From Nitrospirota bacterium (GTDB lineage Bacteria > Nitrospirota > JACRHJ01), in contig JACRHJ010000046.1 of the NCBI GenBank assembly GCA_016212105.1, positions 30,136 to 94,135 on the forward strand: 64,000 bases of DNA, written 5' to 3'. This document shows positions 1 through 64,000 of this stretch, piece by piece (the first letter of the stretch is position 1; each line of letters begins with the position of its first letter). A program made the translations under genes and the position numbers. The notes under the pieces are model-generated. The model was not told the origin of the DNA. It made no database searches and was given only the letters and a program-made list of their open reading frames with translations.

Positions 1-503
1 TAGTTCTCGCGGAGGATGCTCTGCATGATGCCCATGTAGCGGCCGGAGCGTTCGAGGTACCTGACAAAATGCTTCCGGAGGTTGACGCTGAACATGTTGA
101 TGTTCTTCTCGACCGCGCCGGTGTAGTCCACGCTGGTAAGGGTGAGTGACTTGAGGACGTCTTCGTACACCTTGGGGTCGGCGGCCTCCCGGAGCGTCTT
201 CGCGGTGGTTGCGAGCGCGGGTTTCGCGTCGGCCTGCACGAGCGTCGTGTCGGGGGCGTGCAGGAAGCCGGACGCGTCCGCGCCGCCGGGCGCCGCCTTG
301 GCGGTCTTGTCAGAGGCGTTCGCGGGATACTCCGAGAACTTGACAAATTCTTCGTTTTCCTTGGGTTTGGAGGCATCTGGCTGGCTCTGGACTGTTATCG
401 TCCTGGCGGCCCTGGCCGGCTGTGCGCCTTCGGCGTGGGAGACCGCCGGGTATAAAAGAGTAAAGGACAGTGCGAGTGCGGCAAGCTTCGTATTGCTTTG
501 CAA
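1..503 (-). CDS. MltD-like membrane-bound lytic murein transglycosylase, N-terminal part (gene runs off window start)
   Basis: This minus-strand frame is absent from the ORF track because the window edge truncates it. It has a TTG start at 503 preceded by AGGAGG. The signal peptide (KLAALALSFTLLYPAVSHA) is followed by ...RKHFVRYLERSGRYMGIMQSILREN, which matches the conserved MltD N-terminal motif. Confidence 0.45.
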   Translation of the reverse strand, partial: MQSNTKLAALALSFTLLYPAVSHAEGAQPARAARTITVQSQPDASKPKENEEFVKFSEYPANASDKTAKAAPGGADASGFLHAPDTTLVQADAKPALATTAKTLREAADPKVYEDVLKSLTLTSVDYTGAVEKNINMFSVNLRKHFVRYLERSGRYMGIMQSILREN

Positions 504-747
504 ATCGTCCTCCTTTCGGAGCGTATGACGTATGATTACGGAGATTAAGAATTATTCATTTATGAGCGGTTCCTTGCAGCCAGAATCCGCCCTGTGTTAA
601 TATAAGACATCGATTGCCGAAAGTCAAGGAAAAAGCAGGTTAAATTCTTTTAACTGCATGTATTAAAGGCCGATTGACAACGACCGAAAAATTAGGATAT
701 AGTTACGTCGGACAGGCAGGCAGGAAAGCGTCGCGTGGAGACTGATT

Positions 748-1491
748 ATGACAAATGGTTATGTGTCCGAGATGTTCGGCTCGTTCCAGGGCGAGGGGCC
801 GATGGTGGGGGAGCGGCAGCTGTTCCTCAGGCTCTGCTGCTGCAACCTGCGCTGCCGGTACTGCGACACGCGGGACTCGCTGACTGAGCAGCCAGAGGCG
901 AGGATAACCGCCCCGGACGGCTCCGGCGTCAGGTCACTGCCCAACCCGCTCCGGGCGGAGGTGGTGGCGGAGCTTCTCGACTCCATGGAGCCCGAGCCGG
1001 GGCATTATTACGCCCTGACCGTCACCGGAGGCGAGCCGCTGGAGCAGCCGGGGTTTCTCGCGGACATACTGGGGCTCCTCGACGGGCGATACAGGGTGGT
1101 GCTGGAGACGAACGGGACGCTCGCGGAGGCGTTCAGGGAGGTCGGGCACCTCGTCGACATTGTCAGCATGGACGTGAAGCTCCCGTCCGTCACGGGCCTC
1201 GGGCCGCTCTGGGACAGTCACCTGGCCTTCCTGGAGGAGTGCCGCCACAAGGAACTCGTGGTGAAGGCCGTGTTCTCGGAAGCCACGCCCGTGGAGGAGG
1301 TCGGCCATGCCGCACGGCTTGTCGCGGGCTACGCCCCGGACGCGGTATTCGTCCTCCAGCCGATGTCTGTTTCCGGCGCGGTCCGGCCCCAGCCGGAGGA
1401 CAGGCTGCTCGCGCTTTACAGGGAGGCAAGGAGGTCGCTCGCGAACGTCCGGGTGATACCGCAGGTACACAAGATAATGGGGGTAAGGTAG
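748..1491 (+). CDS. queE: 7-carboxy-7-deazaguanine synthase (radical SAM, QueE-like)
   Basis: The N-terminus EMFGSFQGEGPMVGERQLFLRLCCCNLRCRYCDT matches the QueE signature, with QGEG followed by a CX3CX2C cluster. Confidence 0.65.
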   Translation: MTNGYVSEMFGSFQGEGPMVGERQLFLRLCCCNLRCRYCDTRDSLTEQPEARITAPDGSGVRSLPNPLRAEVVAELLDSMEPEPGHYYALTVTGGEPLEQPGFLADILGLLDGRYRVVLETNGTLAEAFREVGHLVDIVSMDVKLPSVTGLGPLWDSHLAFLEECRHKELVVKAVFSEATPVEEVGHAARLVAGYAPDAVFVLQPMSVSGAVRPQPEDRLLALYREARRSLANVRVIPQVHKIMGVR

Positions 1492-2445
1492 ATGCCGCTC
1501 GCCGCATCGATAGACGTCGGAAGCAACACCGTCCGCCTCCTCGCCGCCGAGGTCGAGGACGGGAGGATAGTAAAGGAAGTTCTCAACCTGCGTGACATCA
1601 CCCGCCTCGGCGAGGGGTTGGGTATGGGCGGGAGCCTTAAGCCGGAGGCGAGGGACAGGACGCTCGCCGTGCTGAGGGAGTACGCGTCGCGCCTCGATGC
1701 AATGAAGGTAAAAAATGTCAGCATAATCGCGACAGAGGCACTCAGGAAGGCTAACGACTCCGCCGCGTTCATCTCGGACGTCAAGTCCGATACAGGGCTC
1801 GACATAGAGCTTATCACGGGCGAAGATGAGGCAAAAAGGACGCTCCTCGGCGTGAGGGCCGGGATGGCGGGCGCCGTTTCCGGCGGCATGGCAGTCGGCG
1901 AGAAGCTCCTCGTGGACATAGGCGGCGGCAGCACCGAGGTCGTCACGACCCCCGACTGGGAGGAGTTCAAGGCGGTCAGCCTGCCGCTCGGGGCGGTGAC
2001 GCTCTACGAGCGCTTCCTCGTGGAGGACCCACCGACTCCCCGGGAGATGGGCGAGCTGGTCAGGCACTGCCTTGCCCCGCTCGGCGCCCTCGCCGGGATG
2101 CGGCCAAAGGGCGGCTGGTCCGTGCTCGTTGGGACGGCGGGCACGGTCACTACCCTCGCGGCCGTGGACATGAGGATGGACGTGTACGACCCGGACAGGA
2201 TAACCGGCCACCGTATGTCGCGCGATACGGTCGCGAGGCTCCTTTCGAGGTTCATGGGCATGTCCAAGGAGAGCCGGAGGCTCCTGGCGGGCCTGGAGGC
2301 GGGCCGGGAAGACATAATACTCTCCGGGACTGCCATCCTGGGGGCCGTCATGGACCTTTCCGGGGCCGACTATGTGGTCGCGTGCGACTACGGTCTCCGC
2401 GAGGGAAACCTGCTCCGCCACTGCGCCTCGGTGGGCTGCCGTTAG
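1492..2445 (+). CDS. Ppx/GppA family exopolyphosphatase / guanosine pentaphosphate phosphohydrolase
   Basis: It carries the N-terminal IDVGSNTVRLLAAE actin-like ATPase motif typical of Ppx/GppA. Its ATG start abuts the queE stop codon. Confidence 0.7.
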   Translation: MPLAASIDVGSNTVRLLAAEVEDGRIVKEVLNLRDITRLGEGLGMGGSLKPEARDRTLAVLREYASRLDAMKVKNVSIIATEALRKANDSAAFISDVKSDTGLDIELITGEDEAKRTLLGVRAGMAGAVSGGMAVGEKLLVDIGGGSTEVVTTPDWEEFKAVSLPLGAVTLYERFLVEDPPTPREMGELVRHCLAPLGALAGMRPKGGWSVLVGTAGTVTTLAAVDMRMDVYDPDRITGHRMSRDTVARLLSRFMGMSKESRRLLAGLEAGREDIILSGTAILGAVMDLSGADYVVACDYGLREGNLLRHCASVGCR

Positions 2446-2590
2446 AGTCTTTTTGCTTTACAACGGCACCCCCCTGTGTTATATTTTTTTATAAGAAAAG
2501 GGGTGTTCTGGCCTGACATTTGCAAGGACGGGACATCCCCCGGAACCATGAGGTCCGAAACGGGAAGCGACGCCCTGAGAGCGGCTTTAT

Positions 2591-3175
2591 ATGAGATATG
2601 CCACGAAGGCAAAACTGTTTCTGACAGCCGCGATACTGACACTTGTTTCCGTAAGCATCGCCTATCTTATCGACAAACCGGGCCGAAAAGAGCCTGTCCC
2701 CGTGTCGAGGTCCATGAAGACCGACGGCGCGGAGGTCGTCATCGACCAATTCCATTTCGCAAACAGTGAAAGCGACAAGGTAAGCTGGGAACTTTCGGCG
2801 GCAAGGGCCGAGATGAGGAAGGACGAGGGCATGGCGAGGCTCAGGGACCTGAAGGCCGTGTTCAACGGCAGGGACGGCATGGTTTTGACGCTCGTCGCGG
2901 ACGGCGGCACCTTCGAGGAGGGAACCCGTGCGATAACTCTCGGCGGCGGAGACGGGCCGGTGACGCTTACGTCGAGCAACGGGTACACGATGTCTGCGGA
3001 GGACCTGAGCTGGGACGACGTGAAGAAGACCCTCAGCACGGACAACCACATAACAATAAAGGGCTCCGCCATCGACATCGAGGGCAGGGGCATGGTAGCG
3101 AGGGCCGACTTACAGGAGGTCAGGATAACAGATGGCGTCAGGACAGTATTCAGACAGGGCGGGAAGGGCCGTTAA
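2591..3175 (+). CDS. lptC: LPS export protein LptC
   Basis: It has a single N-terminal TM helix and a ~190 aa periplasmic OstA-like fold. It sits immediately upstream of lptA-lptB-rpoN. Confidence 0.65.
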   Translation: MRYATKAKLFLTAAILTLVSVSIAYLIDKPGRKEPVPVSRSMKTDGAEVVIDQFHFANSESDKVSWELSAARAEMRKDEGMARLRDLKAVFNGRDGMVLTLVADGGTFEEGTRAITLGGGDGPVTLTSSNGYTMSAEDLSWDDVKKTLSTDNHITIKGSAIDIEGRGMVARADLQEVRITDGVRTVFRQGGKGR

Positions 3176-3743
3176 GGCGGCAGTTTCGGCTGCGGCGTTT
3201 GTGTGCGCCATAGGTGCCGCAGGCCTCTGCTTCGGGCTATGCGGGCCGTTTTCCGGTGTCTCGCTTGCCGGGGACAAGGCGGCAGCGAAGGCCGGCGAGC
3301 CGGTGGTCGTCACGGCGCGCACGCTGACCGCGGACAACAAGAAGAGGGTCGTCATATACAAGGACGGCGTCGTGGTAAAACGGGGCGACATAACCCTCCA
3401 CGCCGACAACGTAACGATAAGGCTCGCCCCGGCGGAGAACAAGGCCGGAGGCGCGTCGGATATATTCAACAAGGGCGGCGGCATCGAGACGATCGAGGCG
3501 ACCGGCCGGGTCAGGATACTCCAGGGAGACAGGACCGCGACCGCGGACAAGGCCGTATTCTACACCGCCGAGGACCGCATCGTGATGTCCGGAAGCCCGC
3601 GCGTCTGGGAGGGCGGAAACGTCCTTACCGGTTCGACGGTCTCATACGACCTGAAGGAGGACACCTTCACTGTCGAGGACGCGAAGACGATGCTGTACCC
3701 CGAGCAGCCCGAACGGAATGCCGCGGAGGGCAAACTCAGATGA
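3132..3743 (+). CDS. lptA: LPS transport periplasmic protein LptA (OstA-like)
   Basis: Signal peptide, OstA-like repeats ([19 protein letters not shown]... [22 protein letters not shown]) and position upstream of lptB support the call. The start is uncertain: ATG 3132 overlaps lptC, and an alternative GTG lies at 3201. Confidence 0.65.
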
Positions 3744-4462
3744 AGACCCTGCATACCAAGGGTCTCATGAAGACGTACGGCGGACGGCAGGTGGTCAAGA
3801 AGGTCGGCCTCGACATAAAAAGCGGCGAGGTCGTCGGGCTCCTGGGCCCGAACGGGGCCGGCAAGACCACGATATTCTACATGATCGTCGGCCTGGTGAG
3901 CCCGGACAAGGGCACGGTCCACCTGGACCACACCGAGCTGACGGGGCTGCCGATATACAAGAGGGCCCGGCTCGGCCTGGGGTACCTGCCCCAGGAGCCG
4001 TCGATATTCAGGAAGATGACGGTCGAGGACAACATCATGGCGGTGCTCGAGACGCTGGATTTGAGCCACTCCGAAAGGGAGGAGCGGTTAGCCGAGCTTC
4101 TCGAAGACCTGAACATCGCCCACATAGCGAAGAGCATGGCGTATACGCTTTCGGGCGGCGAGAGGCGCAGGGTGGAGATAACACGCGCGCTCGTCATGTC
4201 GCCGTCGTTCATACTGCTCGACGAGCCGTTCGCGGGCATAGACCCGATAGCGGTGACGGACATACAGAAGATAATATCCCGGCTGAAGGCCAAGGGTATC
4301 GGGGTGCTGATAACCGACCACAACGTCCGGGAGACTCTCGGGAGCACCGACAGGGCGTACATCATCAGCGAGGGCACGATACTGGAGTCCGGTACCCCGG
4401 AGCAGATAGCCGGGAGCGCCAGGGCGAGGCAGATATACCTGGGCGAGAATTTCAGGCTGTAG
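3740..4462 (+). CDS. lptB: LPS export ABC transporter ATP-binding protein LptB
   Basis: It has Walker [10 protein letters not shown], the ABC signature LSGGERRR, Walker B ILLDEP and the conserved LptB C-terminus. The ATG at 3740 lies inside the longer track ORF 3203..4462. Confidence 0.85.
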
Positions 4463-4604
4463 GGCGGGAAAGGCTCTCCCTCACCCCCCGCCCCTCTCCC
4501 GGAAGGAGAGGGGGGTAACAGGGTATTCCCGCATCGCGGGAATGTATGGAAATTTGTAGGGGCCGTACCAAGCGAAGCGCGTGTCGGCCCTGTTGTCTCA
4601 GGTT

Positions 4605-4629
4605 GTCATTCTGAACGAAGTGAAGAATC
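4605..4629. repeat. REP-A copy (gtcattctgaacgaagtgaagaatc)
   Basis: An identical 25-mer is found at 8377..8401. Confidence 0.6.
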
Positions 4630-4710
4630 TACAGTTGAATTTGATTGTATAAATGCGAAAGTCAAAGGTGGGTCCTTCGACTTCGCTCAGGACGACAAGA
4701 GAAACCAAGA

Positions 4711-4743
4711 AGGGCCTACACACGGGTCGGCCCCTACATAAAA
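4711..4743. repeat. REP-D hairpin repeat (gggccNacacacgggtcggcccct + cataaaa)
   Basis: This is a variant of the palindrome at 8536, 12291 and 24812. Confidence 0.5.
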
Positions 4744-4745
4744 CC

Positions 4746-4774
4746 CTGGACCCCGTGTCAAGCACGGGGCGACA
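4746..4774. repeat. REP-C hairpin repeat (ctggaccccgtgtcaagcacggggcgaca)
   Basis: Near-identical copies lie at 12394 and 26583. The internal palindrome is ccccgtg/cacgggg. Confidence 0.6.
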
Positions 4775-4820
4775 ACATAAAGAAACGGCACGGGGCGACA
4801 GGTTTTACCCGTTAATGGTT

Positions 4821-4858
4821 TTTTGGCCGCTTTTTTACAAAAAAGCGGGACATTCGCC
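4821..4858 (+). promoter_or_regulatory. Recurrent palindromic ~40-nt motif (TTTTGGCCGC-TTTTTTACAAAAAAGCGGGAC), 27 nt upstream of the rpoN ATG
   Basis: A 10-nt inverted repeat, ccgctttttt/aaaaaagcgg, flanks the central AC. The same architecture occurs at 9561, 12569 and 59271. Confidence 0.45.
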
Positions 4859-4885
4859 TTTGTCCGTAATGCGAGGTAAGGTTAT

Positions 4886-6325
4886 ATGAGCCTGGAGATG
4901 AGGCTGGACCTAAAGCTTGCGCAGAAGCTGGTGATGACCCCCCAGCTCCAGCAGGCTATCAAGCTTCTGCAGCTCTCGAGGCTTGAGATGTCTCAGCTCG
5001 CCTACCAGGAGATGCTCGAAAACCCCGTCCTGGAGGACGCGACACTCGAGGTCGAGCCGGATACCGAGGAGCAGGAGCGGCTCCTGAAGGAGTCCGCCTC
5101 CGCCGCGGAAGAGCCGGCCTACGAAGACCGGGCGGTCGACGTCTTCGACATCAAATGGGACAACTACCTTGACGCCGACGAGTACCGGGAGGAGATGAAC
5201 CTCTACTCGGACTACGACGAGGACCTGCCCACCTACGACCAGACGCTTTCGTCGCATATAAGCCTCTCCGAACACCTGATGTGGCAGCTCATGCTCACGC
5301 CGACCAACGACGAGGAGAAGCTGGCCGGCGAGGTCATCATCGGGAACATAGACGACGACGGGTACCTGCGGGACATGACCGTCGAGGAAGTCGCCCGGAC
5401 CGCGGGCGTGGGCGTGGCCGCCGCAAGGAAGGCGCTCGGGATGGTGCAGGAGCTCGACCCGCCCGGCGTCGGCGCGCGCGACCTGCGCGAGTGCCTGCTG
5501 ATACAGGCGAGGCAGCTCGGCTTCGGCGGGACCATAGTCGAGGACATGATAAGGCGGCACCTGGAGGACATCGAGAAGAAACGGTTCGCGTCGGTCGCGC
5601 GTGACCTGAAGGTTTCCGTCAAGGAGGTAGCCGCCGCGGCCGATGTCATCGAGTCGATGGAGCCCAAGCCCGGCAGGCCGTTCATGGTCACGGACGTCCA
5701 GTACATCATACCGGACGTGTACGTGGTCAAGAAGGACGGCGAGTACGTCATCCTGCTGAACGACGAGGGTATGCCCAGGCTCAAGATCAGCCCGTTCTAC
5801 AAGAACCTGATGCGCTCGGGCGGCGACGACCAGACTAAGGAGTACATCGAGACAAAGCTCCGCTCCGCCCAGTGGCTGATCAAGAGCATCGAGCAGAGGA
5901 ACAAGACGATATTCCGCGTCACGGAGAGCATAGTCGTTCGTCAGAAGGAATTCCTGGACAGGGGCATACACAACGTCAAGCCGATGATACTCAGGGACGT
6001 GGCGGACGACATCGGCATGCACGAATCCACCATCAGCCGCGTAACGACCAACAAGTACATGCACACCCCGCAGGGTATATTCGAGCTGAAGTACTTCTTC
6101 TCCGGCGGCATATCGGGCGTCAACGGAGACTCGCTGTCGTCCATAGCCGTCCGGAGCCTTGTCCAAAAGACCATAAGCGAGGAGGACCCCAAAAACCCGC
6201 TGAACGACAGACGCATAGTTGACCTGCTCAAGAAGAAGAACATAGACATTGCAAGGCGGACCGTGGCGAAGTACCGCTGCGAACTGAAGATACCGCCTGC
6301 GAACGTGCGCAAGAAGCCCTGCTGA
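4886..6325 (+). CDS. rpoN: RNA polymerase sigma-54 factor
   Basis: The N-terminal Gln/Leu-rich region I (LAQKLVMTPQLQQAIKLLQLSRLEM), the core, and the C-terminal RpoN box ARRTVAKYR are all present. Confidence 0.9.
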   Translation: MSLEMRLDLKLAQKLVMTPQLQQAIKLLQLSRLEMSQLAYQEMLENPVLEDATLEVEPDTEEQERLLKESASAAEEPAYEDRAVDVFDIKWDNYLDADEYREEMNLYSDYDEDLPTYDQTLSSHISLSEHLMWQLMLTPTNDEEKLAGEVIIGNIDDDGYLRDMTVEEVARTAGVGVAAARKALGMVQELDPPGVGARDLRECLLIQARQLGFGGTIVEDMIRRHLEDIEKKRFASVARDLKVSVKEVAAAADVIESMEPKPGRPFMVTDVQYIIPDVYVVKKDGEYVILLNDEGMPRLKISPFYKNLMRSGGDDQTKEYIETKLRSAQWLIKSIEQRNKTIFRVTESIVVRQKEFLDRGIHNVKPMILRDVADDIGMHESTISRVTTNKYMHTPQGIFELKYFFSGGISGVNGDSLSSIAVRSLVQKTISEEDPKNPLNDRRIVDLLKKKNIDIARRTVAKYRCELKIPPANVRKKPC

Positions 6326-6356
6326 TGCGGGCGGCACATCCCCAAGGAGGAACATC

Positions 6357-6884
6357 ATGAACATCACCGTGAACGGCAGACACATGGAAATCACCGACGC
6401 CCTCAGGTCCTACGCGACGGAGAAGGTGGCGAAGCTCGACAAATACCTGCCTTCCGGCGCCGAGGCCGTCGTGACCTTCAACGTCGAGAAGTACCGCCAC
6501 AAGGCGGAGGTGCAGATAAAGGTGAACGGCATCGTCATCCAGGCCCAGGAGGAGACGGAGGGCATGTACGCCTCCATAGACCAGGTGCTGGACAAGCTGG
6601 AGCGTCAGGTCAAGAAGTACAAGGAGAAGCTGAAGAACCACAAGGTCAAGGGCGAGGAGAAGGCCGCCGCGGCGGCAGCCGAGCCGGAGTCCGACCTGGA
6701 CCGCATCCCCGAGATAATAAAGACCAAGAAGTTCGACATGAAGCCGATGACCTCCGACGAGGCGGTCATGCAGATGGAGCTCCTCGACAAGGACTTCTTC
6801 GTCTTCTCGAACGTCGCTACCGGCGCATTGAGCGTCATCTACAAGCGCAGGGACGGGAACGTGGGCCTTATCGAGCCTGCCTGA
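6357..6884 (+). CDS. hpf: ribosome hibernation promoting factor (long HPF/RaiA)
   Basis: MNITVNGRHMEITDALRSYATEKVAKLDKY is typical of the S30AE family. It is a long form with a C-terminal dimerisation domain and occupies the canonical position after rpoN. Confidence 0.85.
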   Translation: MNITVNGRHMEITDALRSYATEKVAKLDKYLPSGAEAVVTFNVEKYRHKAEVQIKVNGIVIQAQEETEGMYASIDQVLDKLERQVKKYKEKLKNHKVKGEEKAAAAAAEPESDLDRIPEIIKTKKFDMKPMTSDEAVMQMELLDKDFFVFSNVATGALSVIYKRRDGNVGLIEPA

Positions 6885-6921
6885 AAAACTGGCGCAAGCT
6901 TGCGGCCTGGGGGGCTTCATA

Positions 6922-7380
6922 TTGAAGATGACCGACCTGCTGGACCATGACCTCATCATCGACGAGTTCAAGGGTGAGACGAAACTGGACGTCCTCCAGG
7001 AGTTCTCCGCCCTGCTCTTCGACAGGAAGCTGATAGACGACAAGGAGGGCCTGACGAAGGTCCTGGCTGCCCGCGAGGCGCTCGGCAGCACCGGCGTCGG
7101 AGACGGTGTCGCTATACCGCACGGGAAGCTGGGCGGGCTCGACAGGCTCCTCCTCGCCTTCGGGCGCTCCAGGAAGGGCATAGACTTCGACTCCCTCGAC
7201 GGCAGACCGGCGCATATATTCTTCCTGATAATAGCGCCCGACGACGCGCCCGGGGAGCACCTGCGTGCCCTGGCCCGGATCTCCCGCATGATGAAGAGCG
7301 GAGAGCTGAGGGACTCGCTGATGAAGGCAAGGGGGATGGACGAGCTGAAGATGGTCATCTCCGAAGCGGACGGGCGTTGA
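6922..7380 (+). CDS. ptsN: PTS EIIA-Ntr nitrogen regulatory protein
   Basis: This is a PTS_EIIA_2 fold with a conserved His region (VAIPHGK) in the canonical rpoN-hpf-ptsN arrangement. Confidence 0.8.
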   Translation: MKMTDLLDHDLIIDEFKGETKLDVLQEFSALLFDRKLIDDKEGLTKVLAAREALGSTGVGDGVAIPHGKLGGLDRLLLAFGRSRKGIDFDSLDGRPAHIFFLIIAPDDAPGEHLRALARISRMMKSGELRDSLMKARGMDELKMVISEADGR

Positions 7381-7387
7381 GGCCTGC

Positions 7388-8326
7388 ATGAAGAAGATAT
7401 ACGTCGAGGACCTGCTGAAGGCCTGCCCGGAGGACATGTCCCTGAAGCTCTTCGCGGGCAGGAAGGGAGTCAGGCGCAGGGCGCTCCTGCCGGAGATACA
7501 GAAGGTCGGGCTCGCCCTGACAGGCCGGTTCGACAACCTCGACCCGAGGAAGATACAGGTGCTCGGCAGGACCGAGTTCTCGTACCTCGACACGCTCGCG
7601 CCAAAGAAGAGGCGGCAGGTCGTATCAGACCTGTTCGCCAAGAAGGCCGCGGCATACCTCGTCACCTGCGGCAACACGCCGACAAAGGAGATGGCCGAGG
7701 CTGCCGAGGAGAACGGCGCGCCGCTCATCACTTCGGCGCAGGAGACCATCCGCTGCATACGCGGCCTGGTGAAGACGCTGGAGGAGATGGCGGCGGCGGA
7801 GGTCCACGTACACGGCGTGCTTGTGGACGTCATGGGCGTCGGCGTCCTTATAATGGGGGAGAGCGGCATAGGCAAGAGCGAGTGCGCGCTCGAACTTGTC
7901 GTGCGCGGCCACAGGCTGGTCGCGGACGACGTCGTCGTGGTAAAGAGGCTGGGCGACGGGAGGCTTGTCGGCACCGGCTCGGAGCTTATCCGGTACCACA
8001 TGGAGATACGCGGCCTCGGCATACTGAACGTCAAGGAGCTGTTCGGCATATCATCGGTCAAGACGAAGAAGACGGTCGAGCTTGTGGTAGAACTCGTCCA
8101 CTGGGACGACAAGGTGAGCTACGACAGGCTCGGCATCGACGAGAGGACGTACGCCATTGCGGGTATGAACCTGCCGTACATGAGGATGCCGGTCACGCCG
8201 GGCAGGAACATCGCGGTCATCGTGGAGGTCGCGGCGAGGAACCACGCGCTCAAGGCGCAGGGGGTCAACCCGGCGGTTGAACTCGACAGGAAACTGGCCG
8301 GAAGATTAACCGGTAAGATGCGGTGA
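7388..8326 (+). CDS. hprK: HPr kinase/phosphorylase
   Basis: It has the P-loop GESGIGKSE and the HprK C-terminal domain signature (ELIRYHMEIRGLGILNV). Confidence 0.85.
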   Translation: MKKIYVEDLLKACPEDMSLKLFAGRKGVRRRALLPEIQKVGLALTGRFDNLDPRKIQVLGRTEFSYLDTLAPKKRRQVVSDLFAKKAAAYLVTCGNTPTKEMAEAAEENGAPLITSAQETIRCIRGLVKTLEEMAAAEVHVHGVLVDVMGVGVLIMGESGIGKSECALELVVRGHRLVADDVVVVKRLGDGRLVGTGSELIRYHMEIRGLGILNVKELFGISSVKTKKTVELVVELVHWDDKVSYDRLGIDERTYAIAGMNLPYMRMPVTPGRNIAVIVEVAARNHALKAQGVNPAVELDRKLAGRLTGKMR

Positions 8327-8376
8327 GGTGCGAGAGCCTGTCATTGAGAGGAGTCGAAAGCGACGCGGTTTATGCC

Positions 8377-8497
8377 GTCATTCTGAACGAAGTGAAGAAT
8401 CCGCCTTTATACGATAAAATTGTAGGGGCGCAATTAATTGCGTCCGTCCGTAAGTGTTGATACAAGCAGATTCTTCGCTGCGCTCAGAATGACAGGC
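8377..8497. repeat. MITE-like element: REP-A 25-mer (8377..8401) and an imperfect inverted copy (gattcttcgctgcgctcagaatgacagg, ~8467..8494) flanking ~65 nt
   Basis: The terminal inverted repeats share about 20 of 25 positions and the internal sequence is AT-rich. Confidence 0.4.
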
Positions 8498-8535
8498 CAG
8501 GCGCTCGGAATGACAGGCCAAACCAAATTCAAGGC

Positions 8536-8570
8536 AGGGCCGACACACGGGTCGGCCCCTGCATAAAAAC
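8536..8570. repeat. REP-D hairpin repeat (agggccgacacacgggtcggcccctgcataaaaac)
   Basis: It contains a perfect 8-bp stem gggccgac/gtcggccc. Copies occur at 4711, 12291 and 24812. Confidence 0.6.
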
Positions 8571-8589
8571 AGATGCGTTCGGTAATATT

Positions 8590-9450
8590 ATGTCCAAGCT
8601 GAACATAATCATAATCTCCGGGCTGTCCGGCTCCGGCAAGAGCTACGCCATCAAGTCCCTCGAGGACATGGGGTACTTCTGCGTGGACAACCTGCCGACC
8701 GCGCTGGTGCCCAAGTTCGTCGAGCTGTGCGCCCAGTCGGACAAGGGCATCAACCGGGCGGCGCTTGGGATCGACATACGGGAGCGCGACTTCTTCGGGA
8801 ACTTCCAGAAGCTCCATGAAGACATGAAGGCCGCGGGCTACGACCTCGAGGTGCTGTTCCTCGAGGCCTCGGACGAGGTGCTGTCCCGGCGTTTCTCCGA
8901 AAGCCGCAGGCCGCATCCCCTGGCGAAGGACAAGCCGCTCCCGGAGGCCATTAGGCTCGAACGCGAGCTGATGGACGAAATAAGAAAGAAGGCGGACAGG
9001 ATAATCGACACGTCCAACCTCTCTGTCCACCAGCTGAGGGACGAGCTGTCCAAGCACTACAGGCCGACCGGCGGCAAGGGTCTCACGGTCTCCATCATGT
9101 CCTTCGGGTTCAAGTACGGCGTGCCGTACGACGCGGACCTCGTCTTCGACGTCCGGTTCCTGCCGAACCCGCATTTCGTGCCGGAGTTGAAGCCTCTTAC
9201 GGGGATGGACGCACCGGTACGCGAATTCGTGCTGGCAAAAGAAGATACCGTAAGGTTCGTTGAGAAGATAAACGGGCTCCTCGACTTCCTGCTGCCCCTC
9301 TACGAGAAGGAAGGCAAGAACTACCTCACAATAGCGTTCGGATGCACCGGAGGCAGGCACCGCTCCGTGGCCGTATCCGGGATGCTCGCGGAAGGCATGA
9401 AGGCGCGGGACATCGACGTTATTGTAAGACACAGGGACGTGGAGAAATAA
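8590..9450 (+). CDS. rapZ: RNase adapter protein RapZ (YhbJ)
   Basis: It has the Walker A GLSGSGKS and the conserved C-terminal half (FGFKYGVPYDADLVFDVRFLPNPH). Its position after hprK is canonical. Confidence 0.85.
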   Translation: MSKLNIIIISGLSGSGKSYAIKSLEDMGYFCVDNLPTALVPKFVELCAQSDKGINRAALGIDIRERDFFGNFQKLHEDMKAAGYDLEVLFLEASDEVLSRRFSESRRPHPLAKDKPLPEAIRLERELMDEIRKKADRIIDTSNLSVHQLRDELSKHYRPTGGKGLTVSIMSFGFKYGVPYDADLVFDVRFLPNPHFVPELKPLTGMDAPVREFVLAKEDTVRFVEKINGLLDFLLPLYEKEGKNYLTIAFGCTGGRHRSVAVSGMLAEGMKARDIDVIVRHRDVEK

Positions 9451-9560
9451 GTGGATACCCCTCACCTCAGCCCCCGTTCGACTTCGCTCAGGGCAGGCTC
9501 TCTCCCGCGAGGAGAGGGGATTTTATTAAAGCAAACCGGATTATATGTGAACGCTTAATA

Positions 9561-9650
9561 GTTTTTGGGCCGGACCGACCCGCGCTAAGGTTAGGATAAG
9601 GCACCTCACCTAAGCGGTGTGGACCCCCTTTACAATAAGGCGGGACTTTG
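9561..9650 (+). promoter_or_regulatory. Palindromic ~40-nt motif copy split by a ~52-nt insertion (left half gtttttgggccgg 9561..9573, right half ccctttacaataaggcgggactttg 9626..9650)
   Basis: The two motif halves match the copies at 4821, 12569 and 59271. The intervening 9574..9625 forms its own small hairpin. Confidence 0.35.
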
Positions 9651-9694
9651 AATTAGCTTGTTGCTGTAATGGTTTTCTGGTGTTGAAAGGAGAG

Positions 9695-10108
9695 ATGATG
9701 GTCGGGCTTGTAATAGTCTGTCACGGAAACCTTGGCGCGGAACTCGTCAGGGTTGCCGAGCTTATAGTCGGGGTACAGGAGGGCGTGGCGACGGTCTCCG
9801 TCGGCTCGGTCGCGGAGGTGGACAAGGCCAGGGACGAGGTAGCCGCGGCCGTCAAGCGCGTCCAGGCCGGCGACGGCGTCCTCATCCTTACCGACATGTT
9901 CGGGGGCACCCCGTCCAACCTTTCCCTGTCGTTCCTCGACGAGGACAAGGTCGAGGTACTGACCGGGGTCAACCTGCCGATGCTGATAAAGTTCGCCAAC
10001 AACCGTAAGGAAAAGGGGCTGAAGGAGCTTATACCGATTGTCAGGGAGGGCGGCCTGAAAAGCATAATCGTCGCGAGCGACATGCTCCACCAGAAGGCAA
10101 AAAGGTGA
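9695..10108 (+). CDS. PTS EIIA component, mannose/fructose family
   Basis: MMVGLVIVCHGNLGAELV places the phospho-His early in the sequence, giving an EIIA-Man fold. RBS AAAGGAGAG precedes the ATG at 9695. The track ORF begins earlier, at 9617. Confidence 0.7.
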   Translation: MMVGLVIVCHGNLGAELVRVAELIVGVQEGVATVSVGSVAEVDKARDEVAAAVKRVQAGDGVLILTDMFGGTPSNLSLSFLDEDKVEVLTGVNLPMLIKFANNRKEKGLKELIPIVREGGLKSIIVASDMLHQKAKR

Positions 10109-10124
10109 GCGAGGGAGGTCGGGT

Positions 10125-10394
10125 TTGGTAGAGAGGGTAGTCACCATACAGAACAAGCTCGGGCTCCACGCGAGGGCGGCGGCGCTCTTCGTCCAGACCG
10201 CGAGCCGCTACGCCGCCGAGGTCACGTTGGAGAAGGACGGCGTCGAGGTCAACGGGAAGAGCATAATGGGCCTGATGATGCTCGCGGCGGCCAAGGGCTG
10301 CGACGTGGTGCTGAGGGCGGACGGAGACGACGAGCACGTCGCGATAGACGGCATGGCGAGGCTCATAGCCGACAAATTCAACGAGGAGGCTTAG
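10125..10394 (+). CDS. ptsH: phosphocarrier protein HPr
   Basis: The 89 aa protein has the active-site motif NKLGLHARAA and the GKSIMGLMMLAA regulatory Ser region. It uses a TTG start. Confidence 0.8.
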   Translation: MVERVVTIQNKLGLHARAAALFVQTASRYAAEVTLEKDGVEVNGKSIMGLMMLAAAKGCDVVLRADGDDEHVAIDGMARLIADKFNEEA

Positions 10395-10403
10395 ACGCCC
10401 CGG

Positions 10404-12167
10404 ATGAAGGTCTTTCACGGCATAGGCGTGTCTCTCGGCATCGCCATCGGCAAGGCGTACCTGGTAGACAGGGACCGCATCTCCGTGTCCAGGAAGAGCA
10501 TCACGGACGAGGAGGTCAAGGAGGAGATTGCCCGGTTCAAGCGGGCCGTCGCTACCTCCAAGGACCAGCTCCAGGACATCAGGAAGAAGCTCTCGCTCGA
10601 CATCGGCGAGGAGCACGGCTACATACTCGACAGCCACCTGATGATCCTCGACGACAAGATGCTGGTGAACGGCGCGATAGAGATGATCAAGGGCCAGATG
10701 GTCAACGCCGAGTACGCCCTCAAGGAAGTCATCGGCCGGTTCATGAGCATCTTCGATGGCATGGGCGACGAGTACCTCAAGGAGAGGAAGGGCGACATCG
10801 AGCACGTCGGCGAGAGGATACTAAGGAACCTCTCCGGCAAGGCGCTCGACTCGGTATCCGACCTGCCCGAGGAGGCGGTCGTCATAGCCCACGACCTCGC
10901 GCCGTCGGACACCTTCCAGATGCGCAAGGACCGCGTCATGGCCTTCGTCACGGACATAGGCAGCAGCACGTCGCACACCGCCATCATGGCCCGCTCCCTC
11001 GAAATGCCGGCCGTGGTAGGCCTCGAGGTCATCAGCCGCGAGGTCAGCACCGGCGACCCCATCATAGTGGACGGCAACCAGGGCGTTGTCGTCGTCAACC
11101 CCGACCAGGCGACGTTTCTCGAATACCTCGAACGCCAGCGCAGGTACAAGTATTTCGAGAAAGAGCTTGTAAAGATAAGCAAGCTTCCCGCCCGCACCCA
11201 GGACGGCCACGAGGTGCACCTCGCGGCGAACCTCGAGATACCCGAGGACGTCGAGGGCATGCAGGAGCACGGCGCGAAGGGCATAGGGCTGTTCCGGACG
11301 GAGTTCCTGTTCATGAACAGGAAGGACCTGCCGAGCGAGGAAGAGCACTTCCTCGCATGCAAGAAGATAGTCGAGAAGATGGAGCCGTACCACGTCATAG
11401 CGAGGACTTTCGACCTGGGCGGCGACAAGATACCGGTGCCGATGCCCATAAAGGGCGAGACTAACCCCGCCCTCGGACTCCGGGCGGTACGCTTCTCGCT
11501 CCTTCGCAGGGAGATATTCAAGGTGCAACTCCGGGGCATACTCAGGGCGAGCGCCTACGGCGACATCCGCCTGATGTACCCGATGATATCCGGCGTGTCC
11601 GAGCTTCGCCAGGCGAACCAGGTCGTCCACGAGGCGATGGACGAGCTGAGGCGCGAGAAGATACCGTTCAACGAGGACATCAAGATAGGCGTCATGATAG
11701 AGATTCCGTCCGCGGCCGTGACCGCCGACCTCATAGCGAAGGAGGCGGACTTCTTCAGCGTCGGAACGAACGACCTAATACAGTACGCGATGGCAATAGA
11801 CCGCCTCAACGAACACGTCGCGTACCTCTACGAACCGCTCCACCCGGCGGTGCTCCGGTTCCTGAAGATGATAGTGGAAGCGGGCCACAAGGCCGGGATA
11901 CCCGTCGGGATGTGCGGCGAGATGGCGGGCGAGCCGCTGTACTCGCTTGTCCTGCTCGGCCTCGGGTTCGACGAGCTGTCGATGAACCAGTACTCCATAC
12001 CGAGGATGAAGAAGCTGTTCCGCCAGTCGGAGATGAAGGAGGCGGCGCGGTTGACCGAGAAGGCCATCGGGCTGCCCACCGCCGAGGAGGCGAGGAAGCT
12101 CGTCGTCGATTACATGGCCGGCCGGTTCCCCGAGGACATCGGGGCGGACGGGAAGCTGATGTATTAG
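10404..12167 (+). CDS. ptsI: phosphoenolpyruvate-protein phosphotransferase (PTS Enzyme I)
   Basis: It is 587 aa, with the His domain GSSTSHTAIMARSLEMPAVVG and a PEP-utilising C-terminus (GMCGEMAG). Confidence 0.9.
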   Translation: MKVFHGIGVSLGIAIGKAYLVDRDRISVSRKSITDEEVKEEIARFKRAVATSKDQLQDIRKKLSLDIGEEHGYILDSHLMILDDKMLVNGAIEMIKGQMVNAEYALKEVIGRFMSIFDGMGDEYLKERKGDIEHVGERILRNLSGKALDSVSDLPEEAVVIAHDLAPSDTFQMRKDRVMAFVTDIGSSTSHTAIMARSLEMPAVVGLEVISREVSTGDPIIVDGNQGVVVVNPDQATFLEYLERQRRYKYFEKELVKISKLPARTQDGHEVHLAANLEIPEDVEGMQEHGAKGIGLFRTEFLFMNRKDLPSEEEHFLACKKIVEKMEPYHVIARTFDLGGDKIPVPMPIKGETNPALGLRAVRFSLLRREIFKVQLRGILRASAYGDIRLMYPMISGVSELRQANQVVHEAMDELRREKIPFNEDIKIGVMIEIPSAAVTADLIAKEADFFSVGTNDLIQYAMAIDRLNEHVAYLYEPLHPAVLRFLKMIVEAGHKAGIPVGMCGEMAGEPLYSLVLLGLGFDELSMNQYSIPRMKKLFRQSEMKEAARLTEKAIGLPTAEEARKLVVDYMAGRFPEDIGADGKLMY

Positions 12168-12290
12168 TGGGGATGGGCTGCCATAAACTGCACTATTAAT
12201 GTCCCTGTATCCCGTGTCATACTTCATAACGCCCCCCGGCCCCCTCTTATCTTAAGAGGGGGAGTAAGTGGTCGAGGCCGGATTCTTGGC

Positions 12291-12330
12291 AGGGCCGACA
12301 CGACGGTCGGCCCCTACAAAATCGTAGGGG
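12291..12330. repeat. REP-D hairpin repeat copy
   Basis: agggccgacacgacggtcggcccctacaaaatcgtagggg. Confidence 0.5.
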
Positions 12331-12393
12331 AGGACCATCGTGTCCTCCCTTCCTGATGTTATTATTGGTTCGGCAACAAAATAGGCAAACTTC

Positions 12394-12421
12394 CTGGACC
12401 CCGTGTCAAGCACGGGGCGAC
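12394..12421. repeat. REP-C hairpin repeat copy
   Basis: ctggaccccgtgtcaagcacggggcgac. Confidence 0.6.
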
Positions 12422-12433
12422 GAACAAGCACAC

Positions 12434-12460
12434 GTCATTCCCGCGAAAGCGGGAATCCAG
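12434..12460. repeat. REP-B perfect palindrome (gtcattcccgcgaaagcgggaatccag)
   Basis: The stem attcccgc/gcgggaat closes a gaaa loop. Identical copies lie at 26620 and 27449, and a nested variant lies at 18371. Confidence 0.65.
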
Positions 12461-12568
12461 CGACTTTTCTTACTTCGCATGGTTTGTATTTATTATTGCC
12501 GGTTTAATACCACAAGATATTCGGCGGCATCGCGGATTATATGTTATTATAATGGTATGGTTTAACAG

Positions 12569-12608
12569 TTCTTGGGCCGCCTATTAACAAAAGGCGGGAC
12601 TTTTCTCC
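12569..12608 (+). promoter_or_regulatory. Palindromic ~40-nt motif copy, 20 nt upstream of the response regulator ATG
   Basis: ttcttgggccgcctattaacaaaaggcgggacttttctcc. Confidence 0.45.
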
Positions 12609-12627
12609 CTGGTACCGGGGTGGCAAA

Positions 12628-13293
12628 ATGCGCATACTTGTTGTCGAAGACGAGCCCAAGGTAGCGAGCTTCGTCAAGAAGGGGCTGGAGGAGGAATCCT
12701 ACGCGGTCGATACCGCATCCGACGGCGAGGAGGGGCTCGGCATGCTCTCCCTGAACGTCTACGACGCGGTGGTGCTCGACCTGATGCTCCCAAAGAAAAA
12801 CGGCATCGAGGTCGTCCGGGAGATGCGGGCACAGGGGATGAACACCCCGGTCCTCATGCTGACCGCGAGGGACACGCTGGGCGAGAAGATACAAGGGCTG
12901 GACGCGGGCGCGGACGACTACCTGACGAAGCCCTTCGCCTTCCAGGAGCTGGTGGCGAGGCTCCGCTCGCTGCTCCGGCGCGGCAGGGCCGAGATTAACA
13001 TCCTCCAAGTGGACGACCTTTCGCTCGACCCGGCTACCCGCAAGGTGAAACGTGCGGGCGAGGAGCTTGTCCTGACCGCGAAGGAGTTCGCGCTCCTCGA
13101 ATACATGATGAGAAACGTCGGCAGGCCGCTCTCCAGGACTACTCTCTCCGAGCATGTCTGGGACATAAACTTCGACAGGATGACCAACGTCGTCGACGTG
13201 TACATAAACTTCCTCCGTAACAAGGTGGACAAGGGTTTCGACAGGAAGCTCATACACACCGTGCGCGGCGTCGGGTACATGCTCAAGGAATGA
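12628..13293 (+). CDS. OmpR-family response regulator (REC + winged-helix)
   Basis: It resembles CusR/CopR: REC Asp pocket VVLDLMLP and C-terminal LTAKEFALLEYM...TVRGVGYML. Confidence 0.85.
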   Translation: MRILVVEDEPKVASFVKKGLEEESYAVDTASDGEEGLGMLSLNVYDAVVLDLMLPKKNGIEVVREMRAQGMNTPVLMLTARDTLGEKIQGLDAGADDYLTKPFAFQELVARLRSLLRRGRAEINILQVDDLSLDPATRKVKRAGEELVLTAKEFALLEYMMRNVGRPLSRTTLSEHVWDINFDRMTNVVDVYINFLRNKVDKGFDRKLIHTVRGVGYMLKE

Positions 13294-14300
13294 AACAGCA
13301 CTCGCTCAAGTACCGGCTCGCCATGAAGAACGCCGGGGCGTGTCTGCTCGCAGCGCTGGTCAGCCTTGTCCTGTACTTCCTGATAGATCCGTTCAGCCGG
13401 TCCGCGGCGGTCATCGTCTCGCTCGCCTTCTTCTCCGCATCCGTATATCTCTCCGCGTACATATTCGCAGCCATGGAGTTGTGGGCCTTCAAGAAGCTCG
13501 CGGAGGGTGGCGAGAACGTCCTGTCCGACTCGGAGCTGGGCGAGCAGCTCCCCGAGGTGAGGGAGGTGCTCGACGTCGTGCGCGGCTTCAAGTCGAGGAT
13601 GGACGAGGCGGTGGTATCCCAGAAGAGGTTCCTCGCCGACGCGTCGCACGAGATGCGCTCCCCCATCACCATCATGAAGGGCAACATGGAGATAGCGCTC
13701 CGAAGGGAGCGCGGCGCGGCCGAGTACCGCGAGGTCCTCGCGAGCAACCTCGAGGAGATCGAGAGGCTCGAATACCTCGTCAAGGACCTGATGTTCCTCG
13801 CGCGCGCGGACTCCTCCGAGCTTGTCGTAAACAACGCGCCGGTGGTCCTGGACGAGGTGCTCCTGCAGGTCGTCGAGGGGCTCATGACGATGGCCGCCAC
13901 GAAGGGCGTGGAGCTGGAGATGAAGCCCGCCTGCGAGGACTGCTGCGTCGTAGACGGAGACCGTGACAGGCTTCGCCAGCTTTTCGTGAACCTCATCGAG
14001 AACTCGCTCCGGTACACGCCGCGGGGAGGCCGCGTGACGGTCGAACTCAGGTCGCTCGCCGGGGTCAACAAGGTAACCGTTTCGGACACCGGCATCGGGA
14101 TACCCAAGGACGAGCTGGGGAAGATATTCGAGAGGTTCTACCGCGTGGACAAGGCCCGTGCGCGTGAGTCTGGCGGCACCGGCCTCGGCCTCTGTATATC
14201 CAAATGGATTGTCGAGTCGCACGGCGGCGAGATAACCATCGAGAGCGAAGAGGGCGTCGGCACCGTCGTCACCGTGATGTTCCTGTCAAGTTTTTCTTGA
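13290..14300 (+). CDS. sensor histidine kinase (HisKA + HATPase_c)
   Basis: It has 2 TM helices, the H-box ASHEMRSPIT, N-box NLIENSLRYT and G-boxes DTGIGI/GGTGLGL. Its ATGA start overlaps the regulator. Confidence 0.85.
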   Translation: MKQHSLKYRLAMKNAGACLLAALVSLVLYFLIDPFSRSAAVIVSLAFFSASVYLSAYIFAAMELWAFKKLAEGGENVLSDSELGEQLPEVREVLDVVRGFKSRMDEAVVSQKRFLADASHEMRSPITIMKGNMEIALRRERGAAEYREVLASNLEEIERLEYLVKDLMFLARADSSELVVNNAPVVLDEVLLQVVEGLMTMAATKGVELEMKPACEDCCVVDGDRDRLRQLFVNLIENSLRYTPRGGRVTVELRSLAGVNKVTVSDTGIGIPKDELGKIFERFYRVDKARARESGGTGLGLCISKWIVESHGGEITIESEEGVGTVVTVMFLSSFS

Positions 14301-14435
14301 CATCGGGTAGCCTGAACTGATACGTTAAAGGGGACATAGTGGAGATCCCTCACCCCTGTGTCCCCTCTCCCGCAAGGAGAGGGGAATTATAGTTATCCGG
14401 TTCTTGAAGCAACGTTAATTCTGGAGGGCGCGGGT

Positions 14436-14663
14436 ATGGCCAGGGACGACATAGAGAGGCTGATTGGCAAGGCGATAATAGAGCCGGAGTTCCTGCGCGA
14501 GCTGCTGCAGGACCCAGAGGGCGCGGCCTTGAAGGCCGGCATAGTACTATCGCCGGACGAGGTGGAGGCCATAAAGCAGGTGAGCCGCGAGCAGGCGATG
14601 AAGTTCGCCGAGGAGTTCGAGAGCAGGATAGTCAAACGCTGGATGGGGGTGGGGACGATTTAG
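14436..14663 (+). CDS. small hypothetical protein (76 aa)
   Basis: GGAGGG lies 7 nt upstream of the ATG at 14436. The protein is helical and acidic (EPEFLRELLQDPEGAALKAGIVLSPDEVEAIKQV). It loosely resembles Nif11/NHLP-type leader sequences, but the match is not convincing. Confidence 0.3.
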   Translation: MARDDIERLIGKAIIEPEFLRELLQDPEGAALKAGIVLSPDEVEAIKQVSREQAMKFAEEFESRIVKRWMGVGTI

Positions 14664-14693
14664 CTCCCGCCAGGCGGCATAGTGTGATTTTGA

Positions 14694-14722
14694 AAGGGCG
14701 CGTGAGCGCCCTTTTTGTTTTT
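14694..14722 (+). terminator. rho-independent terminator
   Basis: The aagggcgc-gtga-gcgccctt hairpin is followed by tttttgttttt. Confidence 0.6.
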
Positions 14723-14809
14723 AAAACAAGATGTTTTCCTTGACCTGCGGTATTTAATGATATAGGATTATCTCCGCACGAGCAGGAGTCAATATGTTTA
14801 CCACTAAGG

Positions 14810-17800
14810 GTGAACCACCGAATGTCCCTTCTCGAAACCTACATAAAAGAAGTAAGAGACATCCGCGCGACTGGCGCGGGAGTCAAAGAAACCTCCTATT
14901 ACCCTGCCCTGTCCAATCTCTTCAACGAAATCGGCAAGACCCTCAAGCCTAAAGTACGGTGCGTATCGCAGCTTGCCAAACGGGGCGCGGGCAGCCCGGA
15001 TTTCGGGCTGTTTACTGCCGACCAGTTCCAGAAGTCCAATAAGGAAGAGCCTGCACCCGGAGTAATGCCCGCGCGTGGCGTTATCGAGGTCAAGGGCACG
15101 GGCGACGATGCATGGGTTGTCGCGGACGGCGGCCAAGTCTCAAAGTACTGGGAACGTTACGGCCTCGTGCTGGTCACGAACTACCGCGACTTCGTGCTGG
15201 TCGGGAAGGACGTCGAAGGCGCACCGGTCAAGCTGGAGACGTACCGTCTCGCCGCAAATGAAAAGGAGTTCTGGTCAGCAGCGGCGAACCCGCGCAAGTT
15301 TGCCACGGCGCACGAGGAGCGCTTCGTCGAGTATATCAGGCGCGTCCTGCTGCACTCCGCCCCGCTGGAGAAGCCGGAAGACCTGGCGTGGTTCCTCGCG
15401 TCTTACGCGAGAGACGCGAAGGCCCGCATCGAGCACAGCGAGCTTGAGGCGCTCGGCTCCATACGCACCGCGCTGGAGGAAGCGCTCGGCATAAAGTTTA
15501 CAGGCGAAAAGGGCGACCACTTCTTCCGCTCGACCCTCATCCAGACGCTTTTCTACGGCATATTCTCGTCATGGGTGCTTTGGAGCAAGAAGCACAAGCC
15601 CACCGACAAGAAGGCGCGTTTCGACTGGCGCATGGCGGCGTGGAGCCTGCACGTCCCGATGATACGCGCATTGTTCGAGCAGGTGGCGACGCCGACCAAG
15701 CTCGGGCCGCTGGGCCTTGAGGAAGTGCTTGACTGGACGGCTACCGCCCTGAACCGTGTGGACCGCGCGAACTTCTTCGAGAACTTCGAGGAAGGCCATG
15801 CGGTGCAGTACTTCTACGAGCCATTCCTGAAGGCGTTCGACCCGGAGCTTCGCAAAGACCTCGGCGTATGGTATACCCCGCCCGAGGTCGTGAAGTACAT
15901 GGTGGAGCGCGTGGATACCGTCCTGCGCGAGGAACTCGGCCTGCCCGACGGGCTTGCCGACCCGAACGTATACGTCCTCGACCCCTGCACTGGTACAGGC
16001 TCGTTCCTTGTCGAGACGCTCAAGCGAATACACAAGACATACGACGAGCAAGGCGCGGGCGCGCTCGGCGGCGAGAAGCTGAAGGAGGCCGCGAAAAGCC
16101 GCGTCTTCGGGTTCGAGATACTGCCCGCCCCGTTCGTGGTCGCGCACCTTCAGCTCGGGCTTCTGCTTCAGAACCTCGGCGTCCCGCTCTCGGATAAAAA
16201 CAACGAGCGGGTCGGGGTTTACCTGACCAACGCCCTCACCGGCTGGGAGCCTCCTGAAGGCCCGCAGGCGAAAGTTAGCTTTCCTGAACTGGAGGAAGAG
16301 CGCGACGCAGCCGAGCATGTCAAGCGCGACAAGCCCATACTCGTGATACTCGGCAACCCGCCGTATAACGCCTTCGCGGGTGCCAGCCCGCAGGAGGAGC
16401 ACGGGCTGGTCGAGCCGTACAAAGAGGGGCTTGTCAAGGAATGGAAGATAAAGAAGTTCAACCTCGACGACCTGTACGTGCGCTTCTTCCGTCTCGCGGA
16501 GAGGCGGATCGCCGAGAAGACAGGGCGGGGCGTCGTCTGCTATATCTCCAACTTCTCGTACCTGGGCGACCCCTCGTTCGTCGTGATGCGCAAGCGTTTC
16601 CTCGCCGGGTTCGACAGGCTGTGGTTCGACTGCATGAACGGAGATTCCCGCGAGACAGGCAAGGTTACGCCGGACGGGAAGCCCGACCCGTCCGTGTTCT
16701 CGACGGAGTACAACCGCGAGGGGATACGGGTCGGGACGGCTATCGGATTGATGGTTCGGAAGGACGGGCGGGCGGGTTCGCCCGATGTGCGGTTCAGGCA
16801 CTTCTGGGGCGCGGACAAGCGCGGGCAGCTTGTGGAGAGTCTTTCGGCAAAGGACTTTGAAGGCTCTTATGAGATTGCCGAGCCAGAAGCCTGGAATTAC
16901 CATAATTTCAAAATACTTAAGGTATCGGATGAGTATAAAGAGTGGCCGAAGATAATAGACCTGTGCGCACATGAACCCTATAATGGGCCGGTGGAGCGCA
17001 GGGGCATGGCGTTGATTTCTATGGATAAGGATTCACTTGCAAATCGGATATTAGCATATTTCGATGCCGCTATTTCTGATGACGAGATCAAGAAAATTCA
17101 TCCGTCTTTGATGATGACCGGTAACAGAATAGTTGGCCCTGACGCAAGGACGAAAATACAGCACGATTTCAGATATGACGAATCTCGAATTGTACACTAC
17201 CCGTTCAAACCAATGGATGTTCGCTGGTGTTATCTGGAAAATCTGCGGCCATTGTTTAGTGAGCCAAGTCCCCAACTGCTTAATCAAAGAACTCCGGGCA
17301 ATGCATTCTTCATTACCCGTGATTCAGCGGACAAAGACGGCGAGGGCATACCGTTCTACTTCTCCTCAAGTATTTGTGATTATGATGCAATATCTGGTCA
17401 TGCACGACACGTTCCTATGTTAATCAATATCGATGTGTTAAGGAAAACCCCACATAGCGATTATTTGCACAAAAGAGATTTGAAAGCGGAATACGTTTCA
17501 AATATATCTGAACAAGCAATAGTGTACATTGAGGAACTCGGCGTTAATTACCAAAACAACTATGAAACTGCAAGCCTGATCTGGTTGCACGCCCTCGCCA
17601 TCGGCTACTCGCCGCAGTATCTGAAAGAGAACGCCGACGGCATAAAAATAGACTGGCCCCGCATCCCGCTCCCGAACAGCAAGGCGCAACTGCAAAACTC
17701 CGCGAATCTCGGCAAAAAGATAGCCGCGCTCCTCGACACGGAAGGCCAAGTCCCCGGCGTAACCACGGGCAAAATACGACCAGAACTAAAGAATATGGCG

Positions 17801-18292
17801 GCCTGCGCAAAGGTGGGCGGCGGGAACCTCGACATAAACAAAGGCGAGTCCGCCCTGACCGCAGGCTGGGGCCACGGCGGAAAGGACGGCATAACCATGC
17901 CGGGCAAGGGAAAAGCCGTCGAGCGCGACTACACGCCCGAAGAGAAGGCCGCGATAGAAGAAGGCGCAAAGGCGCTCGGCCTTACGCTCGACGAGGCGAT
18001 GGAGCACCTCGGCGAGACCACATATGACATATACCTGAACGATACGGCCTACTGGAAGGACATCCCGCGCAAGGTATGGGAGTACACGATAGGCGGCTAC
18101 CAGGTAATGAAAAAGTGGCTGTCCTACCGCGAGCGCGACCTGCTTGGACGCGCGCTGACCGCCGATGAAATCACCGAGGTGACAAACATGGCGCGCAGGA
18201 TAGCCGCGATAGTCCTGCTTGAGCGGGAACTCGACGGCAACTACATAAAGGCCAAGGATGGCGCATACCGGTGGAAGGGTGAAGGCGGATAA
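14810..18292 (+). CDS. Type IIG/IIL-like fused restriction endonuclease - N6-adenine DNA methyltransferase
   Basis: It is 1160 aa. The N-terminal PD-(D/E)xK-like motif reads GSPDFGLF...GVIEVKG. The gamma-class MTase motifs are VLDPCTGTGSFL (SAM binding) and NPPY (catalytic). A C-terminal specificity region follows. GTG 14810 and ATG 14822 are the candidate starts. Confidence 0.6.
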   Translation: MNHRMSLLETYIKEVRDIRATGAGVKETSYYPALSNLFNEIGKTLKPKVRCVSQLAKRGAGSPDFGLFTADQFQKSNKEEPAPGVMPARGVIEVKGTGDDAWVVADGGQVSKYWERYGLVLVTNYRDFVLVGKDVEGAPVKLETYRLAANEKEFWSAAANPRKFATAHEERFVEYIRRVLLHSAPLEKPEDLAWFLASYARDAKARIEHSELEALGSIRTALEEALGIKFTGEKGDHFFRSTLIQTLFYGIFSSWVLWSKKHKPTDKKARFDWRMAAWSLHVPMIRALFEQVATPTKLGPLGLEEVLDWTATALNRVDRANFFENFEEGHAVQYFYEPFLKAFDPELRKDLGVWYTPPEVVKYMVERVDTVLREELGLPDGLADPNVYVLDPCTGTGSFLVETLKRIHKTYDEQGAGALGGEKLKEAAKSRVFGFEILPAPFVVAHLQLGLLLQNLGVPLSDKNNERVGVYLTNALTGWEPPEGPQAKVSFPELEEERDAAEHVKRDKPILVILGNPPYNAFAGASPQEEHGLVEPYKEGLVKEWKIKKFNLDDLYVRFFRLAERRIAEKTGRGVVCYISNFSYLGDPSFVVMRKRFLAGFDRLWFDCMNGDSRETGKVTPDGKPDPSVFSTEYNREGIRVGTAIGLMVRKDGRAGSPDVRFRHFWGADKRGQLVESLSAKDFEGSYEIAEPEAWNYHNFKILKVSDEYKEWPKIIDLCAHEPYNGPVERRGMALISMDKDSLANRILAYFDAAISDDEIKKIHPSLMMTGNRIVGPDARTKIQHDFRYDESRIVHYPFKPMDVRWCYLENLRPLFSEPSPQLLNQRTPGNAFFITRDSADKDGEGIPFYFSSSICDYDAISGHARHVPMLINIDVLRKTPHSDYLHKRDLKAEYVSNISEQAIVYIEELGVNYQNNYETASLIWLHALAIGYSPQYLKENADGIKIDWPRIPLPNSKAQLQNSANLGKKIAALLDTEGQVPGVTTGKIRPELKNMAACAKVGGGNLDINKGESALTAGWGHGGKDGITMPGKGKAVERDYTPEEKAAIEEGAKALGLTLDEAMEHLGETTYDIYLNDTAYWKDIPRKVWEYTIGGYQVMKKWLSYRERDLLGRALTADEITEVTNMARRIAAIVLLERELDGNYIKAKDGAYRWKGEGG

Positions 18293-18370
18293 TATAACGC
18301 GCCGGATAAACGTGTAGCCGCGAAAAAAGCAGATTCCTCGGCTTCGCTCGGAATGACAAGCAAAGTCACT

Positions 18371-18423
18371 GGATTCCCGCTGGAGTTTACCCCGGTATGC
18401 CTAAAGCCGGGGCGGGAATGACG
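18371..18423. repeat. nested REP-B variant (ggattcccgc ... gcgggaatgac) with a 32-nt hairpin inserted into the loop
   Basis: The arms are the reverse complement of REP-B. The insert ccccggtatgcctaaagccgggg is itself palindromic. Confidence 0.4.
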
Positions 18424-18487
18424 GTCAAAGGAGGAGATTGCCGCGTCGTCCCGCAAGGCGGGGCTCCTCGCAATGACATAAACAACC

Positions 18488-19273
18488 TCACCCCCGCCCG
18501 GTAGCCTTGGCCTCGTCCCAGAGCGCTTCCATCTCCGCGAGCGTCATGGCGGACAGCTCCTTGCCGGACAGCGCCGCCTGCTCCTCGATATACTGGAACC
18601 GGCGTATGAACTTCGAGATGGTCTTCCTGAGCGCGTCCTCCGGGTTCACGCCTATGAACCGCGAGATGTTGACCAGCATGAAGAAGATGTCGCCAAGCTC
18701 GTCCTCCATCTCGGAGGGGTTGCGGCGTCCGAGCGTGTCCTTGAACTCGCCGACCTCCTCGTCCAGCTTGGCTATCACGTCGCCCACGTCGTCCCAGTTG
18801 AACCCGACGCGCGCGGCGCGTTCCTGAAGCCTGTGCGCGCGTGTCAGCGCGGGCAGCTCTTTCGGCACGCCTTCGAGTATGGACTTCCTGTCCTTGTAGC
18901 CCTCCTCGGTCTTCTTCATCGCCTCCCAGTCGACGAGCACCTCCTTGGAGGTCGCAAGCACCTTGTCGCCGAAGACGTGCGGGTGCCGCCTTATCATCTT
19001 CTCCGCGATGCGGGACAGGACGTCGTCTATGGTGAACTCGCCAGCCTCCTCCGCGACACGGGAGTGGAAGACGACCTGGAACAGCACGTCGCCAAGCTCC
19101 TCCTTGACCTTGTCCGGCGAGCCCTCGTCGATGGCCTCGATGACCTCGTATGTCTCCTCGACAAGGAACGGCTTCAGAGACTCGCGCGTCTGCTCCCTGT
19201 CCCACGGGCAGCCGTCCGGCCCCCGAAGCCTCGCCATTATCTCAACAAGCTGTGAAAAACCCTCGTGCGCCAA
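18488..19273 (-). CDS. mazG: nucleoside triphosphate pyrophosphohydrolase MazG (tandem MazG domains)
   Basis: It has two EEVGE/EELGD MazG motifs (EETYEVIEAIDE..., LDEEVGEFKD...ELGDIFF). Confidence 0.8.
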   Translation of the reverse strand: MAHEGFSQLVEIMARLRGPDGCPWDREQTRESLKPFLVEETYEVIEAIDEGSPDKVKEELGDVLFQVVFHSRVAEEAGEFTIDDVLSRIAEKMIRRHPHVFGDKVLATSKEVLVDWEAMKKTEEGYKDRKSILEGVPKELPALTRAHRLQERAARVGFNWDDVGDVIAKLDEEVGEFKDTLGRRNPSEMEDELGDIFFMLVNISRFIGVNPEDALRKTISKFIRRFQYIEEQAALSGKELSAMTLAEMEALWDEAKATGRG

Positions 19274-19575
19274 GATTTCACCCCCGGAATAGTTTATATA
19301 TGGTGTTTTCGAGTACCTTATGCCCCCTCTTAAGATAAGAGGGGGATGGGGGCGTTATGAGACACTCGGACGGTGTCAACGCACGCGAATTTCATAACCC
19401 CCTTAATCCCCCTTATCTTAAGGGGGAGATATAAGGTTGAAGCCAGCCAGCATTATACCACCCGCGTCCGATATTGCAACGGATAATGAAGCTCCGAATT
19501 TGAGGCAATAGATGCTGTTTATGCTATAATATGTTATGCGTGATAATTATTTCCGGAAATTGTGAGGTGGCGAAT

Positions 19576-21831
19576 ATGGAGCCCCTGAAGGTGCTTCTTG
19601 TCGACGACGACCCCGACCTCGGCAGGATGATGAAGCTTCTGCTGTCCAGGGAGGCCCCCCATTGTTCGTTCCACTTCGCGGAAGGCGGGCGTGAATGCCT
19701 TGAGTACCTGAGAGACAACGAGGCCGACTGCATCCTGTCGGACTACCAGATGCCGGGCATGGACGGCATGCAGCTCATGCTCACCCTCAAGGAACAGGGG
19801 AGCGGTGTGCCATTCATATTCCTTACGGCGCAGGGTAACGAGGAGGTCGCACGGGACGCGCTCAAGAGCGGGGCCAGCGACTACTTCACGAAGGAGGCCG
19901 GCCTTGCGCATTTCGCGAGGATCGTCAACTCTGTCGAACAGGCGGTCAGCAAGAGGCAGGCGGAGTTGGCGAAAATGCGGGCCGACAGGGACTGGGAGGA
20001 GACGTTCGACGCGATAGACGACCTCATAACGCTCCAGAGGACGGACTATACCATCGAACGCGGCAACAGGGCCGCCTGCAAGGCGCTGGCGACGGACTGC
20101 GAGGGCATTGTCGGCAAAAAGTGCTACGAGCTATACCACGGAACGTCCGGGCCGATACCGGAATGCCCCGCGGCCGAGCTGCTGGAGGGGAGTTCCGCCG
20201 TCGTGACGCATGAGGTCGGCCTGGGCGACAGGGTCTTCGAGGTCAAAGTGTGTCCCGTGACGGACGACGGCTCCTTCGACAGGTTCGTGCACATAGCGAA
20301 GGACATCACCGCGAGGAAGAAGGCCGAGGACTCCCTCCTGCACGAGAAGAAGAAGCTCGAGGCGATACTCGCGAATATCGGGGACGGCATCAGCATCGTG
20401 GACAGGGATTTCACGGTCGTATACCAGAACAGGGCGCATGTGGAGATAGTAGGCCCTCACATCGGCGAGTTCTGCTACCAGGCCTACGAACACAAGGACG
20501 GGGTATGCGAGGGGTGCCCCGTCTCCGAGTCCTTCATGGACGGCGGGATACACTCCGTCAGGCGGTCTCCGACTACGGACAAGGGCCTTAAACACGTGGA
20601 CATCACGTCGTCGCCGCTCGTGGACACCGACGGCAACATCGTCGCGGGCATAGAGGTGGTGAAGGACGTTACGGCGAAGAAGCTCGCCGAGGACGCGCTG
20701 AAGGAGAGCGAGGAAAGGTTCCGCACCCTGTTCGAGTCGGCCGGAGACGCCATATTCATGATGGACAGGAACACGTTTCTCGACTGCAACCAGAAGGCTG
20801 TCGAGATGTTCGGGTGCAGGGATAAAAGCGAGATAGTCGGCCATTCCCCGGTGGAGTTCTCGCCCGACAAGCAGCCCGACGGCCGCCCGTCACTAAACAT
20901 GGCGCTGGAATACATTTCCGCGGCCCTGAGGAACATGCCCCAGAGGTTCTACTGGAAGCACACACGCAAGGACGGCGGGACGTTTGACGCCGAGGTGTCG
21001 CTGAACGCCTTCAGCTCCAAGTGGAGGGTCTACCTGCTCGCTATTGTCAGGGACGTGACCGCGAGAAAGCTCGCAGAGGACGCGCTTCGGCGCGAGAAGG
21101 ACTTCACAGAAACCGTCCTCAACAGCATTCCCGGGGTATTCTATGTCGTGGACGACCAGGCGCGCCTTGTAAGGTGGAACAAAAGGTATGCCGAGAACAT
21201 CGGCATGAAACCCGATGAGCTGCGGTCCTTGAACGTCCTGGACACCGTCGCGGAAGAAAACCGTGAACTTGCCTCATCTAAGATAAAAGAAGTGATGTCT
21301 GACCGCAAGGACGTCACCGCCGAACTGAACGTACTGGAAAAAGGTGAGAAAAAGGTTCCGTACCTCTGCACCGGCTCCCCGCTGGTAGCCGACGGCAGGA
21401 CATACCTCGTCGGTATGGGTATAGACATAACCGAAAGGAAGCTCGCGGAGGAGGCGGTCGCCAACTCTAACAGGGCGCTCACCACCCTGCTCGACAGCGT
21501 CAACTTCGGGATGATGGTGGTCGGCCGCGACCGGGTTATCAGGATGGCGAACAGGGCGGCCCTGGCGCTCATGGGATATAACGACGAGTCGGAGGTGGTA
21601 GGCAGGACATGCCACAACTTCATCTGTCCCGCCGAGGCGGGAAAATGCCCGGTCATAGACCTCGGCATGTGCCTGGACCTGTCGGAGAGGGTCCTGTTGA
21701 GCAGGGACGGGGAGAGGATAAGCATACTGAAGTCCGTGAGCCCGGCCATCATCGGAGGCGAGGACGTGCTCATCGAGACCTTCGTGGATATCTCGGGCAA
21801 AAATAAGCACAAACCGGCCCCGGAATGTTGA
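19576..21831 (+). CDS. response regulator receiver fused to five PAS/PAC domains; no recognisable output domain
   Basis: The REC domain is VLLVDDDPDLG...DCILSDYQMPGMDG. Repeated PAS blocks are each followed by a (T/V)xRK(K/L)AE(D/E) linker. The ATG at 19576 follows GAGGTGG, and the track ORF starts earlier at 19531. Confidence 0.75.
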   Translation: MEPLKVLLVDDDPDLGRMMKLLLSREAPHCSFHFAEGGRECLEYLRDNEADCILSDYQMPGMDGMQLMLTLKEQGSGVPFIFLTAQGNEEVARDALKSGASDYFTKEAGLAHFARIVNSVEQAVSKRQAELAKMRADRDWEETFDAIDDLITLQRTDYTIERGNRAACKALATDCEGIVGKKCYELYHGTSGPIPECPAAELLEGSSAVVTHEVGLGDRVFEVKVCPVTDDGSFDRFVHIAKDITARKKAEDSLLHEKKKLEAILANIGDGISIVDRDFTVVYQNRAHVEIVGPHIGEFCYQAYEHKDGVCEGCPVSESFMDGGIHSVRRSPTTDKGLKHVDITSSPLVDTDGNIVAGIEVVKDVTAKKLAEDALKESEERFRTLFESAGDAIFMMDRNTFLDCNQKAVEMFGCRDKSEIVGHSPVEFSPDKQPDGRPSLNMALEYISAALRNMPQRFYWKHTRKDGGTFDAEVSLNAFSSKWRVYLLAIVRDVTARKLAEDALRREKDFTETVLNSIPGVFYVVDDQARLVRWNKRYAENIGMKPDELRSLNVLDTVAEENRELASSKIKEVMSDRKDVTAELNVLEKGEKKVPYLCTGSPLVADGRTYLVGMGIDITERKLAEEAVANSNRALTTLLDSVNFGMMVVGRDRVIRMANRAALALMGYNDESEVVGRTCHNFICPAEAGKCPVIDLGMCLDLSERVLLSRDGERISILKSVSPAIIGGEDVLIETFVDISGKNKHKPAPEC

Positions 21832-21900
21832 CAAGGACTGCCGGGCGGGGTAATATTTAATTAAGAAGCGCACACCATCCCCCAAAGGAGCGACCCGCAC

Positions 21901-22338
21901 ATGAAGATCACGAACATCCTTCACCCGACCGACTTTTCCGATGGTTCCAAGGCCGCCATGGAGTACGTGAAGTCCCTGGCGAAACAGTATGGAGCGAAGG
22001 TCACGCTCATGCACGTGGTGAACGAGTTCTCCAAGACCCACGGCTGGTACGTCCCGCACATCTCGCTGACCGAGCTGTACAAGGACATCGAGGAATCCGC
22101 CAAGAAGCAGATAGAGAAGTGCTGTTACGAGGAACTGAGGGACTTCGGTGACGTGAAGAAGGTGGTCGTCAAGGGCGTCCCGGACGAGGAGATAGTCAAG
22201 TACGCGGGAGACAACGGCGTGGACCTTATCGTGATGGGCACGTTCAGCAAGAGCGGCATGGACTACGTCTTCGGCTCGACCACGGAAAAGGTGCTCCGGA
22301 AGGCGAGCTGCCCGGTCTTCTGCGTGAAGGTGCCGTAA
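21901..22338 (+). CDS. universal stress protein (UspA family)
   Basis: It is 145 aa, with ILHPTDFSDGSKAA... and GVDLIVMGT...GSTTEKVLRKASCPVFCV. Confidence 0.8.
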   Translation: MKITNILHPTDFSDGSKAAMEYVKSLAKQYGAKVTLMHVVNEFSKTHGWYVPHISLTELYKDIEESAKKQIEKCCYEELRDFGDVKKVVVKGVPDEEIVKYAGDNGVDLIVMGTFSKSGMDYVFGSTTEKVLRKASCPVFCVKVP

Positions 22339-22381
22339 GGGCCGGATGGCGTCGTAACTGGCAACAAGGTCAGGAGGGTAT

Positions 22382-22681
22382 ATGAAGAAGGACACCGAGG
22401 AAAAGCTCGAAAGACAGCCCTTTGACATAAGACAGAAGCTGACGGAGATGAAGGACGTGAGCGCCGGGATACGGGAGGCCGTCAAGGAGGCCAGGCCGGC
22501 CGAGGAGCGGTTGGCCGAGGCGAGGCTGAAGGTCAGCATGAAGGAGCACATCGGGAACCGGCTGAAATCCGGCTACCAGACGTTCTCCCTCAAGCTGAAG
22601 AAGACCCACAGCCTGGGCGACTTCTACGGCAGGTTCCACCCCTCCAAGAGCAGGAAGGGAATAAAGAGGAGCGAGGGGTAG
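22382..22681 (+). CDS. hypothetical small charged protein (99 aa)
   Basis: GGAGGG precedes the ATG. The protein is Lys/Glu-rich with no recognisable motif, and a terminator follows. Confidence 0.35.
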   Translation: MKKDTEEKLERQPFDIRQKLTEMKDVSAGIREAVKEARPAEERLAEARLKVSMKEHIGNRLKSGYQTFSLKLKKTHSLGDFYGRFHPSKSRKGIKRSEG

Positions 22682-22719
22682 GGGGCTACTCCCGTTAGAC
22701 AACCTATAAACGAAAATAC

Positions 22720-22760
22720 AGGGCCCGCCGGAAAAACCGGGGGCCTTTTTCTATTTTTGT
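22720..22760 (+). terminator. rho-independent terminator
   Basis: gggcccgccgg-aaaaa-ccgggggcc is followed by tttttctattttt. Confidence 0.55.
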
Positions 22761-22761
22761 C

Positions 22762-22790
22762 TTGACTTTTCGCCGCCGTTATTCTATATT
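22762..22790 (+). promoter_or_regulatory. sigma-70 promoter for tRNA-Glu (TTGACT-N17-TATATT)
   Basis: The -35 element is at 22762..22767 and the -10 at 22785..22790. The tRNA starts about 17 nt downstream. Confidence 0.55.
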
Positions 22791-22806
22791 TTGCACTCCT
22801 GTGGAC

Positions 22807-22882
22807 GGTCCCTTCGTCTAGCGGTCTAGGACGTTGGCCTCTCACGCCGAAAACACGGGTTCGAGTCCCGTAGGGATCACCA
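22807..22882 (+). tRNA. tRNA-Glu (anticodon CTC)
   Basis: A manual cloverleaf fits: acceptor ggtccct/agggatc, anticodon loop ctCTCac, T-loop ttcgagt, and an encoded CCA. Confidence 0.8.
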
Positions 22883-23015
22883 AAACCGGCCCAGGATTCA
22901 GGCAGTACCGACGCGCAAAGTGCAGCGATGCGCCGCGCGGGTTAATAGCAGCACAGGCATTACGTGGTTACCTCCGAGTAAGACGTGGGCTGTGCTGGTA
23001 TTAATGTAATTCAGA

Positions 23016-23050
23016 GCCCATCTCCGAAAACGGGGGTGGGCTTTTTGGTT
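23016..23050 (+). terminator. rho-independent terminator after tRNA-Glu
   Basis: gcccatctccg-aaaa-cgggggtgggc is followed by tttttggtttt. Confidence 0.5.
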
Positions 23051-23087
23051 TTGTGGGCGTTCCTGCGTTTACACAGTGGAGGGATGT

Positions 23088-23471
23088 ATGACGAAAAGAC
23101 CGCTGGCCGTGACTATTATCTCGTGGTTCCTTATAGTCGGCGGTGTGATAAGTGTTTTTTCAATAAGTTTCAGCCTCAATAACCCGATTGCAAGAGACAT
23201 GATGAGCAAGAGCCTTCTTCCGCTACCTGTCCAGGTGGCGATGGTATATGTTGGCGTGGTCATAGGCATCACATCCGGCGTAGCAATGCTCAAGTGCAGG
23301 AAATGGGGGCGTACCCTGTATGTATCCTGGAGTGCTTTAGGGTTCTTGGTAAGCCTTGTCACATCTCCGTTAAGGTTGATGCTTATACCATCAATACTCG
23401 TCTTCGGTATCATGGTGTACTTTCTTTTCAGGCCGGACGCGAACGAGTATTTTAATGCAGGCGTTAAATAG
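23088..23471 (+). CDS. small integral membrane protein (4 predicted TM helices), unknown function
   Basis: GGAGG lies 5 nt upstream of the ATG at 23088, and the track start is GTG 23076. The sequence has hydrophobic helices, and local GC is clearly lower than the flanking DNA. Confidence 0.45.
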   Translation: MTKRPLAVTIISWFLIVGGVISVFSISFSLNNPIARDMMSKSLLPLPVQVAMVYVGVVIGITSGVAMLKCRKWGRTLYVSWSALGFLVSLVTSPLRLMLIPSILVFGIMVYFLFRPDANEYFNAGVK

Positions 23472-23480
23472 GGAGACAGA

Positions 23481-23915
23481 ATGGTGCGCAGGGTTATCAG
23501 CATATTACTGTATATCATAGCTGGATATTTTGTGCTCATGATGACTGCAATGGCGTTTATTGATATTCCGTACAAGGCGGTATTTCTGTCGGTTGTATTT
23601 GCAATCGCTCTTATATTTCTGGCTGCTGGTGGTGCGGTCAACAGGTTCAGGCGCTGGAAGACCGCATTTGGAGCCGTACTGCTGTCGGTAGGCGGTTTCA
23701 GTGCGTTTGGAGCGTTGACGATGGCAAGCATATTACTTGACGATGAGTTACTCGCAATGATGCCTAAGCCGGATACGGCATTGTCGTTCGATTATATAAC
23801 TGGTTTTTCTATTCTGACTATGCAGATTTGCGCAGGCATACTTCTTATTAAACTCGAAAATCAACCTGCTGCGGACGCTCCGCAAGGTGGTGCGACTGTA
23901 GAGGCGGAGAAATAG
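23481..23915 (+). CDS. small integral membrane protein (4 predicted TM helices), unknown function
   Basis: GGAGA lies upstream. It shares the architecture of 23088..23471 and is in the low-GC block. Confidence 0.45.
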   Translation: MVRRVISILLYIIAGYFVLMMTAMAFIDIPYKAVFLSVVFAIALIFLAAGGAVNRFRRWKTAFGAVLLSVGGFSAFGALTMASILLDDELLAMMPKPDTALSFDYITGFSILTMQICAGILLIKLENQPAADAPQGGATVEAEK

Positions 23916-23916
23916 G

Positions 23917-24543
23917 ATGGGCTACCTCGAAAGGGCTGTACGAAGGATTGACGAGATGCCCGAGTTCCTGATGCTGGTGATAAACATCGGGATCGCGTGC
24001 TTCATAATCCTCGCGCACGGAGGCTGGCTTGCGGCCACGATGATGCAGAAAAACTGGAGCATGACCGATATACTGCCGGTCGCGCTCGGCAGCCTGCCGG
24101 TCGCGCTACTCATCGTTATCTCCGCGGCCGTCGCACTCGCGCGGGAGAAATACCGCGAGAAGGCGCTCGCGTTTCATGCAATCGTCCTGTCCCTGGGTGC
24201 CGCAGGACTGCTGGGCTGGGCCATTTACATGATTATAGCAGGTACGCCGGAAGGCAACTTCAGTTGGGGCGGAGGCATGCTCCCGTTATTTTGCACATAT
24301 CCAGTCTACATGCTCAGGCGCACCGTACTGAAGCAAAGGATTTACAGCTCCTCGTTCATCAAGTACATGCACATTTGGGTACTTGCGATTTCTATATTTG
24401 CCGACCTCGGAGTGCTCGGGCGGTTCATGTACGACATGCCGGCACGCATGGAAAGATTTCGCCAGGAAGCCATACAGAACGCGAGCCATGGCCACGAGGG
24501 CGCATGCCCGAGCCCGGCAAATGTGCCCGGCACGTCCAAATAA
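23917..24543 (+). CDS. integral membrane protein (about 5 TM helices), unknown function
   Basis: It starts 1 nt after the stop of the previous gene and is the third membrane protein of the low-GC islet. Confidence 0.45.
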   Translation: MGYLERAVRRIDEMPEFLMLVINIGIACFIILAHGGWLAATMMQKNWSMTDILPVALGSLPVALLIVISAAVALAREKYREKALAFHAIVLSLGAAGLLGWAIYMIIAGTPEGNFSWGGGMLPLFCTYPVYMLRRTVLKQRIYSSSFIKYMHIWVLAISIFADLGVLGRFMYDMPARMERFRQEAIQNASHGHEGACPSPANVPGTSK

Positions 24544-24594
24544 CCTTCGTATCGTCGCAGCCTAATATTTCCTGCCTGAGCGTGTGTTATTTTC

Positions 24595-24623
24595 TTGACA
24601 AAACGCCCCGAAAACCTTAGAAT
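24595..24623 (+). promoter_or_regulatory. sigma-70 promoter for tRNA-Val (TTGACA-N17-TAGAAT)
   Basis: The -35 element is at 24595..24600 and the -10 at 24618..24623. Confidence 0.55.
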
Positions 24624-24640
24624 TACAACCTGCAAATCGA

Positions 24641-24715
<75 letters not shown>

Positions 24716-24722
24716 CGCAAAC

Positions 24723-24757
24723 GAAGGGGAAGCCAAAAGGCTTCCCCTTTTGTTGTT
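24723..24757 (+). terminator. rho-independent terminator after tRNA-Val
   Basis: gaaggggaagcc-aaaa-ggcttcccc is followed by ttttgttgtt. Confidence 0.6.
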
Positions 24758-24811
24758 AATTTGGCCGATAATCTCCGTCACCCTCTTACCACATCCCAAT
24801 AAGACCAAAGA

Positions 24812-24850
24812 AGGGCCGACACGCGCTTAGCTTGGTACGGCCCCTACCTG
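24812..24850. repeat. REP-D hairpin repeat copy (with internal insertion)
   Basis: agggccgacacgcgcttagcttggtacggcccctacctgta. Confidence 0.4.
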
Positions 24851-25027
24851 TATGCACGGTGGGCGCAGCCCACCCTACAACTTCTTCCCCCTCCCCACCC
24901 GCGGGGGAGGGGGGCAGGGGGGCTGGGGGCGTCTCTACCTTATTCTCCCCCTCTCCTTTCGGGAGAGGGGGCCGGGGGTGAGGGAGCCCCCACTTGCCAT
25001 CCTGAAATTTTATGGCATACTTGTTTC

Positions 25028-25246
25028 ATGTGCTTCGACAAACTCATAGAGCGCCTCGACAGGTTCGAGGCCGACCCGGGACTCATCCACACAAAGGACG
25101 GGGCCGTAGAGCTGCTGTGCGCCGACTGCGACTTCTACAAGGACAGCGACAAGGACCTCGAATGCGGCGCGTTCAAGCTGCTGCGGCTCCTGCTCGACAA
25201 GAAGGCGCTCACGCTGAAGCAGATATCCGATGCGGTCAGGCAGTAG
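25028..25246 (+). CDS. small Cys-containing protein (72 aa); candidate precursor or partner of the downstream radical SAM/SPASM maturase
   Basis: Its stop codon sits 17 nt inside the radical SAM start, consistent with translational coupling. It has 4 Cys (C2, C31, C34, C46: LLCADCDFYKDSDKDLECG) and no recognisable enzyme motif. Confidence 0.3.
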   Translation: MCFDKLIERLDRFEADPGLIHTKDGAVELLCADCDFYKDSDKDLECGAFKLLRLLLDKKALTLKQISDAVRQ

Positions 25247-26489
25247 GTACATAGCCCTGTCCGACGGCTGCGTACTCAGGCGGCTTGAGACCCCGTGCGT
25301 CTACGACAGGCGCACCGATGAGCTGTACGAGCTTGGCGACGAGGCGGCGGAGTTCCTCCGGCTGTGCGACGGGACGAGGACCCTGCGGGAGCTTGGCTGC
25401 GAGCCGGGGGGCGGGTTCGAAGAAGACGCCGACCTGCTCGACTACTGCTTCGCCGAGGGGATCCTCACCGCGTCCGACAGGCCCTCGCCCAGAATCTTCC
25501 GCGACGGCAAGTCCCCGCCGGTATCGCTCCGGTACCTCGAATTCCAGATAACCAGCCGCTGCAACCTGCGCTGCCGCCACTGCTACATAGACCTTGTCGG
25601 CCGCCGGGAGATGGAGGCGCTCGACGTATTCCGTGTTATGGACGAGTTCGACGGGATGCAGGGCCTCAGGCTGCTGATAAGCGGCGGTGAGCCGCTTACG
25701 CACACAGATTTCTGGGCGATCAACGCACGGCTGCCTGAGTACGGTTTCAGGTCCGTCCTGATGACGAACGGGACGCTCGTCGACGCCGAGGCCGCCGAAC
25801 GCCTGAACGTCCAGGAGGCCCAGGTGAGCCTCGACGGCATGCGCGTCGCCCATGACATCATCAGGGGGACCGGCGCGTTCGACAAGGCCGTGGCCGGCAT
25901 CGAACGGCTGCTTGTGGCCGGGAAGAAGGTCTCGGTGGCGACGATGGTAACCGCCATCAACAGGAACGATTTCGACGACATGGCGAGGCTCATGGAATCG
26001 CTCGGCGTGCACGAATGGAACGTGGACGCCCCTTCGCTCACCGGGCGGTTCAGGAACAACCCCGGCCTGCTGCTCCATCCCGAGCTGTCCGCGAGGTACA
26101 TGGAGTACGGCTTCGGAGGCGGGTTGCACGAAGGGCGCGAGGGATACACATGCGGCGCGCACCTCTGCGCGGCCGGGCCGGGCGGGCAGGTCGCCAAATG
26201 CGGATTTTACCTCGACAGCCCGTCGGGTCACATATCGGAAGGGCTTGCCCGGTGCTGGGCCAGGATGGCGCCGGAACCGGTCGGCAAGCTCGACTGCGAC
26301 TGCGTCCATATCGAGAAATGCAGGGGCGGGTGCAGGTTCCGCGCCTCGACATATTCGGGAGAGTTTGGTCCGGACCCGGTGAAGTGCGCCGGTTTCGGTG
26401 TCAGGCCATGCATGGACAGGTTCAACGGGGAAGGAGGTGGCAGGCATGACTATTACAAAGGTAGCGAAGGTATCGGCGAGCGTCTGTAA
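25230..26489 (+). CDS. radical SAM/SPASM peptide-modifying enzyme with N-terminal PqqD-like RRE domain
   Basis: The N-terminus GDEAAEFLRLCDGTRTLREL matches the PqqD/RRE hallmark. The radical SAM cluster is CNLRCRHC, followed by the GGEPL motif. A C-terminal SPASM-type Cys cluster (CDCVHIEKCRGGC) is present, with additional upstream Cys. Confidence 0.75.
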   Translation: MRSGSRYIALSDGCVLRRLETPCVYDRRTDELYELGDEAAEFLRLCDGTRTLRELGCEPGGGFEEDADLLDYCFAEGILTASDRPSPRIFRDGKSPPVSLRYLEFQITSRCNLRCRHCYIDLVGRREMEALDVFRVMDEFDGMQGLRLLISGGEPLTHTDFWAINARLPEYGFRSVLMTNGTLVDAEAAERLNVQEAQVSLDGMRVAHDIIRGTGAFDKAVAGIERLLVAGKKVSVATMVTAINRNDFDDMARLMESLGVHEWNVDAPSLTGRFRNNPGLLLHPELSARYMEYGFGGGLHEGREGYTCGAHLCAAGPGGQVAKCGFYLDSPSGHISEGLARCWARMAPEPVGKLDCDCVHIEKCRGGCRFRASTYSGEFGPDPVKCAGFGVRPCMDRFNGEGGGRHDYYKGSEGIGERL

Positions 26490-26517
26490 GTGCAAGAGTT
26501 CGTGTTAGCCTTGTCGT

Positions 26518-26544
26518 GGCCCGGCCCTATGGCCGGGCCTTTTC
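26518..26544 (+). terminator. probable rho-independent terminator
   Basis: The ggcccggcc-ctat-ggccgggcc hairpin is followed by ttttcag, a short T-tract. Confidence 0.4.
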
Positions 26545-26582
26545 AGTATAACCGCCATTTGTATTTCTGATGGATGAACTTC

Positions 26583-26610
26583 CTGGACCCCGTGTCAGGC
26601 ACGGGGCGAC
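26583..26610. repeat. REP-C hairpin repeat copy
   Basis: ctggaccccgtgtcaggcacggggcgac. Confidence 0.6.
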
Positions 26611-26619
26611 AAATAGAGC

Positions 26620-26646
26620 GTCATTCCCGCGAAAGCGGGAATCCAG
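26620..26646. repeat. REP-B palindrome copy
   Basis: gtcattcccgcgaaagcgggaatccag. Confidence 0.65.
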
Positions 26647-26706
26647 GAATTAGATTTCGCATTATGCTGAATCGCTCCATAAAGTTGTCTTCCCGCAAGA
26701 AAAAGG

Positions 26707-26735
26707 GTTGACATTTCAACGCCCGTGTAGTATAA
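26707..26735 (+). promoter_or_regulatory. sigma-70 promoter for the tRNA array (TTGACA-N17-TATAAA)
   Basis: The -35 element is at 26707..26712 and the -10 at 26730..26735. tRNA-Pro starts about 14 nt downstream. Confidence 0.55.
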
Positions 26736-26748
26736 ACTTAGCTTCTGA

Positions 26749-26826
<78 letters not shown>

Positions 26827-26911
26827 ATGTGGGCGACGAGGATGGCAAGGGGGGATGGACGGGAGGTTGCCGTCCAAGAGAGTTTCACCCTTGTTTCCGT
26901 CCTCTTGATGG

Positions 26912-26988
26912 GCGCCCGTAGCTCAGGCGGATAGAGCAACAGCCTTCTAAGCTGTGGGCCGCAGGTTCGAGTCCTGCCGGGCGCACCA
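26912..26988 (+). tRNA. tRNA-Arg (anticodon TCT)
   Basis: Acceptor gcgcccg/cgggcgc, anticodon stem acagc/gctgt with loop ctTCTaa, and CCA. Confidence 0.75.
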
Positions 26989-27063
26989 GACTGGCCGGCG
27001 GCATGCAGGACCGGAAAGCGGTGCAAAATCCCCTGGCGCGGAAACGGGCAAGGTCAGCCGGTG

Positions 27064-27139
27064 TGGTGAGTGTAGCACAATGGTAGTGCACCAGATTGTG
27101 GATCTGGGCGTTGTGGGTTCGAGCCCCATCACTCACCCC
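27064..27139 (+). tRNA. tRNA-His (anticodon GTG) with G-1
   Basis: An extra 5' G precedes acceptor gtgagtg/cactcac. The anticodon stem ccaga/tctgg carries loop ttGTGga, and CCA is encoded. Confidence 0.75.
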
Positions 27140-27195
27140 AACTCTTCCGGGCACGAGCTTTGGCGGGAAGCCGTTGTTGTGGCGGGACTTCACAT

Positions 27196-27272
27196 GCGCC
27201 CGTAGCTCAGTTGGATAGAGCGTCGGACTTCGAATCCGCAGGTCGCAGGTTCGAGCCCTGCCGGGCGCACCA
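27196..27272 (+). tRNA. tRNA-Arg (anticodon TCG)
   Basis: Acceptor gcgcccg/cgggcgc, anticodon loop ctTCGaa, T-arm gcagg-ttcgagc-cctgc, and CCA. Confidence 0.65.
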
Positions 27273-27354
27273 TAAGGGGCCCGGGCGGGCAGTCCGGAAG
27301 CCGGGCGGTACTTGGGCTCCGGTTGCGAGAGAATACCCGTACCGCGGGTGATAC

Positions 27355-27431
27355 GCGCCTGTAGCTCAGTTGGATAGAGCAACGGATTCCGGTTCCGTGT
27401 GTCGGGAGTTCGAGTCTCTCCAGGCGCGCCA
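27355..27431 (+). tRNA. tRNA-Arg (anticodon CCG)
   Basis: Acceptor gcgcctg/caggcgc, anticodon stem acgga/tccgt with loop ttCCGgt, and CCA. Confidence 0.75.
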
Positions 27432-27448
27432 GATTTTGCTTTTTAGTT

Positions 27449-27475
27449 GTCATTCCCGCGAAAGCGGGAATCCAG
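27449..27475. repeat. REP-B palindrome copy (between tRNA-Arg and tRNA-Lys)
   Basis: gtcattcccgcgaaagcgggaatccag. Confidence 0.65.
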
Positions 27476-27497
27476 GGTTTATACAATATTTGAAGTT

Positions 27498-27573
<76 letters not shown>

Positions 27574-27804
27574 AAACTTATCAAGGGGTTAGGCGTTATC
27601 GCCTAACCCCTTTGTTGTTTCCGGTTGTTAATATAACCGAGTGCGGCCCTCAGTAATGAAAATGGCAGTTCACGGCTTACAAATTCCGCTAATTGCGCGT
27701 AAACGAGCAACGAGAAGAGCGTTATCGCTATGCATGTCGTACGATTCCATCATTAATTAGCTCCAATATCCTGTACTATATCGATTATCGTTTTATCGTT
27801 CTAC

Positions 27805-27820
27805 GGGCACAAAACTTGCA
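27805..27820 (+). promoter_or_regulatory. sigma-54-type -24/-12 promoter element (GGGCAC-N5-TTGCA) in front of the first multiheme cytochrome
   Basis: cGGGCACaaaacTTGCAtt matches the TGGCAC-N5-TTGCW consensus, with the invariant GG and GC correctly spaced. It sits at the 3' end of an ~230-bp AT-rich region with TATCGTT-type direct repeats (27607..27804), and rpoN is encoded in this window. Confidence 0.5.
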
Positions 27821-27840
27821 TTAATTATTAAAGACTATTC

Positions 27841-29493
27841 ATGAGTGTTTTTACTCATAAGATTGATATTGTTGCAGGCGCGTCAACAATAAATGAGGAT
27901 AACGTGAGAAAACTTCATAAAAACGCCAATAAAACCTATTGGCTGTACCTCCTTCTGGTGATATTCGCGGCCGCGCTGGTCGCACCGGACCAGGCCTTTG
28001 CGGCGCCTATCGGCTGCGGAGGCTGTCACAGCACTCCTCCGTCGGATACGGACAGCGAGGGTTGTCTCGTCGAGACCGCCAAGAGCCATCTGGCTCACTC
28101 AAGCGCGGACACCTCCACATGTCTCAGATGCCACCCGGCCCCCGGCACGGTGCACGCGCCCGGCGGCAGGCATTACGACGGCCTGGTCAACGTCACCTCG
28201 CTGCCCGGACTTGGAATGAACTACACCAAGGCGGACTCGACCTGCACGAGCGTCTGCCACAAGAACGAGAACTCATACGTCTGGGGCGGAAGTCTTGACT
28301 GCAACTCCTGCCACTTCAGGAGCGGCGCGCAGGGCAACTACATCATGTCCGGACAGCACATGGCGTCGGACCGGAGTTTCCGGCATTTCAGCTCCCCCAT
28401 AAAGGTCACTGACAACACGAAGACCATTACGTGCGCCAACTGCCACCCTGTAAACGGGGGCGACAACACCGCGCCGCGAAGCCATATCAACTCGGCCAGC
28501 TTCGACAAGAAGGCCGACATGTCGGAGGCGCACACCTACGTCAACGTATCCGGCGTGGGCATCGTAAAGGGCGCGACGGCGGCGGACGCGACCTGCTCGA
28601 ACTCCTGCCACTACAACGGCACGGATACGTTTGGGCTGCTGACGACGTACTTCAGGCCCGGCCAGAAGGTCCGGTTCGGCCCGTACCAGAGTTCGAACTG
28701 GGGCTCGGAAGACCTCAACTGCAACGAGTGCCACAGCTCCCCGAGCCAGAGCGCGAGCTTCGGCGGGTCGAGCAGCGTGAACGCCGACAAGCACCATACG
28801 TCCCACATGTTCAAGTACAAGCTGGCCGCCGGCAGGTACGCGAACGACGACAAGAACATATACTGCTACGACTGCCACCGCCTCCCCGACATGTCAGGGA
28901 CCCGCGGGTTCAAGGGGCACTCCACGACAGGTCAGGGCGGGAGCGGTATGATATCCCTGCCAGTGAAGTCCGGAAACGCCAAGGTGAACATCGCGTGGCG
29001 CAACGGCAACGTCGGCCACGACGGCATCAACCCGCCCGCGTACGACAAGGACGCAAGGACCTGCGACAACGTGTACTGCCACACCGCCATATCTTCCGCG
29101 ACCTGGACCGACAGGGCCTGCGACGACTGCCACGGCGTCCGGGGCGGCGTCCTGACCGGCTCCGGCGCCCCCGGCTACAGGAACTGGACCACCCCGGCCA
29201 CGTACCCCGAGTTCCAGGAGTACGCGGGCGGCGGCGGCGCACACTACCTGCACGTCTTCGGACGCGGGTACACCTGCAACACCTGCCACAGCAGCGGCGG
29301 CAAGGACGGCAACCCCGCCAACCACAACCAGGGCGCGGGTACGGTCATCAGGGCCAACGTGAACGTCGGCATGGAGACCGCGTACTGGTTCAACGGCGTT
29401 CCTTCTTCGTACGATACAGCTACCAGGACCTGCCTGAGCGTCAACTGCCATTACGGGACGTCGAGGAGCTGGGACTGCGAGCCGCTTCATTAA
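27841..29493 (+). CDS. multiheme c-type cytochrome (~12 heme-binding motifs), secreted
   Basis: Of the 12 motifs, eight are CXXCH (CGGCH, CLRCH, CNSCH, CANCH, CNECH, CYDCH, CDDCH, CNTCH). The rest are CX3CH (CTSVCH, CSNSCH) and CX4CH (CDNVYCH, CLSVNCH). The signal peptide is KTYWLYLLLVIFAAALVAPDQAFA. The likely true start is GTG 27904 with a GAGGA RBS. The C-terminal module (...NCHYG.S..W.C) is shared with the 1994-aa paralog. Confidence 0.8.
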   Translation: MSVFTHKIDIVAGASTINEDNVRKLHKNANKTYWLYLLLVIFAAALVAPDQAFAAPIGCGGCHSTPPSDTDSEGCLVETAKSHLAHSSADTSTCLRCHPAPGTVHAPGGRHYDGLVNVTSLPGLGMNYTKADSTCTSVCHKNENSYVWGGSLDCNSCHFRSGAQGNYIMSGQHMASDRSFRHFSSPIKVTDNTKTITCANCHPVNGGDNTAPRSHINSASFDKKADMSEAHTYVNVSGVGIVKGATAADATCSNSCHYNGTDTFGLLTTYFRPGQKVRFGPYQSSNWGSEDLNCNECHSSPSQSASFGGSSSVNADKHHTSHMFKYKLAAGRYANDDKNIYCYDCHRLPDMSGTRGFKGHSTTGQGGSGMISLPVKSGNAKVNIAWRNGNVGHDGINPPAYDKDARTCDNVYCHTAISSATWTDRACDDCHGVRGGVLTGSGAPGYRNWTTPATYPEFQEYAGGGGAHYLHVFGRGYTCNTCHSSGGKDGNPANHNQGAGTVIRANVNVGMETAYWFNGVPSSYDTATRTCLSVNCHYGTSRSWDCEPLH

Positions 29494-29578
29494 GACAGGC
29501 GATAAAGGATTACGAGATATACGGAACTGAACTTTCTGAGTTTTGAAGTTAACTTGTTAAGAGGCGAGGGAGGCTGGG

Positions 29579-32500
29579 ATGGAAAAGAGAAGGCGGACCG
29601 GAGTTGCTTCGGGCTGGATGTTGATGCTGGCATTCGTGGTTAGCATGTTCATCCCGGCCGTGGCGCACGCGACCAAGGCCACCAACCCGGGCACGGTGAC
29701 GTGCACCCAGAACGGGAGCGCGATAGACGTCGTCGCCACGTTCACGATAGTCAACTGCGCCGGTGGCGACACGAACCTGCCCCAGTTCTATGTGGAGTGG
29801 GACATAGACCCGGACGGCGGCGGCGCCGGCGTGCCGGACTGGACGGGCACGGGTTACGGCAACAGCGGGAGCTACGCCACGGACAACACCACGCCGTACA
29901 ACTACACGACGCCCGCACTCACGTTGGGCAACAGCTATGCCGTCAGGGTCACCTATCAGGACTTGGACGGCATCGGCGTCACGTGCGGCGGCGCCACCAC
30001 GCAGGTGGTCAACGGCAACAACGTCCAGCTCGGCAACAACTCGACCACGACCGGCTCGCTCAGCTCCCCGTCGCAGACCATGAACTCGGTGGACCTGGAG
30101 GCGACGTACACAAACGACGACAACAACAGTAACACTGCCGTCTTCGAGTACCAGCACCCGGTCAACGGCTGGACGACCATCAGCGGCCCCAGCGTGACGA
30201 GGGGGACGAAGACCTGGTCGGTGTCGGCCACCGGCCTGGACCCCGGCACGTCTTACAACTTCAGGGTGACATTCTCTGACGGCGACACGGTCAGCGGCAC
30301 GAACCCGGTAACCGGCAGCTACTCCACCATGGTCTTCTGCAGCAGCACGGTCACCGGCTGCACCGACTGCCACACTATGCCGCCGTCCGCCGGCGACCAC
30401 GAGATCAGCGCCCACAAAGGCGCGGGCGCCCGCGACGACTGCGCGGTCTGCCACTACAACTACGCCGCGATGACCAACGTGACATCGGCGTCGAGGTGGC
30501 TGACCGGCCATTCGAACCTTACTATGGACATATACACCTCCAACCACGTTGCGAACAAGGTCTTCTCCGCCCCGTACGACAAGGGCATCAAGGGCGGCTA
30601 CTACAAGGGCTACAGGAACTCTTCCACCTTGTGGGAAGACAAAACGCCCAACGCAAACAACGTCTGCGCCGCTACGTACTGCCACGGCGCGGGCGACTCG
30701 CCCGTTTGGGGCGTCGGCACGGCTTCCTGCGGAAGCTGCCACGGCGTGTCCACACCGCCGGCCGGAGGCAAGCACGGCTCCCACACCAACGGCTACGTCG
30801 GGTACAAGGACAGCTCCAACGCGACGACATACAACTTCGGCTGCTACAAGTGCCACGACGAAGGGACGGTAGGCCACTCGTCCGGGCCGAGCAGTGCCAA
30901 CCAGGCGGCGGCCGTCGGCTTCGACAACCGCACCGCCCCGTTCAACCCCTCGGGCAGCTACACCCCGGGCGGCTCGACGGCCGGCACGGACGGCACGTTC
31001 AACTGGACCAACGGCACATGCGCGAGCCTTTACTGCCACTCAGACGGCAAGGGCGGCTACACCAACCCGACCTGGAACGGCACGCTTGCCGCCAACTGCC
31101 TCGGCTGCCACAAGAACAACAAGGCATCCGGCGGCGGCAACATCATGGCCACCGGCAAGCACACGGAGCACGTTAACAACGCGGACGCGAACCTTGCCAC
31201 GTACGGCTGCGTGAAATGTCACAACGCGACAGTCAGCGCGGACAGGACGCTCTCCGACAAGTCCAAGCACGTGGACGGGACCCCGAACGTCGCCTTCGAC
31301 ACGCTCAACCCGTCCGGCTCATACTCGAGCCCGGACTGCTCGACGGCCTACTGCCACAGCACCGGCCAGTCCACGCCTTCCTACCAGACCCCTGACTGGA
31401 ACACGGGCGCGGCCCTCACATGCGACGGCTGCCACGGCGTCGAGGGCGTCGCGCTTTCGGCCGGCGCTCCGGAATACGCGAACGCCTCCACTAGCAACAG
31501 GAACACGTTCAACAGCCACGACAAGCACGCGCTTGCCGACGCGGACTGCGTGAACTGCCACGGCCAGACCGTGGACGGGGCCAAGGCCATAGTCGCCTCC
31601 TCCCGTCACATCGACACGTTCAGGAACGTAAGCTTCGCCAAGGGCGGCACGTACAACACCACGCTCAAGCGCTGCGACAACACCGACTGCCACGGCACGA
31701 CCGAGATGCGCTGGGGCGGGTCGCTCCCGGCAAGCTGCCAGAGCTGCCACAGCGACATGGGCGCGGGCACGAACGGTTCGCACGGCAATACGGGCAAGCA
31801 CGACAGGCACACAAACGCGTACGGCTACGCCTGCGAGGTATGCCACGCCACGAAGAACGCCACCGGAAACACCAGCCATGCGGGCGGCGACGTATCGTCA
31901 AAGCACGCGGCACAGGTGTTCTTCAACAGGTCCGCGACGGTCTGGACCGCCATACAGTACGGCGGCGGCGGTTCGAGCTTCAAGTACCTCCAGATGGACA
32001 GCGCGTTCGGCCTCTCGGGCATCGCGCCAATCTACAAGCCGGCGACCACCGCTTCCGCACAGTCGGACCCGATAAGCCTCAACAGGAAGTGGACCGAGGG
32101 CCGCTGCGAGAACGTCTGGTGCCACTCGAACGCGAACCCGATGGGCGGCGCGATGCAGTACGCGCAGTTCGCCAACTGGTCGGCCTCCGAGGCGACAACA
32201 TGCACGTCCTGCCACGGCGGGCCCGGGACATACGCCGCCGTGTCGCTGTCCGCGAAGCACAAGATGCACGCGGGCACGGACAGGTACTCGTACGCATGCA
32301 GCGAGTGCCATAACGCGACGGTCGGCTCCGGCAACTCGCCGGTCACCGACCTGACGAAGCATGTCAACGCGGTCAAGGACGTTGGCTTCGACGGCACCAA
32401 CGTCAGCGGCTCCTACACAGGCCCGAACTGCTCCACCCTTTACTGCCACGGCGACGGAAACGGCGGCACCGGCGGCGCTGCCTGGAACGGCGCGGCCACG

Positions 32501-35500
32501 ACCTGCACGAGCTGCCATGCCTACTCGGCCCTTGCCACGAGCAAGCACGACGAGCATCTGGCGGGCGGCAACCTCGCCTCCTTCAGGTGCGGTGACTGCC
32601 ACAAGGTCACAGTGCAGACCAACAATACGACGATCAACTATGCACTGGGCAAGCACGTCAACAGCACCAAGGACGTCTCGTTCAAGGCGATGGGCAGCTA
32701 CACCGGCTTCTACACGGCGTCAAGGACCTGCCGGAACTCCTACTGCCACAGCTCGGGCCAGGCCACTCCGAGCTTCCGCACGGCGGCCGACTGGTCGGGC
32801 GCCACTGCATACGGCTGCGCCTCCTGCCACGGCGCTGACTCGGCATTCCTCGCGCCGTCCGGCGAGCCAAACTACGCAAACGTCTCTACGGCCACCAGGA
32901 ACGCGTTCAACAGCCACAGCTCCCACGTAACCGCGTCCACGGACTGCGCCAGGTGCCACAACACCACGGTCGACGCCTCGCAGGCAGTACTCGCGGGCGG
33001 CAAGCACCTTGACACGGCGCGCGACGTATCGTTCGCCAAGGGCGGCACGTACAACAACACGAGCAAGCGCTGCAACAACACCGACTGCCACGGCACGACG
33101 CAGATGCGCTGGGGCGGCAGGCTTCCGAAGAACTGCCAGTCCTGCCACTCCGACATGGGCTCGGGCACGTACGCGAACCACAGCTCGACCGGCAAGCACG
33201 GCAAGCACGTGGCGACTTACGGCTACGCCTGCGAGGTCTGCCACGCGACCAAGAACGCATCCGTCAACACCAGCCATGCGGGCGGCGACGTCTCGTCCAA
33301 ACATGCGGCGCAGGTGTTCTTCAACACATCCGCCACGGTATGGGCGAACGTCACTTACGGCGGTGGCGGCGCGTCGCTCAAGTACAGGCAGATGGACGGC
33401 GCATACGGCCAGAACGGCATAGCCCCGGTCTACACCCCGTGGACGACCACCACGGCGCTCTCCGACCCGCTCAGCCCGAACCGCAAGTACACCCAGGGCC
33501 GCTGCGACAACATATGGTGCCACTCCAACGCGAAACCGCTGGGCGGCGTCATAACCTACGCGAAGTTCGCCAACTGGTCGACGGGCGAGACCGCGACATG
33601 CACCTCCTGCCATGGTGGGGCTGGCACGTTTGCGAACGTAACGCTTTCCGACGCGCACAAGAAGCATGTCGGTACGGACCGCTACGGCTACACCTGCAGC
33701 GAGTGCCACAACGCAACCGTCTCGGCGGGCAACTCGCCGGTAACGGACTACAGCAAGCACGTCAACGCGGCCAAGGAAGTGGGCTTCGACGGGACCAACC
33801 CGGCCGGCACGTACACCAGCCCGAGCTGCGCGAACCTCGCCTGCCACGGTAACGGAAACGGCGGCACCGGCTCCTATGCATGGAACGGCGCCGCGACAAC
33901 ATGCGCGAGCTGCCACAACTACACCGTTGGCTCGGGCTCGCCGATTACGACCGGCGCACACGGCACGCACATCAACCAGGGCAACCTCGGCGTGTCCAAG
34001 TGCGTAGACTGCCACAAGCTGACGGTGCTGAACAACAACACCACGATCCAGTACTCGACCGGCAACCACGTAAACCAGGTCAAGACGGTGTCGATGAAGA
34101 GCTTTAACTCCTACACCGGCTTCTACACAGCATCGAACACCTGCCGGAACGCGTACTGCCACAGCTCCGGCCAGTTCGTACCGGCCTTCGTCACGACCCC
34201 GGTCTGGGCCTCCGGCAGCCTCACCTGCGACGGCTGCCACGGCGCCGAGGGTGCGACGCTCGTTGCCGGCTCGCCGGAGTACGCGAACGTGTCCACGACC
34301 AACAGGAACACGTTCAACGGACACGCGGTAAGCGGGCACGTCGGCGCGGCAACCGACTGCATCAAGTGCCACAACTCCACCGTCGACGCCGCGGGCGCGA
34401 TAAAGGCCGGCTCCCTGCACCTCGACGGTTCGAGGAACGTGAGCTTCCAGCTCGGCGGCAGCTACGACAGCACGAACAAGCGCTGCAGCAACACCGACGC
34501 AGGGTGCCACGGCACGACGACCATGCGCTGGGGCGGCTCGGGCACCTGCTCAACCTGCCACCAGGTGACTACGGCCGAGGACGACGACTATACATACGGT
34601 TCTCTGCCGAAGGCGACAGTGAACTTCTACGAGTACACCTCGGTCGGCCACGGCAAGAAGGGCGCGTACAGGTACACCGGCAACACCGGCGCGGACCTGG
34701 CCTGCACCTCGTGCCACAGCATGACGACACCGCACAACGCGGCTACCAACCCGTTCAGGCTGATATCCTCGGCGACCATCAAGCCGAGCCAGCCGAACAC
34801 GCTGTGCGCGTCCTGCCACGGGACGGTGGGCAACCACGACTTCGCGCACGTCGCGCAGGGCACCTGGTCCTGGACGCCGAAGTGCGTAGACTGCCACGAC
34901 CCGCACGGCGACAACGGCGGCGTGACGACCACGGAGAGAAACGGCGCGATGGTGCAGAAGCAGGTGTCCTACACCGCGTCCAACACCTACGGCGTGCCGG
35001 GCACCACCGAGGCCGTAGACTTCCCGGCCAACTACGCCCGCGCAAAGAGCCTCGCGGCTTTCAACTGGTCGAGCTTCGTGGTCAACACCGGCCAGGCCAA
35101 CAAGGGCATATGCCGCGTCTGCCATACGCAGGCGAGCACGAACTACTTCACGAGGACCGTGTCCAGCTCTACCCATGAGATCGGCTCGGCCTGCATAACC
35201 TGCCATTCGCACCCGGCAGGGTTCCAGCCGCCGGCCTGCGACAGCTGCCACGGCAACCCGCCGAACACCGGCGACGCGAAGACCGACACGCAGGGCGCGG
35301 TCGGCGCGCACGCCAAGCACGTGAACAGGGGCATGAGCTGCTACGACTGCCACAAGTCGAACCAGCACAACCAGTCCGGCGTCTCCAGCGGGTACTCCGG
35401 CGCGCTCACCCCGGGCTTCGTGAACATGAGCGTCGCATACACGTTCAAGTTCAACGGCAGCCTGCCGAACTACAACGGTACGCCGGGCGGCTGGAGCACG

Positions 35501-35563
35501 AGCAAGACCTGCAGCAACGTAAACTGCCATTACGGCGAGTCGAAGGACTGGAGCTGCCAGTAA
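29579..35563 (+). CDS. giant multiheme c-type cytochrome, 1994 aa, ~45 heme-binding motifs
   Basis: The signal peptide is MLMLAFVVSMFIPAVAHA. A non-heme N-terminal ~250 aa Thr/Gly/Asn-rich region comes first, then 45 CX(2-6)CH motifs: about 32 CXXCH, about 12 CX4CH (for example CAATYCH, CENVWCH, CRNSYCH) and 1 CX6CH. The protein is built of three ~470-aa tandem modules. Confidence 0.85.
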   Translation: MEKRRRTGVASGWMLMLAFVVSMFIPAVAHATKATNPGTVTCTQNGSAIDVVATFTIVNCAGGDTNLPQFYVEWDIDPDGGGAGVPDWTGTGYGNSGSYATDNTTPYNYTTPALTLGNSYAVRVTYQDLDGIGVTCGGATTQVVNGNNVQLGNNSTTTGSLSSPSQTMNSVDLEATYTNDDNNSNTAVFEYQHPVNGWTTISGPSVTRGTKTWSVSATGLDPGTSYNFRVTFSDGDTVSGTNPVTGSYSTMVFCSSTVTGCTDCHTMPPSAGDHEISAHKGAGARDDCAVCHYNYAAMTNVTSASRWLTGHSNLTMDIYTSNHVANKVFSAPYDKGIKGGYYKGYRNSSTLWEDKTPNANNVCAATYCHGAGDSPVWGVGTASCGSCHGVSTPPAGGKHGSHTNGYVGYKDSSNATTYNFGCYKCHDEGTVGHSSGPSSANQAAAVGFDNRTAPFNPSGSYTPGGSTAGTDGTFNWTNGTCASLYCHSDGKGGYTNPTWNGTLAANCLGCHKNNKASGGGNIMATGKHTEHVNNADANLATYGCVKCHNATVSADRTLSDKSKHVDGTPNVAFDTLNPSGSYSSPDCSTAYCHSTGQSTPSYQTPDWNTGAALTCDGCHGVEGVALSAGAPEYANASTSNRNTFNSHDKHALADADCVNCHGQTVDGAKAIVASSRHIDTFRNVSFAKGGTYNTTLKRCDNTDCHGTTEMRWGGSLPASCQSCHSDMGAGTNGSHGNTGKHDRHTNAYGYACEVCHATKNATGNTSHAGGDVSSKHAAQVFFNRSATVWTAIQYGGGGSSFKYLQMDSAFGLSGIAPIYKPATTASAQSDPISLNRKWTEGRCENVWCHSNANPMGGAMQYAQFANWSASEATTCTSCHGGPGTYAAVSLSAKHKMHAGTDRYSYACSECHNATVGSGNSPVTDLTKHVNAVKDVGFDGTNVSGSYTGPNCSTLYCHGDGNGGTGGAAWNGAATTCTSCHAYSALATSKHDEHLAGGNLASFRCGDCHKVTVQTNNTTINYALGKHVNSTKDVSFKAMGSYTGFYTASRTCRNSYCHSSGQATPSFRTAADWSGATAYGCASCHGADSAFLAPSGEPNYANVSTATRNAFNSHSSHVTASTDCARCHNTTVDASQAVLAGGKHLDTARDVSFAKGGTYNNTSKRCNNTDCHGTTQMRWGGRLPKNCQSCHSDMGSGTYANHSSTGKHGKHVATYGYACEVCHATKNASVNTSHAGGDVSSKHAAQVFFNTSATVWANVTYGGGGASLKYRQMDGAYGQNGIAPVYTPWTTTTALSDPLSPNRKYTQGRCDNIWCHSNAKPLGGVITYAKFANWSTGETATCTSCHGGAGTFANVTLSDAHKKHVGTDRYGYTCSECHNATVSAGNSPVTDYSKHVNAAKEVGFDGTNPAGTYTSPSCANLACHGNGNGGTGSYAWNGAATTCASCHNYTVGSGSPITTGAHGTHINQGNLGVSKCVDCHKLTVLNNNTTIQYSTGNHVNQVKTVSMKSFNSYTGFYTASNTCRNAYCHSSGQFVPAFVTTPVWASGSLTCDGCHGAEGATLVAGSPEYANVSTTNRNTFNGHAVSGHVGAATDCIKCHNSTVDAAGAIKAGSLHLDGSRNVSFQLGGSYDSTNKRCSNTDAGCHGTTTMRWGGSGTCSTCHQVTTAEDDDYTYGSLPKATVNFYEYTSVGHGKKGAYRYTGNTGADLACTSCHSMTTPHNAATNPFRLISSATIKPSQPNTLCASCHGTVGNHDFAHVAQGTWSWTPKCVDCHDPHGDNGGVTTTERNGAMVQKQVSYTASNTYGVPGTTEAVDFPANYARAKSLAAFNWSSFVVNTGQANKGICRVCHTQASTNYFTRTVSSSTHEIGSACITCHSHPAGFQPPACDSCHGNPPNTGDAKTDTQGAVGAHAKHVNRGMSCYDCHKSNQHNQSGVSSGYSGALTPGFVNMSVAYTFKFNGSLPNYNGTPGGWSTSKTCSNVNCHYGESKDWSCQ
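31421..35563 (+). repeat. three tandem ~1.4-kb coding repeat units inside the 1994-aa cytochrome gene (unit boundaries ~31421, ~32816, ~34225)
   Basis: Units 1 and 2 are about 85% identical at the DNA level. An example is ...aagcgctgcgacaacaccgactgccacggcacgac... versus ...aagcgctgcaacaacaccgactgccacggcacgac.... Unit 3 is more diverged. Confidence 0.6.
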
Positions 35564-35576
35564 GTCGTAGGGAGAA

Positions 35577-35607
35577 CCCCCTGGAGGCCGGTAACGGCCT
35601 CCAGGGG
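35577..35607 (+). terminator. strong stem-loop (cccctggaggccg-gtaa-cggcctccagggg) after cytochrome 2; no U-tract
   Basis: It is a perfect 13-bp stem. It is related to the stem-loop after cytochrome 3 (42241..42267), sharing the gaggccg-N3-4-cggcctc core. It may be an attenuator or an RNA-stability element rather than a full terminator. Confidence 0.4.
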
Positions 35608-35623
35608 TGAACTTATTCAGGTC

Positions 35624-35652
35624 TTGGGTATTGGCCGAAAATGTGCTATATT
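35624..35652 (+). promoter_or_regulatory. candidate extended -10 sigma-70 promoter (TTGGGT-N17-TGcTATATT) for the second giant cytochrome
   Basis: The extended -10 element aTGtGcTATATT lies at 35642..35652, about 120 nt upstream of the ATG at 35776. Confidence 0.3.
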
Positions 35653-35775
35653 CGGCCTTGTCCCTAGCCCTGAAAAGTGCGGACGCGGGGAGAAACTCCG
35701 CGTCCTTCTGGTTGCGTTATTCAATACGAGACCTTATATTTAATAGATATAGATTTTCCGCACACGGAGGAACCG

Positions 35776-38700
35776 ATGAGGCGTATAGCTCTCGAAGGCA
35801 GTATCACATACATTGCCGCGCTGGCGGCGGCGCTGATAGTCATGTTGTCGCCAGGCTCCGCGCTTGCGGTCAAGTATTGGACCAATACCGGGACGGTCAC
35901 TGCTACGGCGAACGGCAATGCGATAAACGTCAGCGCGACCTACACCACAGGTGGCACAAGCTGCGGTAACGGCGGAGACACAGCGCCGACGTTCTTCGTG
36001 GAGTGGGACGTTACGCCCGCCGACTGGACGGGCGCGGGATACGGCTCGTCCGGCGGGTACAATGCGGACACGGGCGGGGTATCGCCTTACGCCTATACGA
36101 CGCCAAACCTCGCGGCCGGGACCTACGCGGTCAGGGTTACCTACGAAGACGCCAACGGTATAGCCTCCTGCGGCGGCGGCAACGTCGCGGTAAACGCCGG
36201 CTCCAACGTGACGCTGGTAGCGAACAACCTCACAGTGGGGACGAACTCCGCGGTAGTAAACTCGTCGACGCAGATAACCGCCTCGGCGACGTTCTCTGAC
36301 GACATCAACGGGAACAGCAACACCAGCTTCCGTTACAGCACGAACGCCGGCGGCCCCTGGACGGACAAGTGCCTGAGCGTTACAGGAAATTCGCCGCGTA
36401 CCTGCGTGATAGACGGCCTCTCCGCGAGCACGGACTACTACGTACAGGTAACGCATGCAGACGCGGACGGCGTGACCGGGACGAACCCGCAGGTCGTGGG
36501 CCCGTACACGACACAGTCCGCGGTCGCCTGCGACCCGCTGGTCAACGACTGCTCAGACTGCCACGCGGCCCCGCCTGCCGACTGGGACGGTATCAGCCCG
36601 AAGGCCGGTACCACCGGCCACAAGGGCGACCACGCAGTCCCCGCCCACACCTCGGACGGCGCGAGGGACAAGTGTGCGATATGCCACTTCAAGTATTCGG
36701 GCATGGTGAATGTCACATCGGCCGCGCGCTGGCCGGTGGGACATTTAAACGGCATACTGGACATATATACATCCAACCACGTGGCAAACAAGGTATTCTC
36801 CGCCCCGTACGACAAGGGCATCAAGGGCGGCTACTACAAGGGCTACAGGAACAGGTCAACCATATTCGAAGAAAAAGCCGCGAACGCCAACAACGCCTGC
36901 ACTGCGACGTACTGCCACGGCGCGGGCGACTCGCCCGTATGGGGGACAGGCACGGCCTCGTGCGGCAGCTGCCACTCGCTTCCGCCGTCCGCGGGCAAGC
37001 ACGCAACGCACAGCCAGGGACTCGTCGGGCACGGAAACGGCAACAGCGGCACGACTTACGACTTCGGCTGCTACAAATGCCACTCCAACACGTCGGGCCA
37101 CTCCGCCGGCCCGGTGAGCGCGAACCGCGCGGCGCTTGTGGACTTCAACAACCTCTCGTCGCCCGTGAACGCCTCCGGCTCCTACGTGGAAGGCGCGCTC
37201 GCGGGCACGGACGGGACGTTCAAATGGACGAACGGGACCTGCAACGGCCTTTACTGCCACTCGACCGGCAAGGGCGGCGCGCCCGGCACCACGGCCACCT
37301 GGAACGGCACGATGGCGGCGAACTGCGCGGGCTGCCACAGGGGCACTACGGCATCCGGAACGCCGATGAACTCGGGCAAGCACACCCAGCACATGACCTC
37401 CGGCGCGTACAACTACGCCTGCAACAAGTGCCACAACGACACGACCACCACCGGCACGACCGTGACTAATACCGCGTTCCACGTCAACTCCTCGATCGAC
37501 GTGAAGTTCGAGGGGCAGAACCCCACCGGCTCATATGCTGGCACGACATGTTCGAGCATGTCCTGCCACTCGGACGGCGCGGGCGGCACGGGAAGCGCGG
37601 ACTGGACCGGTGCCGCCATGACATGCACGTCGTGCCACAAGTTCAACAAGGCCGCGGCCCCCAACGACATCACAAGCGGGAAGCACACGCAGCACATAAA
37701 CAACGGCGACCTCGGCAAGATATCCTGCTCGCAGTGCCACAGGCTGACCGTCAGCGCGGGCGATTCGCCCGTCACCGGCTACTCAAGGCACGTGAACGCC
37801 GCCAAGGACGTCTATTTCAACGCGCTCAACACTTACACCGGCTTCTACACCGGCGCGTACACCTGCCGCAACAACTACTGCCACAGCTCGGGCCAGGCGA
37901 CCCCGACGTTCCGGACTGCTGACGCGTGGAACGGCGCGACGACGTACACGTGCAACGCGTGCCACGGCGCGGACAACTACTACACGGACGTGAACGGGTC
38001 TCCTGACTACCAGAACGTCTCGTCCTCGACGCGCAACAGCTTCAACGGGCATTACCTGCCCGGCCACGTAGCCGCGACCGGCGACTGCATCGACTGCCAC
38101 AGGACTGTCGTGAACAACTTCGGGAACCTGACGACCGGCACGGTGAAGCACATAGACGCCACGAGGGACGTTATGTTCAAGGGCGGCGGCTCATACGCCA
38201 ACAAGCGCTGCACGAACACGAACTGCCACGGGACGACTGCGGTGCGCTGGGGCGGCAAGCTTCCGAAGGACTGCCAGTCCTGCCACAGCGACCAGGGCGC
38301 GGGCTCGTATGCGAACCACAGCACGACCGGCAAGCACAGGAAGCACACTGATTCGGCGACCTACAACTACGCGTGCGAGGTATGCCACGCGCTCCTTAAC
38401 GCGAGCGGCAACACGGACCACGCGAAGGGCGACGTCGGCGCGAACCAGGCTGCGCAGATAGTGTTCCACAGCGCGACGACGGCATGGCGCACGAAGACCT
38501 ACGGCTCTGGCGGCGCCGCCAAGCGGTACGTCCAGATGGACAGCGCGCTTGGCGCGGCGCACAGCCCTGTATACGCGGCCGGCCCGGCCTCGGCGGGCTC
38601 CGACCCGGTGAACGTGAACCGCAAGTGGACTCAGGGCCGCTGCACTGCCATATGGTGCCACTCGAACGGCCAGAGCACGCCGACGTACGTTAACTTTGCT

Positions 38701-41700
38701 AACTGGTCCACGGCGGAGACGGTGAACTGCCGGAGCTGCCACGCGGGCGACAAGACGGCGTCCCCGACGATAAACTCCGGGAAGCATACGCAGCACGTGA
38801 ACAACGCTGAGCTTGGCAGCTTCCGGTGCGCGCTCTGCCACGTGAAGACGGTCGCCACGAACACGGTGATAGACGGTTACGCCAAGCACGTGGATGGCAC
38901 CCGCAACGTGAACTTCACGACTATCACGGTGAGCAACTACACCGGCTTCTACACCGGCACGTACACCTGCCGGAACAACTACTGCCACAGCTCGGGCCAG
39001 GCGACACCGGCGTTCCGTACGGCGGCTGCCTGGAACAGCGCGACGGTTTACGGCTGCGACGACTGCCACGGCTCGGAGGGCACGACCTACGTGGCCGGCG
39101 CGCCGGAGTACGCTAACACCTCGACCTCCAACAGAAACAGCTTCAACGGGCATTACGTCTCCGGCCACGTCAGCGCCGTTGGCGACTGCATCGACTGCCA
39201 CAGGACTGTCGTGAACAACTTCGGTAACCTGACGACCGGCACGGTAAAGCACATCAACGGCACGATAGACATCGTGTTCAAGGGCGGCGGTTCATACGCC
39301 AACAAGCGCTGCTCCGGGACGGCGTCCTCCTGCCACGGCGCGACCACTCCACGCTGGGGCGGCAGCCTGGCCTGCGCCGACTGCCACCAGGTGACGGCGG
39401 CCGAGACCGACAACTTCAGCTACGGAGACGCGACCAAGGCTACCGTGAACTTCTACGAGTACACCTCCGTCGGACACGGCAAGAAGGGTACGTACAGGTA
39501 CACCGCCAACGCCGGCGCGAACCTCTCCTGCACCAGCACGAGCGACACCAACACCGTCGGCGGCTGCCACAGGGGCGTCACCGCGCACAACGTGACCGGC
39601 AACCCGTTCCGGCTCGTGTCCTCGGCCACGATCAAGCCGACCGTCCCGAACTCCCTGTGTGCGACGACCTGCCACACCTCGCCTGCCGTGCAGAACCACG
39701 TCAAGGCGATAACCGGCGGCACGAAGTACGCGACCTGGTTCTTCACGCCCAAGTGCGTGGACTGCCACGACCCGCACGGCGACAACGGCGGCAACGACAC
39801 GGCGCAGAGAAACTACATGATGGTGCAGAGCTTCGTCAACTACTCGACAGGCAGCAACGCCTACGGCGCGCCGTACCCGGCAGCGACATACCCGAGGCGC
39901 GCCATGGACTTCCCGGCCGAGACGACGAGGCCGGCGAGCCTGACGAGGTCGAGCTTCGTGACGGCTGGCTACGACGGCATCTGCCAGCTATGTCACAGGA
40001 GGAACTCCACCGTTGTGTTCGACAGGAACCAGAACCAGGCGCACAACGGCACGACCGTATGCACCGACTGCCATACCAGCTCGCTCGTCCACAACGAGGG
40101 CTTCAAGGGCGCTGGCGGCAGCTGCCTGGACTGCCACAACCAGGTCCAGAACAGCAGGCCTAGCATGCAGGCCGAGTTCGGCAAGACCTCGCACCACGTC
40201 AGCGCGTCCTGGGCGAGCTTCACGACAACGACGTGCTCGGTCTGCCATCTCGAGGGCGACTCGACCGGCGCGATTACGAGCTACCACAACAACAACGTTG
40301 GCGGGGGATACCCCGTCGACCTCAGGGTCATCGTCACGGTCGGGGCGACAGAGGCGACCACCGTCACGAACAACGCCAACTCGGTCCAGTTCTACTCCGG
40401 CCACGGGACCAACGGCGGGACCAGGAGCGCGGGCAACGCGGCCAACAGGCACTGCGGCGGATGCCACAACGAAACCAACGCCGCCTCGAAACCGTTCCCG
40501 ACGGCGGAGGCGACCGACCTGACGCCGGGCGCATACACCCCGACAAACGCCGGGTCTGTGTTCAAGCGCTATTCGTCGGCCACTACGACCAAGTCGCACC
40601 CGTACAACCCGAACACGTACAACGTCGTCGGCCAGCTGAACAAGGCGTACTCCCCGCACGGCCACCCGGAGAAGAACCAGATGAAGAACGTGGTCTCCGG
40701 CGCCTGGGTGGACGACACGCAGACAGTCTCGAACGCGGTAGGATGCCTGGACTGCCACAACAGCCACGGCTCCAACGCCGGCGCGGACGAGACCGGGCTG
40801 AACATGATAACCTACAACAGCGCGGTCGGCGGCTACTTCGGCGGCCTAATCAAGGAGGAATCGGCCTACGACCCGGACAAGTCGGGCACCACCTTCAATG
40901 CGGTATCCGACCTCTGCTTCGACTGCCACCTGGGCGACGACGCCAGCGCGCCCAAGAAATACTCGGACTTCGGCGTCGCGGCGGCCAGGCCTGTCAAGGA
41001 GTACTTCGACGCCGGCAGGTGGACGCCCAACTTCAGCAACGTCTCCAGCTCGTTCGCGTACAAGGCGGGCACTCTGGCGGCCAACTCCGGTAGGATAAAG
41101 GGCGGTCACTTCGGCGCCAGTGAAGCGCTCAGGGGCTCTGCTACAAACTCCGTGGGCGGCAGCTGTCTCGCATGCCACGACCCGCACGGCACGCCGTACA
41201 CGAACCTTGTCGGCCCGGGCAGCGAAAGGGCGTTCATGGCCCCGGCTCTCAAGGGTACATGGATGGCGTCTCCGTACAAGGAGGACCGCGTCGGCGAATA
41301 CGGCGCGAGCACGCTTGGCGACGCCAACCCGTACTCGTACAGCATGAATAAATCCGGGCGCGTCGGGCCGAGGGAGTCGCCAGCGTTCGCTTACAACAAC
41401 CCGGCCAAGGTTGGCGCGGGCTTCGGCACGGGCGCATCGGCATTCGGCATGTACGCCGCGGGCGGCAGCGGACATGACGGTTACTTCGTCGACGACAACA
41501 CGTTCGGCAACAGCGGCATAGGCTCCACGGCGAGCAACCCGTGGGCTTCGGCAATTACCGGCACGTATATCAGTCAGACCGACAGCCAGTTCGCCGGTCT
41601 GTGCCTGGGCTGCCACCCGCAGACAAACATCGATGCCGAGGTTGCCAGGACCGCGGGCGAGACCGGCAACGTCGCCATCAACGTCCACAGGACGGTTAAG

Positions 41701-42228
41701 GGCTGGGATACCATCGCGACGGCATCTGACTTCTTCAAGCCGGCGCACACCAACCAGCACCTGATGGCGTACAAGGCGACGGGCACGGACACCACCAACT
41801 GGTGCGGCACGACCCACGCGTACTACCCGGTGCCGTCCGGATACAGGTGGTCGGTCAACCCGGGCACGCAGATAACCATAGCCGCGGGCAGGCCGCCGTC
41901 GCCGAGCCAGCCCATGGTCGACCCGCCGAGCGGGGGCGGCGGACAGCAGGGCACCACGCCGCAGTCGACGTACCATCAGTTCCCGTGCGCGAAGTGCCAT
42001 GCTCCTCACGCGACGAAGCTCCCGAGGCTGATGAAGACGAACTGTCTCGACGTTGGCCCGACGGAATCGTCCGGGACGCATAAACCCAAGCATAACTCGT
42101 CGTTCAACATGGGCTACTGCGACGACGGCTCCGGAGTGGCGATATACAAGCGGTCTATGGTCTGCCATAACTCCAACAGGACGAACACATCCGGCGGAGG
42201 TGGCTGGAACATCAAGACAGGCTGGTAA
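35776..42228 (+). CDS. giant multiheme c-type cytochrome, ~2150 aa, ~40 heme-binding motifs
   Basis: The ATG at 35776 follows GGAGG, and the track ORF starts earlier at 35677. The signal peptide is IAALAAALIVMLSPGSALA. The motifs mix CXXCH with CX3/CX4CH, CX6CH and a C-terminal CX14CH. Aa ~330-400 are about 90% identical in DNA to the matching segment of the 1994-aa paralog. The C-terminal ~700 aa are Gly/Ser/Thr/Asn-rich. Confidence 0.85.
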   Translation: MRRIALEGSITYIAALAAALIVMLSPGSALAVKYWTNTGTVTATANGNAINVSATYTTGGTSCGNGGDTAPTFFVEWDVTPADWTGAGYGSSGGYNADTGGVSPYAYTTPNLAAGTYAVRVTYEDANGIASCGGGNVAVNAGSNVTLVANNLTVGTNSAVVNSSTQITASATFSDDINGNSNTSFRYSTNAGGPWTDKCLSVTGNSPRTCVIDGLSASTDYYVQVTHADADGVTGTNPQVVGPYTTQSAVACDPLVNDCSDCHAAPPADWDGISPKAGTTGHKGDHAVPAHTSDGARDKCAICHFKYSGMVNVTSAARWPVGHLNGILDIYTSNHVANKVFSAPYDKGIKGGYYKGYRNRSTIFEEKAANANNACTATYCHGAGDSPVWGTGTASCGSCHSLPPSAGKHATHSQGLVGHGNGNSGTTYDFGCYKCHSNTSGHSAGPVSANRAALVDFNNLSSPVNASGSYVEGALAGTDGTFKWTNGTCNGLYCHSTGKGGAPGTTATWNGTMAANCAGCHRGTTASGTPMNSGKHTQHMTSGAYNYACNKCHNDTTTTGTTVTNTAFHVNSSIDVKFEGQNPTGSYAGTTCSSMSCHSDGAGGTGSADWTGAAMTCTSCHKFNKAAAPNDITSGKHTQHINNGDLGKISCSQCHRLTVSAGDSPVTGYSRHVNAAKDVYFNALNTYTGFYTGAYTCRNNYCHSSGQATPTFRTADAWNGATTYTCNACHGADNYYTDVNGSPDYQNVSSSTRNSFNGHYLPGHVAATGDCIDCHRTVVNNFGNLTTGTVKHIDATRDVMFKGGGSYANKRCTNTNCHGTTAVRWGGKLPKDCQSCHSDQGAGSYANHSTTGKHRKHTDSATYNYACEVCHALLNASGNTDHAKGDVGANQAAQIVFHSATTAWRTKTYGSGGAAKRYVQMDSALGAAHSPVYAAGPASAGSDPVNVNRKWTQGRCTAIWCHSNGQSTPTYVNFANWSTAETVNCRSCHAGDKTASPTINSGKHTQHVNNAELGSFRCALCHVKTVATNTVIDGYAKHVDGTRNVNFTTITVSNYTGFYTGTYTCRNNYCHSSGQATPAFRTAAAWNSATVYGCDDCHGSEGTTYVAGAPEYANTSTSNRNSFNGHYVSGHVSAVGDCIDCHRTVVNNFGNLTTGTVKHINGTIDIVFKGGGSYANKRCSGTASSCHGATTPRWGGSLACADCHQVTAAETDNFSYGDATKATVNFYEYTSVGHGKKGTYRYTANAGANLSCTSTSDTNTVGGCHRGVTAHNVTGNPFRLVSSATIKPTVPNSLCATTCHTSPAVQNHVKAITGGTKYATWFFTPKCVDCHDPHGDNGGNDTAQRNYMMVQSFVNYSTGSNAYGAPYPAATYPRRAMDFPAETTRPASLTRSSFVTAGYDGICQLCHRRNSTVVFDRNQNQAHNGTTVCTDCHTSSLVHNEGFKGAGGSCLDCHNQVQNSRPSMQAEFGKTSHHVSASWASFTTTTCSVCHLEGDSTGAITSYHNNNVGGGYPVDLRVIVTVGATEATTVTNNANSVQFYSGHGTNGGTRSAGNAANRHCGGCHNETNAASKPFPTAEATDLTPGAYTPTNAGSVFKRYSSATTTKSHPYNPNTYNVVGQLNKAYSPHGHPEKNQMKNVVSGAWVDDTQTVSNAVGCLDCHNSHGSNAGADETGLNMITYNSAVGGYFGGLIKEESAYDPDKSGTTFNAVSDLCFDCHLGDDASAPKKYSDFGVAAARPVKEYFDAGRWTPNFSNVSSSFAYKAGTLAANSGRIKGGHFGASEALRGSATNSVGGSCLACHDPHGTPYTNLVGPGSERAFMAPALKGTWMASPYKEDRVGEYGASTLGDANPYSYSMNKSGRVGPRESPAFAYNNPAKVGAGFGTGASAFGMYAAGGSGHDGYFVDDNTFGNSGIGSTASNPWASAITGTYISQTDSQFAGLCLGCHPQTNIDAEVARTAGETGNVAINVHRTVKGWDTIATASDFFKPAHTNQHLMAYKATGTDTTNWCGTTHAYYPVPSGYRWSVNPGTQITIAAGRPPSPSQPMVDPPSGGGGQQGTTPQSTYHQFPCAKCHAPHATKLPRLMKTNCLDVGPTESSGTHKPKHNSSFNMGYCDDGSGVAIYKRSMVCHNSNRTNTSGGGGWNIKTGW

Positions 42229-42240
42229 CACAACAACCTC

Positions 42241-42267
42241 GCGGGGAGGCCGATACGGCCTCCCCGC
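42241..42267 (+). terminator. stem-loop (gcggggaggccg-ata-cggcctccccgc) after cytochrome 3; weak U-tract
   Basis: It is a 12-bp perfect stem that is followed 24 nt later by AAGGAGG and the HEAT-protein ATG. Confidence 0.4.
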
Positions 42268-42291
42268 TTCATTACAAGGAGGTTAAACGGT

Positions 42292-43551
42292 ATGAGACGC
42301 CAGTTTATCATACCTGCCATGACTGCGGCGTTCATCGCCGCCGCCATGACGTACGCGTCCGTCGCGCCGTGCGCGACGGTCAGGGACCAGGACGGCAAGG
42401 TAGTGCTGGAGATTAAGGGAGCAGGGAGCGTGCCTAGGCTGATACCGCTCCTCGGGGACGACAGGCCGGAGGTCAGCGCACAGGCCATGGACGCCCTTGT
42501 GGAGATGGACGGTGACGCCGTGCCTGAGCTTATAGTGGAGCTGAAAGGGCCGAGGTTCAGAGAGGTTGCCATAGCCCTTGGGAAGATAAAGGATGCTCGC
42601 GCCGTAGTGCCGCTGTCAGAGTACATAAACGACATCACCTGGGAGAAGGCCGGGGTCGCAAGGGGCGCGCTGAGGGAGTTGGGCGACGCATCCGTACCGA
42701 GGATGGCGGAGCTTCTGAAAGACTCACGTTACCGGGATGCCGCTGCCGACGTGCTCCAGTACCTGAGCGGACCGCGCGCCGTCGAGGCCGTAGCGCCGCT
42801 TGCGGCGGATATCGACCCAGCCGTGCGCGGCGCGGCCATTCTGCTCCTGGTGAAGCTCGGGGCTCCTGGGGCGGGTGATGTTATACGTGGGGGGCTGACA
42901 GACAATGACCCGGCCGTGCGAGCGAAGGCCGCGGAGGCCTACATGGTCTCAGGCGAACGCGAAAGGCAGCTGCTTTACGGGATGCTCAAGGACGGTGACC
43001 TCGGCGTAAGGACGCTCGCGGCCAACATGCTTGAGGCCGCGCCGCACATGGAAAACTTTGGCCCGCTACTCGAATGCTACAGGGTTGAGAAGGACGGCAT
43101 GGCGAGGTCTATCGAGCTGTCCGCCCTGGGCGAGACCGGCGATGCGCGTGCCGTTCCCCTGATGCTGGAGGCGCTGGGGGATGGCAGCGAAGAGGTGGTC
43201 CTTTCAGCGCTGGTCTATTTTACCGAGCACCGCGACGAGCGGTCGGTCCCGGCGATACTGAAACTCTACGAAGGCCCGAAACATCCAGAAAACCCGCACG
43301 TGCTGATCTTTTCGCTCGACGCCCTGAAGTATCATAACTACAAAGGCGCGCATGGATTCGTCCTGGGTTACCTGGGAGAAGGCTGGCATTTCAAGCACAA
43401 GTCCGCAGCCCTGAACTACCTTGCCGAGACCGCGAGCGAGGGTGACACGAGTGTAGCTGACGCGGTAAGACGTATGCTCGGGAATGAGACCGACCTGACA
43501 CTCCGCGCCGCCGCCGACAGGGTGCTGAAGAGGGTCGGGCAGCTACCGTAG
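42292..43551 (+). CDS. secreted HEAT-repeat protein (PBS-lyase/E-Z type HEAT-like repeats)
   Basis: It has a signal peptide (AAFIAAAMTYASVA) and repeated ~30-aa units of the form [LV]..LL.D.D..VR..A..AL..xG (DPAVRGAAILLLVKLG, DNDPAVRAKAAEAY, DGDLGVRTLAANML...). Confidence 0.6.
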   Translation: MRRQFIIPAMTAAFIAAAMTYASVAPCATVRDQDGKVVLEIKGAGSVPRLIPLLGDDRPEVSAQAMDALVEMDGDAVPELIVELKGPRFREVAIALGKIKDARAVVPLSEYINDITWEKAGVARGALRELGDASVPRMAELLKDSRYRDAAADVLQYLSGPRAVEAVAPLAADIDPAVRGAAILLLVKLGAPGAGDVIRGGLTDNDPAVRAKAAEAYMVSGERERQLLYGMLKDGDLGVRTLAANMLEAAPHMENFGPLLECYRVEKDGMARSIELSALGETGDARAVPLMLEALGDGSEEVVLSALVYFTEHRDERSVPAILKLYEGPKHPENPHVLIFSLDALKYHNYKGAHGFVLGYLGEGWHFKHKSAALNYLAETASEGDTSVADAVRRMLGNETDLTLRAAADRVLKRVGQLP

Positions 43552-45426
43552 GCTTTCGTAAAGAGACCTCGCCCGCGTATCCCCGGGAGCAAGCTCCATT
43601 GCCCGACTGACCGACATCCGTGCCTGCTCGTTCATCCCCTGGGCAGCAAGCGCGGCTCCAAGGTACAGGTGGGCTTCCGCGTTGCCGGGAGCGGCATTCA
43701 CAGCCTTGCCGAGCGCCTCTGCGGCGCCCGCGAAGTCCTTCCTCTCGCCAAGTATCATACCCTGCTGCAGAAATGCTTCGTAAAGGAACGGGTCCGCCTC
43801 CCCAGCGCGTACCATGTACCCGAGGGCCGCGTCGGTTTCCCCTTTGGACAGCAGGACCCGTCCCATGTTCAGAAGCTGGAGCGCGCCGCGCGGGTTCAGC
43901 TCGATCGCCTTGTCGAGCGACCGCATAGCCCCATCGACATCGCCCTCCTCGAACCGCACCGCTGCAAGGTTGGTGTAGTACATGTCGCTGGAAAACCCGA
44001 GCGCGGCCGCTTTGGCGAGCGCCTTTCCTGCATGGCCGTACAGCCCGCGCTCGATATACACCGAGGCGAGTGTATACTGCACGTTGCCGTCGTCAGGGGC
44101 GGTCCTCGCGGCCTCCTCCAGGATGGCGGTGGCCTCTTCCTGCCTGCCGAGCACCATGTATGCCTGGGCCAGGTTCAGGTGGCTCTTTACGTAGCCCGGG
44201 AAGACGTCCAGAAGCCTCATGTTAATCTCCACAAGCTCTTCGTGCACTGTCAGGTTGTCTTTCCATACCTGGTTGCGGGAAATCGTCAGGAATGCAAGAC
44301 ATGCGAGCGTTACCGCGAGGAGCGTATTAGAAAAACCTCGTAATGCGGAACCTGGCATCCCGGATAAGGCCATGCCAATGGCCGCACATGAACCGGCGAG
44401 AGGGAGGTACATCGCCCGTTCCGTCATCGCCACCTCGGTGGGTATTATATTGGCCACTGGGAGAAGCGCCGAGAAGAACCAGGCGATGAAGAACACTGCC
44501 TCGGGCCTGCGCCTGAGCAGATAAGGCGTGGCGGCGATCAACAGCCCGAATGTCAACAGTGAGAGCAGCACCTGCGGGGAGAGCGGGTCTGGCGGGGCGT
44601 ACATGTACTGGGCCCTGAGGTCGAAGGGCAGGATGGAAAGCCTTACGTAATGCAGGAATGCCTCCAGCATCATGAGGAAACGCTCGCCGACGGTGATGCC
44701 CTTGAACATATGCTCGGCGGGCGCCGCCTCCCCTTGCAGGACCAGCAGGCGGACGGGTATGTATACCGCGAGTACAGCAAGGCACGGCGCAATATCTTTA
44801 ATTAGAGCCCAGATGCGACGCTGCTTCTTTATGGTGAGGCCGTGCAGTAATATGAGCAGAGGGAGCACTGCCGCTGTCTCTTTTGAGAGCAGCCCCAGCA
44901 GAAACAGGACGGGCATGACGACAAACCGCCACGGCCTCTCGTCGTGCCTGATATAAACAAGAAAACCTGCCAGCACGAACGCCGAGCCCAGCAGCTCAGC
45001 CCTCCCGGACACCCATGCGACCGCCTCCGAGTGCCCAGGGTGGGCCGCGAAAATTAGTGCCCCGAAAAAGGCGGCCCTGCCCTGGGGCAGAAGCTCGCTC
45101 AGGACGAAGTACACGAGCAGGGTGCACATTGCGTGCAGCAGGACGTTGTTCAGGTGGTATACGAGCGGGTTGGTCCCTCCTATACTGCGCTCTGCCATGA
45201 ACGACAGTATTGTGAGCGGTCTGTAAAGCCCGCCGGTCTTGCCCAGCGCGTACCAGTAGCCTGACGAGAAGATATCCCGGAGCCTGTCCCAGCCGAGGGT
45301 GAGGGGGTTGTTTGTAACAAGGTAGATGTCGTCCCAGGCGAACGTGTTCGACAGCGCGTTGAAATACGACGCCAGTACGGCGATGAACAGCGCGGCACAG
45401 TGTATTGCTTCTCTTTTGTGTTTCAT
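43543..45426 (-). CDS. TMTC/DUF1736-type GT-C glycosyltransferase-like membrane protein with C-terminal TPR repeats
   Basis: It has an N-terminal ~11-TM domain. The first-loop motif is FAWDD and the second conserved motif is AHPGHSEAVAWVSGRAELL, as in TMTC O-mannosyltransferases. At least 6 C-terminal TPRs follow. Confidence 0.65.
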   Translation of the reverse strand: MKHKREAIHCAALFIAVLASYFNALSNTFAWDDIYLVTNNPLTLGWDRLRDIFSSGYWYALGKTGGLYRPLTILSFMAERSIGGTNPLVYHLNNVLLHAMCTLLVYFVLSELLPQGRAAFFGALIFAAHPGHSEAVAWVSGRAELLGSAFVLAGFLVYIRHDERPWRFVVMPVLFLLGLLSKETAAVLPLLILLHGLTIKKQRRIWALIKDIAPCLAVLAVYIPVRLLVLQGEAAPAEHMFKGITVGERFLMMLEAFLHYVRLSILPFDLRAQYMYAPPDPLSPQVLLSLLTFGLLIAATPYLLRRRPEAVFFIAWFFSALLPVANIIPTEVAMTERAMYLPLAGSCAAIGMALSGMPGSALRGFSNTLLAVTLACLAFLTISRNQVWKDNLTVHEELVEINMRLLDVFPGYVKSHLNLAQAYMVLGRQEEATAILEEAARTAPDDGNVQYTLASVYIERGLYGHAGKALAKAAALGFSSDMYYTNLAAVRFEEGDVDGAMRSLDKAIELNPRGALQLLNMGRVLLSKGETDAALGYMVRAGEADPFLYEAFLQQGMILGERKDFAGAAEALGKAVNAAPGNAEAHLYLGAALAAQGMNEQARMSVSRAMELAPGDTRARSLYESLR

Positions 45427-45726
45427 GAATATGCCGGTGTACTACCCGTTATAATCGCTATGCATTTCTGAACCATTGGAAATTATAACTTAAAAGTTTA
45501 AACACTGCCAAACAATAAACGCGAGTGAACTTAAATGACAGATGCATTGGCGGGCTATCGATTTATCGTGTAAACAATTTCCGGTCCTTTAATGATGAGT
45601 TTGCTGGCAGCGGAATTATGGGCATCCGCATACAGGATGTAGACAGTTATAAACCTGGTTACGCGGGTCTCGGGTCAACTGTAATAATATCTTGAACTGA
45701 CTGTCAACCGGTAGTGACCTAACAAT

Positions 45727-47805
45727 TTAATAATATATCGGCGGCGGCTGAGGCATACCAGCCACAGTGGTGATGACCCCGTTTGTGTCCACCTTCCTGA
45801 CATAGACGCCGTCGAGGAAGAACAAGTTCCCGTTTGCGTCGACCACCAGTTTTTTGGGCCCTTCAAGGGATGCCGAGGTCGCCGGTCCGCCGTCCCCGGT
45901 ATGGCCCTTGGTACCGTCTCCCGCGACAGTCGATATGATGCCGTTGGTGTCTACCTTCCTTATCCTGTAATTCTCTGTGTCGGATATGTACAAGTTGCCT
46001 GACGAGTCGAAGGCGACACTATATGGTTCGCGCAGGCTGGACTCGTTTGCCGGTACGCCGTCGCCGGAGTAGCCTGGGGAGCCGTCCCCGGCCACCGTCG
46101 ATATCGTCCCGTCAGAGTCCACTCGCCTTATGCGGCTGTTCACGGTATCCGCTATGAACAGCCTGCCGGATACGTCGAAAGCAAGCCCGGACGCTTCTCT
46201 CAGGCAGGCTTCGGTGGCGGGTCCGCCGTCGCCCGCATCTTGGCAGGGCTTACTTGGTCTTGAGTTGTCCTTGTCTGAACGCTTCCCCGCTTCTGTTCTC
46301 GTGATTCCGCTGTTGTCAATCCTGTTGACCACGTTCGCGAAATCAAATGACACGTATATGTTCCCTTGCGTGTCCAAGGCAATGCATTTGGGTGTAGATG
46401 GCCAGCCTGCAACTTTGGTATCGCCTCCGGGAACGGTATCAATCGTGCCGTCCGTGCTTACACGTCTTATGCGGTTGTTGAACGAGTCCGTGAAATACAG
46501 GTTGAAATTGTCGTCAACGGCGATGTCCATTGGGCCGTATAACCCGGCGTTCAAAGCGGAGCAACCGTCGCCGGAGAACGAGCCAGTCCCCGTACCGGCG
46601 AGGGGAGTCACAAGGCCGTCCGGGCTGACCTTGACAATCCTGTTCCCATTTCTCTCTGTAATGTACAGGTTACCCATGTTATCGACCGCGAGGCCGGCCG
46701 GGTTGTTAAATACGTATTTCAGGGCGTCGCCATCGTCGCGCCACCTCTTGTACTTGCCAGCGACCGTCGTGAGTACGCCGTCCCTGTCTATCTTCCGTAT
46801 CATACAGTTGTAGGTATCCGCAAAGTACACGCTTCCGTCAGGGCCGATGCAGACCGCGTACGGCTCGTTGACGTTAGAGCCCGTCGACTGGCAGCCATTT
46901 ACGGAAAATCCGGATATGCCGTTTCCGGCGATGTCGGTTATGCTGCCGTCCGTATCCACCTTTCTGATTCGGTTGTTACGTGTATCGGCTATGTATACAT
47001 TGCCATCGTTGTCTACTGCGACTCCATATGGGTTGTAAAGTCCGGTATCAAGCGCGTCTCCCTTGTCTTTCAGCATGCGGGGAGGGGACTTGTAGCCATA
47101 TGACTTGTAATACCCCGCCACCAGCTCCTTAACGCCGTCCCTGCCAACCCTTACTATGCAGTTGCCCTCCGTGGCATAAAGGTTGTCGTATCTGTCGAAT
47201 GCTACGTTTACCGGACCGCTCTTCCATTCCATGAATGTCGTGATTATACCGTCAGTGTCTACCCTCCTTATGCGGTTGTTGATACTGTCGGCTATGTACA
47301 TGTTGCCAGAGGAGTCGAAGGCGACCCCCCACGTCATCGAGAGCTTTGCCGTGGAAGCCGGGCCACCGTCTCCGGAGAAGCCGGGCTCACCGGTACCGGC
47401 AACAGTAGTTATCATGCCTTCCGTATCCACCTTCCTGACCCTTAAGCCGTCTGCTATATACAAATTACGCGATTTGTCGAATGCTAGGCCGTGAGGATAG
47501 CATATAACCGCCGATGTCGCGGGACCACCGTCTCCTATATCTGCCGCAGTGGCGCCGTATCTTCCGCCTCCCGCGACAGTCGTGATTATCCCGGCCTTGT
47601 CGACCTTCCGTATTCGGCGGTTCTCGGTGTCTGAAATATACAGGTTGCCGTGCTCGTCGGCAACTATGCCGTACGGGAAATACAGGCTGGCCTCCGTTGC
47701 CGGGCCGCCGTCACCGGAAAAGTAATATGATTCACCGGATGCGTGCGCCATCTCGCCTTGGAAGACTATTACCGCAATGCTTATAACAGCAAGAAGGTAG
47801 CTCAT
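45727..47805 (-). CDS. NHL-repeat beta-propeller protein (secreted), 692 aa
   Basis: The ATG at 47805 overlaps the upstream gene's stop by 4 nt (ATGA). It has a signal peptide (MSYLLAVISIAVIVFQGEMAHA) and more than 12 NHL repeats (LYIADxxNxRIRKVDxxGxITTVAG). Confidence 0.75.
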   Translation of the reverse strand: MSYLLAVISIAVIVFQGEMAHASGESYYFSGDGGPATEASLYFPYGIVADEHGNLYISDTENRRIRKVDKAGIITTVAGGGRYGATAADIGDGGPATSAVICYPHGLAFDKSRNLYIADGLRVRKVDTEGMITTVAGTGEPGFSGDGGPASTAKLSMTWGVAFDSSGNMYIADSINNRIRRVDTDGIITTFMEWKSGPVNVAFDRYDNLYATEGNCIVRVGRDGVKELVAGYYKSYGYKSPPRMLKDKGDALDTGLYNPYGVAVDNDGNVYIADTRNNRIRKVDTDGSITDIAGNGISGFSVNGCQSTGSNVNEPYAVCIGPDGSVYFADTYNCMIRKIDRDGVLTTVAGKYKRWRDDGDALKYVFNNPAGLAVDNMGNLYITERNGNRIVKVSPDGLVTPLAGTGTGSFSGDGCSALNAGLYGPMDIAVDDNFNLYFTDSFNNRIRRVSTDGTIDTVPGGDTKVAGWPSTPKCIALDTQGNIYVSFDFANVVNRIDNSGITRTEAGKRSDKDNSRPSKPCQDAGDGGPATEACLREASGLAFDVSGRLFIADTVNSRIRRVDSDGTISTVAGDGSPGYSGDGVPANESSLREPYSVAFDSSGNLYISDTENYRIRKVDTNGIISTVAGDGTKGHTGDGGPATSASLEGPKKLVVDANGNLFFLDGVYVRKVDTNGVITTVAGMPQPPPIYY

Positions 47806-50800
47806 CTCGGCTCCTCCGGCATACCCGCCACGGTAGAGATCATGCCCTTCGTATCCACTTTCCTTATCAGGTTGTCGTCCTGTATATACATGTTGTCCAT
47901 AGCGTCGAACTGTATCCCGACGGGTTTTATCAGGCGGGCCTCGGTCGCGGGGCCGCCGTCTCCGGTGTACCCGCACGAACCCCTGCCGACGACCGTGCTG
48001 ACAATGCCGTCAGCGGTTATCTTGCGTATGCGGAAGTTGCCCGTGTCCGTGACGAACACCTCGCCCAAAGAGTTTACCTCGATGTCCACCGGGTCGCGGA
48101 AGGCCGCGGTGGCCCCCGGCCCGTCCGACGTGAAGCCGGACTTGCCCTTGATGCCGGCGATTAGAGTGCAGTTGTATTCCGGGTCTATCCTGTAAATGCA
48201 ACCGCCGTCGATTATGTAGATGTTACCCGCCTTGTCCACTGCCATGCTGCCAACGGGGACGACCGGCCTTCTCTGGTCGCCCGGGTAGTAGCGGCTTATG
48301 CCGTCCATGTAGAGCCTGTCCGCTCGGCGGTCCTTATCGACTATCTGGTCCGCCTTTTTGAAGCAGTCGCCGGACCTGACGATGACCGAGGATATGGTCC
48401 CCTTGGCGTCTATCTTTCTGACCCTGTCGCCACCGTTCATATACAGCTCACCGGCGGGTGAGAAGTACATGGACCCGCCCCCGGAGATCTTTGCGGCCGT
48501 CGCCGGGCCGCCGTCTCCTGATATGCCCTCCGATTCCTCCCGCCCGGCCACGGTCGAGATTATTCCTTTGCCGTCCACCATTCTTATGAGTCGGCCGTCG
48601 GTGAGGTAGAGGTTGCCGGAGCGGTCGCATGCGAGCTGTTTCGGCCGTTTCAGGCAAGTCTCGATTGCTCTGACATTTTCTTCTACTATCCCACCGCATC
48701 CGCAGCCTGCATAACCAAGAAGCCAGCCGCCCGGCCCGACCTTCCAGACCTTGTAAGGTGTACCGAGGTCCTCGGCAATGAATATGTTCCCGGCCGGGTC
48801 GACGGCAAACCCTCCGATACGCATTGTGGCCTTGGTCGCCTGCGTACCGTTTACAATCTTGCTTTCCCGGAACTCGCCGCCAGCGAACAGGCTCATCCTG
48901 CCGTCCCCGTCCATCCTCCAAACAGATTGATATCCCAGATGGAAGACACCTTGATCGACAATGTATGACAGGGACGATTCCATGCCGTTTCGGACATCCG
49001 CTATGTTTCTCGTCCTGCCTGACGGTTCGATCTTCAGTATCCTGCATTCCTGATATTCGGTGGTGTACAGGTTCCCGTCGTCGTCCACTGTGACTGATGT
49101 AGGTTTAAACCGGAGGTCCAGCGCAGACGGCAGGCCGCCCTTGTACTCTGGGTGCGCCTCGAAGTCCTCGAATTTACCTCCACCCGCTACTGTCGTAATG
49201 ATGCCGTTATTGCCGACCTTCCTGATGCGGCCGTTCTCCTTGTCTGCAATGAACATGTTGCCGAGCATGTCCAGTGAGACGGCCACTGGGAAGTTGAGGC
49301 TTGCGAGGGTTGCCTGGCCTCCGTCTCCCGCGATGCGCCCCACATACTCGTACCGGCCGTAATGCTTCTCCTTTGTCATAAAGCCGTCACCGGCGACGGT
49401 ATTTATTATCCCCTTCTTGTCTATCACTCGGATGCGGTGGTTGTTCGTGTCCGCTATGTACAGGTTACCGCGGGTATCCATCTTGATGTCGGACGGTCGG
49501 TTCAGCAGTGCGAATGCGGCCGGCCCGCCGTCTCCGAGCGGGACCAGCGCCGGGTCTGCCCCTCTTTCTTTCAGCGCGTCCTTGTGCAGGCCTCCTGCGA
49601 ATGTCGTGATTACGCCGTCCGTGTCCACCATCCTTATAGTATTGCCGTCTATGAAGTACAGGTTGCCTTCACTGTCCAGAGCCGCATCTTTCGGCTCGCC
49701 CAGCCTCGCGCGCAGGGCGTCGCCGCCGTCCCCGCAGTACCCCTGTAAACCGTTACCTGCTATCACGTACGCGCGCCCGTCTTTATCGAGCTTTACAATC
49801 CGGAACTTTCTGCCGTCGACGATGTAAGAGTTGCCGTTCTTGTCCATCGCAAAGCCGCTTGGGTACTCTATGGTCGACAGAAGCTTCAGGCTATCGAGTT
49901 TTGTCGGATTAAGGTTTCTTTCTACAGGTTTGGTCAGGTCCGCAAGCGTAAGTCCCGTACATGGCTCGACAATCGTGGCCGGGTCTTTATAGTCTGGTGT
50001 ACCGTTACCAGCGACAACAGCAATTCTAGCGTATGAATTATCACTGCCGAGCCTAAGCAGCCGGCTCCGCCTCTGCACTGCCTCGCGCACATCATTATTA
50101 TCGGCAGACTGAAAATGGATCTGCCCGAATCTATCGACATAGCCTGGCCAGCTCTGCTGGTTGTATGGATATTCTACATGTACTTCATTGACGGTTATTG
50201 TTCTAACAAGGTCCGGCCTTGATATACGGTTCATCGGTACGGTCATCCTTCCGGCGGTTTCCAGTCTCATCACCGTGTGGCTTGTTGGAAGGGAAAAATA
50301 TAAAGCATCCTTGTTGTCCAGCGCGATATAGAACCTGGATTTCTTGTATTCGGTTCCATTATTTAACTTCGTTGTAGAACTGTTTTCCACAAGAGCTAAT
50401 GTCAATATGTCATGTCTTGTCAGGACCCTTACGCAGTGGTTGCCGAAGTCCGCTAAGTAGATGTTTCCTGATGAGTCTACGTCAATGTCGCTAATCCAGA
50501 GGTGATCAATCGTGCCGCTGTAAAGAATGGTGGAGATTATCCCTGCTTTATCCACTTTCCGGATATTGTCGCCGCAGGCAATATACAGGTTGCCGCCGGA
50601 GTCAAGGGCGATGTCTTTCACCCATCCGATAGCTGCCAGGGTAGCCGGCCCGCCGTCACCGCTTGAACCTTTGCTGCCGTCTCCCGCAACGGTGCTGATT
50701 ATTCCGTTGAGGTCTATTTTCCTGACGCGGCTGTTTCCTCCATCTCCAATGTAAATATTTCCCTGACTGTCAACTACTACGCCCTCAGGGCTGTTAAGCT

Positions 50801-51284
50801 CAGCATATAACGCCGGCCCACCGTCGCCGGAATATTTGCTGGGGGAAACGAAGTAATTTAGCCCCGCGATAGGTGTATAATTGCCGTTCGCGTCTATTTT
50901 GCTGATCATATTATTCAGGCTGTCAGCTATGTAGATATTTCCGGAACTGTCCACCGCAATATCTTCCGGATTGTACAATACCGTTGATAGATACTGACTT
51001 TCTCCTCTTGCTTCTTTTTCTGCCTGATAGTGAGGCGCTTCCAAGGTTGTGATAAACCCTTCCTTGTCCACCTTGCGGATGAGGTTATTGTCCGTATCTG
51101 CAATGTACATATTGCCGGCATTGTCGAAGGCTATGCCGTGCGGGTTGTTGAGGCTTGTCTTGGCGGCCTCGACCAGCCTTAGGCTGGCGTAAGGGTCCTT
51201 GACCGCGGTTGACTGTACCGGGCAGCAGGCGGTGAATGCCAGTACTGTAGATATTAGGATTGCTGCAACCGTAAGTCGCGTCAT
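47802..51284 (-). CDS. NHL-repeat beta-propeller protein, 1160 aa (probable lipoprotein)
   Basis: The N-terminus is AILISTVLAFTAC. It has multiple NHL repeats (GNMYIADTDNNLIRKVDKEGFITT..., GNLYIADTNNHRIRVIDKKGIINTVAG). Confidence 0.75.
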   Translation of the reverse strand: MTRLTVAAILISTVLAFTACCPVQSTAVKDPYASLRLVEAAKTSLNNPHGIAFDNAGNMYIADTDNNLIRKVDKEGFITTLEAPHYQAEKEARGESQYLSTVLYNPEDIAVDSSGNIYIADSLNNMISKIDANGNYTPIAGLNYFVSPSKYSGDGGPALYAELNSPEGVVVDSQGNIYIGDGGNSRVRKIDLNGIISTVAGDGSKGSSGDGGPATLAAIGWVKDIALDSGGNLYIACGDNIRKVDKAGIISTILYSGTIDHLWISDIDVDSSGNIYLADFGNHCVRVLTRHDILTLALVENSSTTKLNNGTEYKKSRFYIALDNKDALYFSLPTSHTVMRLETAGRMTVPMNRISRPDLVRTITVNEVHVEYPYNQQSWPGYVDRFGQIHFQSADNNDVREAVQRRSRLLRLGSDNSYARIAVVAGNGTPDYKDPATIVEPCTGLTLADLTKPVERNLNPTKLDSLKLLSTIEYPSGFAMDKNGNSYIVDGRKFRIVKLDKDGRAYVIAGNGLQGYCGDGGDALRARLGEPKDAALDSEGNLYFIDGNTIRMVDTDGVITTFAGGLHKDALKERGADPALVPLGDGGPAAFALLNRPSDIKMDTRGNLYIADTNNHRIRVIDKKGIINTVAGDGFMTKEKHYGRYEYVGRIAGDGGQATLASLNFPVAVSLDMLGNMFIADKENGRIRKVGNNGIITTVAGGGKFEDFEAHPEYKGGLPSALDLRFKPTSVTVDDDGNLYTTEYQECRILKIEPSGRTRNIADVRNGMESSLSYIVDQGVFHLGYQSVWRMDGDGRMSLFAGGEFRESKIVNGTQATKATMRIGGFAVDPAGNIFIAEDLGTPYKVWKVGPGGWLLGYAGCGCGGIVEENVRAIETCLKRPKQLACDRSGNLYLTDGRLIRMVDGKGIISTVAGREESEGISGDGGPATAAKISGGGSMYFSPAGELYMNGGDRVRKIDAKGTISSVIVRSGDCFKKADQIVDKDRRADRLYMDGISRYYPGDQRRPVVPVGSMAVDKAGNIYIIDGGCIYRIDPEYNCTLIAGIKGKSGFTSDGPGATAAFRDPVDIEVNSLGEVFVTDTGNFRIRKITADGIVSTVVGRGSCGYTGDGGPATEARLIKPVGIQFDAMDNMYIQDDNLIRKVDTKGMISTVAGMPEEPR

Positions 51285-51360
51285 TGTTATGTCCCCTTAT
51301 GGGTATCCATCCGCTGTTAACTTTCGAGATGACGAAAGTCCGCCGAATCACCTGCTCTGT

Positions 51361-52107
51361 TCAGAAGCGATAACCATCGTAACCTCTCTCGAACTCCCTG
51401 TCGGAAAGGCCTGGGTTGACCTTGAGATCTTTGTAGCCGTAGCTCTCAAGCAGCTCTCCCGACCAGCCGTAGACCATTATCTTCACCGGCAGGCGCAGGG
51501 CCTGGTCTTGCCATATCTCGGACCGTCGGGCATAGAAAACGCCCTTGCCGTCCGCCGGGGCCTCTACAACTATCAACCTGGCCGGCCTTCCGAACACTGT
51601 ACTGTCCATTACGGTTATCGTCCCTACACCGGCCTTCCTGGCCTTGCCGACCTCCCCGGTCACGATGTCCAGCATCCTGCCGATGCCGACGTCCGTGACC
51701 GGATGCCTGTTGCCTCTCATTGCGACCTTGCCGTCCGGGTCCAGGTTCATGACAATAGACCGGGTAAAGCCTCCGCCATGGGCAACCAGCCTGTTGCCGT
51801 TGGTACCGGTGGCGTACAGCAACTCGCGGCCCTCCCCAGGGCCCGGCAGCCATTTCATATAAATCTTGAACGGCTTCTTGAACTTCAGCTCGATGCTTTC
51901 GGCCGGAAGGAGTTTGCCGTCCACGCGTTCCTGTTTCTGGAAGTTCGCGGTATAGTCGGTCACGCGGGCATACGCCTCGCGCATCCGGTCGAGCTCCCTG
52001 ATGGCATCCTTGTCGAAAGACGCGCATGGCGAGACGCCGGGCCACAGGGCAAGGACTGCCGAGGCTGCGAGCAGGGCACGCATAATATAACTCATCATTT
52101 TATCCAT
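51361..52107 (-). CDS. DUF1571/LolA-like outer-membrane lipoprotein-sorting-like protein
   Basis: It has a signal peptide (ALLAASAVLALWPGVSPCA) and is about 230 aa, resembling the LolA-like fold family. It overlaps the upstream radical SAM gene by 13 nt. Confidence 0.45.
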   Translation of the reverse strand: MDKMMSYIMRALLAASAVLALWPGVSPCASFDKDAIRELDRMREAYARVTDYTANFQKQERVDGKLLPAESIELKFKKPFKIYMKWLPGPGEGRELLYATGTNGNRLVAHGGGFTRSIVMNLDPDGKVAMRGNRHPVTDVGIGRMLDIVTGEVGKARKAGVGTITVMDSTVFGRPARLIVVEAPADGKGVFYARRSEIWQDQALRLPVKIMVYGWSGELLESYGYKDLKVNPGLSDREFERGYDGYRF

Positions 52108-53273
52108 TCCATCAGCACGGGCAGGCCGTCTCCCCGGCAGCTCTTGATGATGTCGACCGCATCCGTCAACGACACTGGACGCGGGACGTTAGGGAAACCG
52201 TTCATATGCGAGGCGAGGCAGTGCCGCGACGGCGCTTCGATATTCGCGGAGAGACTGTCGAGGACCTCGCCGAGCCCCTCTGCGTACACGTTGCCGAACG
52301 AGACCGGGAGGAAGTCGCACGGGTAGACATCGCCGCCCGCGTTAATGTAGATAAAGGTATACCCGGCCTGGCATCCCAGGTAGTCCGGGCCTTCGAGCCG
52401 TGTCATTGTCGAGATGCGGACAGGAGCTCCTTTAATGCTCTGGCCGAGTCCCGGGTCGCGAAGCCTCATTTTCGTGTGTTCGGGAAGTTCTCTTGTTTTG
52501 GAACCTGTCCTGACCGGCATCGGGTCGAGGAGCAGTATCTCGTCCACACCGATGCTTCCGCAGAAGGATACGTACCGCTCCCATACGCCTTCGCTCAGCA
52601 ATTCCTCCGACGCGACCGCCTGCGCCGCCGTATGCACGCCGTATTTCTTGAACAGCCCCATAGCCCGGACGGCGTCATCAAAAGTGCCTGGCCGGTGCCT
52701 TGTATTGTCGTGCGACTCACGGTCGAAGTGGTCCAGGCTCACGAACGCCCGGCACAGTCCCGCACCTGCGAGCTGTGAGGCGCGGCCCGCGTCGAGCCCG
52801 ATGCCGGTAGTAAAGAGCGTGGTACATACCTCTTCGCCGCACAGCCCGACAATATCCACGAGGTCATCGCGAAGCAGGGGCTCGCCGCCTGTGAATGCGA
52901 CGCATGCTGTGCCCGCGTCCTTCAGCTCGGCAAGCAGCCTCCCGACCATCTCGAACGTCGGCTCGACGCGGCCAGAGGGAATGTTCGAGCACCGCTCGCA
53001 CCCGCAATCGCAGCGGTCTGTGAGGGAGATATGCGCCATGACCGGGACGCGCTCACCATGGGATACCCTTTTAAGGGAGTTCAGGTATCGGCCGAACGCG
53101 CGGCTCCCGACTGGCGGGGCCAGGTGGTGTATGTCTATCCCGTATCTCGTCCGAATCGGACGCGCGTCCCTCATGGACCTCCACATGGCGCGTGATATTG
53201 AAGGAGGCAGCGTCCATGCCTCGCGATGCCAGAGTGTGGCGAGCAGCATCCGTACGCGCCATGCGGTGTTCAT
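52095..53273 (-). CDS. radical SAM enzyme with C-terminal SPASM/twitch domain
   Basis: The radical SAM cluster is CDCGCERC (CX3CX2C), followed by GGEPLL. The SPASM start is GCQAGYTFIYINAGGDVYPCDF. Its ATGA start overlaps the aminotransferase stop. Confidence 0.8.
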   Translation of the reverse strand: MNTAWRVRMLLATLWHREAWTLPPSISRAMWRSMRDARPIRTRYGIDIHHLAPPVGSRAFGRYLNSLKRVSHGERVPVMAHISLTDRCDCGCERCSNIPSGRVEPTFEMVGRLLAELKDAGTACVAFTGGEPLLRDDLVDIVGLCGEEVCTTLFTTGIGLDAGRASQLAGAGLCRAFVSLDHFDRESHDNTRHRPGTFDDAVRAMGLFKKYGVHTAAQAVASEELLSEGVWERYVSFCGSIGVDEILLLDPMPVRTGSKTRELPEHTKMRLRDPGLGQSIKGAPVRISTMTRLEGPDYLGCQAGYTFIYINAGGDVYPCDFLPVSFGNVYAEGLGEVLDSLSANIEAPSRHCLASHMNGFPNVPRPVSLTDAVDIIKSCRGDGLPVLMEWIK

Positions 53274-54613
53274 AACGGCCGCCCGAGGACGCTCTTCATA
53301 AATGCGGACCCAGCCGCCGAGCCGAACGACGGGCAGGCAGTTAGCACCGTATCAAGCGTGGACGTAAACCTGTCCACATGCTCAGGACAGGCGACAAGCG
53401 GGGGCTCGGCCCGGAGGACGTTCGGCGAGAGAGTGCACGAATGGGACACGATGCCGTGGTCGCGCAGCAGGAGGGCGGCAATGACATGCGTGAACAGCCC
53501 GTCCCGCGCCCACGCTGGTACGGCCCTGGAAAGTACTCCCTCCGGCCGCGTGAACTCTATCCCCACGAGCAGCCCCTCTCCGTGGATGTCTGTGATTACG
53601 GTATGGCGGCGCTTGAGGCCGTCGAGTAACCCGGCAAGCCGGACGCCCATCTCGCGCGCGTTGTCCGGAAGCCTTTCGGCCTCGACTATACCGATAGTTT
53701 CAAGTCCCGCTGTCATCGCAAGGTGGCCGCCGGCAAACGTCGATGCGGTGAGCGTGCAGCGTTCCGGCCCGGTGAACGCGCGCTTCCATACGTCGCCGGT
53801 CATCAGCGTCGCCGCGACGGGGACCATGCCGCCCGAAAGCGCCTTGCCGACAACGAGCGCGTCGGGGATTACGTCGGCGAAGTCCGTGGCGAACATTCGG
53901 CCTGTCCGCCCGAGCCCGGTCTGTACCTCGTCTATGATTAACAGGCAGCCATGCCGGGCGCATATCCTGCTCGCCTCCTTCAGGTATCCTTCGGCAGGGA
54001 CTCGCATACCTCCCTCGGCCTGTACCGGCTCTACGATGAACGCGGCAGGCTTTAGCTTGCCGCAGGTGGCTTCGAGCGCGTCCAGGTCGTCGAACGGTAT
54101 GTGAGCGGACCACGATGGCAGCGGCCCGGCGAGGGCGCGTCTCTTCTCGTCGCCCATCAGCGGCAGCGTCCCGGTGGTCTGGCCATGGTAGCCGCCATCG
54201 CACGCAAGTATGACCTGTCTCCCGGTTGCCGCCCGCGCCGCGCGTACTGCGGTGTCGACCGCCTCCGCCCCGGAGTTGGCGAAGCTCACGCGGTCAAGCG
54301 CAGGGTGGGTGAGCCGGGTCAGTCTCTCGGCAAGCAGCCCGGCGGACAGCGGCGCGTCTACATTCAGCATCGAGGCCTGCCCATCCGCGAGGGAGGCCGT
54401 GAGTCTTTCGATGAGGCGCGGGTGGTTGTGGCCTATGTTGTGGACTCCGAATCCGGCGAGGAAGTCGGTATACACCCTGCCGGTATAGTCGGTCAGCTCC
54501 ATCCCGCGTGCACGGACGAACATACGGCCGTAGTCGAGCGCCTCGAGCATCCGGACAAGGTCCGGGTTGACGAACTTCCGGTATAGCTCGTGCGCCTTTT
54601 CCAGCTCGTTCAT
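53270..54613 (-). CDS. class III PLP-dependent aminotransferase (acetylornithine/omega-aminotransferase family)
   Basis: The protein is 447 aa. It carries the aminotransferase class III motif (...LIIDEVQTGLGRTGRMFA...). The PLP-binding lysine sits in GKALSGG. Confidence 0.8.
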   Translation of the reverse strand: MNELEKAHELYRKFVNPDLVRMLEALDYGRMFVRARGMELTDYTGRVYTDFLAGFGVHNIGHNHPRLIERLTASLADGQASMLNVDAPLSAGLLAERLTRLTHPALDRVSFANSGAEAVDTAVRAARAATGRQVILACDGGYHGQTTGTLPLMGDEKRRALAGPLPSWSAHIPFDDLDALEATCGKLKPAAFIVEPVQAEGGMRVPAEGYLKEASRICARHGCLLIIDEVQTGLGRTGRMFATDFADVIPDALVVGKALSGGMVPVAATLMTGDVWKRAFTGPERCTLTASTFAGGHLAMTAGLETIGIVEAERLPDNAREMGVRLAGLLDGLKRRHTVITDIHGEGLLVGIEFTRPEGVLSRAVPAWARDGLFTHVIAALLLRDHGIVSHSCTLSPNVLRAEPPLVACPEHVDRFTSTLDTVLTACPSFGSAAGSAFMKSVLGRPL

Positions 54614-56088
54614 CGCTTCAGCCTCGATACGGCGTCCGGGTAGATACTCTCCCAGGCCGCGTACCCCCCGTAGACCACGCGCACCCTAGGATGGCCGGCG
54701 TTGGCGAGCCGGTATCCGGCCTGGAACGAGAATATCCCCGTCCCGCACATGAGCACAACCTCTCTGTCCCAGGGTATCTGCTTGAAGTACCGCTCGAAGT
54801 ATATGTGCGACCACTCCTTCGCGCCCGGTATGCCTTCCTTCAGCATGCGCTCGTAAGGGAAACGGAGGTCTACGAGGAAGGTATCCGGCGACTCGATACG
54901 TTCGGCCGTCAGCTGTTGCGGGTCCATGTATGCGAACCCTGCCGGGTCGTGGGCGAGAACCTTTCCGAGTACCTTCAGGACGTAGCGCATGTCGGCCTCG
55001 GCCGTCGTCCTGCCCATGCTCATCCTTATCGAGGACAGCGCCTCCGCCTCGGACAGCCCCATGCCGATGAGCACATGCGATGGTTCGACGCGGTCTGCGG
55101 TACAGGCCGAGCCGATGGAGACGCAGACCTCATAGCAGTCGAGCCCGGCGAGAATGCGAATGTTCTCCCGGCCGGGGAACGTGAGGTTAATCGTCCCCGG
55201 GAGCTGAGAACCGGCGGGGGCATCGTTAACTATAATATCCGGGACAAGACTCCTGAGACCTTCGAGGAAATACTCGCGGAGCCTTGCAAGCCGTGCGAAA
55301 TCGCCCTCACGGCGCTCCGCCGCGAGCAAGGCCGCCCTGGCGAGTCCGGCAATCTGGTGCACACCCTCGGTCCCGGTGCGGAGCCCGCGCTCCTGGTCGC
55401 CTCCGCTTATGAGCGGGATGAGCTTCGCGCCGTCCCGGACGAAGATCGCGCCCGCGCCTTTCGGACCGTTTATCTTGTGCGCGGAGAGCGTGAGGTAGTC
55501 GCATCCGATGTCGTCAACATTTACACCAATCTTCCCGAACGACTGGACGGCGTCGGTGTGGAAGGGTATGCCCGCATCCCTGGCTATTTTGCCGATATCC
55601 TCGACAGGCTGCAGCGCGCCGGTCTCGTTGTTCGCGTGCATTACGGAAACGAGTATCGTGTCAGGACGTATAGCGGCCTTCACATCGACCGCCTTGACCA
55701 GCCCGTCCCGTCCCGCTGGCAGATAGGTTACGTCGCCGCCAGCGAGCTGCACCTGCTGGCACGCGCCGAGCACGGAGTCATGCTCTATGGCCGTAGTGAT
55801 GATGTGCCCCCGCCTGCCAGCGGCCTCGAAAACGCCCCTGATTACCGTGTTGTTGCCCTCGGTCCCGCCGGAGGTGAAATATATCTCCGAGGAGTTGCAC
55901 CCGAGTATCCCTGCAACCGTGTCCCGCGCGGTCTCCACGATGCCGCGCGCGTCCCGGCCCCTGGTATGAAGCGAAGACGGGTTGCCCCAGCGGCCTCGAA
56001 GGATTCGTGACATCTCCTCCGCGACTTCTTTTGCGACTGGTGTAGTCGCGTTGTGGTCCAGGTAAACCTGCCTTGGTATGTGGAACAT
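54610..56088 (-). CDS. cysteine desulfurase (NifS/IscS class V aminotransferase) fused to a C-terminal rhodanese domain
   Basis: The NifS N-terminus is YLDHNATTPV and the PLP lysine is in SAHKINGPKGAG. The active-site Cys loop is SIGSACTADR. The C-terminal rhodanese domain has the catalytic CGTG motif. Its ATGA start overlaps the aminotransferase gene. Confidence 0.8.
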   Translation of the reverse strand: MFHIPRQVYLDHNATTPVAKEVAEEMSRILRGRWGNPSSLHTRGRDARGIVETARDTVAGILGCNSSEIYFTSGGTEGNNTVIRGVFEAAGRRGHIITTAIEHDSVLGACQQVQLAGGDVTYLPAGRDGLVKAVDVKAAIRPDTILVSVMHANNETGALQPVEDIGKIARDAGIPFHTDAVQSFGKIGVNVDDIGCDYLTLSAHKINGPKGAGAIFVRDGAKLIPLISGGDQERGLRTGTEGVHQIAGLARAALLAAERREGDFARLARLREYFLEGLRSLVPDIIVNDAPAGSQLPGTINLTFPGRENIRILAGLDCYEVCVSIGSACTADRVEPSHVLIGMGLSEAEALSSIRMSMGRTTAEADMRYVLKVLGKVLAHDPAGFAYMDPQQLTAERIESPDTFLVDLRFPYERMLKEGIPGAKEWSHIYFERYFKQIPWDREVVLMCGTGIFSFQAGYRLANAGHPRVRVVYGGYAAWESIYPDAVSRLKR

Positions 56089-56097
56089 CTCACCGCC

Positions 56098-56730
56098 TCA
56101 GTAGATGTATGGTATGAACCTGTAACGGACGTCCGACATGTACTCGCGGTATCCGGACTTAGTCACGAGGAACCGCTCCTCGAGGACTGCGCGGTATACG
56201 TAGGCCGCGGACGATATTACGAACAGCGCGAATACCGCGGGTGCCGGGTGGCTGATGAGATACCCGGCGCGGAGCAGGATGTCCGTCCCGTACATGGGGT
56301 GGCGTACCACTGAGTACAGGCCCGTCCGCCTGACCTCCCGGTACGCGATGAGTATCCCGAAGCTCCGGCCGAGGTTGATGAGCGATATGAGCCCGAGCAC
56401 GTTCGCCGTCATGATGACCGTTTTCGAGACTGTAAGAGCGGCCTCCCCGGTGCTCTCCGCTGCGCCTGTAAAGAACACACCCGAGAAAAACGCCGCGAGC
56501 GCTACACCCTGATGAAGGACATTCCTGTCTACTGTGATGTGGTCTTTCCTGACGAGGATAAGCACGACCATGACGAGGTTCTGGAGCGTGAACGCGGCCT
56601 CGATGTAGTCGAACCTGCCCTCCCGCCATGCGGTGTACGCCTGATAGCCGAGCCAGCCGGCGAGGTTAACGAACAGGTATAAGTTGAACGCCTTCTGGCC
56701 GTGTCTGTCTATGAACTCGCGGAGCGTCAT
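56098..56730 (-). CDS. isoprenylcysteine carboxyl methyltransferase (ICMT/PEMT) family membrane methyltransferase
   Basis: The ATG at 56730 overlaps the upstream gene by 4 nt, and the track ORF is longer. It has 4-5 TM helices and the family motif VRHPMYG...EERFL. Confidence 0.6.
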   Translation of the reverse strand: MTLREFIDRHGQKAFNLYLFVNLAGWLGYQAYTAWREGRFDYIEAAFTLQNLVMVVLILVRKDHITVDRNVLHQGVALAAFFSGVFFTGAAESTGEAALTVSKTVIMTANVLGLISLINLGRSFGILIAYREVRRTGLYSVVRHPMYGTDILLRAGYLISHPAPAVFALFVISSAAYVYRAVLEERFLVTKSGYREYMSDVRYRFIPYIY

Positions 56731-58130
56731 CCCATAAACCTTGGGGTGTTGTTTCGGACGCAGGCCGGGAGGACGCGGCCGTCCGGCTGTGGGTAGCCCT
56801 GGCAGCAGCGCCTGACGCGGGCGATGTCGAACGTGTCCCTGTCCTGGAAGGCGTGTATGAAGATGGACTTGACCTTGCGCTCCATCATCGTGAACGCGGC
56901 CCTCGGGTCGAAGCAGCAGGCCGGCGCCTCCGACATCTCGCGCAGTATGCCGCGCAGCGCGGAGAGTACCGCCAGGCTCTCCGGCGCGGCGGCCACCGGG
57001 CCGGACCACAGGTCGTACACCATCTGCCTCAGGCGCGCGTGCTCATCGGGATCGAGCCCGTATACAACGCGGTTCGCGAGCGAGTCGAGCATGCCGTCCA
57101 TGTCCGCGAGCCTGGCGAAGGCCACCGCCTGCCCGCCTACGGTCATAAGGTAGAACGCGAGCGAGAAGCAGAGCGGGTGGCTGCACGGGAGCGGTATGAA
57201 GTCCTCGCGCGATACGAACGGTACGCCGGCCTCACCGATGAGCCGCGTGATGTCCGGTATGGTGAGCCGTCGCTCCTTGCCCGGCATGTCCTTAGCGCGG
57301 CCGGTGTAGGCGAGCGGCTGGACCATCAGGCTCACGATATTATCGTAACCGAAGAGGCAGCCGAGTATCTCCGGGAAGCGGTCGTCGTTTATGCCCGTTG
57401 CGGCCGTCATCACGAGCGAGGTAGTTACGTCCGCATCCTTCAATGTATCGAGTATCTCGCGCTTCTCGTACGCAAGTGGCCTTCCGCGAAGCTTTACGCA
57501 GACCTCGTCCGAGAACCCGTCGAGCTGCAGGGACACCACTACGTTTCTGGCCTTCAGCTCGCTCACGAGCGCTGGGTTGCGCAGAAGCCTCAGCCCGTTT
57601 GTCGAGATGCTTACACGCACTATCGCCTCGCGCGCGAGTGCCATGTCCACGATACGGAGGATGTCCTGGTGCAGGAGCGGTTCGCCGCCGGAGATGTTAA
57701 GGAGGTCTATCCTGCCTTCGGCCGCTACGAGCCTGTCGAGTATGCCGCCGAACTCATCCGGCGTCATGTCCCATGCCGAGCCGGCAGGCCCGCCAGACTC
57801 GTTGATGCAGATGGGGCATGCGAGGTCGCAGCGGGAGGTTATCTCTATAATCGGCATGCAGAGGTGCTGCTCGTGACGGGAGCAGTATCCGCATCCGTCC
57901 GGGCAAGGCGCGGACGCGTCTCCGTGCGCGGCCATCGGGACGGATGCGGGTTTGACGTACCTGAGCGTGCGCATATAATCGTCCGCGTCCGAGCGTATGA
58001 ACGCCCGCGACTCCCCGTGCTCCGGGCAGAACTTCAGCATGTGCACGTTCCCGCCGTCCTCGACGACCTTGGCCGGTGCTGGTTGTCCGCACTCCGCGCA
58101 GACAGACTGTGTAACAGTTATCAACCTCAT
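56727..58130 (-). CDS. radical SAM enzyme with N-terminal Cys-rich zinc-ribbon-like extension (paralog of 60885..62351)
   Basis: The ATG at 58130 gives MRLITVTQSVCAECG. The extension reads CX2C...CPEH then CPDGCGYCSRHEQHLC, and the radical SAM cluster is CDLACPIC, followed by GGEPLL. The conserved C-terminal tail is KSIFIHAFQDRDTFDIARVRRCC...DGRVLPAC. The track ORF is extended to 58538. Confidence 0.75.
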   Translation of the reverse strand: MRLITVTQSVCAECGQPAPAKVVEDGGNVHMLKFCPEHGESRAFIRSDADDYMRTLRYVKPASVPMAAHGDASAPCPDGCGYCSRHEQHLCMPIIEITSRCDLACPICINESGGPAGSAWDMTPDEFGGILDRLVAAEGRIDLLNISGGEPLLHQDILRIVDMALAREAIVRVSISTNGLRLLRNPALVSELKARNVVVSLQLDGFSDEVCVKLRGRPLAYEKREILDTLKDADVTTSLVMTAATGINDDRFPEILGCLFGYDNIVSLMVQPLAYTGRAKDMPGKERRLTIPDITRLIGEAGVPFVSREDFIPLPCSHPLCFSLAFYLMTVGGQAVAFARLADMDGMLDSLANRVVYGLDPDEHARLRQMVYDLWSGPVAAAPESLAVLSALRGILREMSEAPACCFDPRAAFTMMERKVKSIFIHAFQDRDTFDIARVRRCCQGYPQPDGRVLPACVRNNTPRFMG

Positions 58131-58132
58131 TA

Positions 58133-59158
58133 TCAGTATCTCCTGACGGAGCTGTAGAACTCGCGGAGCTGCCTGATGAGCGGCCTCTTTGTGATGCTCT
58201 CGGCGAAGCCCCTGCATGACGTCCAGCACTCGGAGCATGCCGAGGTGCGCTGCAGGTCCTCGAGTTTGGCGCGGATGTCGTCCATGTCCTCGATCAGTAT
58301 GTTCCCGGCCGGGCTGTCGAGCATCTCTGTGCACCTCGCCACACGGCCCATGTTGTCTATGTTCATCATCAGCCGTCCGGCCTGGCATCTGCCGACCCCG
58401 CCGGTCTCGATCGCCTCGTCGAGCCGCTCTATGTACGACGTAAGCGTCACGAACTCCGGGTATCTCTTCTTGAGCGAGAGCAGGCGTGCCGCGACCTTGT
58501 CCTCCGGGAGCCTGCGCGTCTTCACGCCTCTGTTCCACGAGTACAGGCTCAGCATGTACGTCACGCCGAGCTTGCGCGAAAGCAGCAGCAGCGGCTCTAC
58601 CTCATCGAGGTTGTCGTCCATCAGGACGCTTATCATGTGGACGCGCCTCCGGTTGTCCCTGCGCGCGCGGTTGAGTGTGTCGAGCGCGGAAACAGCACGC
58701 TCCCACGCCCCGTCCATGCCGCGCATCGTGTCGTGCCGCTTCGGGTCGGCATAGTCGAGTGAGACGGATATCTCCTGTAAACCAGCCACGGATAGCTCCT
58801 CGGCGAGATCCGGTGTCACGTGCCAGCCGTTAGTGATGAGTATAGGGAAGTGGCCCTTCGCGTTCAGTATCCGTATTATATCAGGAAGGTCTTCCCGGAT
58901 GAGCGGCTCACCGCCGGCAAGCGATATGATAAACGTTCCGTAGCGTGCAAGCTTGTCGCCGATAACACGTATGTCGTCGAGTGACAGCTCTTCTTCCGCC
59001 TTGTGTTTCGTCTTCCAGAAGTCGCAGATGCTGCACCGGAACTGGCAGCGGTACGTCACCTGCAGGTTGCAGTAGATGAGCCTGCGCGTGGCGAAGCCCG
59101 CGAGCAGGCTCCCGCAGCGCCTCTGGTAGTGGAGTTCTTGTTTTATGGAATATAGCAT
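58133..59158 (-). CDS. radical SAM enzyme with SPASM/twitch-like C-terminus
   Basis: The ATG at 59158 gives MLYSIKQ. The radical SAM cluster is CQFRCSIC, followed by GGEPLI. The C-terminal Cys motif is CQAGR...RCTE...CSECWTSC. Its stop abuts the start of the downstream gene. Confidence 0.75.
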   Translation of the reverse strand: MLYSIKQELHYQRRCGSLLAGFATRRLIYCNLQVTYRCQFRCSICDFWKTKHKAEEELSLDDIRVIGDKLARYGTFIISLAGGEPLIREDLPDIIRILNAKGHFPILITNGWHVTPDLAEELSVAGLQEISVSLDYADPKRHDTMRGMDGAWERAVSALDTLNRARRDNRRRVHMISVLMDDNLDEVEPLLLLSRKLGVTYMLSLYSWNRGVKTRRLPEDKVAARLLSLKKRYPEFVTLTSYIERLDEAIETGGVGRCQAGRLMMNIDNMGRVARCTEMLDSPAGNILIEDMDDIRAKLEDLQRTSACSECWTSCRGFAESITKRPLIRQLREFYSSVRRY

Positions 59159-59270
59159 AATGATAAAGGATATAACCCCGCCTTCTTGTAAGAAGGCGGC
59201 CCAAGAACTTTTGGGCTGCACCAGCGGATATGCGTGAAACGCTACGCAATAGGCCGGAGGCGGCATAAAA

Positions 59271-59311
59271 GTTTTCGGGCCGCCCTTTTACAAAAGGGCG
59301 GGACTTGTTGG
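59271..59311 (+). promoter_or_regulatory. Palindromic ~40-nt motif copy inside the radical SAM operon (gttttcgggccgcccttttacaaaagggcgggacttgttgg)
   Basis: It is a perfect 10-nt inverted repeat, ccgccctttt AC aaaagggcgg. A second hairpin (ccccgccttct-tgta-agaaggcggc, 59177..59200) lies next to it, between two minus-strand genes. Confidence 0.4.
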
Positions 59312-59319
59312 CAGTGCCG

Positions 59320-60330
59320 TTATCTTCTCCCCGCGAACCGGGAGTCCTCTCGCATAGCCGAAACCGGGTGTGCCTGGAACATCGTCAGTCCCATGTGGCA
59401 GAATATGTGGCACCTGCCGGAGCAGTCCGGTATGCCGCCATAAGACTTACGCGCGGTCGTGAGCGCTGCCTCGTAGCCGCCGCGCTCCAGCACGCTCTCG
59501 TCCGCCCGCTTGAACTCCAGGCACGGGTAGTAGAGCCTCCCGTCCGGCCTTATGGCAGGCATGAGGAGGGGTGCGCACCTGAACTCGCGGAAGTATCTGA
59601 TCCCGTCGAGATACTCAGGTACTCCCAGCACTCCGGACCGCGTCTTCTTGGCATCGAGGACCTTCGACATCAGCCGGTCGTAGACAGGGTTGTCTCTAAG
59701 CGCCGGGTTCACGGACCTCCCGGTTATATCCGGCGATATATGGAAACCGAGCCTGTTTTCGAGCGCAAAACCGAGGACGTCAGCGACGTCGTCGAGGTTG
59801 GCGGGCGTCGCCACTGCGCTTAAAACCAGTGCGGTACCCGCATCCGCCGCCGTACGCACCGAGTATTCGAGGCTGTCGAGTATCCCGCGCGCCGCTGTTT
59901 TATTACCGGTGAGGGCCGTAAGTCTGTCCTCGTCGAGCGAGTCCACGCTCAGTACGAGGACGTTGGCCAGCCCGATTATTTCTTTACGTGACTCGAGCCC
60001 GATGCCCTTCGTGTTGAGGACAGTCGCCATCCCTGCGTGTCTTGCATGGGCGAGCACTTCCTCGATGTCGTCCCTTTCGAGCGGCTCTCCGCCGGTAATG
60101 TCGAGCGTGTCCGCGGAGCGGGCAAGCATCCCGACAAGCCTTTTAGCGTCTTCGGTCGACAGCTCATCCACGACATCCTCGCGGAAGCTTGCGCCATCGC
60201 CGTCGGAGCAGTATGCGCACCGGAGCCCGCAGCGGTGGGTTATGTAGTACGAGAAAAGCAGCGGCCGGGACGGCCTGCGCCCCACGGCGACGGAGATCAG
60301 ATTAAGGGCGTAGTTGAGCGCCGAGCCCAT
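59320..60330 (-). CDS. radical SAM enzyme with SPASM/twitch-like C-terminus
   Basis: The radical SAM cluster is CGLRCAYC, followed by GGEPLE. The C-terminal Cys motif is YYPCLEF...CSGRCHIFCH. Confidence 0.8.
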   Translation of the reverse strand: MGSALNYALNLISVAVGRRPSRPLLFSYYITHRCGLRCAYCSDGDGASFREDVVDELSTEDAKRLVGMLARSADTLDITGGEPLERDDIEEVLAHARHAGMATVLNTKGIGLESRKEIIGLANVLVLSVDSLDEDRLTALTGNKTAARGILDSLEYSVRTAADAGTALVLSAVATPANLDDVADVLGFALENRLGFHISPDITGRSVNPALRDNPVYDRLMSKVLDAKKTRSGVLGVPEYLDGIRYFREFRCAPLLMPAIRPDGRLYYPCLEFKRADESVLERGGYEAALTTARKSYGGIPDCSGRCHIFCHMGLTMFQAHPVSAMREDSRFAGRR

Positions 60331-60331
60331 G

Positions 60332-60892
60332 TCAGTCTTTACCCTTTAGGCTCTTTGCGGGCACGCCGCCGACGGAGTCATCGTCCGGAACGTCCCGGTT
60401 CACGAAGCTGTTGAACCCGACGTTCGCGCGCTCGCCTATGGTTACCCCGCACCGTACGGTCGAGAAGCCGCCTAAAACGGAATGCTTTCCTATGCGCACG
60501 CGGCCAAGCCTGAACTCCTTGACCGAGTACTCGTGCGTCATGACGCGCGAGCCGATACCGAGCAGGACGCCGTCCTCCAGCTCGATGAGCTGCGGGTACA
60601 GCGGGTCGATGTACGTCTCGGGCGATATGTACACGTCCCTGCCTATCCTCGCGCCCAGCAGCCTGAGCAGGGATACCTTTACGGACGATAAAGGCACGGC
60701 GTTCACGAACCACATGACGACGAGACGTATGCCGATGACGAGGTCCGGGCCGTGGCCTGTGAATATTGTCTCGCAGACGCAGTACCGCTCAGAGCGCGGT
60801 ACGACGAAAGGCTCGGAGCGGTCGCCCGCGAGCCACTCAGTGAGCGCGGCCCTGTGTCTGGCTACAGCCGACTTGTCTTCCGGGCTAAGCAT
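60332..60892 (-). CDS. hexapeptide-repeat (LbH) acyl/acetyltransferase
   Basis: It has left-handed beta-helix repeats (IGRDVYISPETYIDPLY...IGSRVMTHEY...IGKHSVLGGFSTVRCGVTIGERANVG). Confidence 0.7.
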   Translation of the reverse strand: MLSPEDKSAVARHRAALTEWLAGDRSEPFVVPRSERYCVCETIFTGHGPDLVIGIRLVVMWFVNAVPLSSVKVSLLRLLGARIGRDVYISPETYIDPLYPQLIELEDGVLLGIGSRVMTHEYSVKEFRLGRVRIGKHSVLGGFSTVRCGVTIGERANVGFNSFVNRDVPDDDSVGGVPAKSLKGKD

Positions 60893-62351
60893 GGAACCTC
60901 TCGTCCTTCATCCGGTGGAAGAGGTTATAGGTGCAGGCCGGTATCAGCCTGCCGGGCTCGGAGGGGACAAGGTCCGGGCAGAGCATCGCGCGCGCGCAGT
61001 CGAAGCTGTCCTCGTCCATGTGCGCGTGCACATATACCGTCCTGACGGAGGACTCCGCGAGCCGCTGCCGCATGAAAGGGCTTATCCTGCCCTCGTCAGG
61101 GTACAGCCGCTTTATCAGCTCCCGGAAAGCCTTCATGTGCACCTCGTCGCCCTTCGCGTAGAGCTCATTGATTATCTCGCGGAAGAAGTCCGCCCTGTCG
61201 TCAAGACGCATCAGGTAAGAGTCCGCCATGAACGACATGAGCGTCTCGGCCGGCGCGAACCGCGCGAACGGGTGGAACTTCCTGCCGGACTTCATCATGT
61301 AGCAGGTGAGGTAGCATAGCGGGTGCGCGGACGGCCTGGGGAGGAAGTCCGTGAACTCCAGCATACCGCCTGAGCCCGCCGCGACGAGCTTCGCGGCCTC
61401 GTCCACGGGTATGTGCGCGCGGCCCTCGACCGTCCCGCCGCCCTGGCCGGTGTAGGTCATCGTCTGGACTATCAGGCTAAGTATGCTGTCGTTCTCCAGC
61501 ATCAGGCCGAGTATGCCGCTGGTGGCGTCCTCGTTCACGCCGCGCATCATGACGTTCAGGAGCGTTATCCTCGCGCCCGCGCGTGTCAGGTTGTCTATAG
61601 CGCGGAGCTTTGTATCGACCACGTCCGCACCGTGCATGACCTTCGACGCCGCAGGGTCGAACGTGTTGAACGACAGGTTCACGTATACTCCAAGGTCGGC
61701 GATCCTTCTGCACAAGTCCATGTCGCGCGAGAGACGGAGCCCGTTGGAGTTCATCATGACGCGCCCGACCTCCTGGCGTTTGCAGCAGGCGAGTATCCCG
61801 AGTATGTCCGGGTGGAGCGCCGGCTCGCCGCCGGTAATGTCTATGAGGTCCACGCTGCCGGACGACTCGATAATCCAGTCCACGGTGCGGCGCATCTCGT
61901 CCACCGGCATGTAGTACTTCCTGTCCTGCCGGTTGTACGTGAAGCATATAGGGCAGCGCATCTCGCAGTCGTTCGTTATGGATATGACAGGGAGCTGACA
62001 GGGAGATGCGTGCCATGTGCACGGGCCGCAGTCGTGCGGACAGCCGCGCATCGGTGGATGCGAATGGCCGGCGGGCGAGCTGTCGGCGAACGGCCCCTGA
62101 CAGCTACTGAGGTACCAGTCCACGTCCGAGGCTATCATGGCGGGCTCGCCCTCGCCGCACCTGCATAACGACTGCTGCCAGACCTTGCCGTCCCGGAAGA
62201 AGACGCGCGCGGGCACGACCTCGCGGCAGGAGCGGCAGACGCCCCGGACCGTTGTGAAGTAAGTGTAGTCCCTGGTCTCAAGCACCGGCGTATATCTCCC
62301 GCCAGAGCGTCTCGCGTCCGGATGCGTCTTCCATGTCATGCAGGTCCGCAA
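60885..62351 (-). CDS. radical SAM enzyme with N-terminal Cys-rich zinc-ribbon-like extension (paralog of 56727..58130)
   Basis: The extension reads CRSC...CRCGEG then CPHDCGPCTWHASPC, and the radical SAM cluster is CEMRCPICF, followed by GGEPAL. The C-terminal tail is RTVYVHAHMDEDSFDCARAMLC...GRLIPAC. The start is uncertain because the 5' end overlaps the upstream hotdog gene. Confidence 0.75.
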   Translation of the reverse strand: MRTCMTWKTHPDARRSGGRYTPVLETRDYTYFTTVRGVCRSCREVVPARVFFRDGKVWQQSLCRCGEGEPAMIASDVDWYLSSCQGPFADSSPAGHSHPPMRGCPHDCGPCTWHASPCQLPVISITNDCEMRCPICFTYNRQDRKYYMPVDEMRRTVDWIIESSGSVDLIDITGGEPALHPDILGILACCKRQEVGRVMMNSNGLRLSRDMDLCRRIADLGVYVNLSFNTFDPAASKVMHGADVVDTKLRAIDNLTRAGARITLLNVMMRGVNEDATSGILGLMLENDSILSLIVQTMTYTGQGGGTVEGRAHIPVDEAAKLVAAGSGGMLEFTDFLPRPSAHPLCYLTCYMMKSGRKFHPFARFAPAETLMSFMADSYLMRLDDRADFFREIINELYAKGDEVHMKAFRELIKRLYPDEGRISPFMRQRLAESSVRTVYVHAHMDEDSFDCARAMLCPDLVPSEPGRLIPACTYNLFHRMKDERFHA

Positions 62352-62736
62352 GCGTGAAAGATAATGTCCCGGCGGCGACTTGCGCGCCGGATATGGCCGC
62401 CACTGAGCATTCGGCTATAAAAGAGCCTTTAGACACCTCTACTGGACGCACCTCGATTATCAGCGCATCGCCAATCCCCGGCTTGCCCGGCGATGCGGCG
62501 AACGTCATCTCCGATACTCCATCCAGCAGGCATGTCTTCTCGAACCGCGTACTTGCGGAAGCCAGCCAGCGTGCGGCGGATACGCAGCACTCCATGACAA
62601 GGCTCACCGGGAAGGCCCCCTTCAGGCCGAACGGCTTCAGAAGGCTGTACTCCTCGAGGCTGACCGTCTTCCTGCACCTGACGGCCTTCCATGACTCGAA
62701 GCTCTCTACTCTGTCAGTGAACCTCCAGCGCATCAT
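62278..62736 (-). CDS. hotdog-fold dehydratase (FabA/FabZ-like)
   Basis: The protein is 152 aa. Its N-terminal RWRFTDRVESFE resembles the FabZ LxDRV region. Its position in the operon is ACP-KR-DH. Confidence 0.45.
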   Translation of the reverse strand: MMRWRFTDRVESFESWKAVRCRKTVSLEEYSLLKPFGLKGAFPVSLVMECCVSAARWLASASTRFEKTCLLDGVSEMTFAASPGKPGIGDALIIEVRPVEVSKGSFIAECSVAAISGAQVAAGTLSFTLADLHDMEDASGRETLWREIYAGA

Positions 62737-63446
62737 ATACCGCCGTTCACGTGTATGCTCTGGGCGTTTATGTACGATGCCCTGTCGGAGGCGAGGAAGA
62801 GGGCGACCTCCGCAACCTCCTCCGGCTCTCCGGGCCTGCCTGCCGTGCAGTAGTTGAGGTACTCCTTCATCTCTTTCTCGGGCACGAGGGTGCCGACGCC
62901 CTTGGACAAAAGCCCCGGCACAATCTCGTTCACGCGGATGCCGAAGCGCGCGAGCTCCATGGCGAGCGCGGTCGTGAAGCCGGACACGGCCGCCTTTGCC
63001 GCGGCGTAGTGCACCGGCACCTCGAGGAGCCTGTGGCCCGCAATCGAGCCGATGTTGATTATGACGCCCGAACGGCGCGATATCATGGAGCGGGCCGCCT
63101 CCTTGCTCGCGAGGAACATGGGCTTGAGGTTCGCGGCGATGACCTCGTCCCAGTCCTCCTCCTCGATGAGCGCGAACGGCATCACCTGCGTCCGGCCGAC
63201 GGTGTTCACGAGGACGTCTATGCCGCCGAAACGTCCCGTAACGTCCTCGACCAATCTCGCAACACCCGCGCCTTTTGTCAGTTCGGCCTTGAACGCCAAG
63301 GCGCCCGTCACGGCTTCGAGTTGCCGTGCGGCCTCCTCGCCGTTCCGGTACGTGAACGCGACGGAGTATCCCTCGCGGGCGAACGCGCGGACGACCGCGC
63401 CGCCCACCGCTCCGCTCCCTCCGGTGACAAGCGCGGTCTTAGGCAT
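62733..63446 (-). CDS. short-chain dehydrogenase/reductase (FabG-like 3-oxoacyl-ACP reductase)
   Basis: The NAD(P)-binding motif is TGGSGAVGGAV. The catalytic Y...K is YAAAKAAV. The C-terminal motif is SIHVNGG. Confidence 0.8.
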   Translation of the reverse strand: MPKTALVTGGSGAVGGAVVRAFAREGYSVAFTYRNGEEAARQLEAVTGALAFKAELTKGAGVARLVEDVTGRFGGIDVLVNTVGRTQVMPFALIEEEDWDEVIAANLKPMFLASKEAARSMISRRSGVIINIGSIAGHRLLEVPVHYAAAKAAVSGFTTALAMELARFGIRVNEIVPGLLSKGVGTLVPEKEMKEYLNYCTAGRPGEPEEVAEVALFLASDRASYINAQSIHVNGGI

Positions 63447-63837
63447 GTCCTGCCTCCTTTAGCCTGGCGACAATGTTGACGAACGTCGCAACTCGGAACG
63501 TGCGCGGAAGCGCGGCGGCATGGAGCCCGTCGTGGAGCTCCTCCGGAGGCACCTCCGGGAGCGCGGCCCTTAGCTCTGCGAGCGCCTCCGGCGTGTATAT
63601 ACCGTCAACCTCGAAAGCCGCGCCGCCGAGCCTCTCACGCGCGCGGCGCTCAATGTCCCTGGGTGAAATCTTTATACTGAACCGTTGCTCGAGCTGGAAT
63701 ACCAGGTCGAGCAGGTCGAGCGAGTCCGCGCCGAGGTCGCCGATAATCCTCGCGTCCTCAGACACGCAGGATGCGTCCATGTCCAGCACCTTCGACAGGC
63801 TCTCGCGTACTCCGGCCTGTATCTCATCTCTCGTCAT
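63439..63837 (-). CDS. acyl carrier protein with C-terminal extension
   Basis: The phosphopantetheine attachment motif is DLGADSLDLLDLV. The protein is 132 aa, longer than a canonical ACP. Confidence 0.65.
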   Translation of the reverse strand: MTRDEIQAGVRESLSKVLDMDASCVSEDARIIGDLGADSLDLLDLVFQLEQRFSIKISPRDIERRARERLGGAAFEVDGIYTPEALAELRAALPEVPPEELHDGLHAAALPRTFRVATFVNIVARLKEAGHA

Positions 63838-64000
63838 CTATTATCCTCGTATAGTCGTCAACAGGTTTTCTCTCCGGGGCAGCGGGAGTCTCTGCCGGGT
63901 ATCCGAGCGCGACCAGGCAGACTATTTCGAAGCGTCCTCCGACACCGGCAATCTTCTTCAGCCTGTCTCCCGCCGCGAGCGGGCCGGTCAGGCAGCATGT
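63823..64000 (-). CDS. partial gene, possibly nitroreductase-family C-terminus (runs off window end)
   Basis: Minus-strand translation ends ...IVCLVALGYPAETPAAPERKPVDDYTRIIDDER*, and an LGYP ending is typical of nitroreductases. It overlaps the ACP start by about 15 nt. Confidence 0.25.

Follow-up and report, generated by a model that had tools for sequence, protein, structure and literature searches.

What does an operon that places five radical SAM enzymes around an acyl carrier protein (ACP) make? The locus lies at one end of the 64,000-nucleotide stretch of Nitrospirota DNA analyzed here (the window), and all coordinates given below are on the minus strand. Thirteen tightly packed genes and a truncated nitroreductase gene run from 64000 down to 52095, and every gene class named in a first-pass annotation was found where that annotation had placed it. 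Neighboring genes overlap by 4 to 14 nt or are separated by 1 to 9 nt; the sole exception is the gap before radical SAM C, which measures 53 to 161 nt depending on the choice of start codon. Pseudogenization of the radical SAM genes had been raised as a concern, but all five are intact. The operon ORFs are uninterrupted, and the CX3CX2C motifs and C-terminal Cys ligands are kept in 92 to 100% of 25 to 39 homologues, with only 3 homologues behind the figure for radical SAM E. We conclude that the operon genes are not pseudogenes.

The first-pass annotation also expected the operon to continue past 64000 to a ketosynthase (KS), and it does. Position 64000 is the upstream (5') side, and two near-identical contigs of a Nitrospirota MAG carry the operon further upstream (L001, 99.88% identical; L002, 100% identical). 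Directly upstream of the nitroreductase, both encode hyp152, FabZ, CLF, KS and FabG. The whole operon is about 16 kb and about 20 genes long, all on the minus strand, and its downstream two-thirds lie inside the window. At the opposite end, a DUF1571 secreted protein is encoded at 51361..52107 (Pfam DUF1571, 164 bits; weak MucB/RseB, LolA-like match), and the first 13 nt of its gene overlap the end of the radical SAM E gene. No DUF1571 homologue adjoins the cluster in any of 43 related loci. The DUF1571 gene is specific to this Nitrospirota genome and is outside the conserved cluster.

The operon is a member of a widespread, conserved cluster family rather than a one-off. Its entire gene set is found in synteny at 43 loci, chiefly from Planctomycetota and Victivallales, with the remainder labeled Elusimicrobiota, Deltaproteobacteria/Desulfobacterales, Leptospiraceae and Pseudomonadota. 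Homologues also carry the label Sumerlaeota, and in total the cluster was seen in MAGs labeled with at least seven bacterial phyla. Synteny counts refer to the 43 related loci, and presence counts refer to a well-covered subset of 18. The long ACP, a short-chain dehydrogenase-type reductase (SDR) and radical SAM enzymes A and D form an invariant core (18/18), and KS, CLF, FabZ and the nitroreductase are each present in 17. Radical SAM B and C, a left-handed beta-helix (LbH) acyltransferase and a PEMT-type methyltransferase are common yet not universal. Accessory genes of lipid type at other loci encode a CrtC-like lipocalin and an APP1 phosphatidate phosphatase, the latter adjoining the cluster in L008.

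Two of the related loci are labeled "Ca. Kuenenia stuttgartiensis" and "Brocadiaceae", names that bring to mind the ladderane pathway. A KS/ACP/radical-SAM cluster of this kind would probably be labeled ladderane by antiSMASH, and its ingredients resemble those of the anammox candidate Cluster I, which has a special ACP, FabZ, a FabF/FabF-mut pair and a radical SAM enzyme. Anammox genomes, however, are about 40 to 45% GC, and both loci are 61 to 62% GC; thus, the two bins are probably misassigned. Moreover, the phytoene-dehydrogenase homologue and B12 radical SAM enzyme of Cluster I are absent from the operon here, and most carriers belong to non-anammox groups, for which there are no reports of ladderanes (PMC9902471). 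A ladderane product is very unlikely.

How the operon would build its substrate is suggested by the genes at its upstream end. The ACP (63439..63837; Pfam PP-binding, 38.8 bits), 132 aa in length, is a long form that adds about 60 conserved residues at its C terminus, and all 32 sequences compared keep the serine of its DSL motif. Relatives form 397 protein clusters at E<=1e-10, and the best 120 of the 397 are 130 to 160 aa long and 57 to 100% identical. An AF2 model (pLDDT 91.5) folds the protein as one compact domain, of which ACPs in the PDB match only a core of about 63 residues. The SDR (62733..63446; Pfam adh_short_C2, 1e-51) is FabG-like, scoring 194 bits against an NCBIfam FabG cut-off of 298, and is the second ketoreductase (KR) of the operon. 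The hotdog protein that the first-pass annotation called a dehydratase (62278..62736) does have a FabZ-like fold (NCBIfam FabZ, E=5e-6, 26 bits; cut-off 113) and is found in 16 of the 18 loci. Its catalytic His, however, is replaced by P, R or A in 25 of 25 homologues, while the Glu is kept in 21 of the 25. With the upstream genes counted, the operon has two FabG-type reductases and two FabZ-type hotdogs, one canonical and one lacking the His. The upstream KS keeps its Cys-His-His residues and is predicted to be competent, and the paired CLF lacks the Cys.

Between the ACP and these upstream genes lies the gene for a nitroreductase-family flavoprotein; hyp152, listed first among the upstream genes, is a protein with four transmembrane (TM) segments. 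Only the C-terminal 58 codons of the nitroreductase gene (63824..64000) fall inside the window, as the gene crosses its edge; the full gene (L001:9403-10014) encodes 203 aa. NCBIfam scores reach 71 bits for BluB (cut-off 150) and 51 bits for the FbiB C-terminal domain, and the closest PDB relatives are 4DN2, a nitroreductase, and a BluB-like protein. A KS/CLF heterodimer with KR, dehydratase (DH) and ACP but no dedicated enoyl reductase could also belong to a highly reducing type II polyketide synthase making an aryl-polyene or flexirubin-like pigment, with extra radical SAM tailoring. Consistent with such a cluster, the upstream FabZ has a precomputed ApeI-like Pfam match and both SDRs match the flexirubin FlxB model, albeit at only 221 and 148 bits where the cut-off is 340. 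The nitroreductase-type flavoprotein could serve as the missing enoyl reductase, however, and among the cluster genes and accessory neighbors examined, none was identified as an aryl-starter ligase, a glycosyltransferase, part of a LolA/MMPL export set or DarA/B. The invariant partners are instead radical SAM enzymes. A polyene pigment is quite unlikely.

The radical SAM enzymes A and D are paralogues, 29% identical over their full length, and both are related to tetraether synthase (Tes). Radical SAM D (56727..58130; Pfam Zn_ribbon_HMPTM, 53 bits, and Radical_SAM) is the closest Tes (GDGT-MAS) relative in the operon. A phmmer comparison with 7TOL gave E=1.4e-47 over the full length, and the AF2 model superimposes on 7TOL/7TOM with a TM score of 0.77 to 0.78, the runner-up match reaching 0.38. 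All 39 sequences compared retain the Cys ligands of all four metal sites, and at least 1,475 protein clusters are related at E<=1e-50. Curated models score 250 bits for TrsS (cut-off 490) and 216 bits for Tes (cut-off 450). Radical SAM A (60885..62285; Pfam Radical_SAM) is Tes/TrsS-like as well (Tes, 163 bits; TrsS, 166 bits; same cut-offs), begins with a Cys4 zinc-ribbon/rubredoxin-like domain (Zn_ribbon_HMPTM, 24.3 bits, under the cut-off of 27) and conserves its core Cys ligands across 38 sequences. The first-pass annotation made no mention of two full-length tetraether synthase relatives, the most informative point about the locus.

Bacteria too have Tes relatives, often in Planctomycetota, and a role as brGDGT synthases has been proposed for them (PMC8941075; PMC11868695). 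The operon might accordingly make a membrane-spanning lipid, in which Tes-like enzymes couple two acyl tails (of the diabolic-acid or brGDGT type) and the fatty acid synthase (FAS)-like genes supply special chains. The GDGT-MAS architecture of radical SAM D, the brGDGT proposal itself and the APP1 gene next to one cluster favor that interpretation. The substrates of Tes and Mss, however, are membrane lipids already assembled, for which a dedicated ACP, KS/CLF, nitroreductase or rhodanese is unnecessary, and a single tail-to-tail coupling would not call for four radical SAM enzymes, two of them Tes-like paralogues. Moreover, the Tes scores of D and A fall well short of the cut-off, and no ether-lipid genes (Ger/PlsA, Elb) turned up among the cluster genes or accessory neighbors examined. 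We regard a spanning lipid as unlikely.

The first-pass annotation had assigned SPASM/twitch C termini to three of the radical SAM enzymes, and the assignment can be refined. Whereas A and D end in the Tes-type cluster domain, B and C carry a twitch-like motif of five Cys residues and E has a SPASM domain. Radical SAM B (59320..60330; Pfam Radical_SAM; 11/18 loci) conserves C34/38/41 and C252/270/303/307/311 at 96% or more in 25 sequences and has only remote PDB relatives (PqqE, MoaA). Radical SAM C (58133..59158; Pfam Radical_SAM; 13/18 loci) has an alternative ATG start at 59266, keeps C38/42/45 and C258/276/308/311/315 in all 27 sequences and is closest in the PDB to SkfB (6e-13). Radical SAM E (52095..53273; Pfam Radical_SAM, 65 bits; SPASM, 29 bits) is closest to BlsE (1.4e-12). 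Matches of B, C and E to PqqE, MftC and sactipeptide maturases might suggest maturation of a RiPP or a peptide-derived cofactor of the mycofactocin or PQQ kind. The scores lie far under the cut-offs, however (MftC, 84 versus 265; PqqE, 72 versus 381), the conserved partners are FAS/polyketide synthase enzymes and an ACP, and the operon genes overlap or abut and so leave no room for a precursor-peptide ORF. Peptide maturation has next to no chance of being the explanation.

Radical SAM E is paired with a PigE-like class III (omega-type) aminotransferase (53270..54613; Pfam Aminotran_3, 278 bits; PigE, 398 bits, cut-off 850) whose PDB matches are 4PPM at 4.9e-77 and then putrescine aminotransferases. 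Among the 43 related loci, E homologues occur only in L013, L021 and L046, and the aminotransferase occurs in only 3, each time with E. The two genes form an accessory pair, which makes the amination proposed in the first-pass annotation accessory too.

The genes put forward earlier for sulfur and methyl transfer are not universal either. A cysteine desulfurase of the NifS/IscS type that carries a fused rhodanese domain at its C terminus (54610..56088; Pfam Aminotran_5, 240 bits; Rhodanese, 37 bits; NifS model, 408 bits, cut-off 531) keeps its catalytic Cys329 in 16 of 16 sequences and rhodanese Cys448 in 94%. The fusion is found in 6 of 18 loci; at other loci, a rhodanese with a polytopic membrane domain replaces it, and 14 of 18 have a rhodanese-domain gene with a conserved active-site Cys. 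No rhodanese gene was found within 10 kb in the other 4, and sulfur delivery may thus be dispensable or provided in trans. The NifS fusion could also merely load the roughly 10 Fe-S clusters of the pathway. A polytopic membrane methyltransferase of the PEMT/ICMT superfamily (56098..56730; Pfam PEMT, 31 bits, cut-off 25; ICMT, 19 bits) has conserved RHPMY and EERFL motifs and at least three hydrophobic segments, and it occurs in 5 of 18 loci and 16 overall. The earlier label of ICMT-type carboxyl methyltransferase fits the superfamily; the carboxyl acceptor is unsupported, and evidence for methyl-esterification was not found. The LbH acyl/acetyltransferase (60332..60892; Pfam Hexapep; one predicted TM helix; 14/18 loci) best matches heptaprenylglyceryl-phosphate O-acetyltransferase in NCBIfam (78 bits, cut-off 300), and its PDB relatives are O- and N-acetyltransferases. 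TM segments in hyp152, LbH and PEMT give the pathway a membrane character.

The product may instead be a soluble small molecule. One such route would resemble lipoate or biotin synthesis: a short ACP-bound acid is thiolated by the radical SAM enzymes with sulfur from the NifS-rhodanese, methylated, here also aminated, and released. The prevalence of the rhodanese relay and its conserved Cys, Tes-type clusters able to donate sulfur, a weak match of the PEMT protein to MddA, a thiol S-methyltransferase of the same superfamily, and a 196-bit match of the aminotransferase to the BioA family all fit. BioA, however, has a cut-off of 405, the aminotransferase is accessory, and none of the operon proteins has a BioF, BioD, BioB or LipA model among its top NCBIfam matches. 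Several enzymes are membrane embedded, and KS/CLF with two KRs and two DHs suggests multiple rounds of elongation. A sulfur-containing cofactor or metabolite of this kind is unlikely.

We favor, with a probability of about 0.5, synthesis of a lipid on the ACP and then C-C or C-S bond formation of the Tes type, along with sulfur relay, methylation and, here, amination; beyond gene presence and conservation, each step is read from family membership. KS/CLF, KR and DH would extend an acyl chain on the long ACP to a set length, with malonyl loading borrowed from housekeeping FAS and enoyl reduction either borrowed or performed by the nitroreductase-type flavoprotein. Radical SAM A and D would remove hydrogen from unactivated sp3 carbons in this chain and, as in Tes, trap the substrate radical on a sulfide of their own C-terminal [4Fe-4S] cluster. 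Under limiting SAM, Tes forms a substrate-sulfur adduct from its own C-terminal cluster (PMC13459092). The trapped radical could then close a ring or bridge through a C-C bond, or its C-S bond could be kept, which would amount to thiolation; B and C may perform additional C-H chemistry. Sulfur from the rhodanese persulfide relay would rebuild the sacrificed cluster or enter the product, LbH would transfer an acyl or acetyl group, and PEMT would methylate the membrane-embedded product. In the Nitrospirota variant, E would oxidize a position that the PigE-like transaminase turns into an amine. Most probably, the end product is a new membrane lipid that is cyclized, bridged and/or sulfur bearing. 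The first-pass annotation likewise proposed a modified lipid that could be bridged or thiolated, and this is the best reading; nothing was found for its other suggestion, an aminocyclitol-like metabolite.

Profile and literature searches returned no match to a characterized fatty acid, polyketide, RiPP or cofactor pathway, as the first-pass annotation had anticipated, and no curated equivalog model, solved structure or literature search assigned a product. Mycofactocin, PQQ, biotin and lipoate pathways were rejected as the identity of the operon, as was the anammox ladderane cluster. Neither a thioesterase nor a glycerolipid acyltransferase for release from the ACP is present in the operon. 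Every NCBIfam equivalog cut-off was missed by the operon proteins, and substrates thus are not transferable from the named families. Since the operon matches no characterized pathway, it probably makes an undescribed modified lipid. The four domains of radical SAM D are arranged as in archaeal tetraether synthase, although neither D nor A reaches the curated Tes or TrsS cut-off.

The operon belongs with the lipid/polyketide clusters that depend on an ACP and are tailored by radical SAM enzymes. Every gene lies on the minus strand, and transcription runs from position 64000 to position 52095. The last 58 codons of a nitroreductase-family gene (63824-64000) are followed by genes for an ACP of 132 aa (63439-63837), a FabG-like SDR (62733-63446), a FabZ-like hotdog protein (62278-62736), radical SAM enzyme A (60885-62285), a hexapeptide (LbH) acyltransferase (60332-60892), radical SAM enzymes B (59320-60330), C (58133-59158), and D (56727-58130), a PEMT/ICMT-superfamily membrane methyltransferase (PEMT; 56098-56730), a NifS-type cysteine desulfurase-rhodanese fusion (54610-56088), a class III aminotransferase (53270-54613), and the SPASM radical SAM enzyme E (52095-53273). 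Adjacent genes overlap by 4 to 14 nt or are separated by 1 to 9 nt, and the sole larger gap precedes radical SAM C. Every gene class named in the first-pass annotation was found where it had been placed, and the ketosynthase predicted to lie past position 64000 was found as well. The exact ACP sequence is present on four public contigs. Two near-identical contigs extend the operon upstream: L001 (JACRQC010000069.1, Nitrospirota MAG GCA_016222885.1) is 99.88% identical to the window over 10.6 kb, and L002, a Logan contig, is 100% identical over 4.7 kb. Both carry five further genes directly upstream of the nitroreductase gene and in the same orientation, encoding a four-TM protein of 152 aa, a canonical FabZ of 157 aa, a ketosynthase-like protein of 319 aa without the active-site Cys (CLF), a ketosynthase of 411 aa (KS), and a FabG. 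The 13 differences between the window and L001 (5 synonymous, 7 nonsynonymous, and 1 intergenic) are too few to be informative.

The first gene of the operon is preceded by a gap of ~300 bp and then by a gene for a FadL/BamG-like outer-membrane protein. At the other end, a DUF1571 gene (51361-52107, minus strand) overlaps the last operon stop codon by 13 nt and is followed by two NHL-repeat propeller genes. At neither end of the operon did scans for promoters and terminators rise above chance level. We note that the DUF1571 protein is secreted and translationally coupled to the operon and that the propeller genes directly downstream (45727-51284, minus strand) encode NHL/SBBP beta-propeller proteins of 749 and 1160 aa with ScyF-like matches. 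In other genomes, the cluster is accompanied by neither the DUF1571 protein (no homologue beside it in any of 43 related loci) nor the propeller proteins, and of the two candidate exporters, DUF1571 and the FadL-like protein, neither is conserved with it.

Elsewhere in the window, three consecutive multiheme c-type cytochromes are encoded at 27841-42228 on the plus strand. Cytochrome 1 has 550 aa and 8 CXXCH motifs, cytochrome 2 has 1994 aa with 32 CXXCH and 12 CXXXXCH motifs, and cytochrome 3 has 2183 aa with 28 CXXCH and 7 CXXXXCH motifs and an MtrC/MtrF-like domain match. DNA segments of the two giant cytochromes are 77-82% identical (30525-31131 to 36758-37358 and 37834-38211 to 38938-39312). 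The trio looks like an extracellular electron-transfer module of the Nitrospirota MAG. Eight tRNA genes lie at 22807-27574 (plus strand), namely, tRNA-Glu at 22807, tRNA-Val at 24641, and an array of six at 26750-27574 (Pro-TGG, Arg-TCT, His-GTG, Arg-TCG, Arg-CCG, and Lys-CTT). Between tRNA genes is a sixth radical SAM gene (25230-26489, plus strand; 419 aa), unlinked to the operon. Finally, a Type ISP restriction-modification enzyme of 1160 aa, with N6_Mtase and Type_ISP_C specificity domains, is encoded at 14810-18292 (plus strand).

The cluster is widespread. A profile built from D homologues (A1) was searched against a species-representative genome collection, and the neighborhoods recovered form 43 syntenic loci with the same genes in the same order (tblastn and all-against-all clustering) at amino-acid identities of 30-70%. 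The loci are labeled Pirellulales, Gemmataceae, Thermoguttaceae, and Phycisphaerae within the Planctomycetota, as well as Victivallales (including Victivallis vadensis MAGs), Elusimicrobiota, Deltaproteobacteria/Desulfobacterales, Leptospiraceae, and Pseudomonadota; further homologues are labeled Sumerlaeota. D-type enzymes form at least 1475 protein clusters at an E of ≤1e-50 and the long ACP forms 397 clusters, nearly all metagenomic, and a search for cultured carriers with a Pirellulales homologue as the query gave metagenomic proteins only. Eighteen loci are well covered, with at least 9 kb upstream and at least 5 kb downstream of D. The ACP, the SDR, and radical SAM enzymes A and D are each present in all 18, while FabZ, CLF, KS, and the nitroreductase are each present in 17, the second hotdog protein in 16, LbH in 14, radical SAM C in 13, radical SAM B in 11, and PEMT in 5. 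The aminotransferase and radical SAM E occur in 3/18 and always together. Elsewhere, the accessory genes beside the cluster encode, among others, an APP1-type phosphatidate phosphatase, a CrtC/Svf1-like lipocalin, and a B12 radical SAM enzyme.

A rhodanese-domain gene is present in 14 of the 18 well-covered loci, either as the NifS-rhodanese fusion (6 loci) or as a rhodanese-membrane protein (8 loci). The latter, ~435 aa in length, joins an N-terminal rhodanese, the active-site Cys of which is invariant, to a Cys-rich polytopic membrane domain. This family replaces the NifS-rhodanese fusion in one variant of the cluster; one member lies at 11390-12697 of locus L024, and homologues are found in L010, L011, L016, L021, L022, L027, L030, L032, L041, L043, and L046. 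Membrane-domain Cys residues 223, 274, 280, 283, and 291 are invariant, and the family has no Pfam or NCBIfam assignment beyond the N-terminal rhodanese domain.

The operon genes appear functional. The first-pass annotation had noted that decayed radical SAM genes would count against its reading, and they are not pseudogenes: all operon ORFs are uninterrupted, and in A, B, C, and D the CX3CX2C triads and auxiliary Cys residues show 92-100% conservation. Conservation was compared across 16-39 homologues from other phyla and, for radical SAM E, across three homologues only. The Cys-His-His triad of the KS is invariant (27/27 sequences), as is the ACP serine (32/32), and the CLF has an invariant P-W-E, within T/N-P-W-E, at the expected Cys position. 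The upstream FabZ retains His/Glu, and the second hotdog protein lacks the His in 25/25 sequences, a result that rests on homologue conservation, with the E. coli FabZ sequence as a guide only. The NifS-type protein scores 408 bits against TIGR03402 (equivalog cutoff, 531) and has an HK motif; its catalytic Cys329 is invariant in 16/16 sequences, and the active-site Cys of the fused rhodanese is 94% conserved. LbH and PEMT are both membrane anchored by predicted TM segments. The ACP falls into a separate "long ACP" subfamily (~132 aa), with a C-terminal extension of ~60 residues conserved across phyla. Extension and core fold were modeled as one confident domain (pLDDT, 91.5); superposition on solved ACPs is limited to the first ~63 residues, and no solved structural counterpart was found for the extension, which packs on the core in the predicted model.

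Radical SAM D has the architecture of tetraether synthase (Tes; GDGT-MAS). D aligns over its full length with the M. jannaschii GDGT-MAS (MJ0619, PDB 7TOL; E=1.4e-47), and an AF2 model of D (pTM, 0.81) gave TM scores of 0.77-0.78 to 7TOL/7TOM, with the next fold at 0.38. Tes is built of four domains that hold a rubredoxin-like Fe site and three [4Fe-4S] sites (metal sites as described in PMC13459092), and all of these are found in D: a rubredoxin-like site (C11, C14, C35, and H38), an N-terminal cluster (C76, C80, and C83 plus a His), a radical SAM cluster (C101, C105, and C108), and a C-terminal cluster (C442, C443, and C457), the four ligand sets being invariant in 39 homologues. A, a paralogue of D that is homologous to it from end to end (29% identity), has a Cys4 ribbon and altered C-terminal Cys spacing. 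The Tes model NF045702 gave 216.4 bits for D and 162.9 for A, each less than half of the 450 cutoff. The best-scoring curated model for both, with a full-length match, is TrsS, a radical SAM (seleno)protein (NF045646; D, 249.6 bits; A, 166.2 bits), though the cutoff of 490 was not reached, and A and D lack selenocysteine. TrsS was set aside as a source of function, as the literature lists it only in a table of a selenoproteome review, with no function given. Judged by these profile scores, A and D belong to no curated family. B and C, at ~340 aa, have five conserved C-terminal Cys residues and only remote solved relatives (SkfB, PqqE, and MoaA). For E, the nearest relative of solved structure is BlsE, and a BtrN-type dehydrogenase function for E was rejected for want of direct support.

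What Tes does to its substrate bears on what A and D might do. In Tes, a 5'-dA radical takes H from a terminal sp3 carbon, and a sulfide of the C-terminal cluster captures the resulting substrate radical, a +S adduct being seen when SAM is limiting; the C-C bond forms when this sulfur is displaced by a second radical (PMC13459092). Starting from the observed gene content, its conservation, and the Tes-type architecture of D, we favor, at a probability of roughly one-half, a model that combines an ACP-built chain, Tes-type radical chemistry, a rhodanese sulfur relay, and membrane decoration. The KS/CLF, KR, and DH module would make a defined chain on the long ACP, and A and D would perform Tes-type chemistry on it, either joining carbons within a chain or between chains or leaving C-S bonds in place. 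Sulfur for that chemistry may be supplied by the rhodanese relay. That half of the variants have the rhodanese fused to a membrane protein fits membrane-associated delivery better than general Fe-S assembly, but the relay role is uncertain because a rhodanese gene is absent from four loci. B and C would carry out further radical steps, and LbH and PEMT would decorate the product. In the Nitrospirota variant, the always-linked E and PigE-like/putrescine-type transaminase may add an amino group. A more specific version, which we rate as less likely than not, is that the Tes-like pair acts on the chain of a private ACP rather than on finished membrane lipids and that a rhodanese-fed auxiliary cluster installs C-S and/or C-C bonds.

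If this more specific version is correct, the bacterial lipids specified by the cluster, whether sulfur bearing or carbocyclic/bridged, would form a new class spread over the PVC superphylum, Nitrospirota, Desulfobacterota, Elusimicrobiota, and spirochaetes. The first-pass annotation was right in kind, with several details wrong or unproven, and it missed both the Tes relationship of A and D and the wide distribution. The cluster family is very widespread, with over 1400 protein clusters of the signature enzyme and related loci labeled from seven phyla. Interest lies in the family, which is widespread, compact enough to express, and relevant to how bacterial Tes homologues are interpreted, and the compact, defined gene set should be useful for asking whether Tes-type auxiliary clusters can donate sulfur.

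The operon had been claimed to have no characterized counterpart, and none was found by HMM cutoffs or full-text literature searches, the latter also yielding no published description of this gene combination. Mycofactocin and PQQ, the pathways named as threats to novelty, are not matched (MftC, ≤84 bits versus 265; PqqE, ≤72 versus 381). The sactipeptide maturase StsB model gave ≤62 bits against a cutoff of 625, and the mycofactocin, PQQ, sactipeptide, heme d1, biotin, and lipoate pathways were rejected, as all models were far below cutoffs. B, C, and E give subthreshold matches to PqqE, MftC, and sactipeptide maturases, but there is no room for a precursor-peptide ORF between the operon genes, and we regard RiPP or cofactor maturation as extremely unlikely. 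The operon resembles LipA/BioB-type sulfur insertion fed by a cysteine desulfurase in placing radical SAM enzymes with auxiliary clusters beside a source of persulfide (NifS/rhodanese) and in having an ACP-bound substrate. Homology to LipA and BioB is limited to the radical SAM core, however, and sulfur incorporation by the operon enzymes is inferred. BioB, BioF, BioD, and LipA models are absent from the best 25 NCBIfam matches shown per operon protein, and the aminotransferase gave 196 bits to the BioA model (cutoff, 405). Thus, a soluble sulfur cofactor or metabolite as the product seems quite unlikely. The class III aminotransferase is most closely related to the aminotransferase domain of PigE from the prodigiosin MAP pathway (PDB 4PPM; E=4.9e-77), a similarity that suggests transamination of a lipid aldehyde or ketone. 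Unlike PigE, the operon protein has the aminotransferase half only (398 bits versus a cutoff of 850), has a SPASM radical SAM enzyme as its partner, and forms an accessory part of the cluster.

The chain-building module resembles that of highly reducing type II PKSs (aryl polyene, ishigamide, and cispentacin Amc), with a KS/CLF heterodimer, FabG-type KR, FabZ-type DH, and stand-alone ACP, and the operon might on that basis make a polyene pigment. The likeness is limited to this module, however; no starter-unit ligase was identified in the operon, and its defining partners are four or five radical SAM enzymes. Matches to AmcB, AmcE, AmcF, and FlxB models are all subthreshold (FlxB, of flexirubin, 221 and 148 bits versus 340), and no aryl starter ligase, glycosyl/acyl transferases, or LolA/MMPL-type export set was found among the cluster genes and neighbors examined. 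We consider a pigment very unlikely. Canonical type II FAS equivalogs also fall below cutoff: FabF (346 versus 494 bits), FabZ for the upstream protein (113 versus 155 for TIGR01750; 112 versus 113 for PRK00006), and FabG TIGR01830 for both SDRs (263 and 194 versus 298). The upstream FabG passes only the FabG subfamily model PRK12826.1-2 (256 versus 222).

Cluster I, the ladderane candidate of anammox bacteria (KustE3603-3608), combines a special ACP, FabZ, an active and inactive FabF pair resembling KS/CLF, and radical SAM enzymes, and the operon likewise has a special ACP with FabZ157, KS411 (Cys-His-His, 27/27), and CLF319 (T/N-P-W-E, no Cys). The phytoene-dehydrogenase homologue and B12 radical SAM enzyme of Cluster I are not among the operon genes, which instead encode Tes-like paralogues, a nitroreductase, LbH, PEMT, and a rhodanese relay. 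The ladderane clusters of Rattray 2009, a 2026 amxFabF preprint, and a 2026 review feature PDH, PCL, GT, and a B12 radical SAM enzyme; that set differs from the operon's, and the ladderane link was rejected. Moreover, the 43 loci belong mostly to non-anammox groups. Two are labeled "Ca. Kuenenia stuttgartiensis" (L007, DYIT01000051.1) and "Brocadiaceae" (L037, CAYYNS010000001.1), and both carry the cluster at 61-62% GC. Anammox genomes are ~40-45% GC. Those bins or labels are probably wrong because their GC content is inconsistent with anammox genomes, and no locus with an anammox-like GC content was seen to carry the cluster. [quoted passage not shown]

Finally, there is Tes itself. Tes and D, and A more distantly, have in common a rubredoxin-like Cys3His zinc ribbon, an N-terminal CX3CX2C..H cluster, a radical SAM CX3CX2C motif, and a C-terminal CC...C cluster. 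In a variant of the model, tail-to-tail C(sp3)-C(sp3) coupling of membrane lipid chains would give a membrane-spanning lipid. Tes homologues are frequent in Planctomycetota MAGs and have been read as potential brGDGT synthases (PMC8941075; PMC11868695), and in geochemistry those of Planctomycetota and other bacteria are currently taken as markers of brGDGT production. The context of a private ACP, KS/CLF, and sulfur relay argues that at least this Tes-like subfamily does something else, and we consider a membrane-spanning lipid unlikely. If an ACP-bound chain is instead the substrate, some "bacterial Tes homologues" used to infer brGDGT producers in metagenomes would belong to an unrelated pathway. 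The D family has two extra invariant Cys residues (PLPCSHPLC) that are absent from GDGT-MAS, and its carriers are bacterial. Whereas Tes stands alone and acts on finished isoprenoid diethers, D sits within an ACP/KS/CLF operon that also encodes a sulfur relay.

Follow-up and report, generated by a model that had tools for sequence, protein, structure and literature searches.

Judged by their sequences, two genes in the window (the whole 64,000 nt stretch of Nitrospirota DNA that was analysed), rSAM_A and rSAM_B, are paralogs that diverged long ago within the Tes/GDGT-MAS radical SAM superfamily and carry its full four-cofactor layout. By analogy with GDGT-MAS, the two enzymes probably tailor, as a pair, the acyl chain of their own operon by C–C bond formation at an auxiliary cluster.

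The paralogous genes and their operon

The original prediction placed two paralogous radical SAM genes in this region, and both were found (Table 1); their products share 29% identity over 457 columns (BLASTP, E = 2e-62). The limits given for rSAM_B were exact, while the 5′ end of rSAM_A at 62351 has been revised. That position begins the longest ORF (60885..62351, TTG start, 488 aa), but the protein has 466 aa in the database and ~470 aa in relatives, so the true start is taken to be the GTG at 62285, giving an 8 nt overlap with the upstream gene. Both proteins pass the Pfam radical SAM model PF04055 (84.6 and 86.3 bits; gathering threshold 29.5), and the CX3CX2C motif is invariant in both families. 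As this motif and GGEP are kept, rSAM_A and rSAM_B look catalytically competent. Pfam searches revealed no B12-binding domain in rSAM_A, rSAM_B or the accessory enzymes rSAM_C and rSAM_D, and no SPASM domain in rSAM_A or rSAM_B, the latter domain being present only in the protein encoded at 52095-53273.

Table 1. Genes of the rSAM_A/rSAM_B operon within the window.
Gene or product	Coordinates	Strand	Remarks
Nitroreductase-fold flavoprotein, 3′ end	63824..64000	minus	Translation; cut by window edge
Acyl carrier protein (ACP), 132 aa	63439..63837	minus	PP-binding residues 10-62; C-terminal extension ~55 aa
KR2, FabG-like SDR ketoreductase	62733..63446	minus	Domain matches
DHl, FabZ-like hotdog protein without catalytic His	62278..62736	minus	Weak FabZ match
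rSAM_A, Tes/GDGT-MAS-superfamily radical SAM	60885..62285	minus	466 aa from GTG 62285
Hexapeptide-repeat acyl/acetyltransferase	60332..60892	minus	Hexapep; N-terminal hydrophobic segment
rSAM_C, accessory radical SAM, 336 aa	59320..60330	minus	In 37/82 loci
rSAM_D, accessory radical SAM, 341 aa from Met37	58133..59158	minus	Longest ORF 58133..59266
rSAM_B, Tes/GDGT-MAS-superfamily radical SAM	56727..58130	minus	467 aa; paralog of rSAM_A
PEMT/ICMT-family integral-membrane methyltransferase	56098..56730	minus	Domain matches
Cysteine desulfurase (NifS-like) fused to rhodanese	54610..56088	minus	Aminotran_5 + Rhodanese; 31/82 loci
Class III aminotransferase, accessory	53270..54613	minus	Domain matches; few loci
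Radical SAM/SPASM protein, accessory	52095..53273	minus	Travels with class III aminotransferase
DUF1571 protein	51361..52098	minus	Between rSAM_A and rSAM_B in several distant loci

Gene overlaps of 4–8 nt run from the flavoprotein gene through to the DUF1571 gene, and a promoter/terminator scan of the operon gave no convincing internal terminator. The operon extends past position 64000, and in related loci a full nitroreductase-fold flavoprotein gene occupies the matching position. KR2 lies immediately upstream of rSAM_A in 61 of 82 loci. All four DHl sequences that were aligned have the His of the GHFP motif replaced and the Glu retained. The hexapeptide-repeat protein is weakly similar to heptaprenylglyceryl phosphate O-acetyltransferase and WcaF, and rSAM_C and rSAM_D gave only generic matches (SkfB, BlsE, PqqE, MoaA).

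Across related loci that have enough flank, rSAM_A occurs with rSAM_B in 58 of 62, and the pair is always found inside one syntenic operon. More than 10 phyla share the gene order DH1-CLF-KS-KR1-NTR-ACP-KR2-DHl-A-[Hexapep-C-D]-B-PEMT-NifS_Rhd, and carriers include Planctomycetota, Lentisphaerota, Elusimicrobiota, Myxococcota and Nitrospirota as well as other phyla. Literature searches found no published description of this gene cluster.

Metal-site residues and relationship to GDGT-MAS/Tes

Conservation of the predicted ligands was scored over 120 relatives of each paralog. The Cys/His layout originally proposed is real, and its positions are 95–100% conserved (the exception being C43 of rSAM_A, 83%), but the consensus was inaccurate for rSAM_A, which has CRC for CPxH/C, RTVYVH for K(S/T).. 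and PGR for DGR. The Zn-ribbon/rubredoxin-like site comprises C11, C14, C35 and H38 in rSAM_B and C17, C20, C41 and C43 in rSAM_A; the Pfam model Zn_ribbon_HMPTM scores above threshold for rSAM_B (53.5 bits) and just under it for rSAM_A (24.3 vs 27). A CX3CX2C-xx-H motif (B, C76/C80/C83/H86; A, C82/C86/C89/H92) precedes a further invariant Cys (B, C91; A, C96) and the radical SAM triad (B, C101/C105/C108; A, C107/C111/C114). In the homolog of known structure, it is the His of CX3CX2C-xx-H, and not a Cys, that completes the N-terminal cluster as fourth ligand. The Cys that follows this His was considered as a trait specific to the two paralogs and rejected, being widespread across the superfamily; the clade of MJ0619 (GDGT-MAS/Tes) does not have it. 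Towards the C-terminus are the Cys of the HPLC motif (B, C321; A, C324) and a tail with H426 and C442/C443/C457 in rSAM_B, or H420 and C436/C451 in rSAM_A, giving the cluster ligand sets C321/C442/C457 + H426 and C324/C436/C451 + H420, respectively.

Every ligand of the GDGT-MAS metal sites published in the structure paper (PMC9433317) aligns to a residue that is 83–100% conserved in both families, and the extra Cys residues are conserved among relatives. With all four GDGT-MAS metal sites retained, four sites per protein are expected by homology, in agreement with the three or four first suggested. Each enzyme would have a rubredoxin-like mononuclear metal site, an N-terminal auxiliary [4Fe-4S] cluster, the SAM-cleaving [4Fe-4S] cluster and a C-terminal auxiliary [4Fe-4S] cluster held by three Cys and one exchangeable ligand.

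A resemblance to tetraether-synthase-type enzymes had also been put forward. It holds as homology in sequence and full-length fold, including a significant match to a lipid-coupling radical SAM enzyme, and does not extend to membership of the Tes family. The archaeal tetraether synthase GDGT-MAS (MJ0619; PDB 7TOL) was matched with E values of 1.4e-47 (rSAM_B) and 8.5e-37 (rSAM_A), at 24–25% identity. The AF2 models (pLDDT 78.4 for rSAM_A and 72.5 for rSAM_B, with moderate confidence around the cluster-binding loops) match 7TOL/7TOM over their full length (TM 0.72–0.77, E ~1e-28), the Foldseek values against 7TOM being 0.77 for rSAM_A and 0.74 for rSAM_B. Foldseek found no other full-length structural relative; the next matches cover only the core (TM 0.35–0.40). 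Domain order and size are shared with GDGT-MAS/Tes, as are the rubredoxin-like ribbon, the CX3CX2C-xx-H auxiliary cluster, the radical SAM cluster and the three-Cys C-terminal cluster.

The NCBIfam Tes model (NF045702) scores only 217.9 bits for rSAM_B and 162.9 bits for rSAM_A, both failing its cut-off of 450. The top-scoring curated model is that of the TrsS radical SAM (seleno)protein (NF045646), a member of the same superfamily, at 250.9 and 166.2 bits, respectively, which again fails the cut-off (490); unlike the TrsS selenoprotein, neither gene carries an in-frame TGA. Five further B-like proteins score 247–268 bits on the TrsS model (cut-off 490), and a Tes or TrsS identity was likewise rejected for more distant B-like proteins and 10 superfamily representatives, none of which reached either cut-off. 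In a rough neighbour-joining tree of the superfamily, drawn without support values, the A and B clades form two deep, separate groups outside the MAS/Tes clade, and the representative nearest to TrsS (P0342, 454.6 bits) lies beside the Tes clade, far from both. On this comparison rSAM_A and rSAM_B are not Tes orthologs, but bacterial distant relatives of Tes.

The labile ligand of the C-terminal cluster differs by superfamily clade (Met, His or Lys). The column of Met439 holds Met in the Tes/TrsS-like clade and His in the A (H420) and B (H426) clades, an equivalence that depends on the alignment, as a second alignment puts the His two columns away. Given this change and the scores below the Tes and TrsS cut-offs, the C-terminal cluster could work by a chemistry other than that of Tes. 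The fourth ribbon ligand is Cys in rSAM_A and His in GDGT-MAS. The pair also differs from GDGT-MAS/Tes in its bacterial host, in being paired, and in its location, which is an ACP-dependent operon of the fatty-acid type instead of the neighbourhood of isoprenoid ether-lipid genes.

Some homologs are named 7,8-dihydro-6-hydroxymethylpterin dimethyltransferase by JGI, and a Pfam domain is named after HMPTM, which would make the two enzymes pterin C-methyltransferases. Such a role is highly improbable: the pterin activity of MJ0619 could not be corroborated and lipid coupling was demonstrated instead (PMC9433317), and the rSAM_A/rSAM_B operon has no pterin or methanopterin genes, its context being fatty-acid synthesis. 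Some other members of the superfamily are fused to the lipid/acyl-handling domains Lgt, AMP-binding and class I (CMAS-like) methyltransferase.

Proposed chemistry on the acyl chain

The enzymes would act as a conserved tailoring pair in a tightly coupled operon with its own type II fatty-acid/polyketide-like machinery, a context that fits the chain-coupling or cyclisation role first proposed. Following GDGT-MAS, 5′-deoxyadenosyl radicals would remove hydrogen from the acyl chain on the ACP at an unactivated carbon, and the resulting carbon radical would be trapped by a sulfide belonging to the C-terminal cluster. The adduct would be resolved by a second radical to give a new C–C bond, by tail-to-tail coupling or by intrachain ring closure; with two paralogs, either two separate bonds would be formed or two substrates used. 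Finishing and placing the lipid may then fall to the membrane acyltransferase, with the PEMT-like methyltransferase and the DUF1571 protein, and NifS-rhodanese would supply the heavy Fe–S demand. A bacterial precedent for this chemistry is Mss (Thermotoga, Thermoanaerobacter), which uses radical SAM chemistry to link two fatty-acyl tails under anoxia. It is described as acting on membrane lipids, with no ACP/KS operon reported, which sets it apart from rSAM_A and rSAM_B, and is only remotely related to Tes according to its authors (PMC13159169).

Alternatively, the pair might be genuine bacterial tetraether or membrane-spanning-lipid synthases, acting on membrane glycerolipids to give lipids of the diabolic-acid (DA) or brGDGT type. 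The superfamily and cofactor set are indeed shared with Tes, bacterial Tes homologs have been proposed to play this part (PMC8941075; PMC11868695), and there is overlap between the phyla that have the cluster and the proposed anaerobic sources of brGDGTs. This reading is nevertheless unlikely: both proteins fall outside the Tes clade and below its cut-off, and no glycerolipid or ether-lipid genes were found in the ACP/KS/KR/DH operon of the loci examined. Moreover, known DA and iso-DA producers mostly have no Tes homologs, and the confirmed bacterial enzyme, Mss, is not a Tes-type protein (PMC13159169).

C–C bond formation on the operon's acyl chain is the most likely role, and C–S bond formation is less likely. 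In the latter case a carbon radical captured by cluster sulfide would be retained, following the logic of LipA, BioB and MiaB, with one sulfur inserted per paralog, as in split LipS1/LipS2; NifS-rhodanese would replenish this sulfur, and the product may be S-methylated by the ICMT-family enzyme. The fusion and the methyltransferase would fit sulfur insertion as well as C–C coupling. The Tes mechanism itself passes through a C–S(cluster) adduct (PMC9433317), the NifS-rhodanese fusion is recurrent in the operon (Table 1), and the labile-ligand position is unlike that of Tes. Even so, NifS may do no more than support Fe–S assembly in four or five radical SAM enzymes, the match of the methyltransferase to the ICMT-family thiol methyltransferase MddA is marginal (E = 0.0012), and no thiolated lipid is known from the carrying taxa, all of which leaves sulfur insertion improbable. 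The likeness to LipA/BioB and LipS1/LipS2 would be mechanistic only (an auxiliary-cluster sulfide, an acyl-chain carbon radical, and turnover sustained by a cysteine desulfurase), as the cluster motifs differ and so does the fold outside the core.

The gene content also recalls the aryl-polyene (APE) and anammox 'ladderane' clusters, which combine in one operon a dedicated ACP, a KS with a defective KS/CLF, FabZ-like dehydratases, FabG-like reductases, and radical SAM or methyltransferase tailoring genes. The enzymes might then cyclise a polyene from an aryl-polyene-like type II PKS, in a radical ring-forming cascade as hypothesised for ladderanes. The operon has a KS/CLF pair, an ApeI-like/FabZ-like dehydratase alongside a partner without the His, and two ketoreductases, and lacks a canonical enoyl reductase; genome mining has reported ladderane-type clusters in the same non-anammox phyla (PMC9902471). 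We consider this very unlikely, since the operon KS resembles FabF more than it does polyene ketosynthases, the role of reductase could fall to the nitroreductase-fold protein, and no polyene product is known. Tes-like enzymes are absent from APE clusters, and anammox cluster I has a B12-radical SAM enzyme, a type to which rSAM_A and rSAM_B do not belong, and a phytoene-desaturase-like gene. The present operon is set apart by its pair of Tes-like genes, its nitroreductase-fold protein and its NifS-rhodanese fusion.

Implications and carriers

Two deep Tes-like clades form an obligate pair within a self-contained ACP/KS/KR/DH operon across many phyla. It is conceivable, though with somewhat less than even probability, that the pair and its operon make a fatty-acyl lipid of an unrecognised class, whether cross-linked, cyclised or sulfur-bearing, that is widespread in bacteria. 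If so, the lipid would be made by many phyla, mostly known only from environmental metagenomes, and many 'bacterial Tes homologs' that environmental surveys count as brGDGT markers would belong to an ACP-dependent pathway and not to tetraether synthesis. Branched GDGTs are widely used as palaeoclimate proxies, and the role of these homologs bears on who makes them; to our knowledge, the homologs have so far been counted in genomes without regard to gene context. The present case is a caution against taking every Tes-like match as tetraether potential. The operon offers a clonable system for Tes-type chemistry on bacterial acyl chains, and the clade-specific swap of the labile ligand a handle on cluster-mediated C–C versus C–S bond formation.

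One locus (L008) is labelled Ca. Kuenenia and has 62% GC, which makes the label doubtful; a link to anammox was rejected, given this and the B12-dependence of the ladderane cluster I radical SAM enzyme. Cultured carriers are Sorangium strains and Victivallis vadensis (MAGs).

The A and B proteins belong to the Tes/GDGT-MAS superfamily

The original prediction had described two paralogous radical SAM enzymes, here A (rSAM_A) and B (rSAM_B), and this is borne out: their sequences, 29% identical across 457 columns (E 2e-62), mark them as paralogs, and both match Pfam Radical_SAM. The Pfam profile Zn_ribbon_HMPTM (threshold 27) gives 53.5 bits for B and 24.3 bits, below threshold, for A. The start of A was placed at the GTG codon at 62285 because the identical protein is deposited with a length of 466 aa and related proteins measure about 470 aa; this start produces an 8-nt overlap with the upstream gene.

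For both proteins the closest solved relative by sequence is the archaeal tetraether synthase GDGT-MAS (Tes, MJ0619; PDB 7TOL/7TOM), with E values of 1.4e-47 (B) and 8.5e-37 (A), and matches to every other structure are confined to the radical SAM core. AlphaFold models computed from alignments of related sequences (pLDDT 72.5 for B, 78.4 for A) match 7TOL/7TOM over their full length with TM scores of 0.72–0.77, the next matches reaching 0.35–0.40. The proposed resemblance to tetraether synthases thus stands at the level of the superfamily, in both sequence and fold, and fails as family membership: B and A score 217.9 and 162.9 bits against NCBIfam Tes (cut-off 450), and 250.9 and 166.2 bits against the related radical SAM family TrsS (cut-off 490), placing them in neither family.

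GDGT-MAS carries four cofactors: besides its radical SAM cluster it has a rubredoxin-like Fe and a pair of auxiliary [4Fe-4S] clusters (PMC9433317). Ligands were mapped by aligning 7TOL with 120 relatives of each paralog; the 7TOL sequence was rebuilt from HMMER alignments, and the resulting numbering agrees with the published ligands. The ligands of all four sites are retained in A and B, their positions being kept in 95–100% of these relatives, except C43 of A (83%).

Cofactor ligands of GDGT-MAS and the aligned residues of A and B (the GDGT-MAS [4Fe-4S]C cysteines are those aligning with conserved cysteines of A and B, their numbers not being taken from the structure paper)
Site	GDGT-MAS	A	B
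Rubredoxin-like Fe	C9/C12/C33/H36	C17/C20/C41/C43	C11/C14/C35/H38
[4Fe-4S]N	C73/C77/C80/H83	C82/C86/C89/H92	C76/C80/C83/H86
Radical SAM cluster	C98/C102/C105	C107/C111/C114	C101/C105/C108
[4Fe-4S]C	C338/C455/C470 + labile M439	C324/C436/C451 + H420	C321/C442/C457 + H426

The column of the labile Met439 holds His in A and B in one alignment, the His lying two columns off in another. Across the superfamily the residue varies by clade: the Tes/TrsS-like clade carries Met, the A and B clades carry His, and other clades have Lys or a different residue. An extra invariant Cys past the N-cluster His (C96 in A, C91 in B) is common in the superfamily, but the MJ0619 clade lacks it.

A scan of 1.84 billion cluster representatives recovered 329 relatives at E <= 1e-30. 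In a rough neighbour-joining tree without support values, drawn from 97 full-length representatives together with A, B and MAS, the A clade, the B clade and the MAS-containing Tes clade are separate, A and B forming two distinct clades. Of fifteen additional proteins taken from various clades, none reached the Tes or the TrsS cut-off; the closest to TrsS, P0342 (454.6 bits), adjoins the Tes clade in the tree. Seven superfamily proteins (P0300, P0341, P0349, P0350, P0357, P0359 and P0373) are fusions, with partners comprising Lgt (diacylglyceryl transferase), MobA-like NTP transferase (with or without HD), AMP-binding, class I methyltransferase and DUF5714 domains. The Lgt, AMP-binding and methyltransferase fusions suggest lipid or acyl substrates, and the variety of partners suggests several distinct undescribed pathways.

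The operon and its candidate chemistry

A and B lie in a single minus-strand operon (51.3–64.0 kb) of this Nitrospirota MAG, in which most adjacent genes overlap by 4–8 nt.

Operon genes, in order of transcription, and other features of the window
Feature	Position	Strand	Remark
Nitroreductase-fold flavoprotein	cut at 64000	-	
ACP	63439-63837	-	132 aa
KR2 (ketoreductase)		-	
DHl (FabZ-like)	62278-62736	-	His-less
A	60885-62351	-	longest ORF
Hexapeptide acyltransferase		-	
rSAM_C (accessory radical SAM)		-	
rSAM_D (accessory radical SAM)	true start 59158	-	Met37
B	56727-58130	-	467 aa
PEMT/ICMT-like methyltransferase		-	
NifS-rhodanese		-	
Class III aminotransferase		-	
Radical SAM/SPASM protein		-	
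DUF1571		-	
Two NHL/teneurin-type beta-propeller proteins	45727-51284	-	749 and 1160 aa
DUF6056/PMT_2-type protein	43543-45426	-	
Three multihaem c-type cytochromes	27841-42228	+	550, 1994 and 2183 aa
Type ISP restriction-modification enzyme	14810-18292	+	1160 aa

In longer contigs the front of the operon carries a FabZ/ApeI-like dehydratase, a truncated, CLF-like ketosynthase (KS), a FabF-like KS, the ketoreductase KR1 and the flavoprotein. This setting is a dedicated acyl-chain-building context. The FabZ catalytic His, present in the dehydratase DH1, is missing from DHl in all four sequences (the window, L002, L003 and L004) while the Glu is kept, and DHl is probably a non-catalytic partner or chain-handling subunit. 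The ACP extends about 55 residues past its PP-binding domain, and its homologs are 130–142 aa.

By analogy with Tes, a substrate radical would be captured on the C-terminal cluster of A and B, and a C-C bond would then form on the operon's own acyl chain; the chain-coupling or cyclisation role originally proposed is plausible, as yet unproven. Two variants are less likely. Polyene cyclisation would be compatible with the KS/CLF pair, with a dehydratase that has lost its His and with the lack of a canonical enoyl reductase. Sulfur insertion would be compatible with the ICMT-family methyltransferase and with the conservation of the NifS-rhodanese fusion.

Bacterial Tes homologs have been put forward, without proof, as brGDGT synthases (PMC8941075, PMC11868695); they are missing from most known diabolic-acid producers, and Mss is the bacterial enzyme for which coupling has been confirmed (PMC13159169, PMC13459092). 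The anammox ladderane candidate cluster I differs in that its radical SAM enzyme is of the B12 type (PMC13459092). A literature search found no description of the A/B operon, and the pair offers a testable link to the role of the bacterial homologs.

The A-B pair in other genomes

One scan of species-representative genomes gave 80 loci, from Planctomycetota, Victivallales, Elusimicrobiota, Riflebacteria, Leptospiraceae, Myxococcota (including two complete Sorangium genomes), Desulfovibrio, Azonexus, Zoogloeaceae, Sedimenticolaceae, Thiomargarita, Bacteroidota, Fibrobacterota, Firmicutes and others. Gene order is constant throughout the related loci (tblastn matrix), and an A-like gene is present in 58 of the 62 loci whose sequence extends 5 kb or more beyond the B-like gene on its upstream side; the pairing is obligate. 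A minimal version of the operon, in Azonexus, consists of NifS-rhodanese, DH, KS, flavoprotein, ACP, KR2, A, hexapeptide transferase, B, D, PEMT and C, with unrelated genes after C.

Distant proteobacterial and Bacteroidota versions (L054, L057, L060, L063, L066, L067 and L084) have a DUF1571-like gene between A and B, and NifS-rhodanese at the operon front. On the Planctomycetota-like contig L003 (13803-17641), a third Tes-like paralog of 468 aa lies on the opposite strand, adjoining a GH3-family acyl-amido synthetase and a 330-aa protein without a Pfam match. The cluster also occurs in L008 (DYIT01000051.1), a MAG labelled Candidatus Kuenenia stuttgartiensis; the label looks wrong, since locus GC is 62% and that of Kuenenia about 41%.

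Other genes in the window

The two large beta-propeller genes immediately downstream of the operon show no conservation across related loci, and so probably lie outside the cluster. The three consecutive cytochrome genes match Cytochrome_C7, Geobacter CxxxxCH...CXXCH and MtrC/MtrF-like domains, and point to a capacity for extracellular electron transfer in this Nitrospirota MAG. The restriction-modification enzyme is a single polypeptide joining N6_Mtase to a Type_ISP_C specificity domain, and the DUF6056/PMT_2-type protein resembles membrane glycosyltransferases and carries fused TPR repeats.
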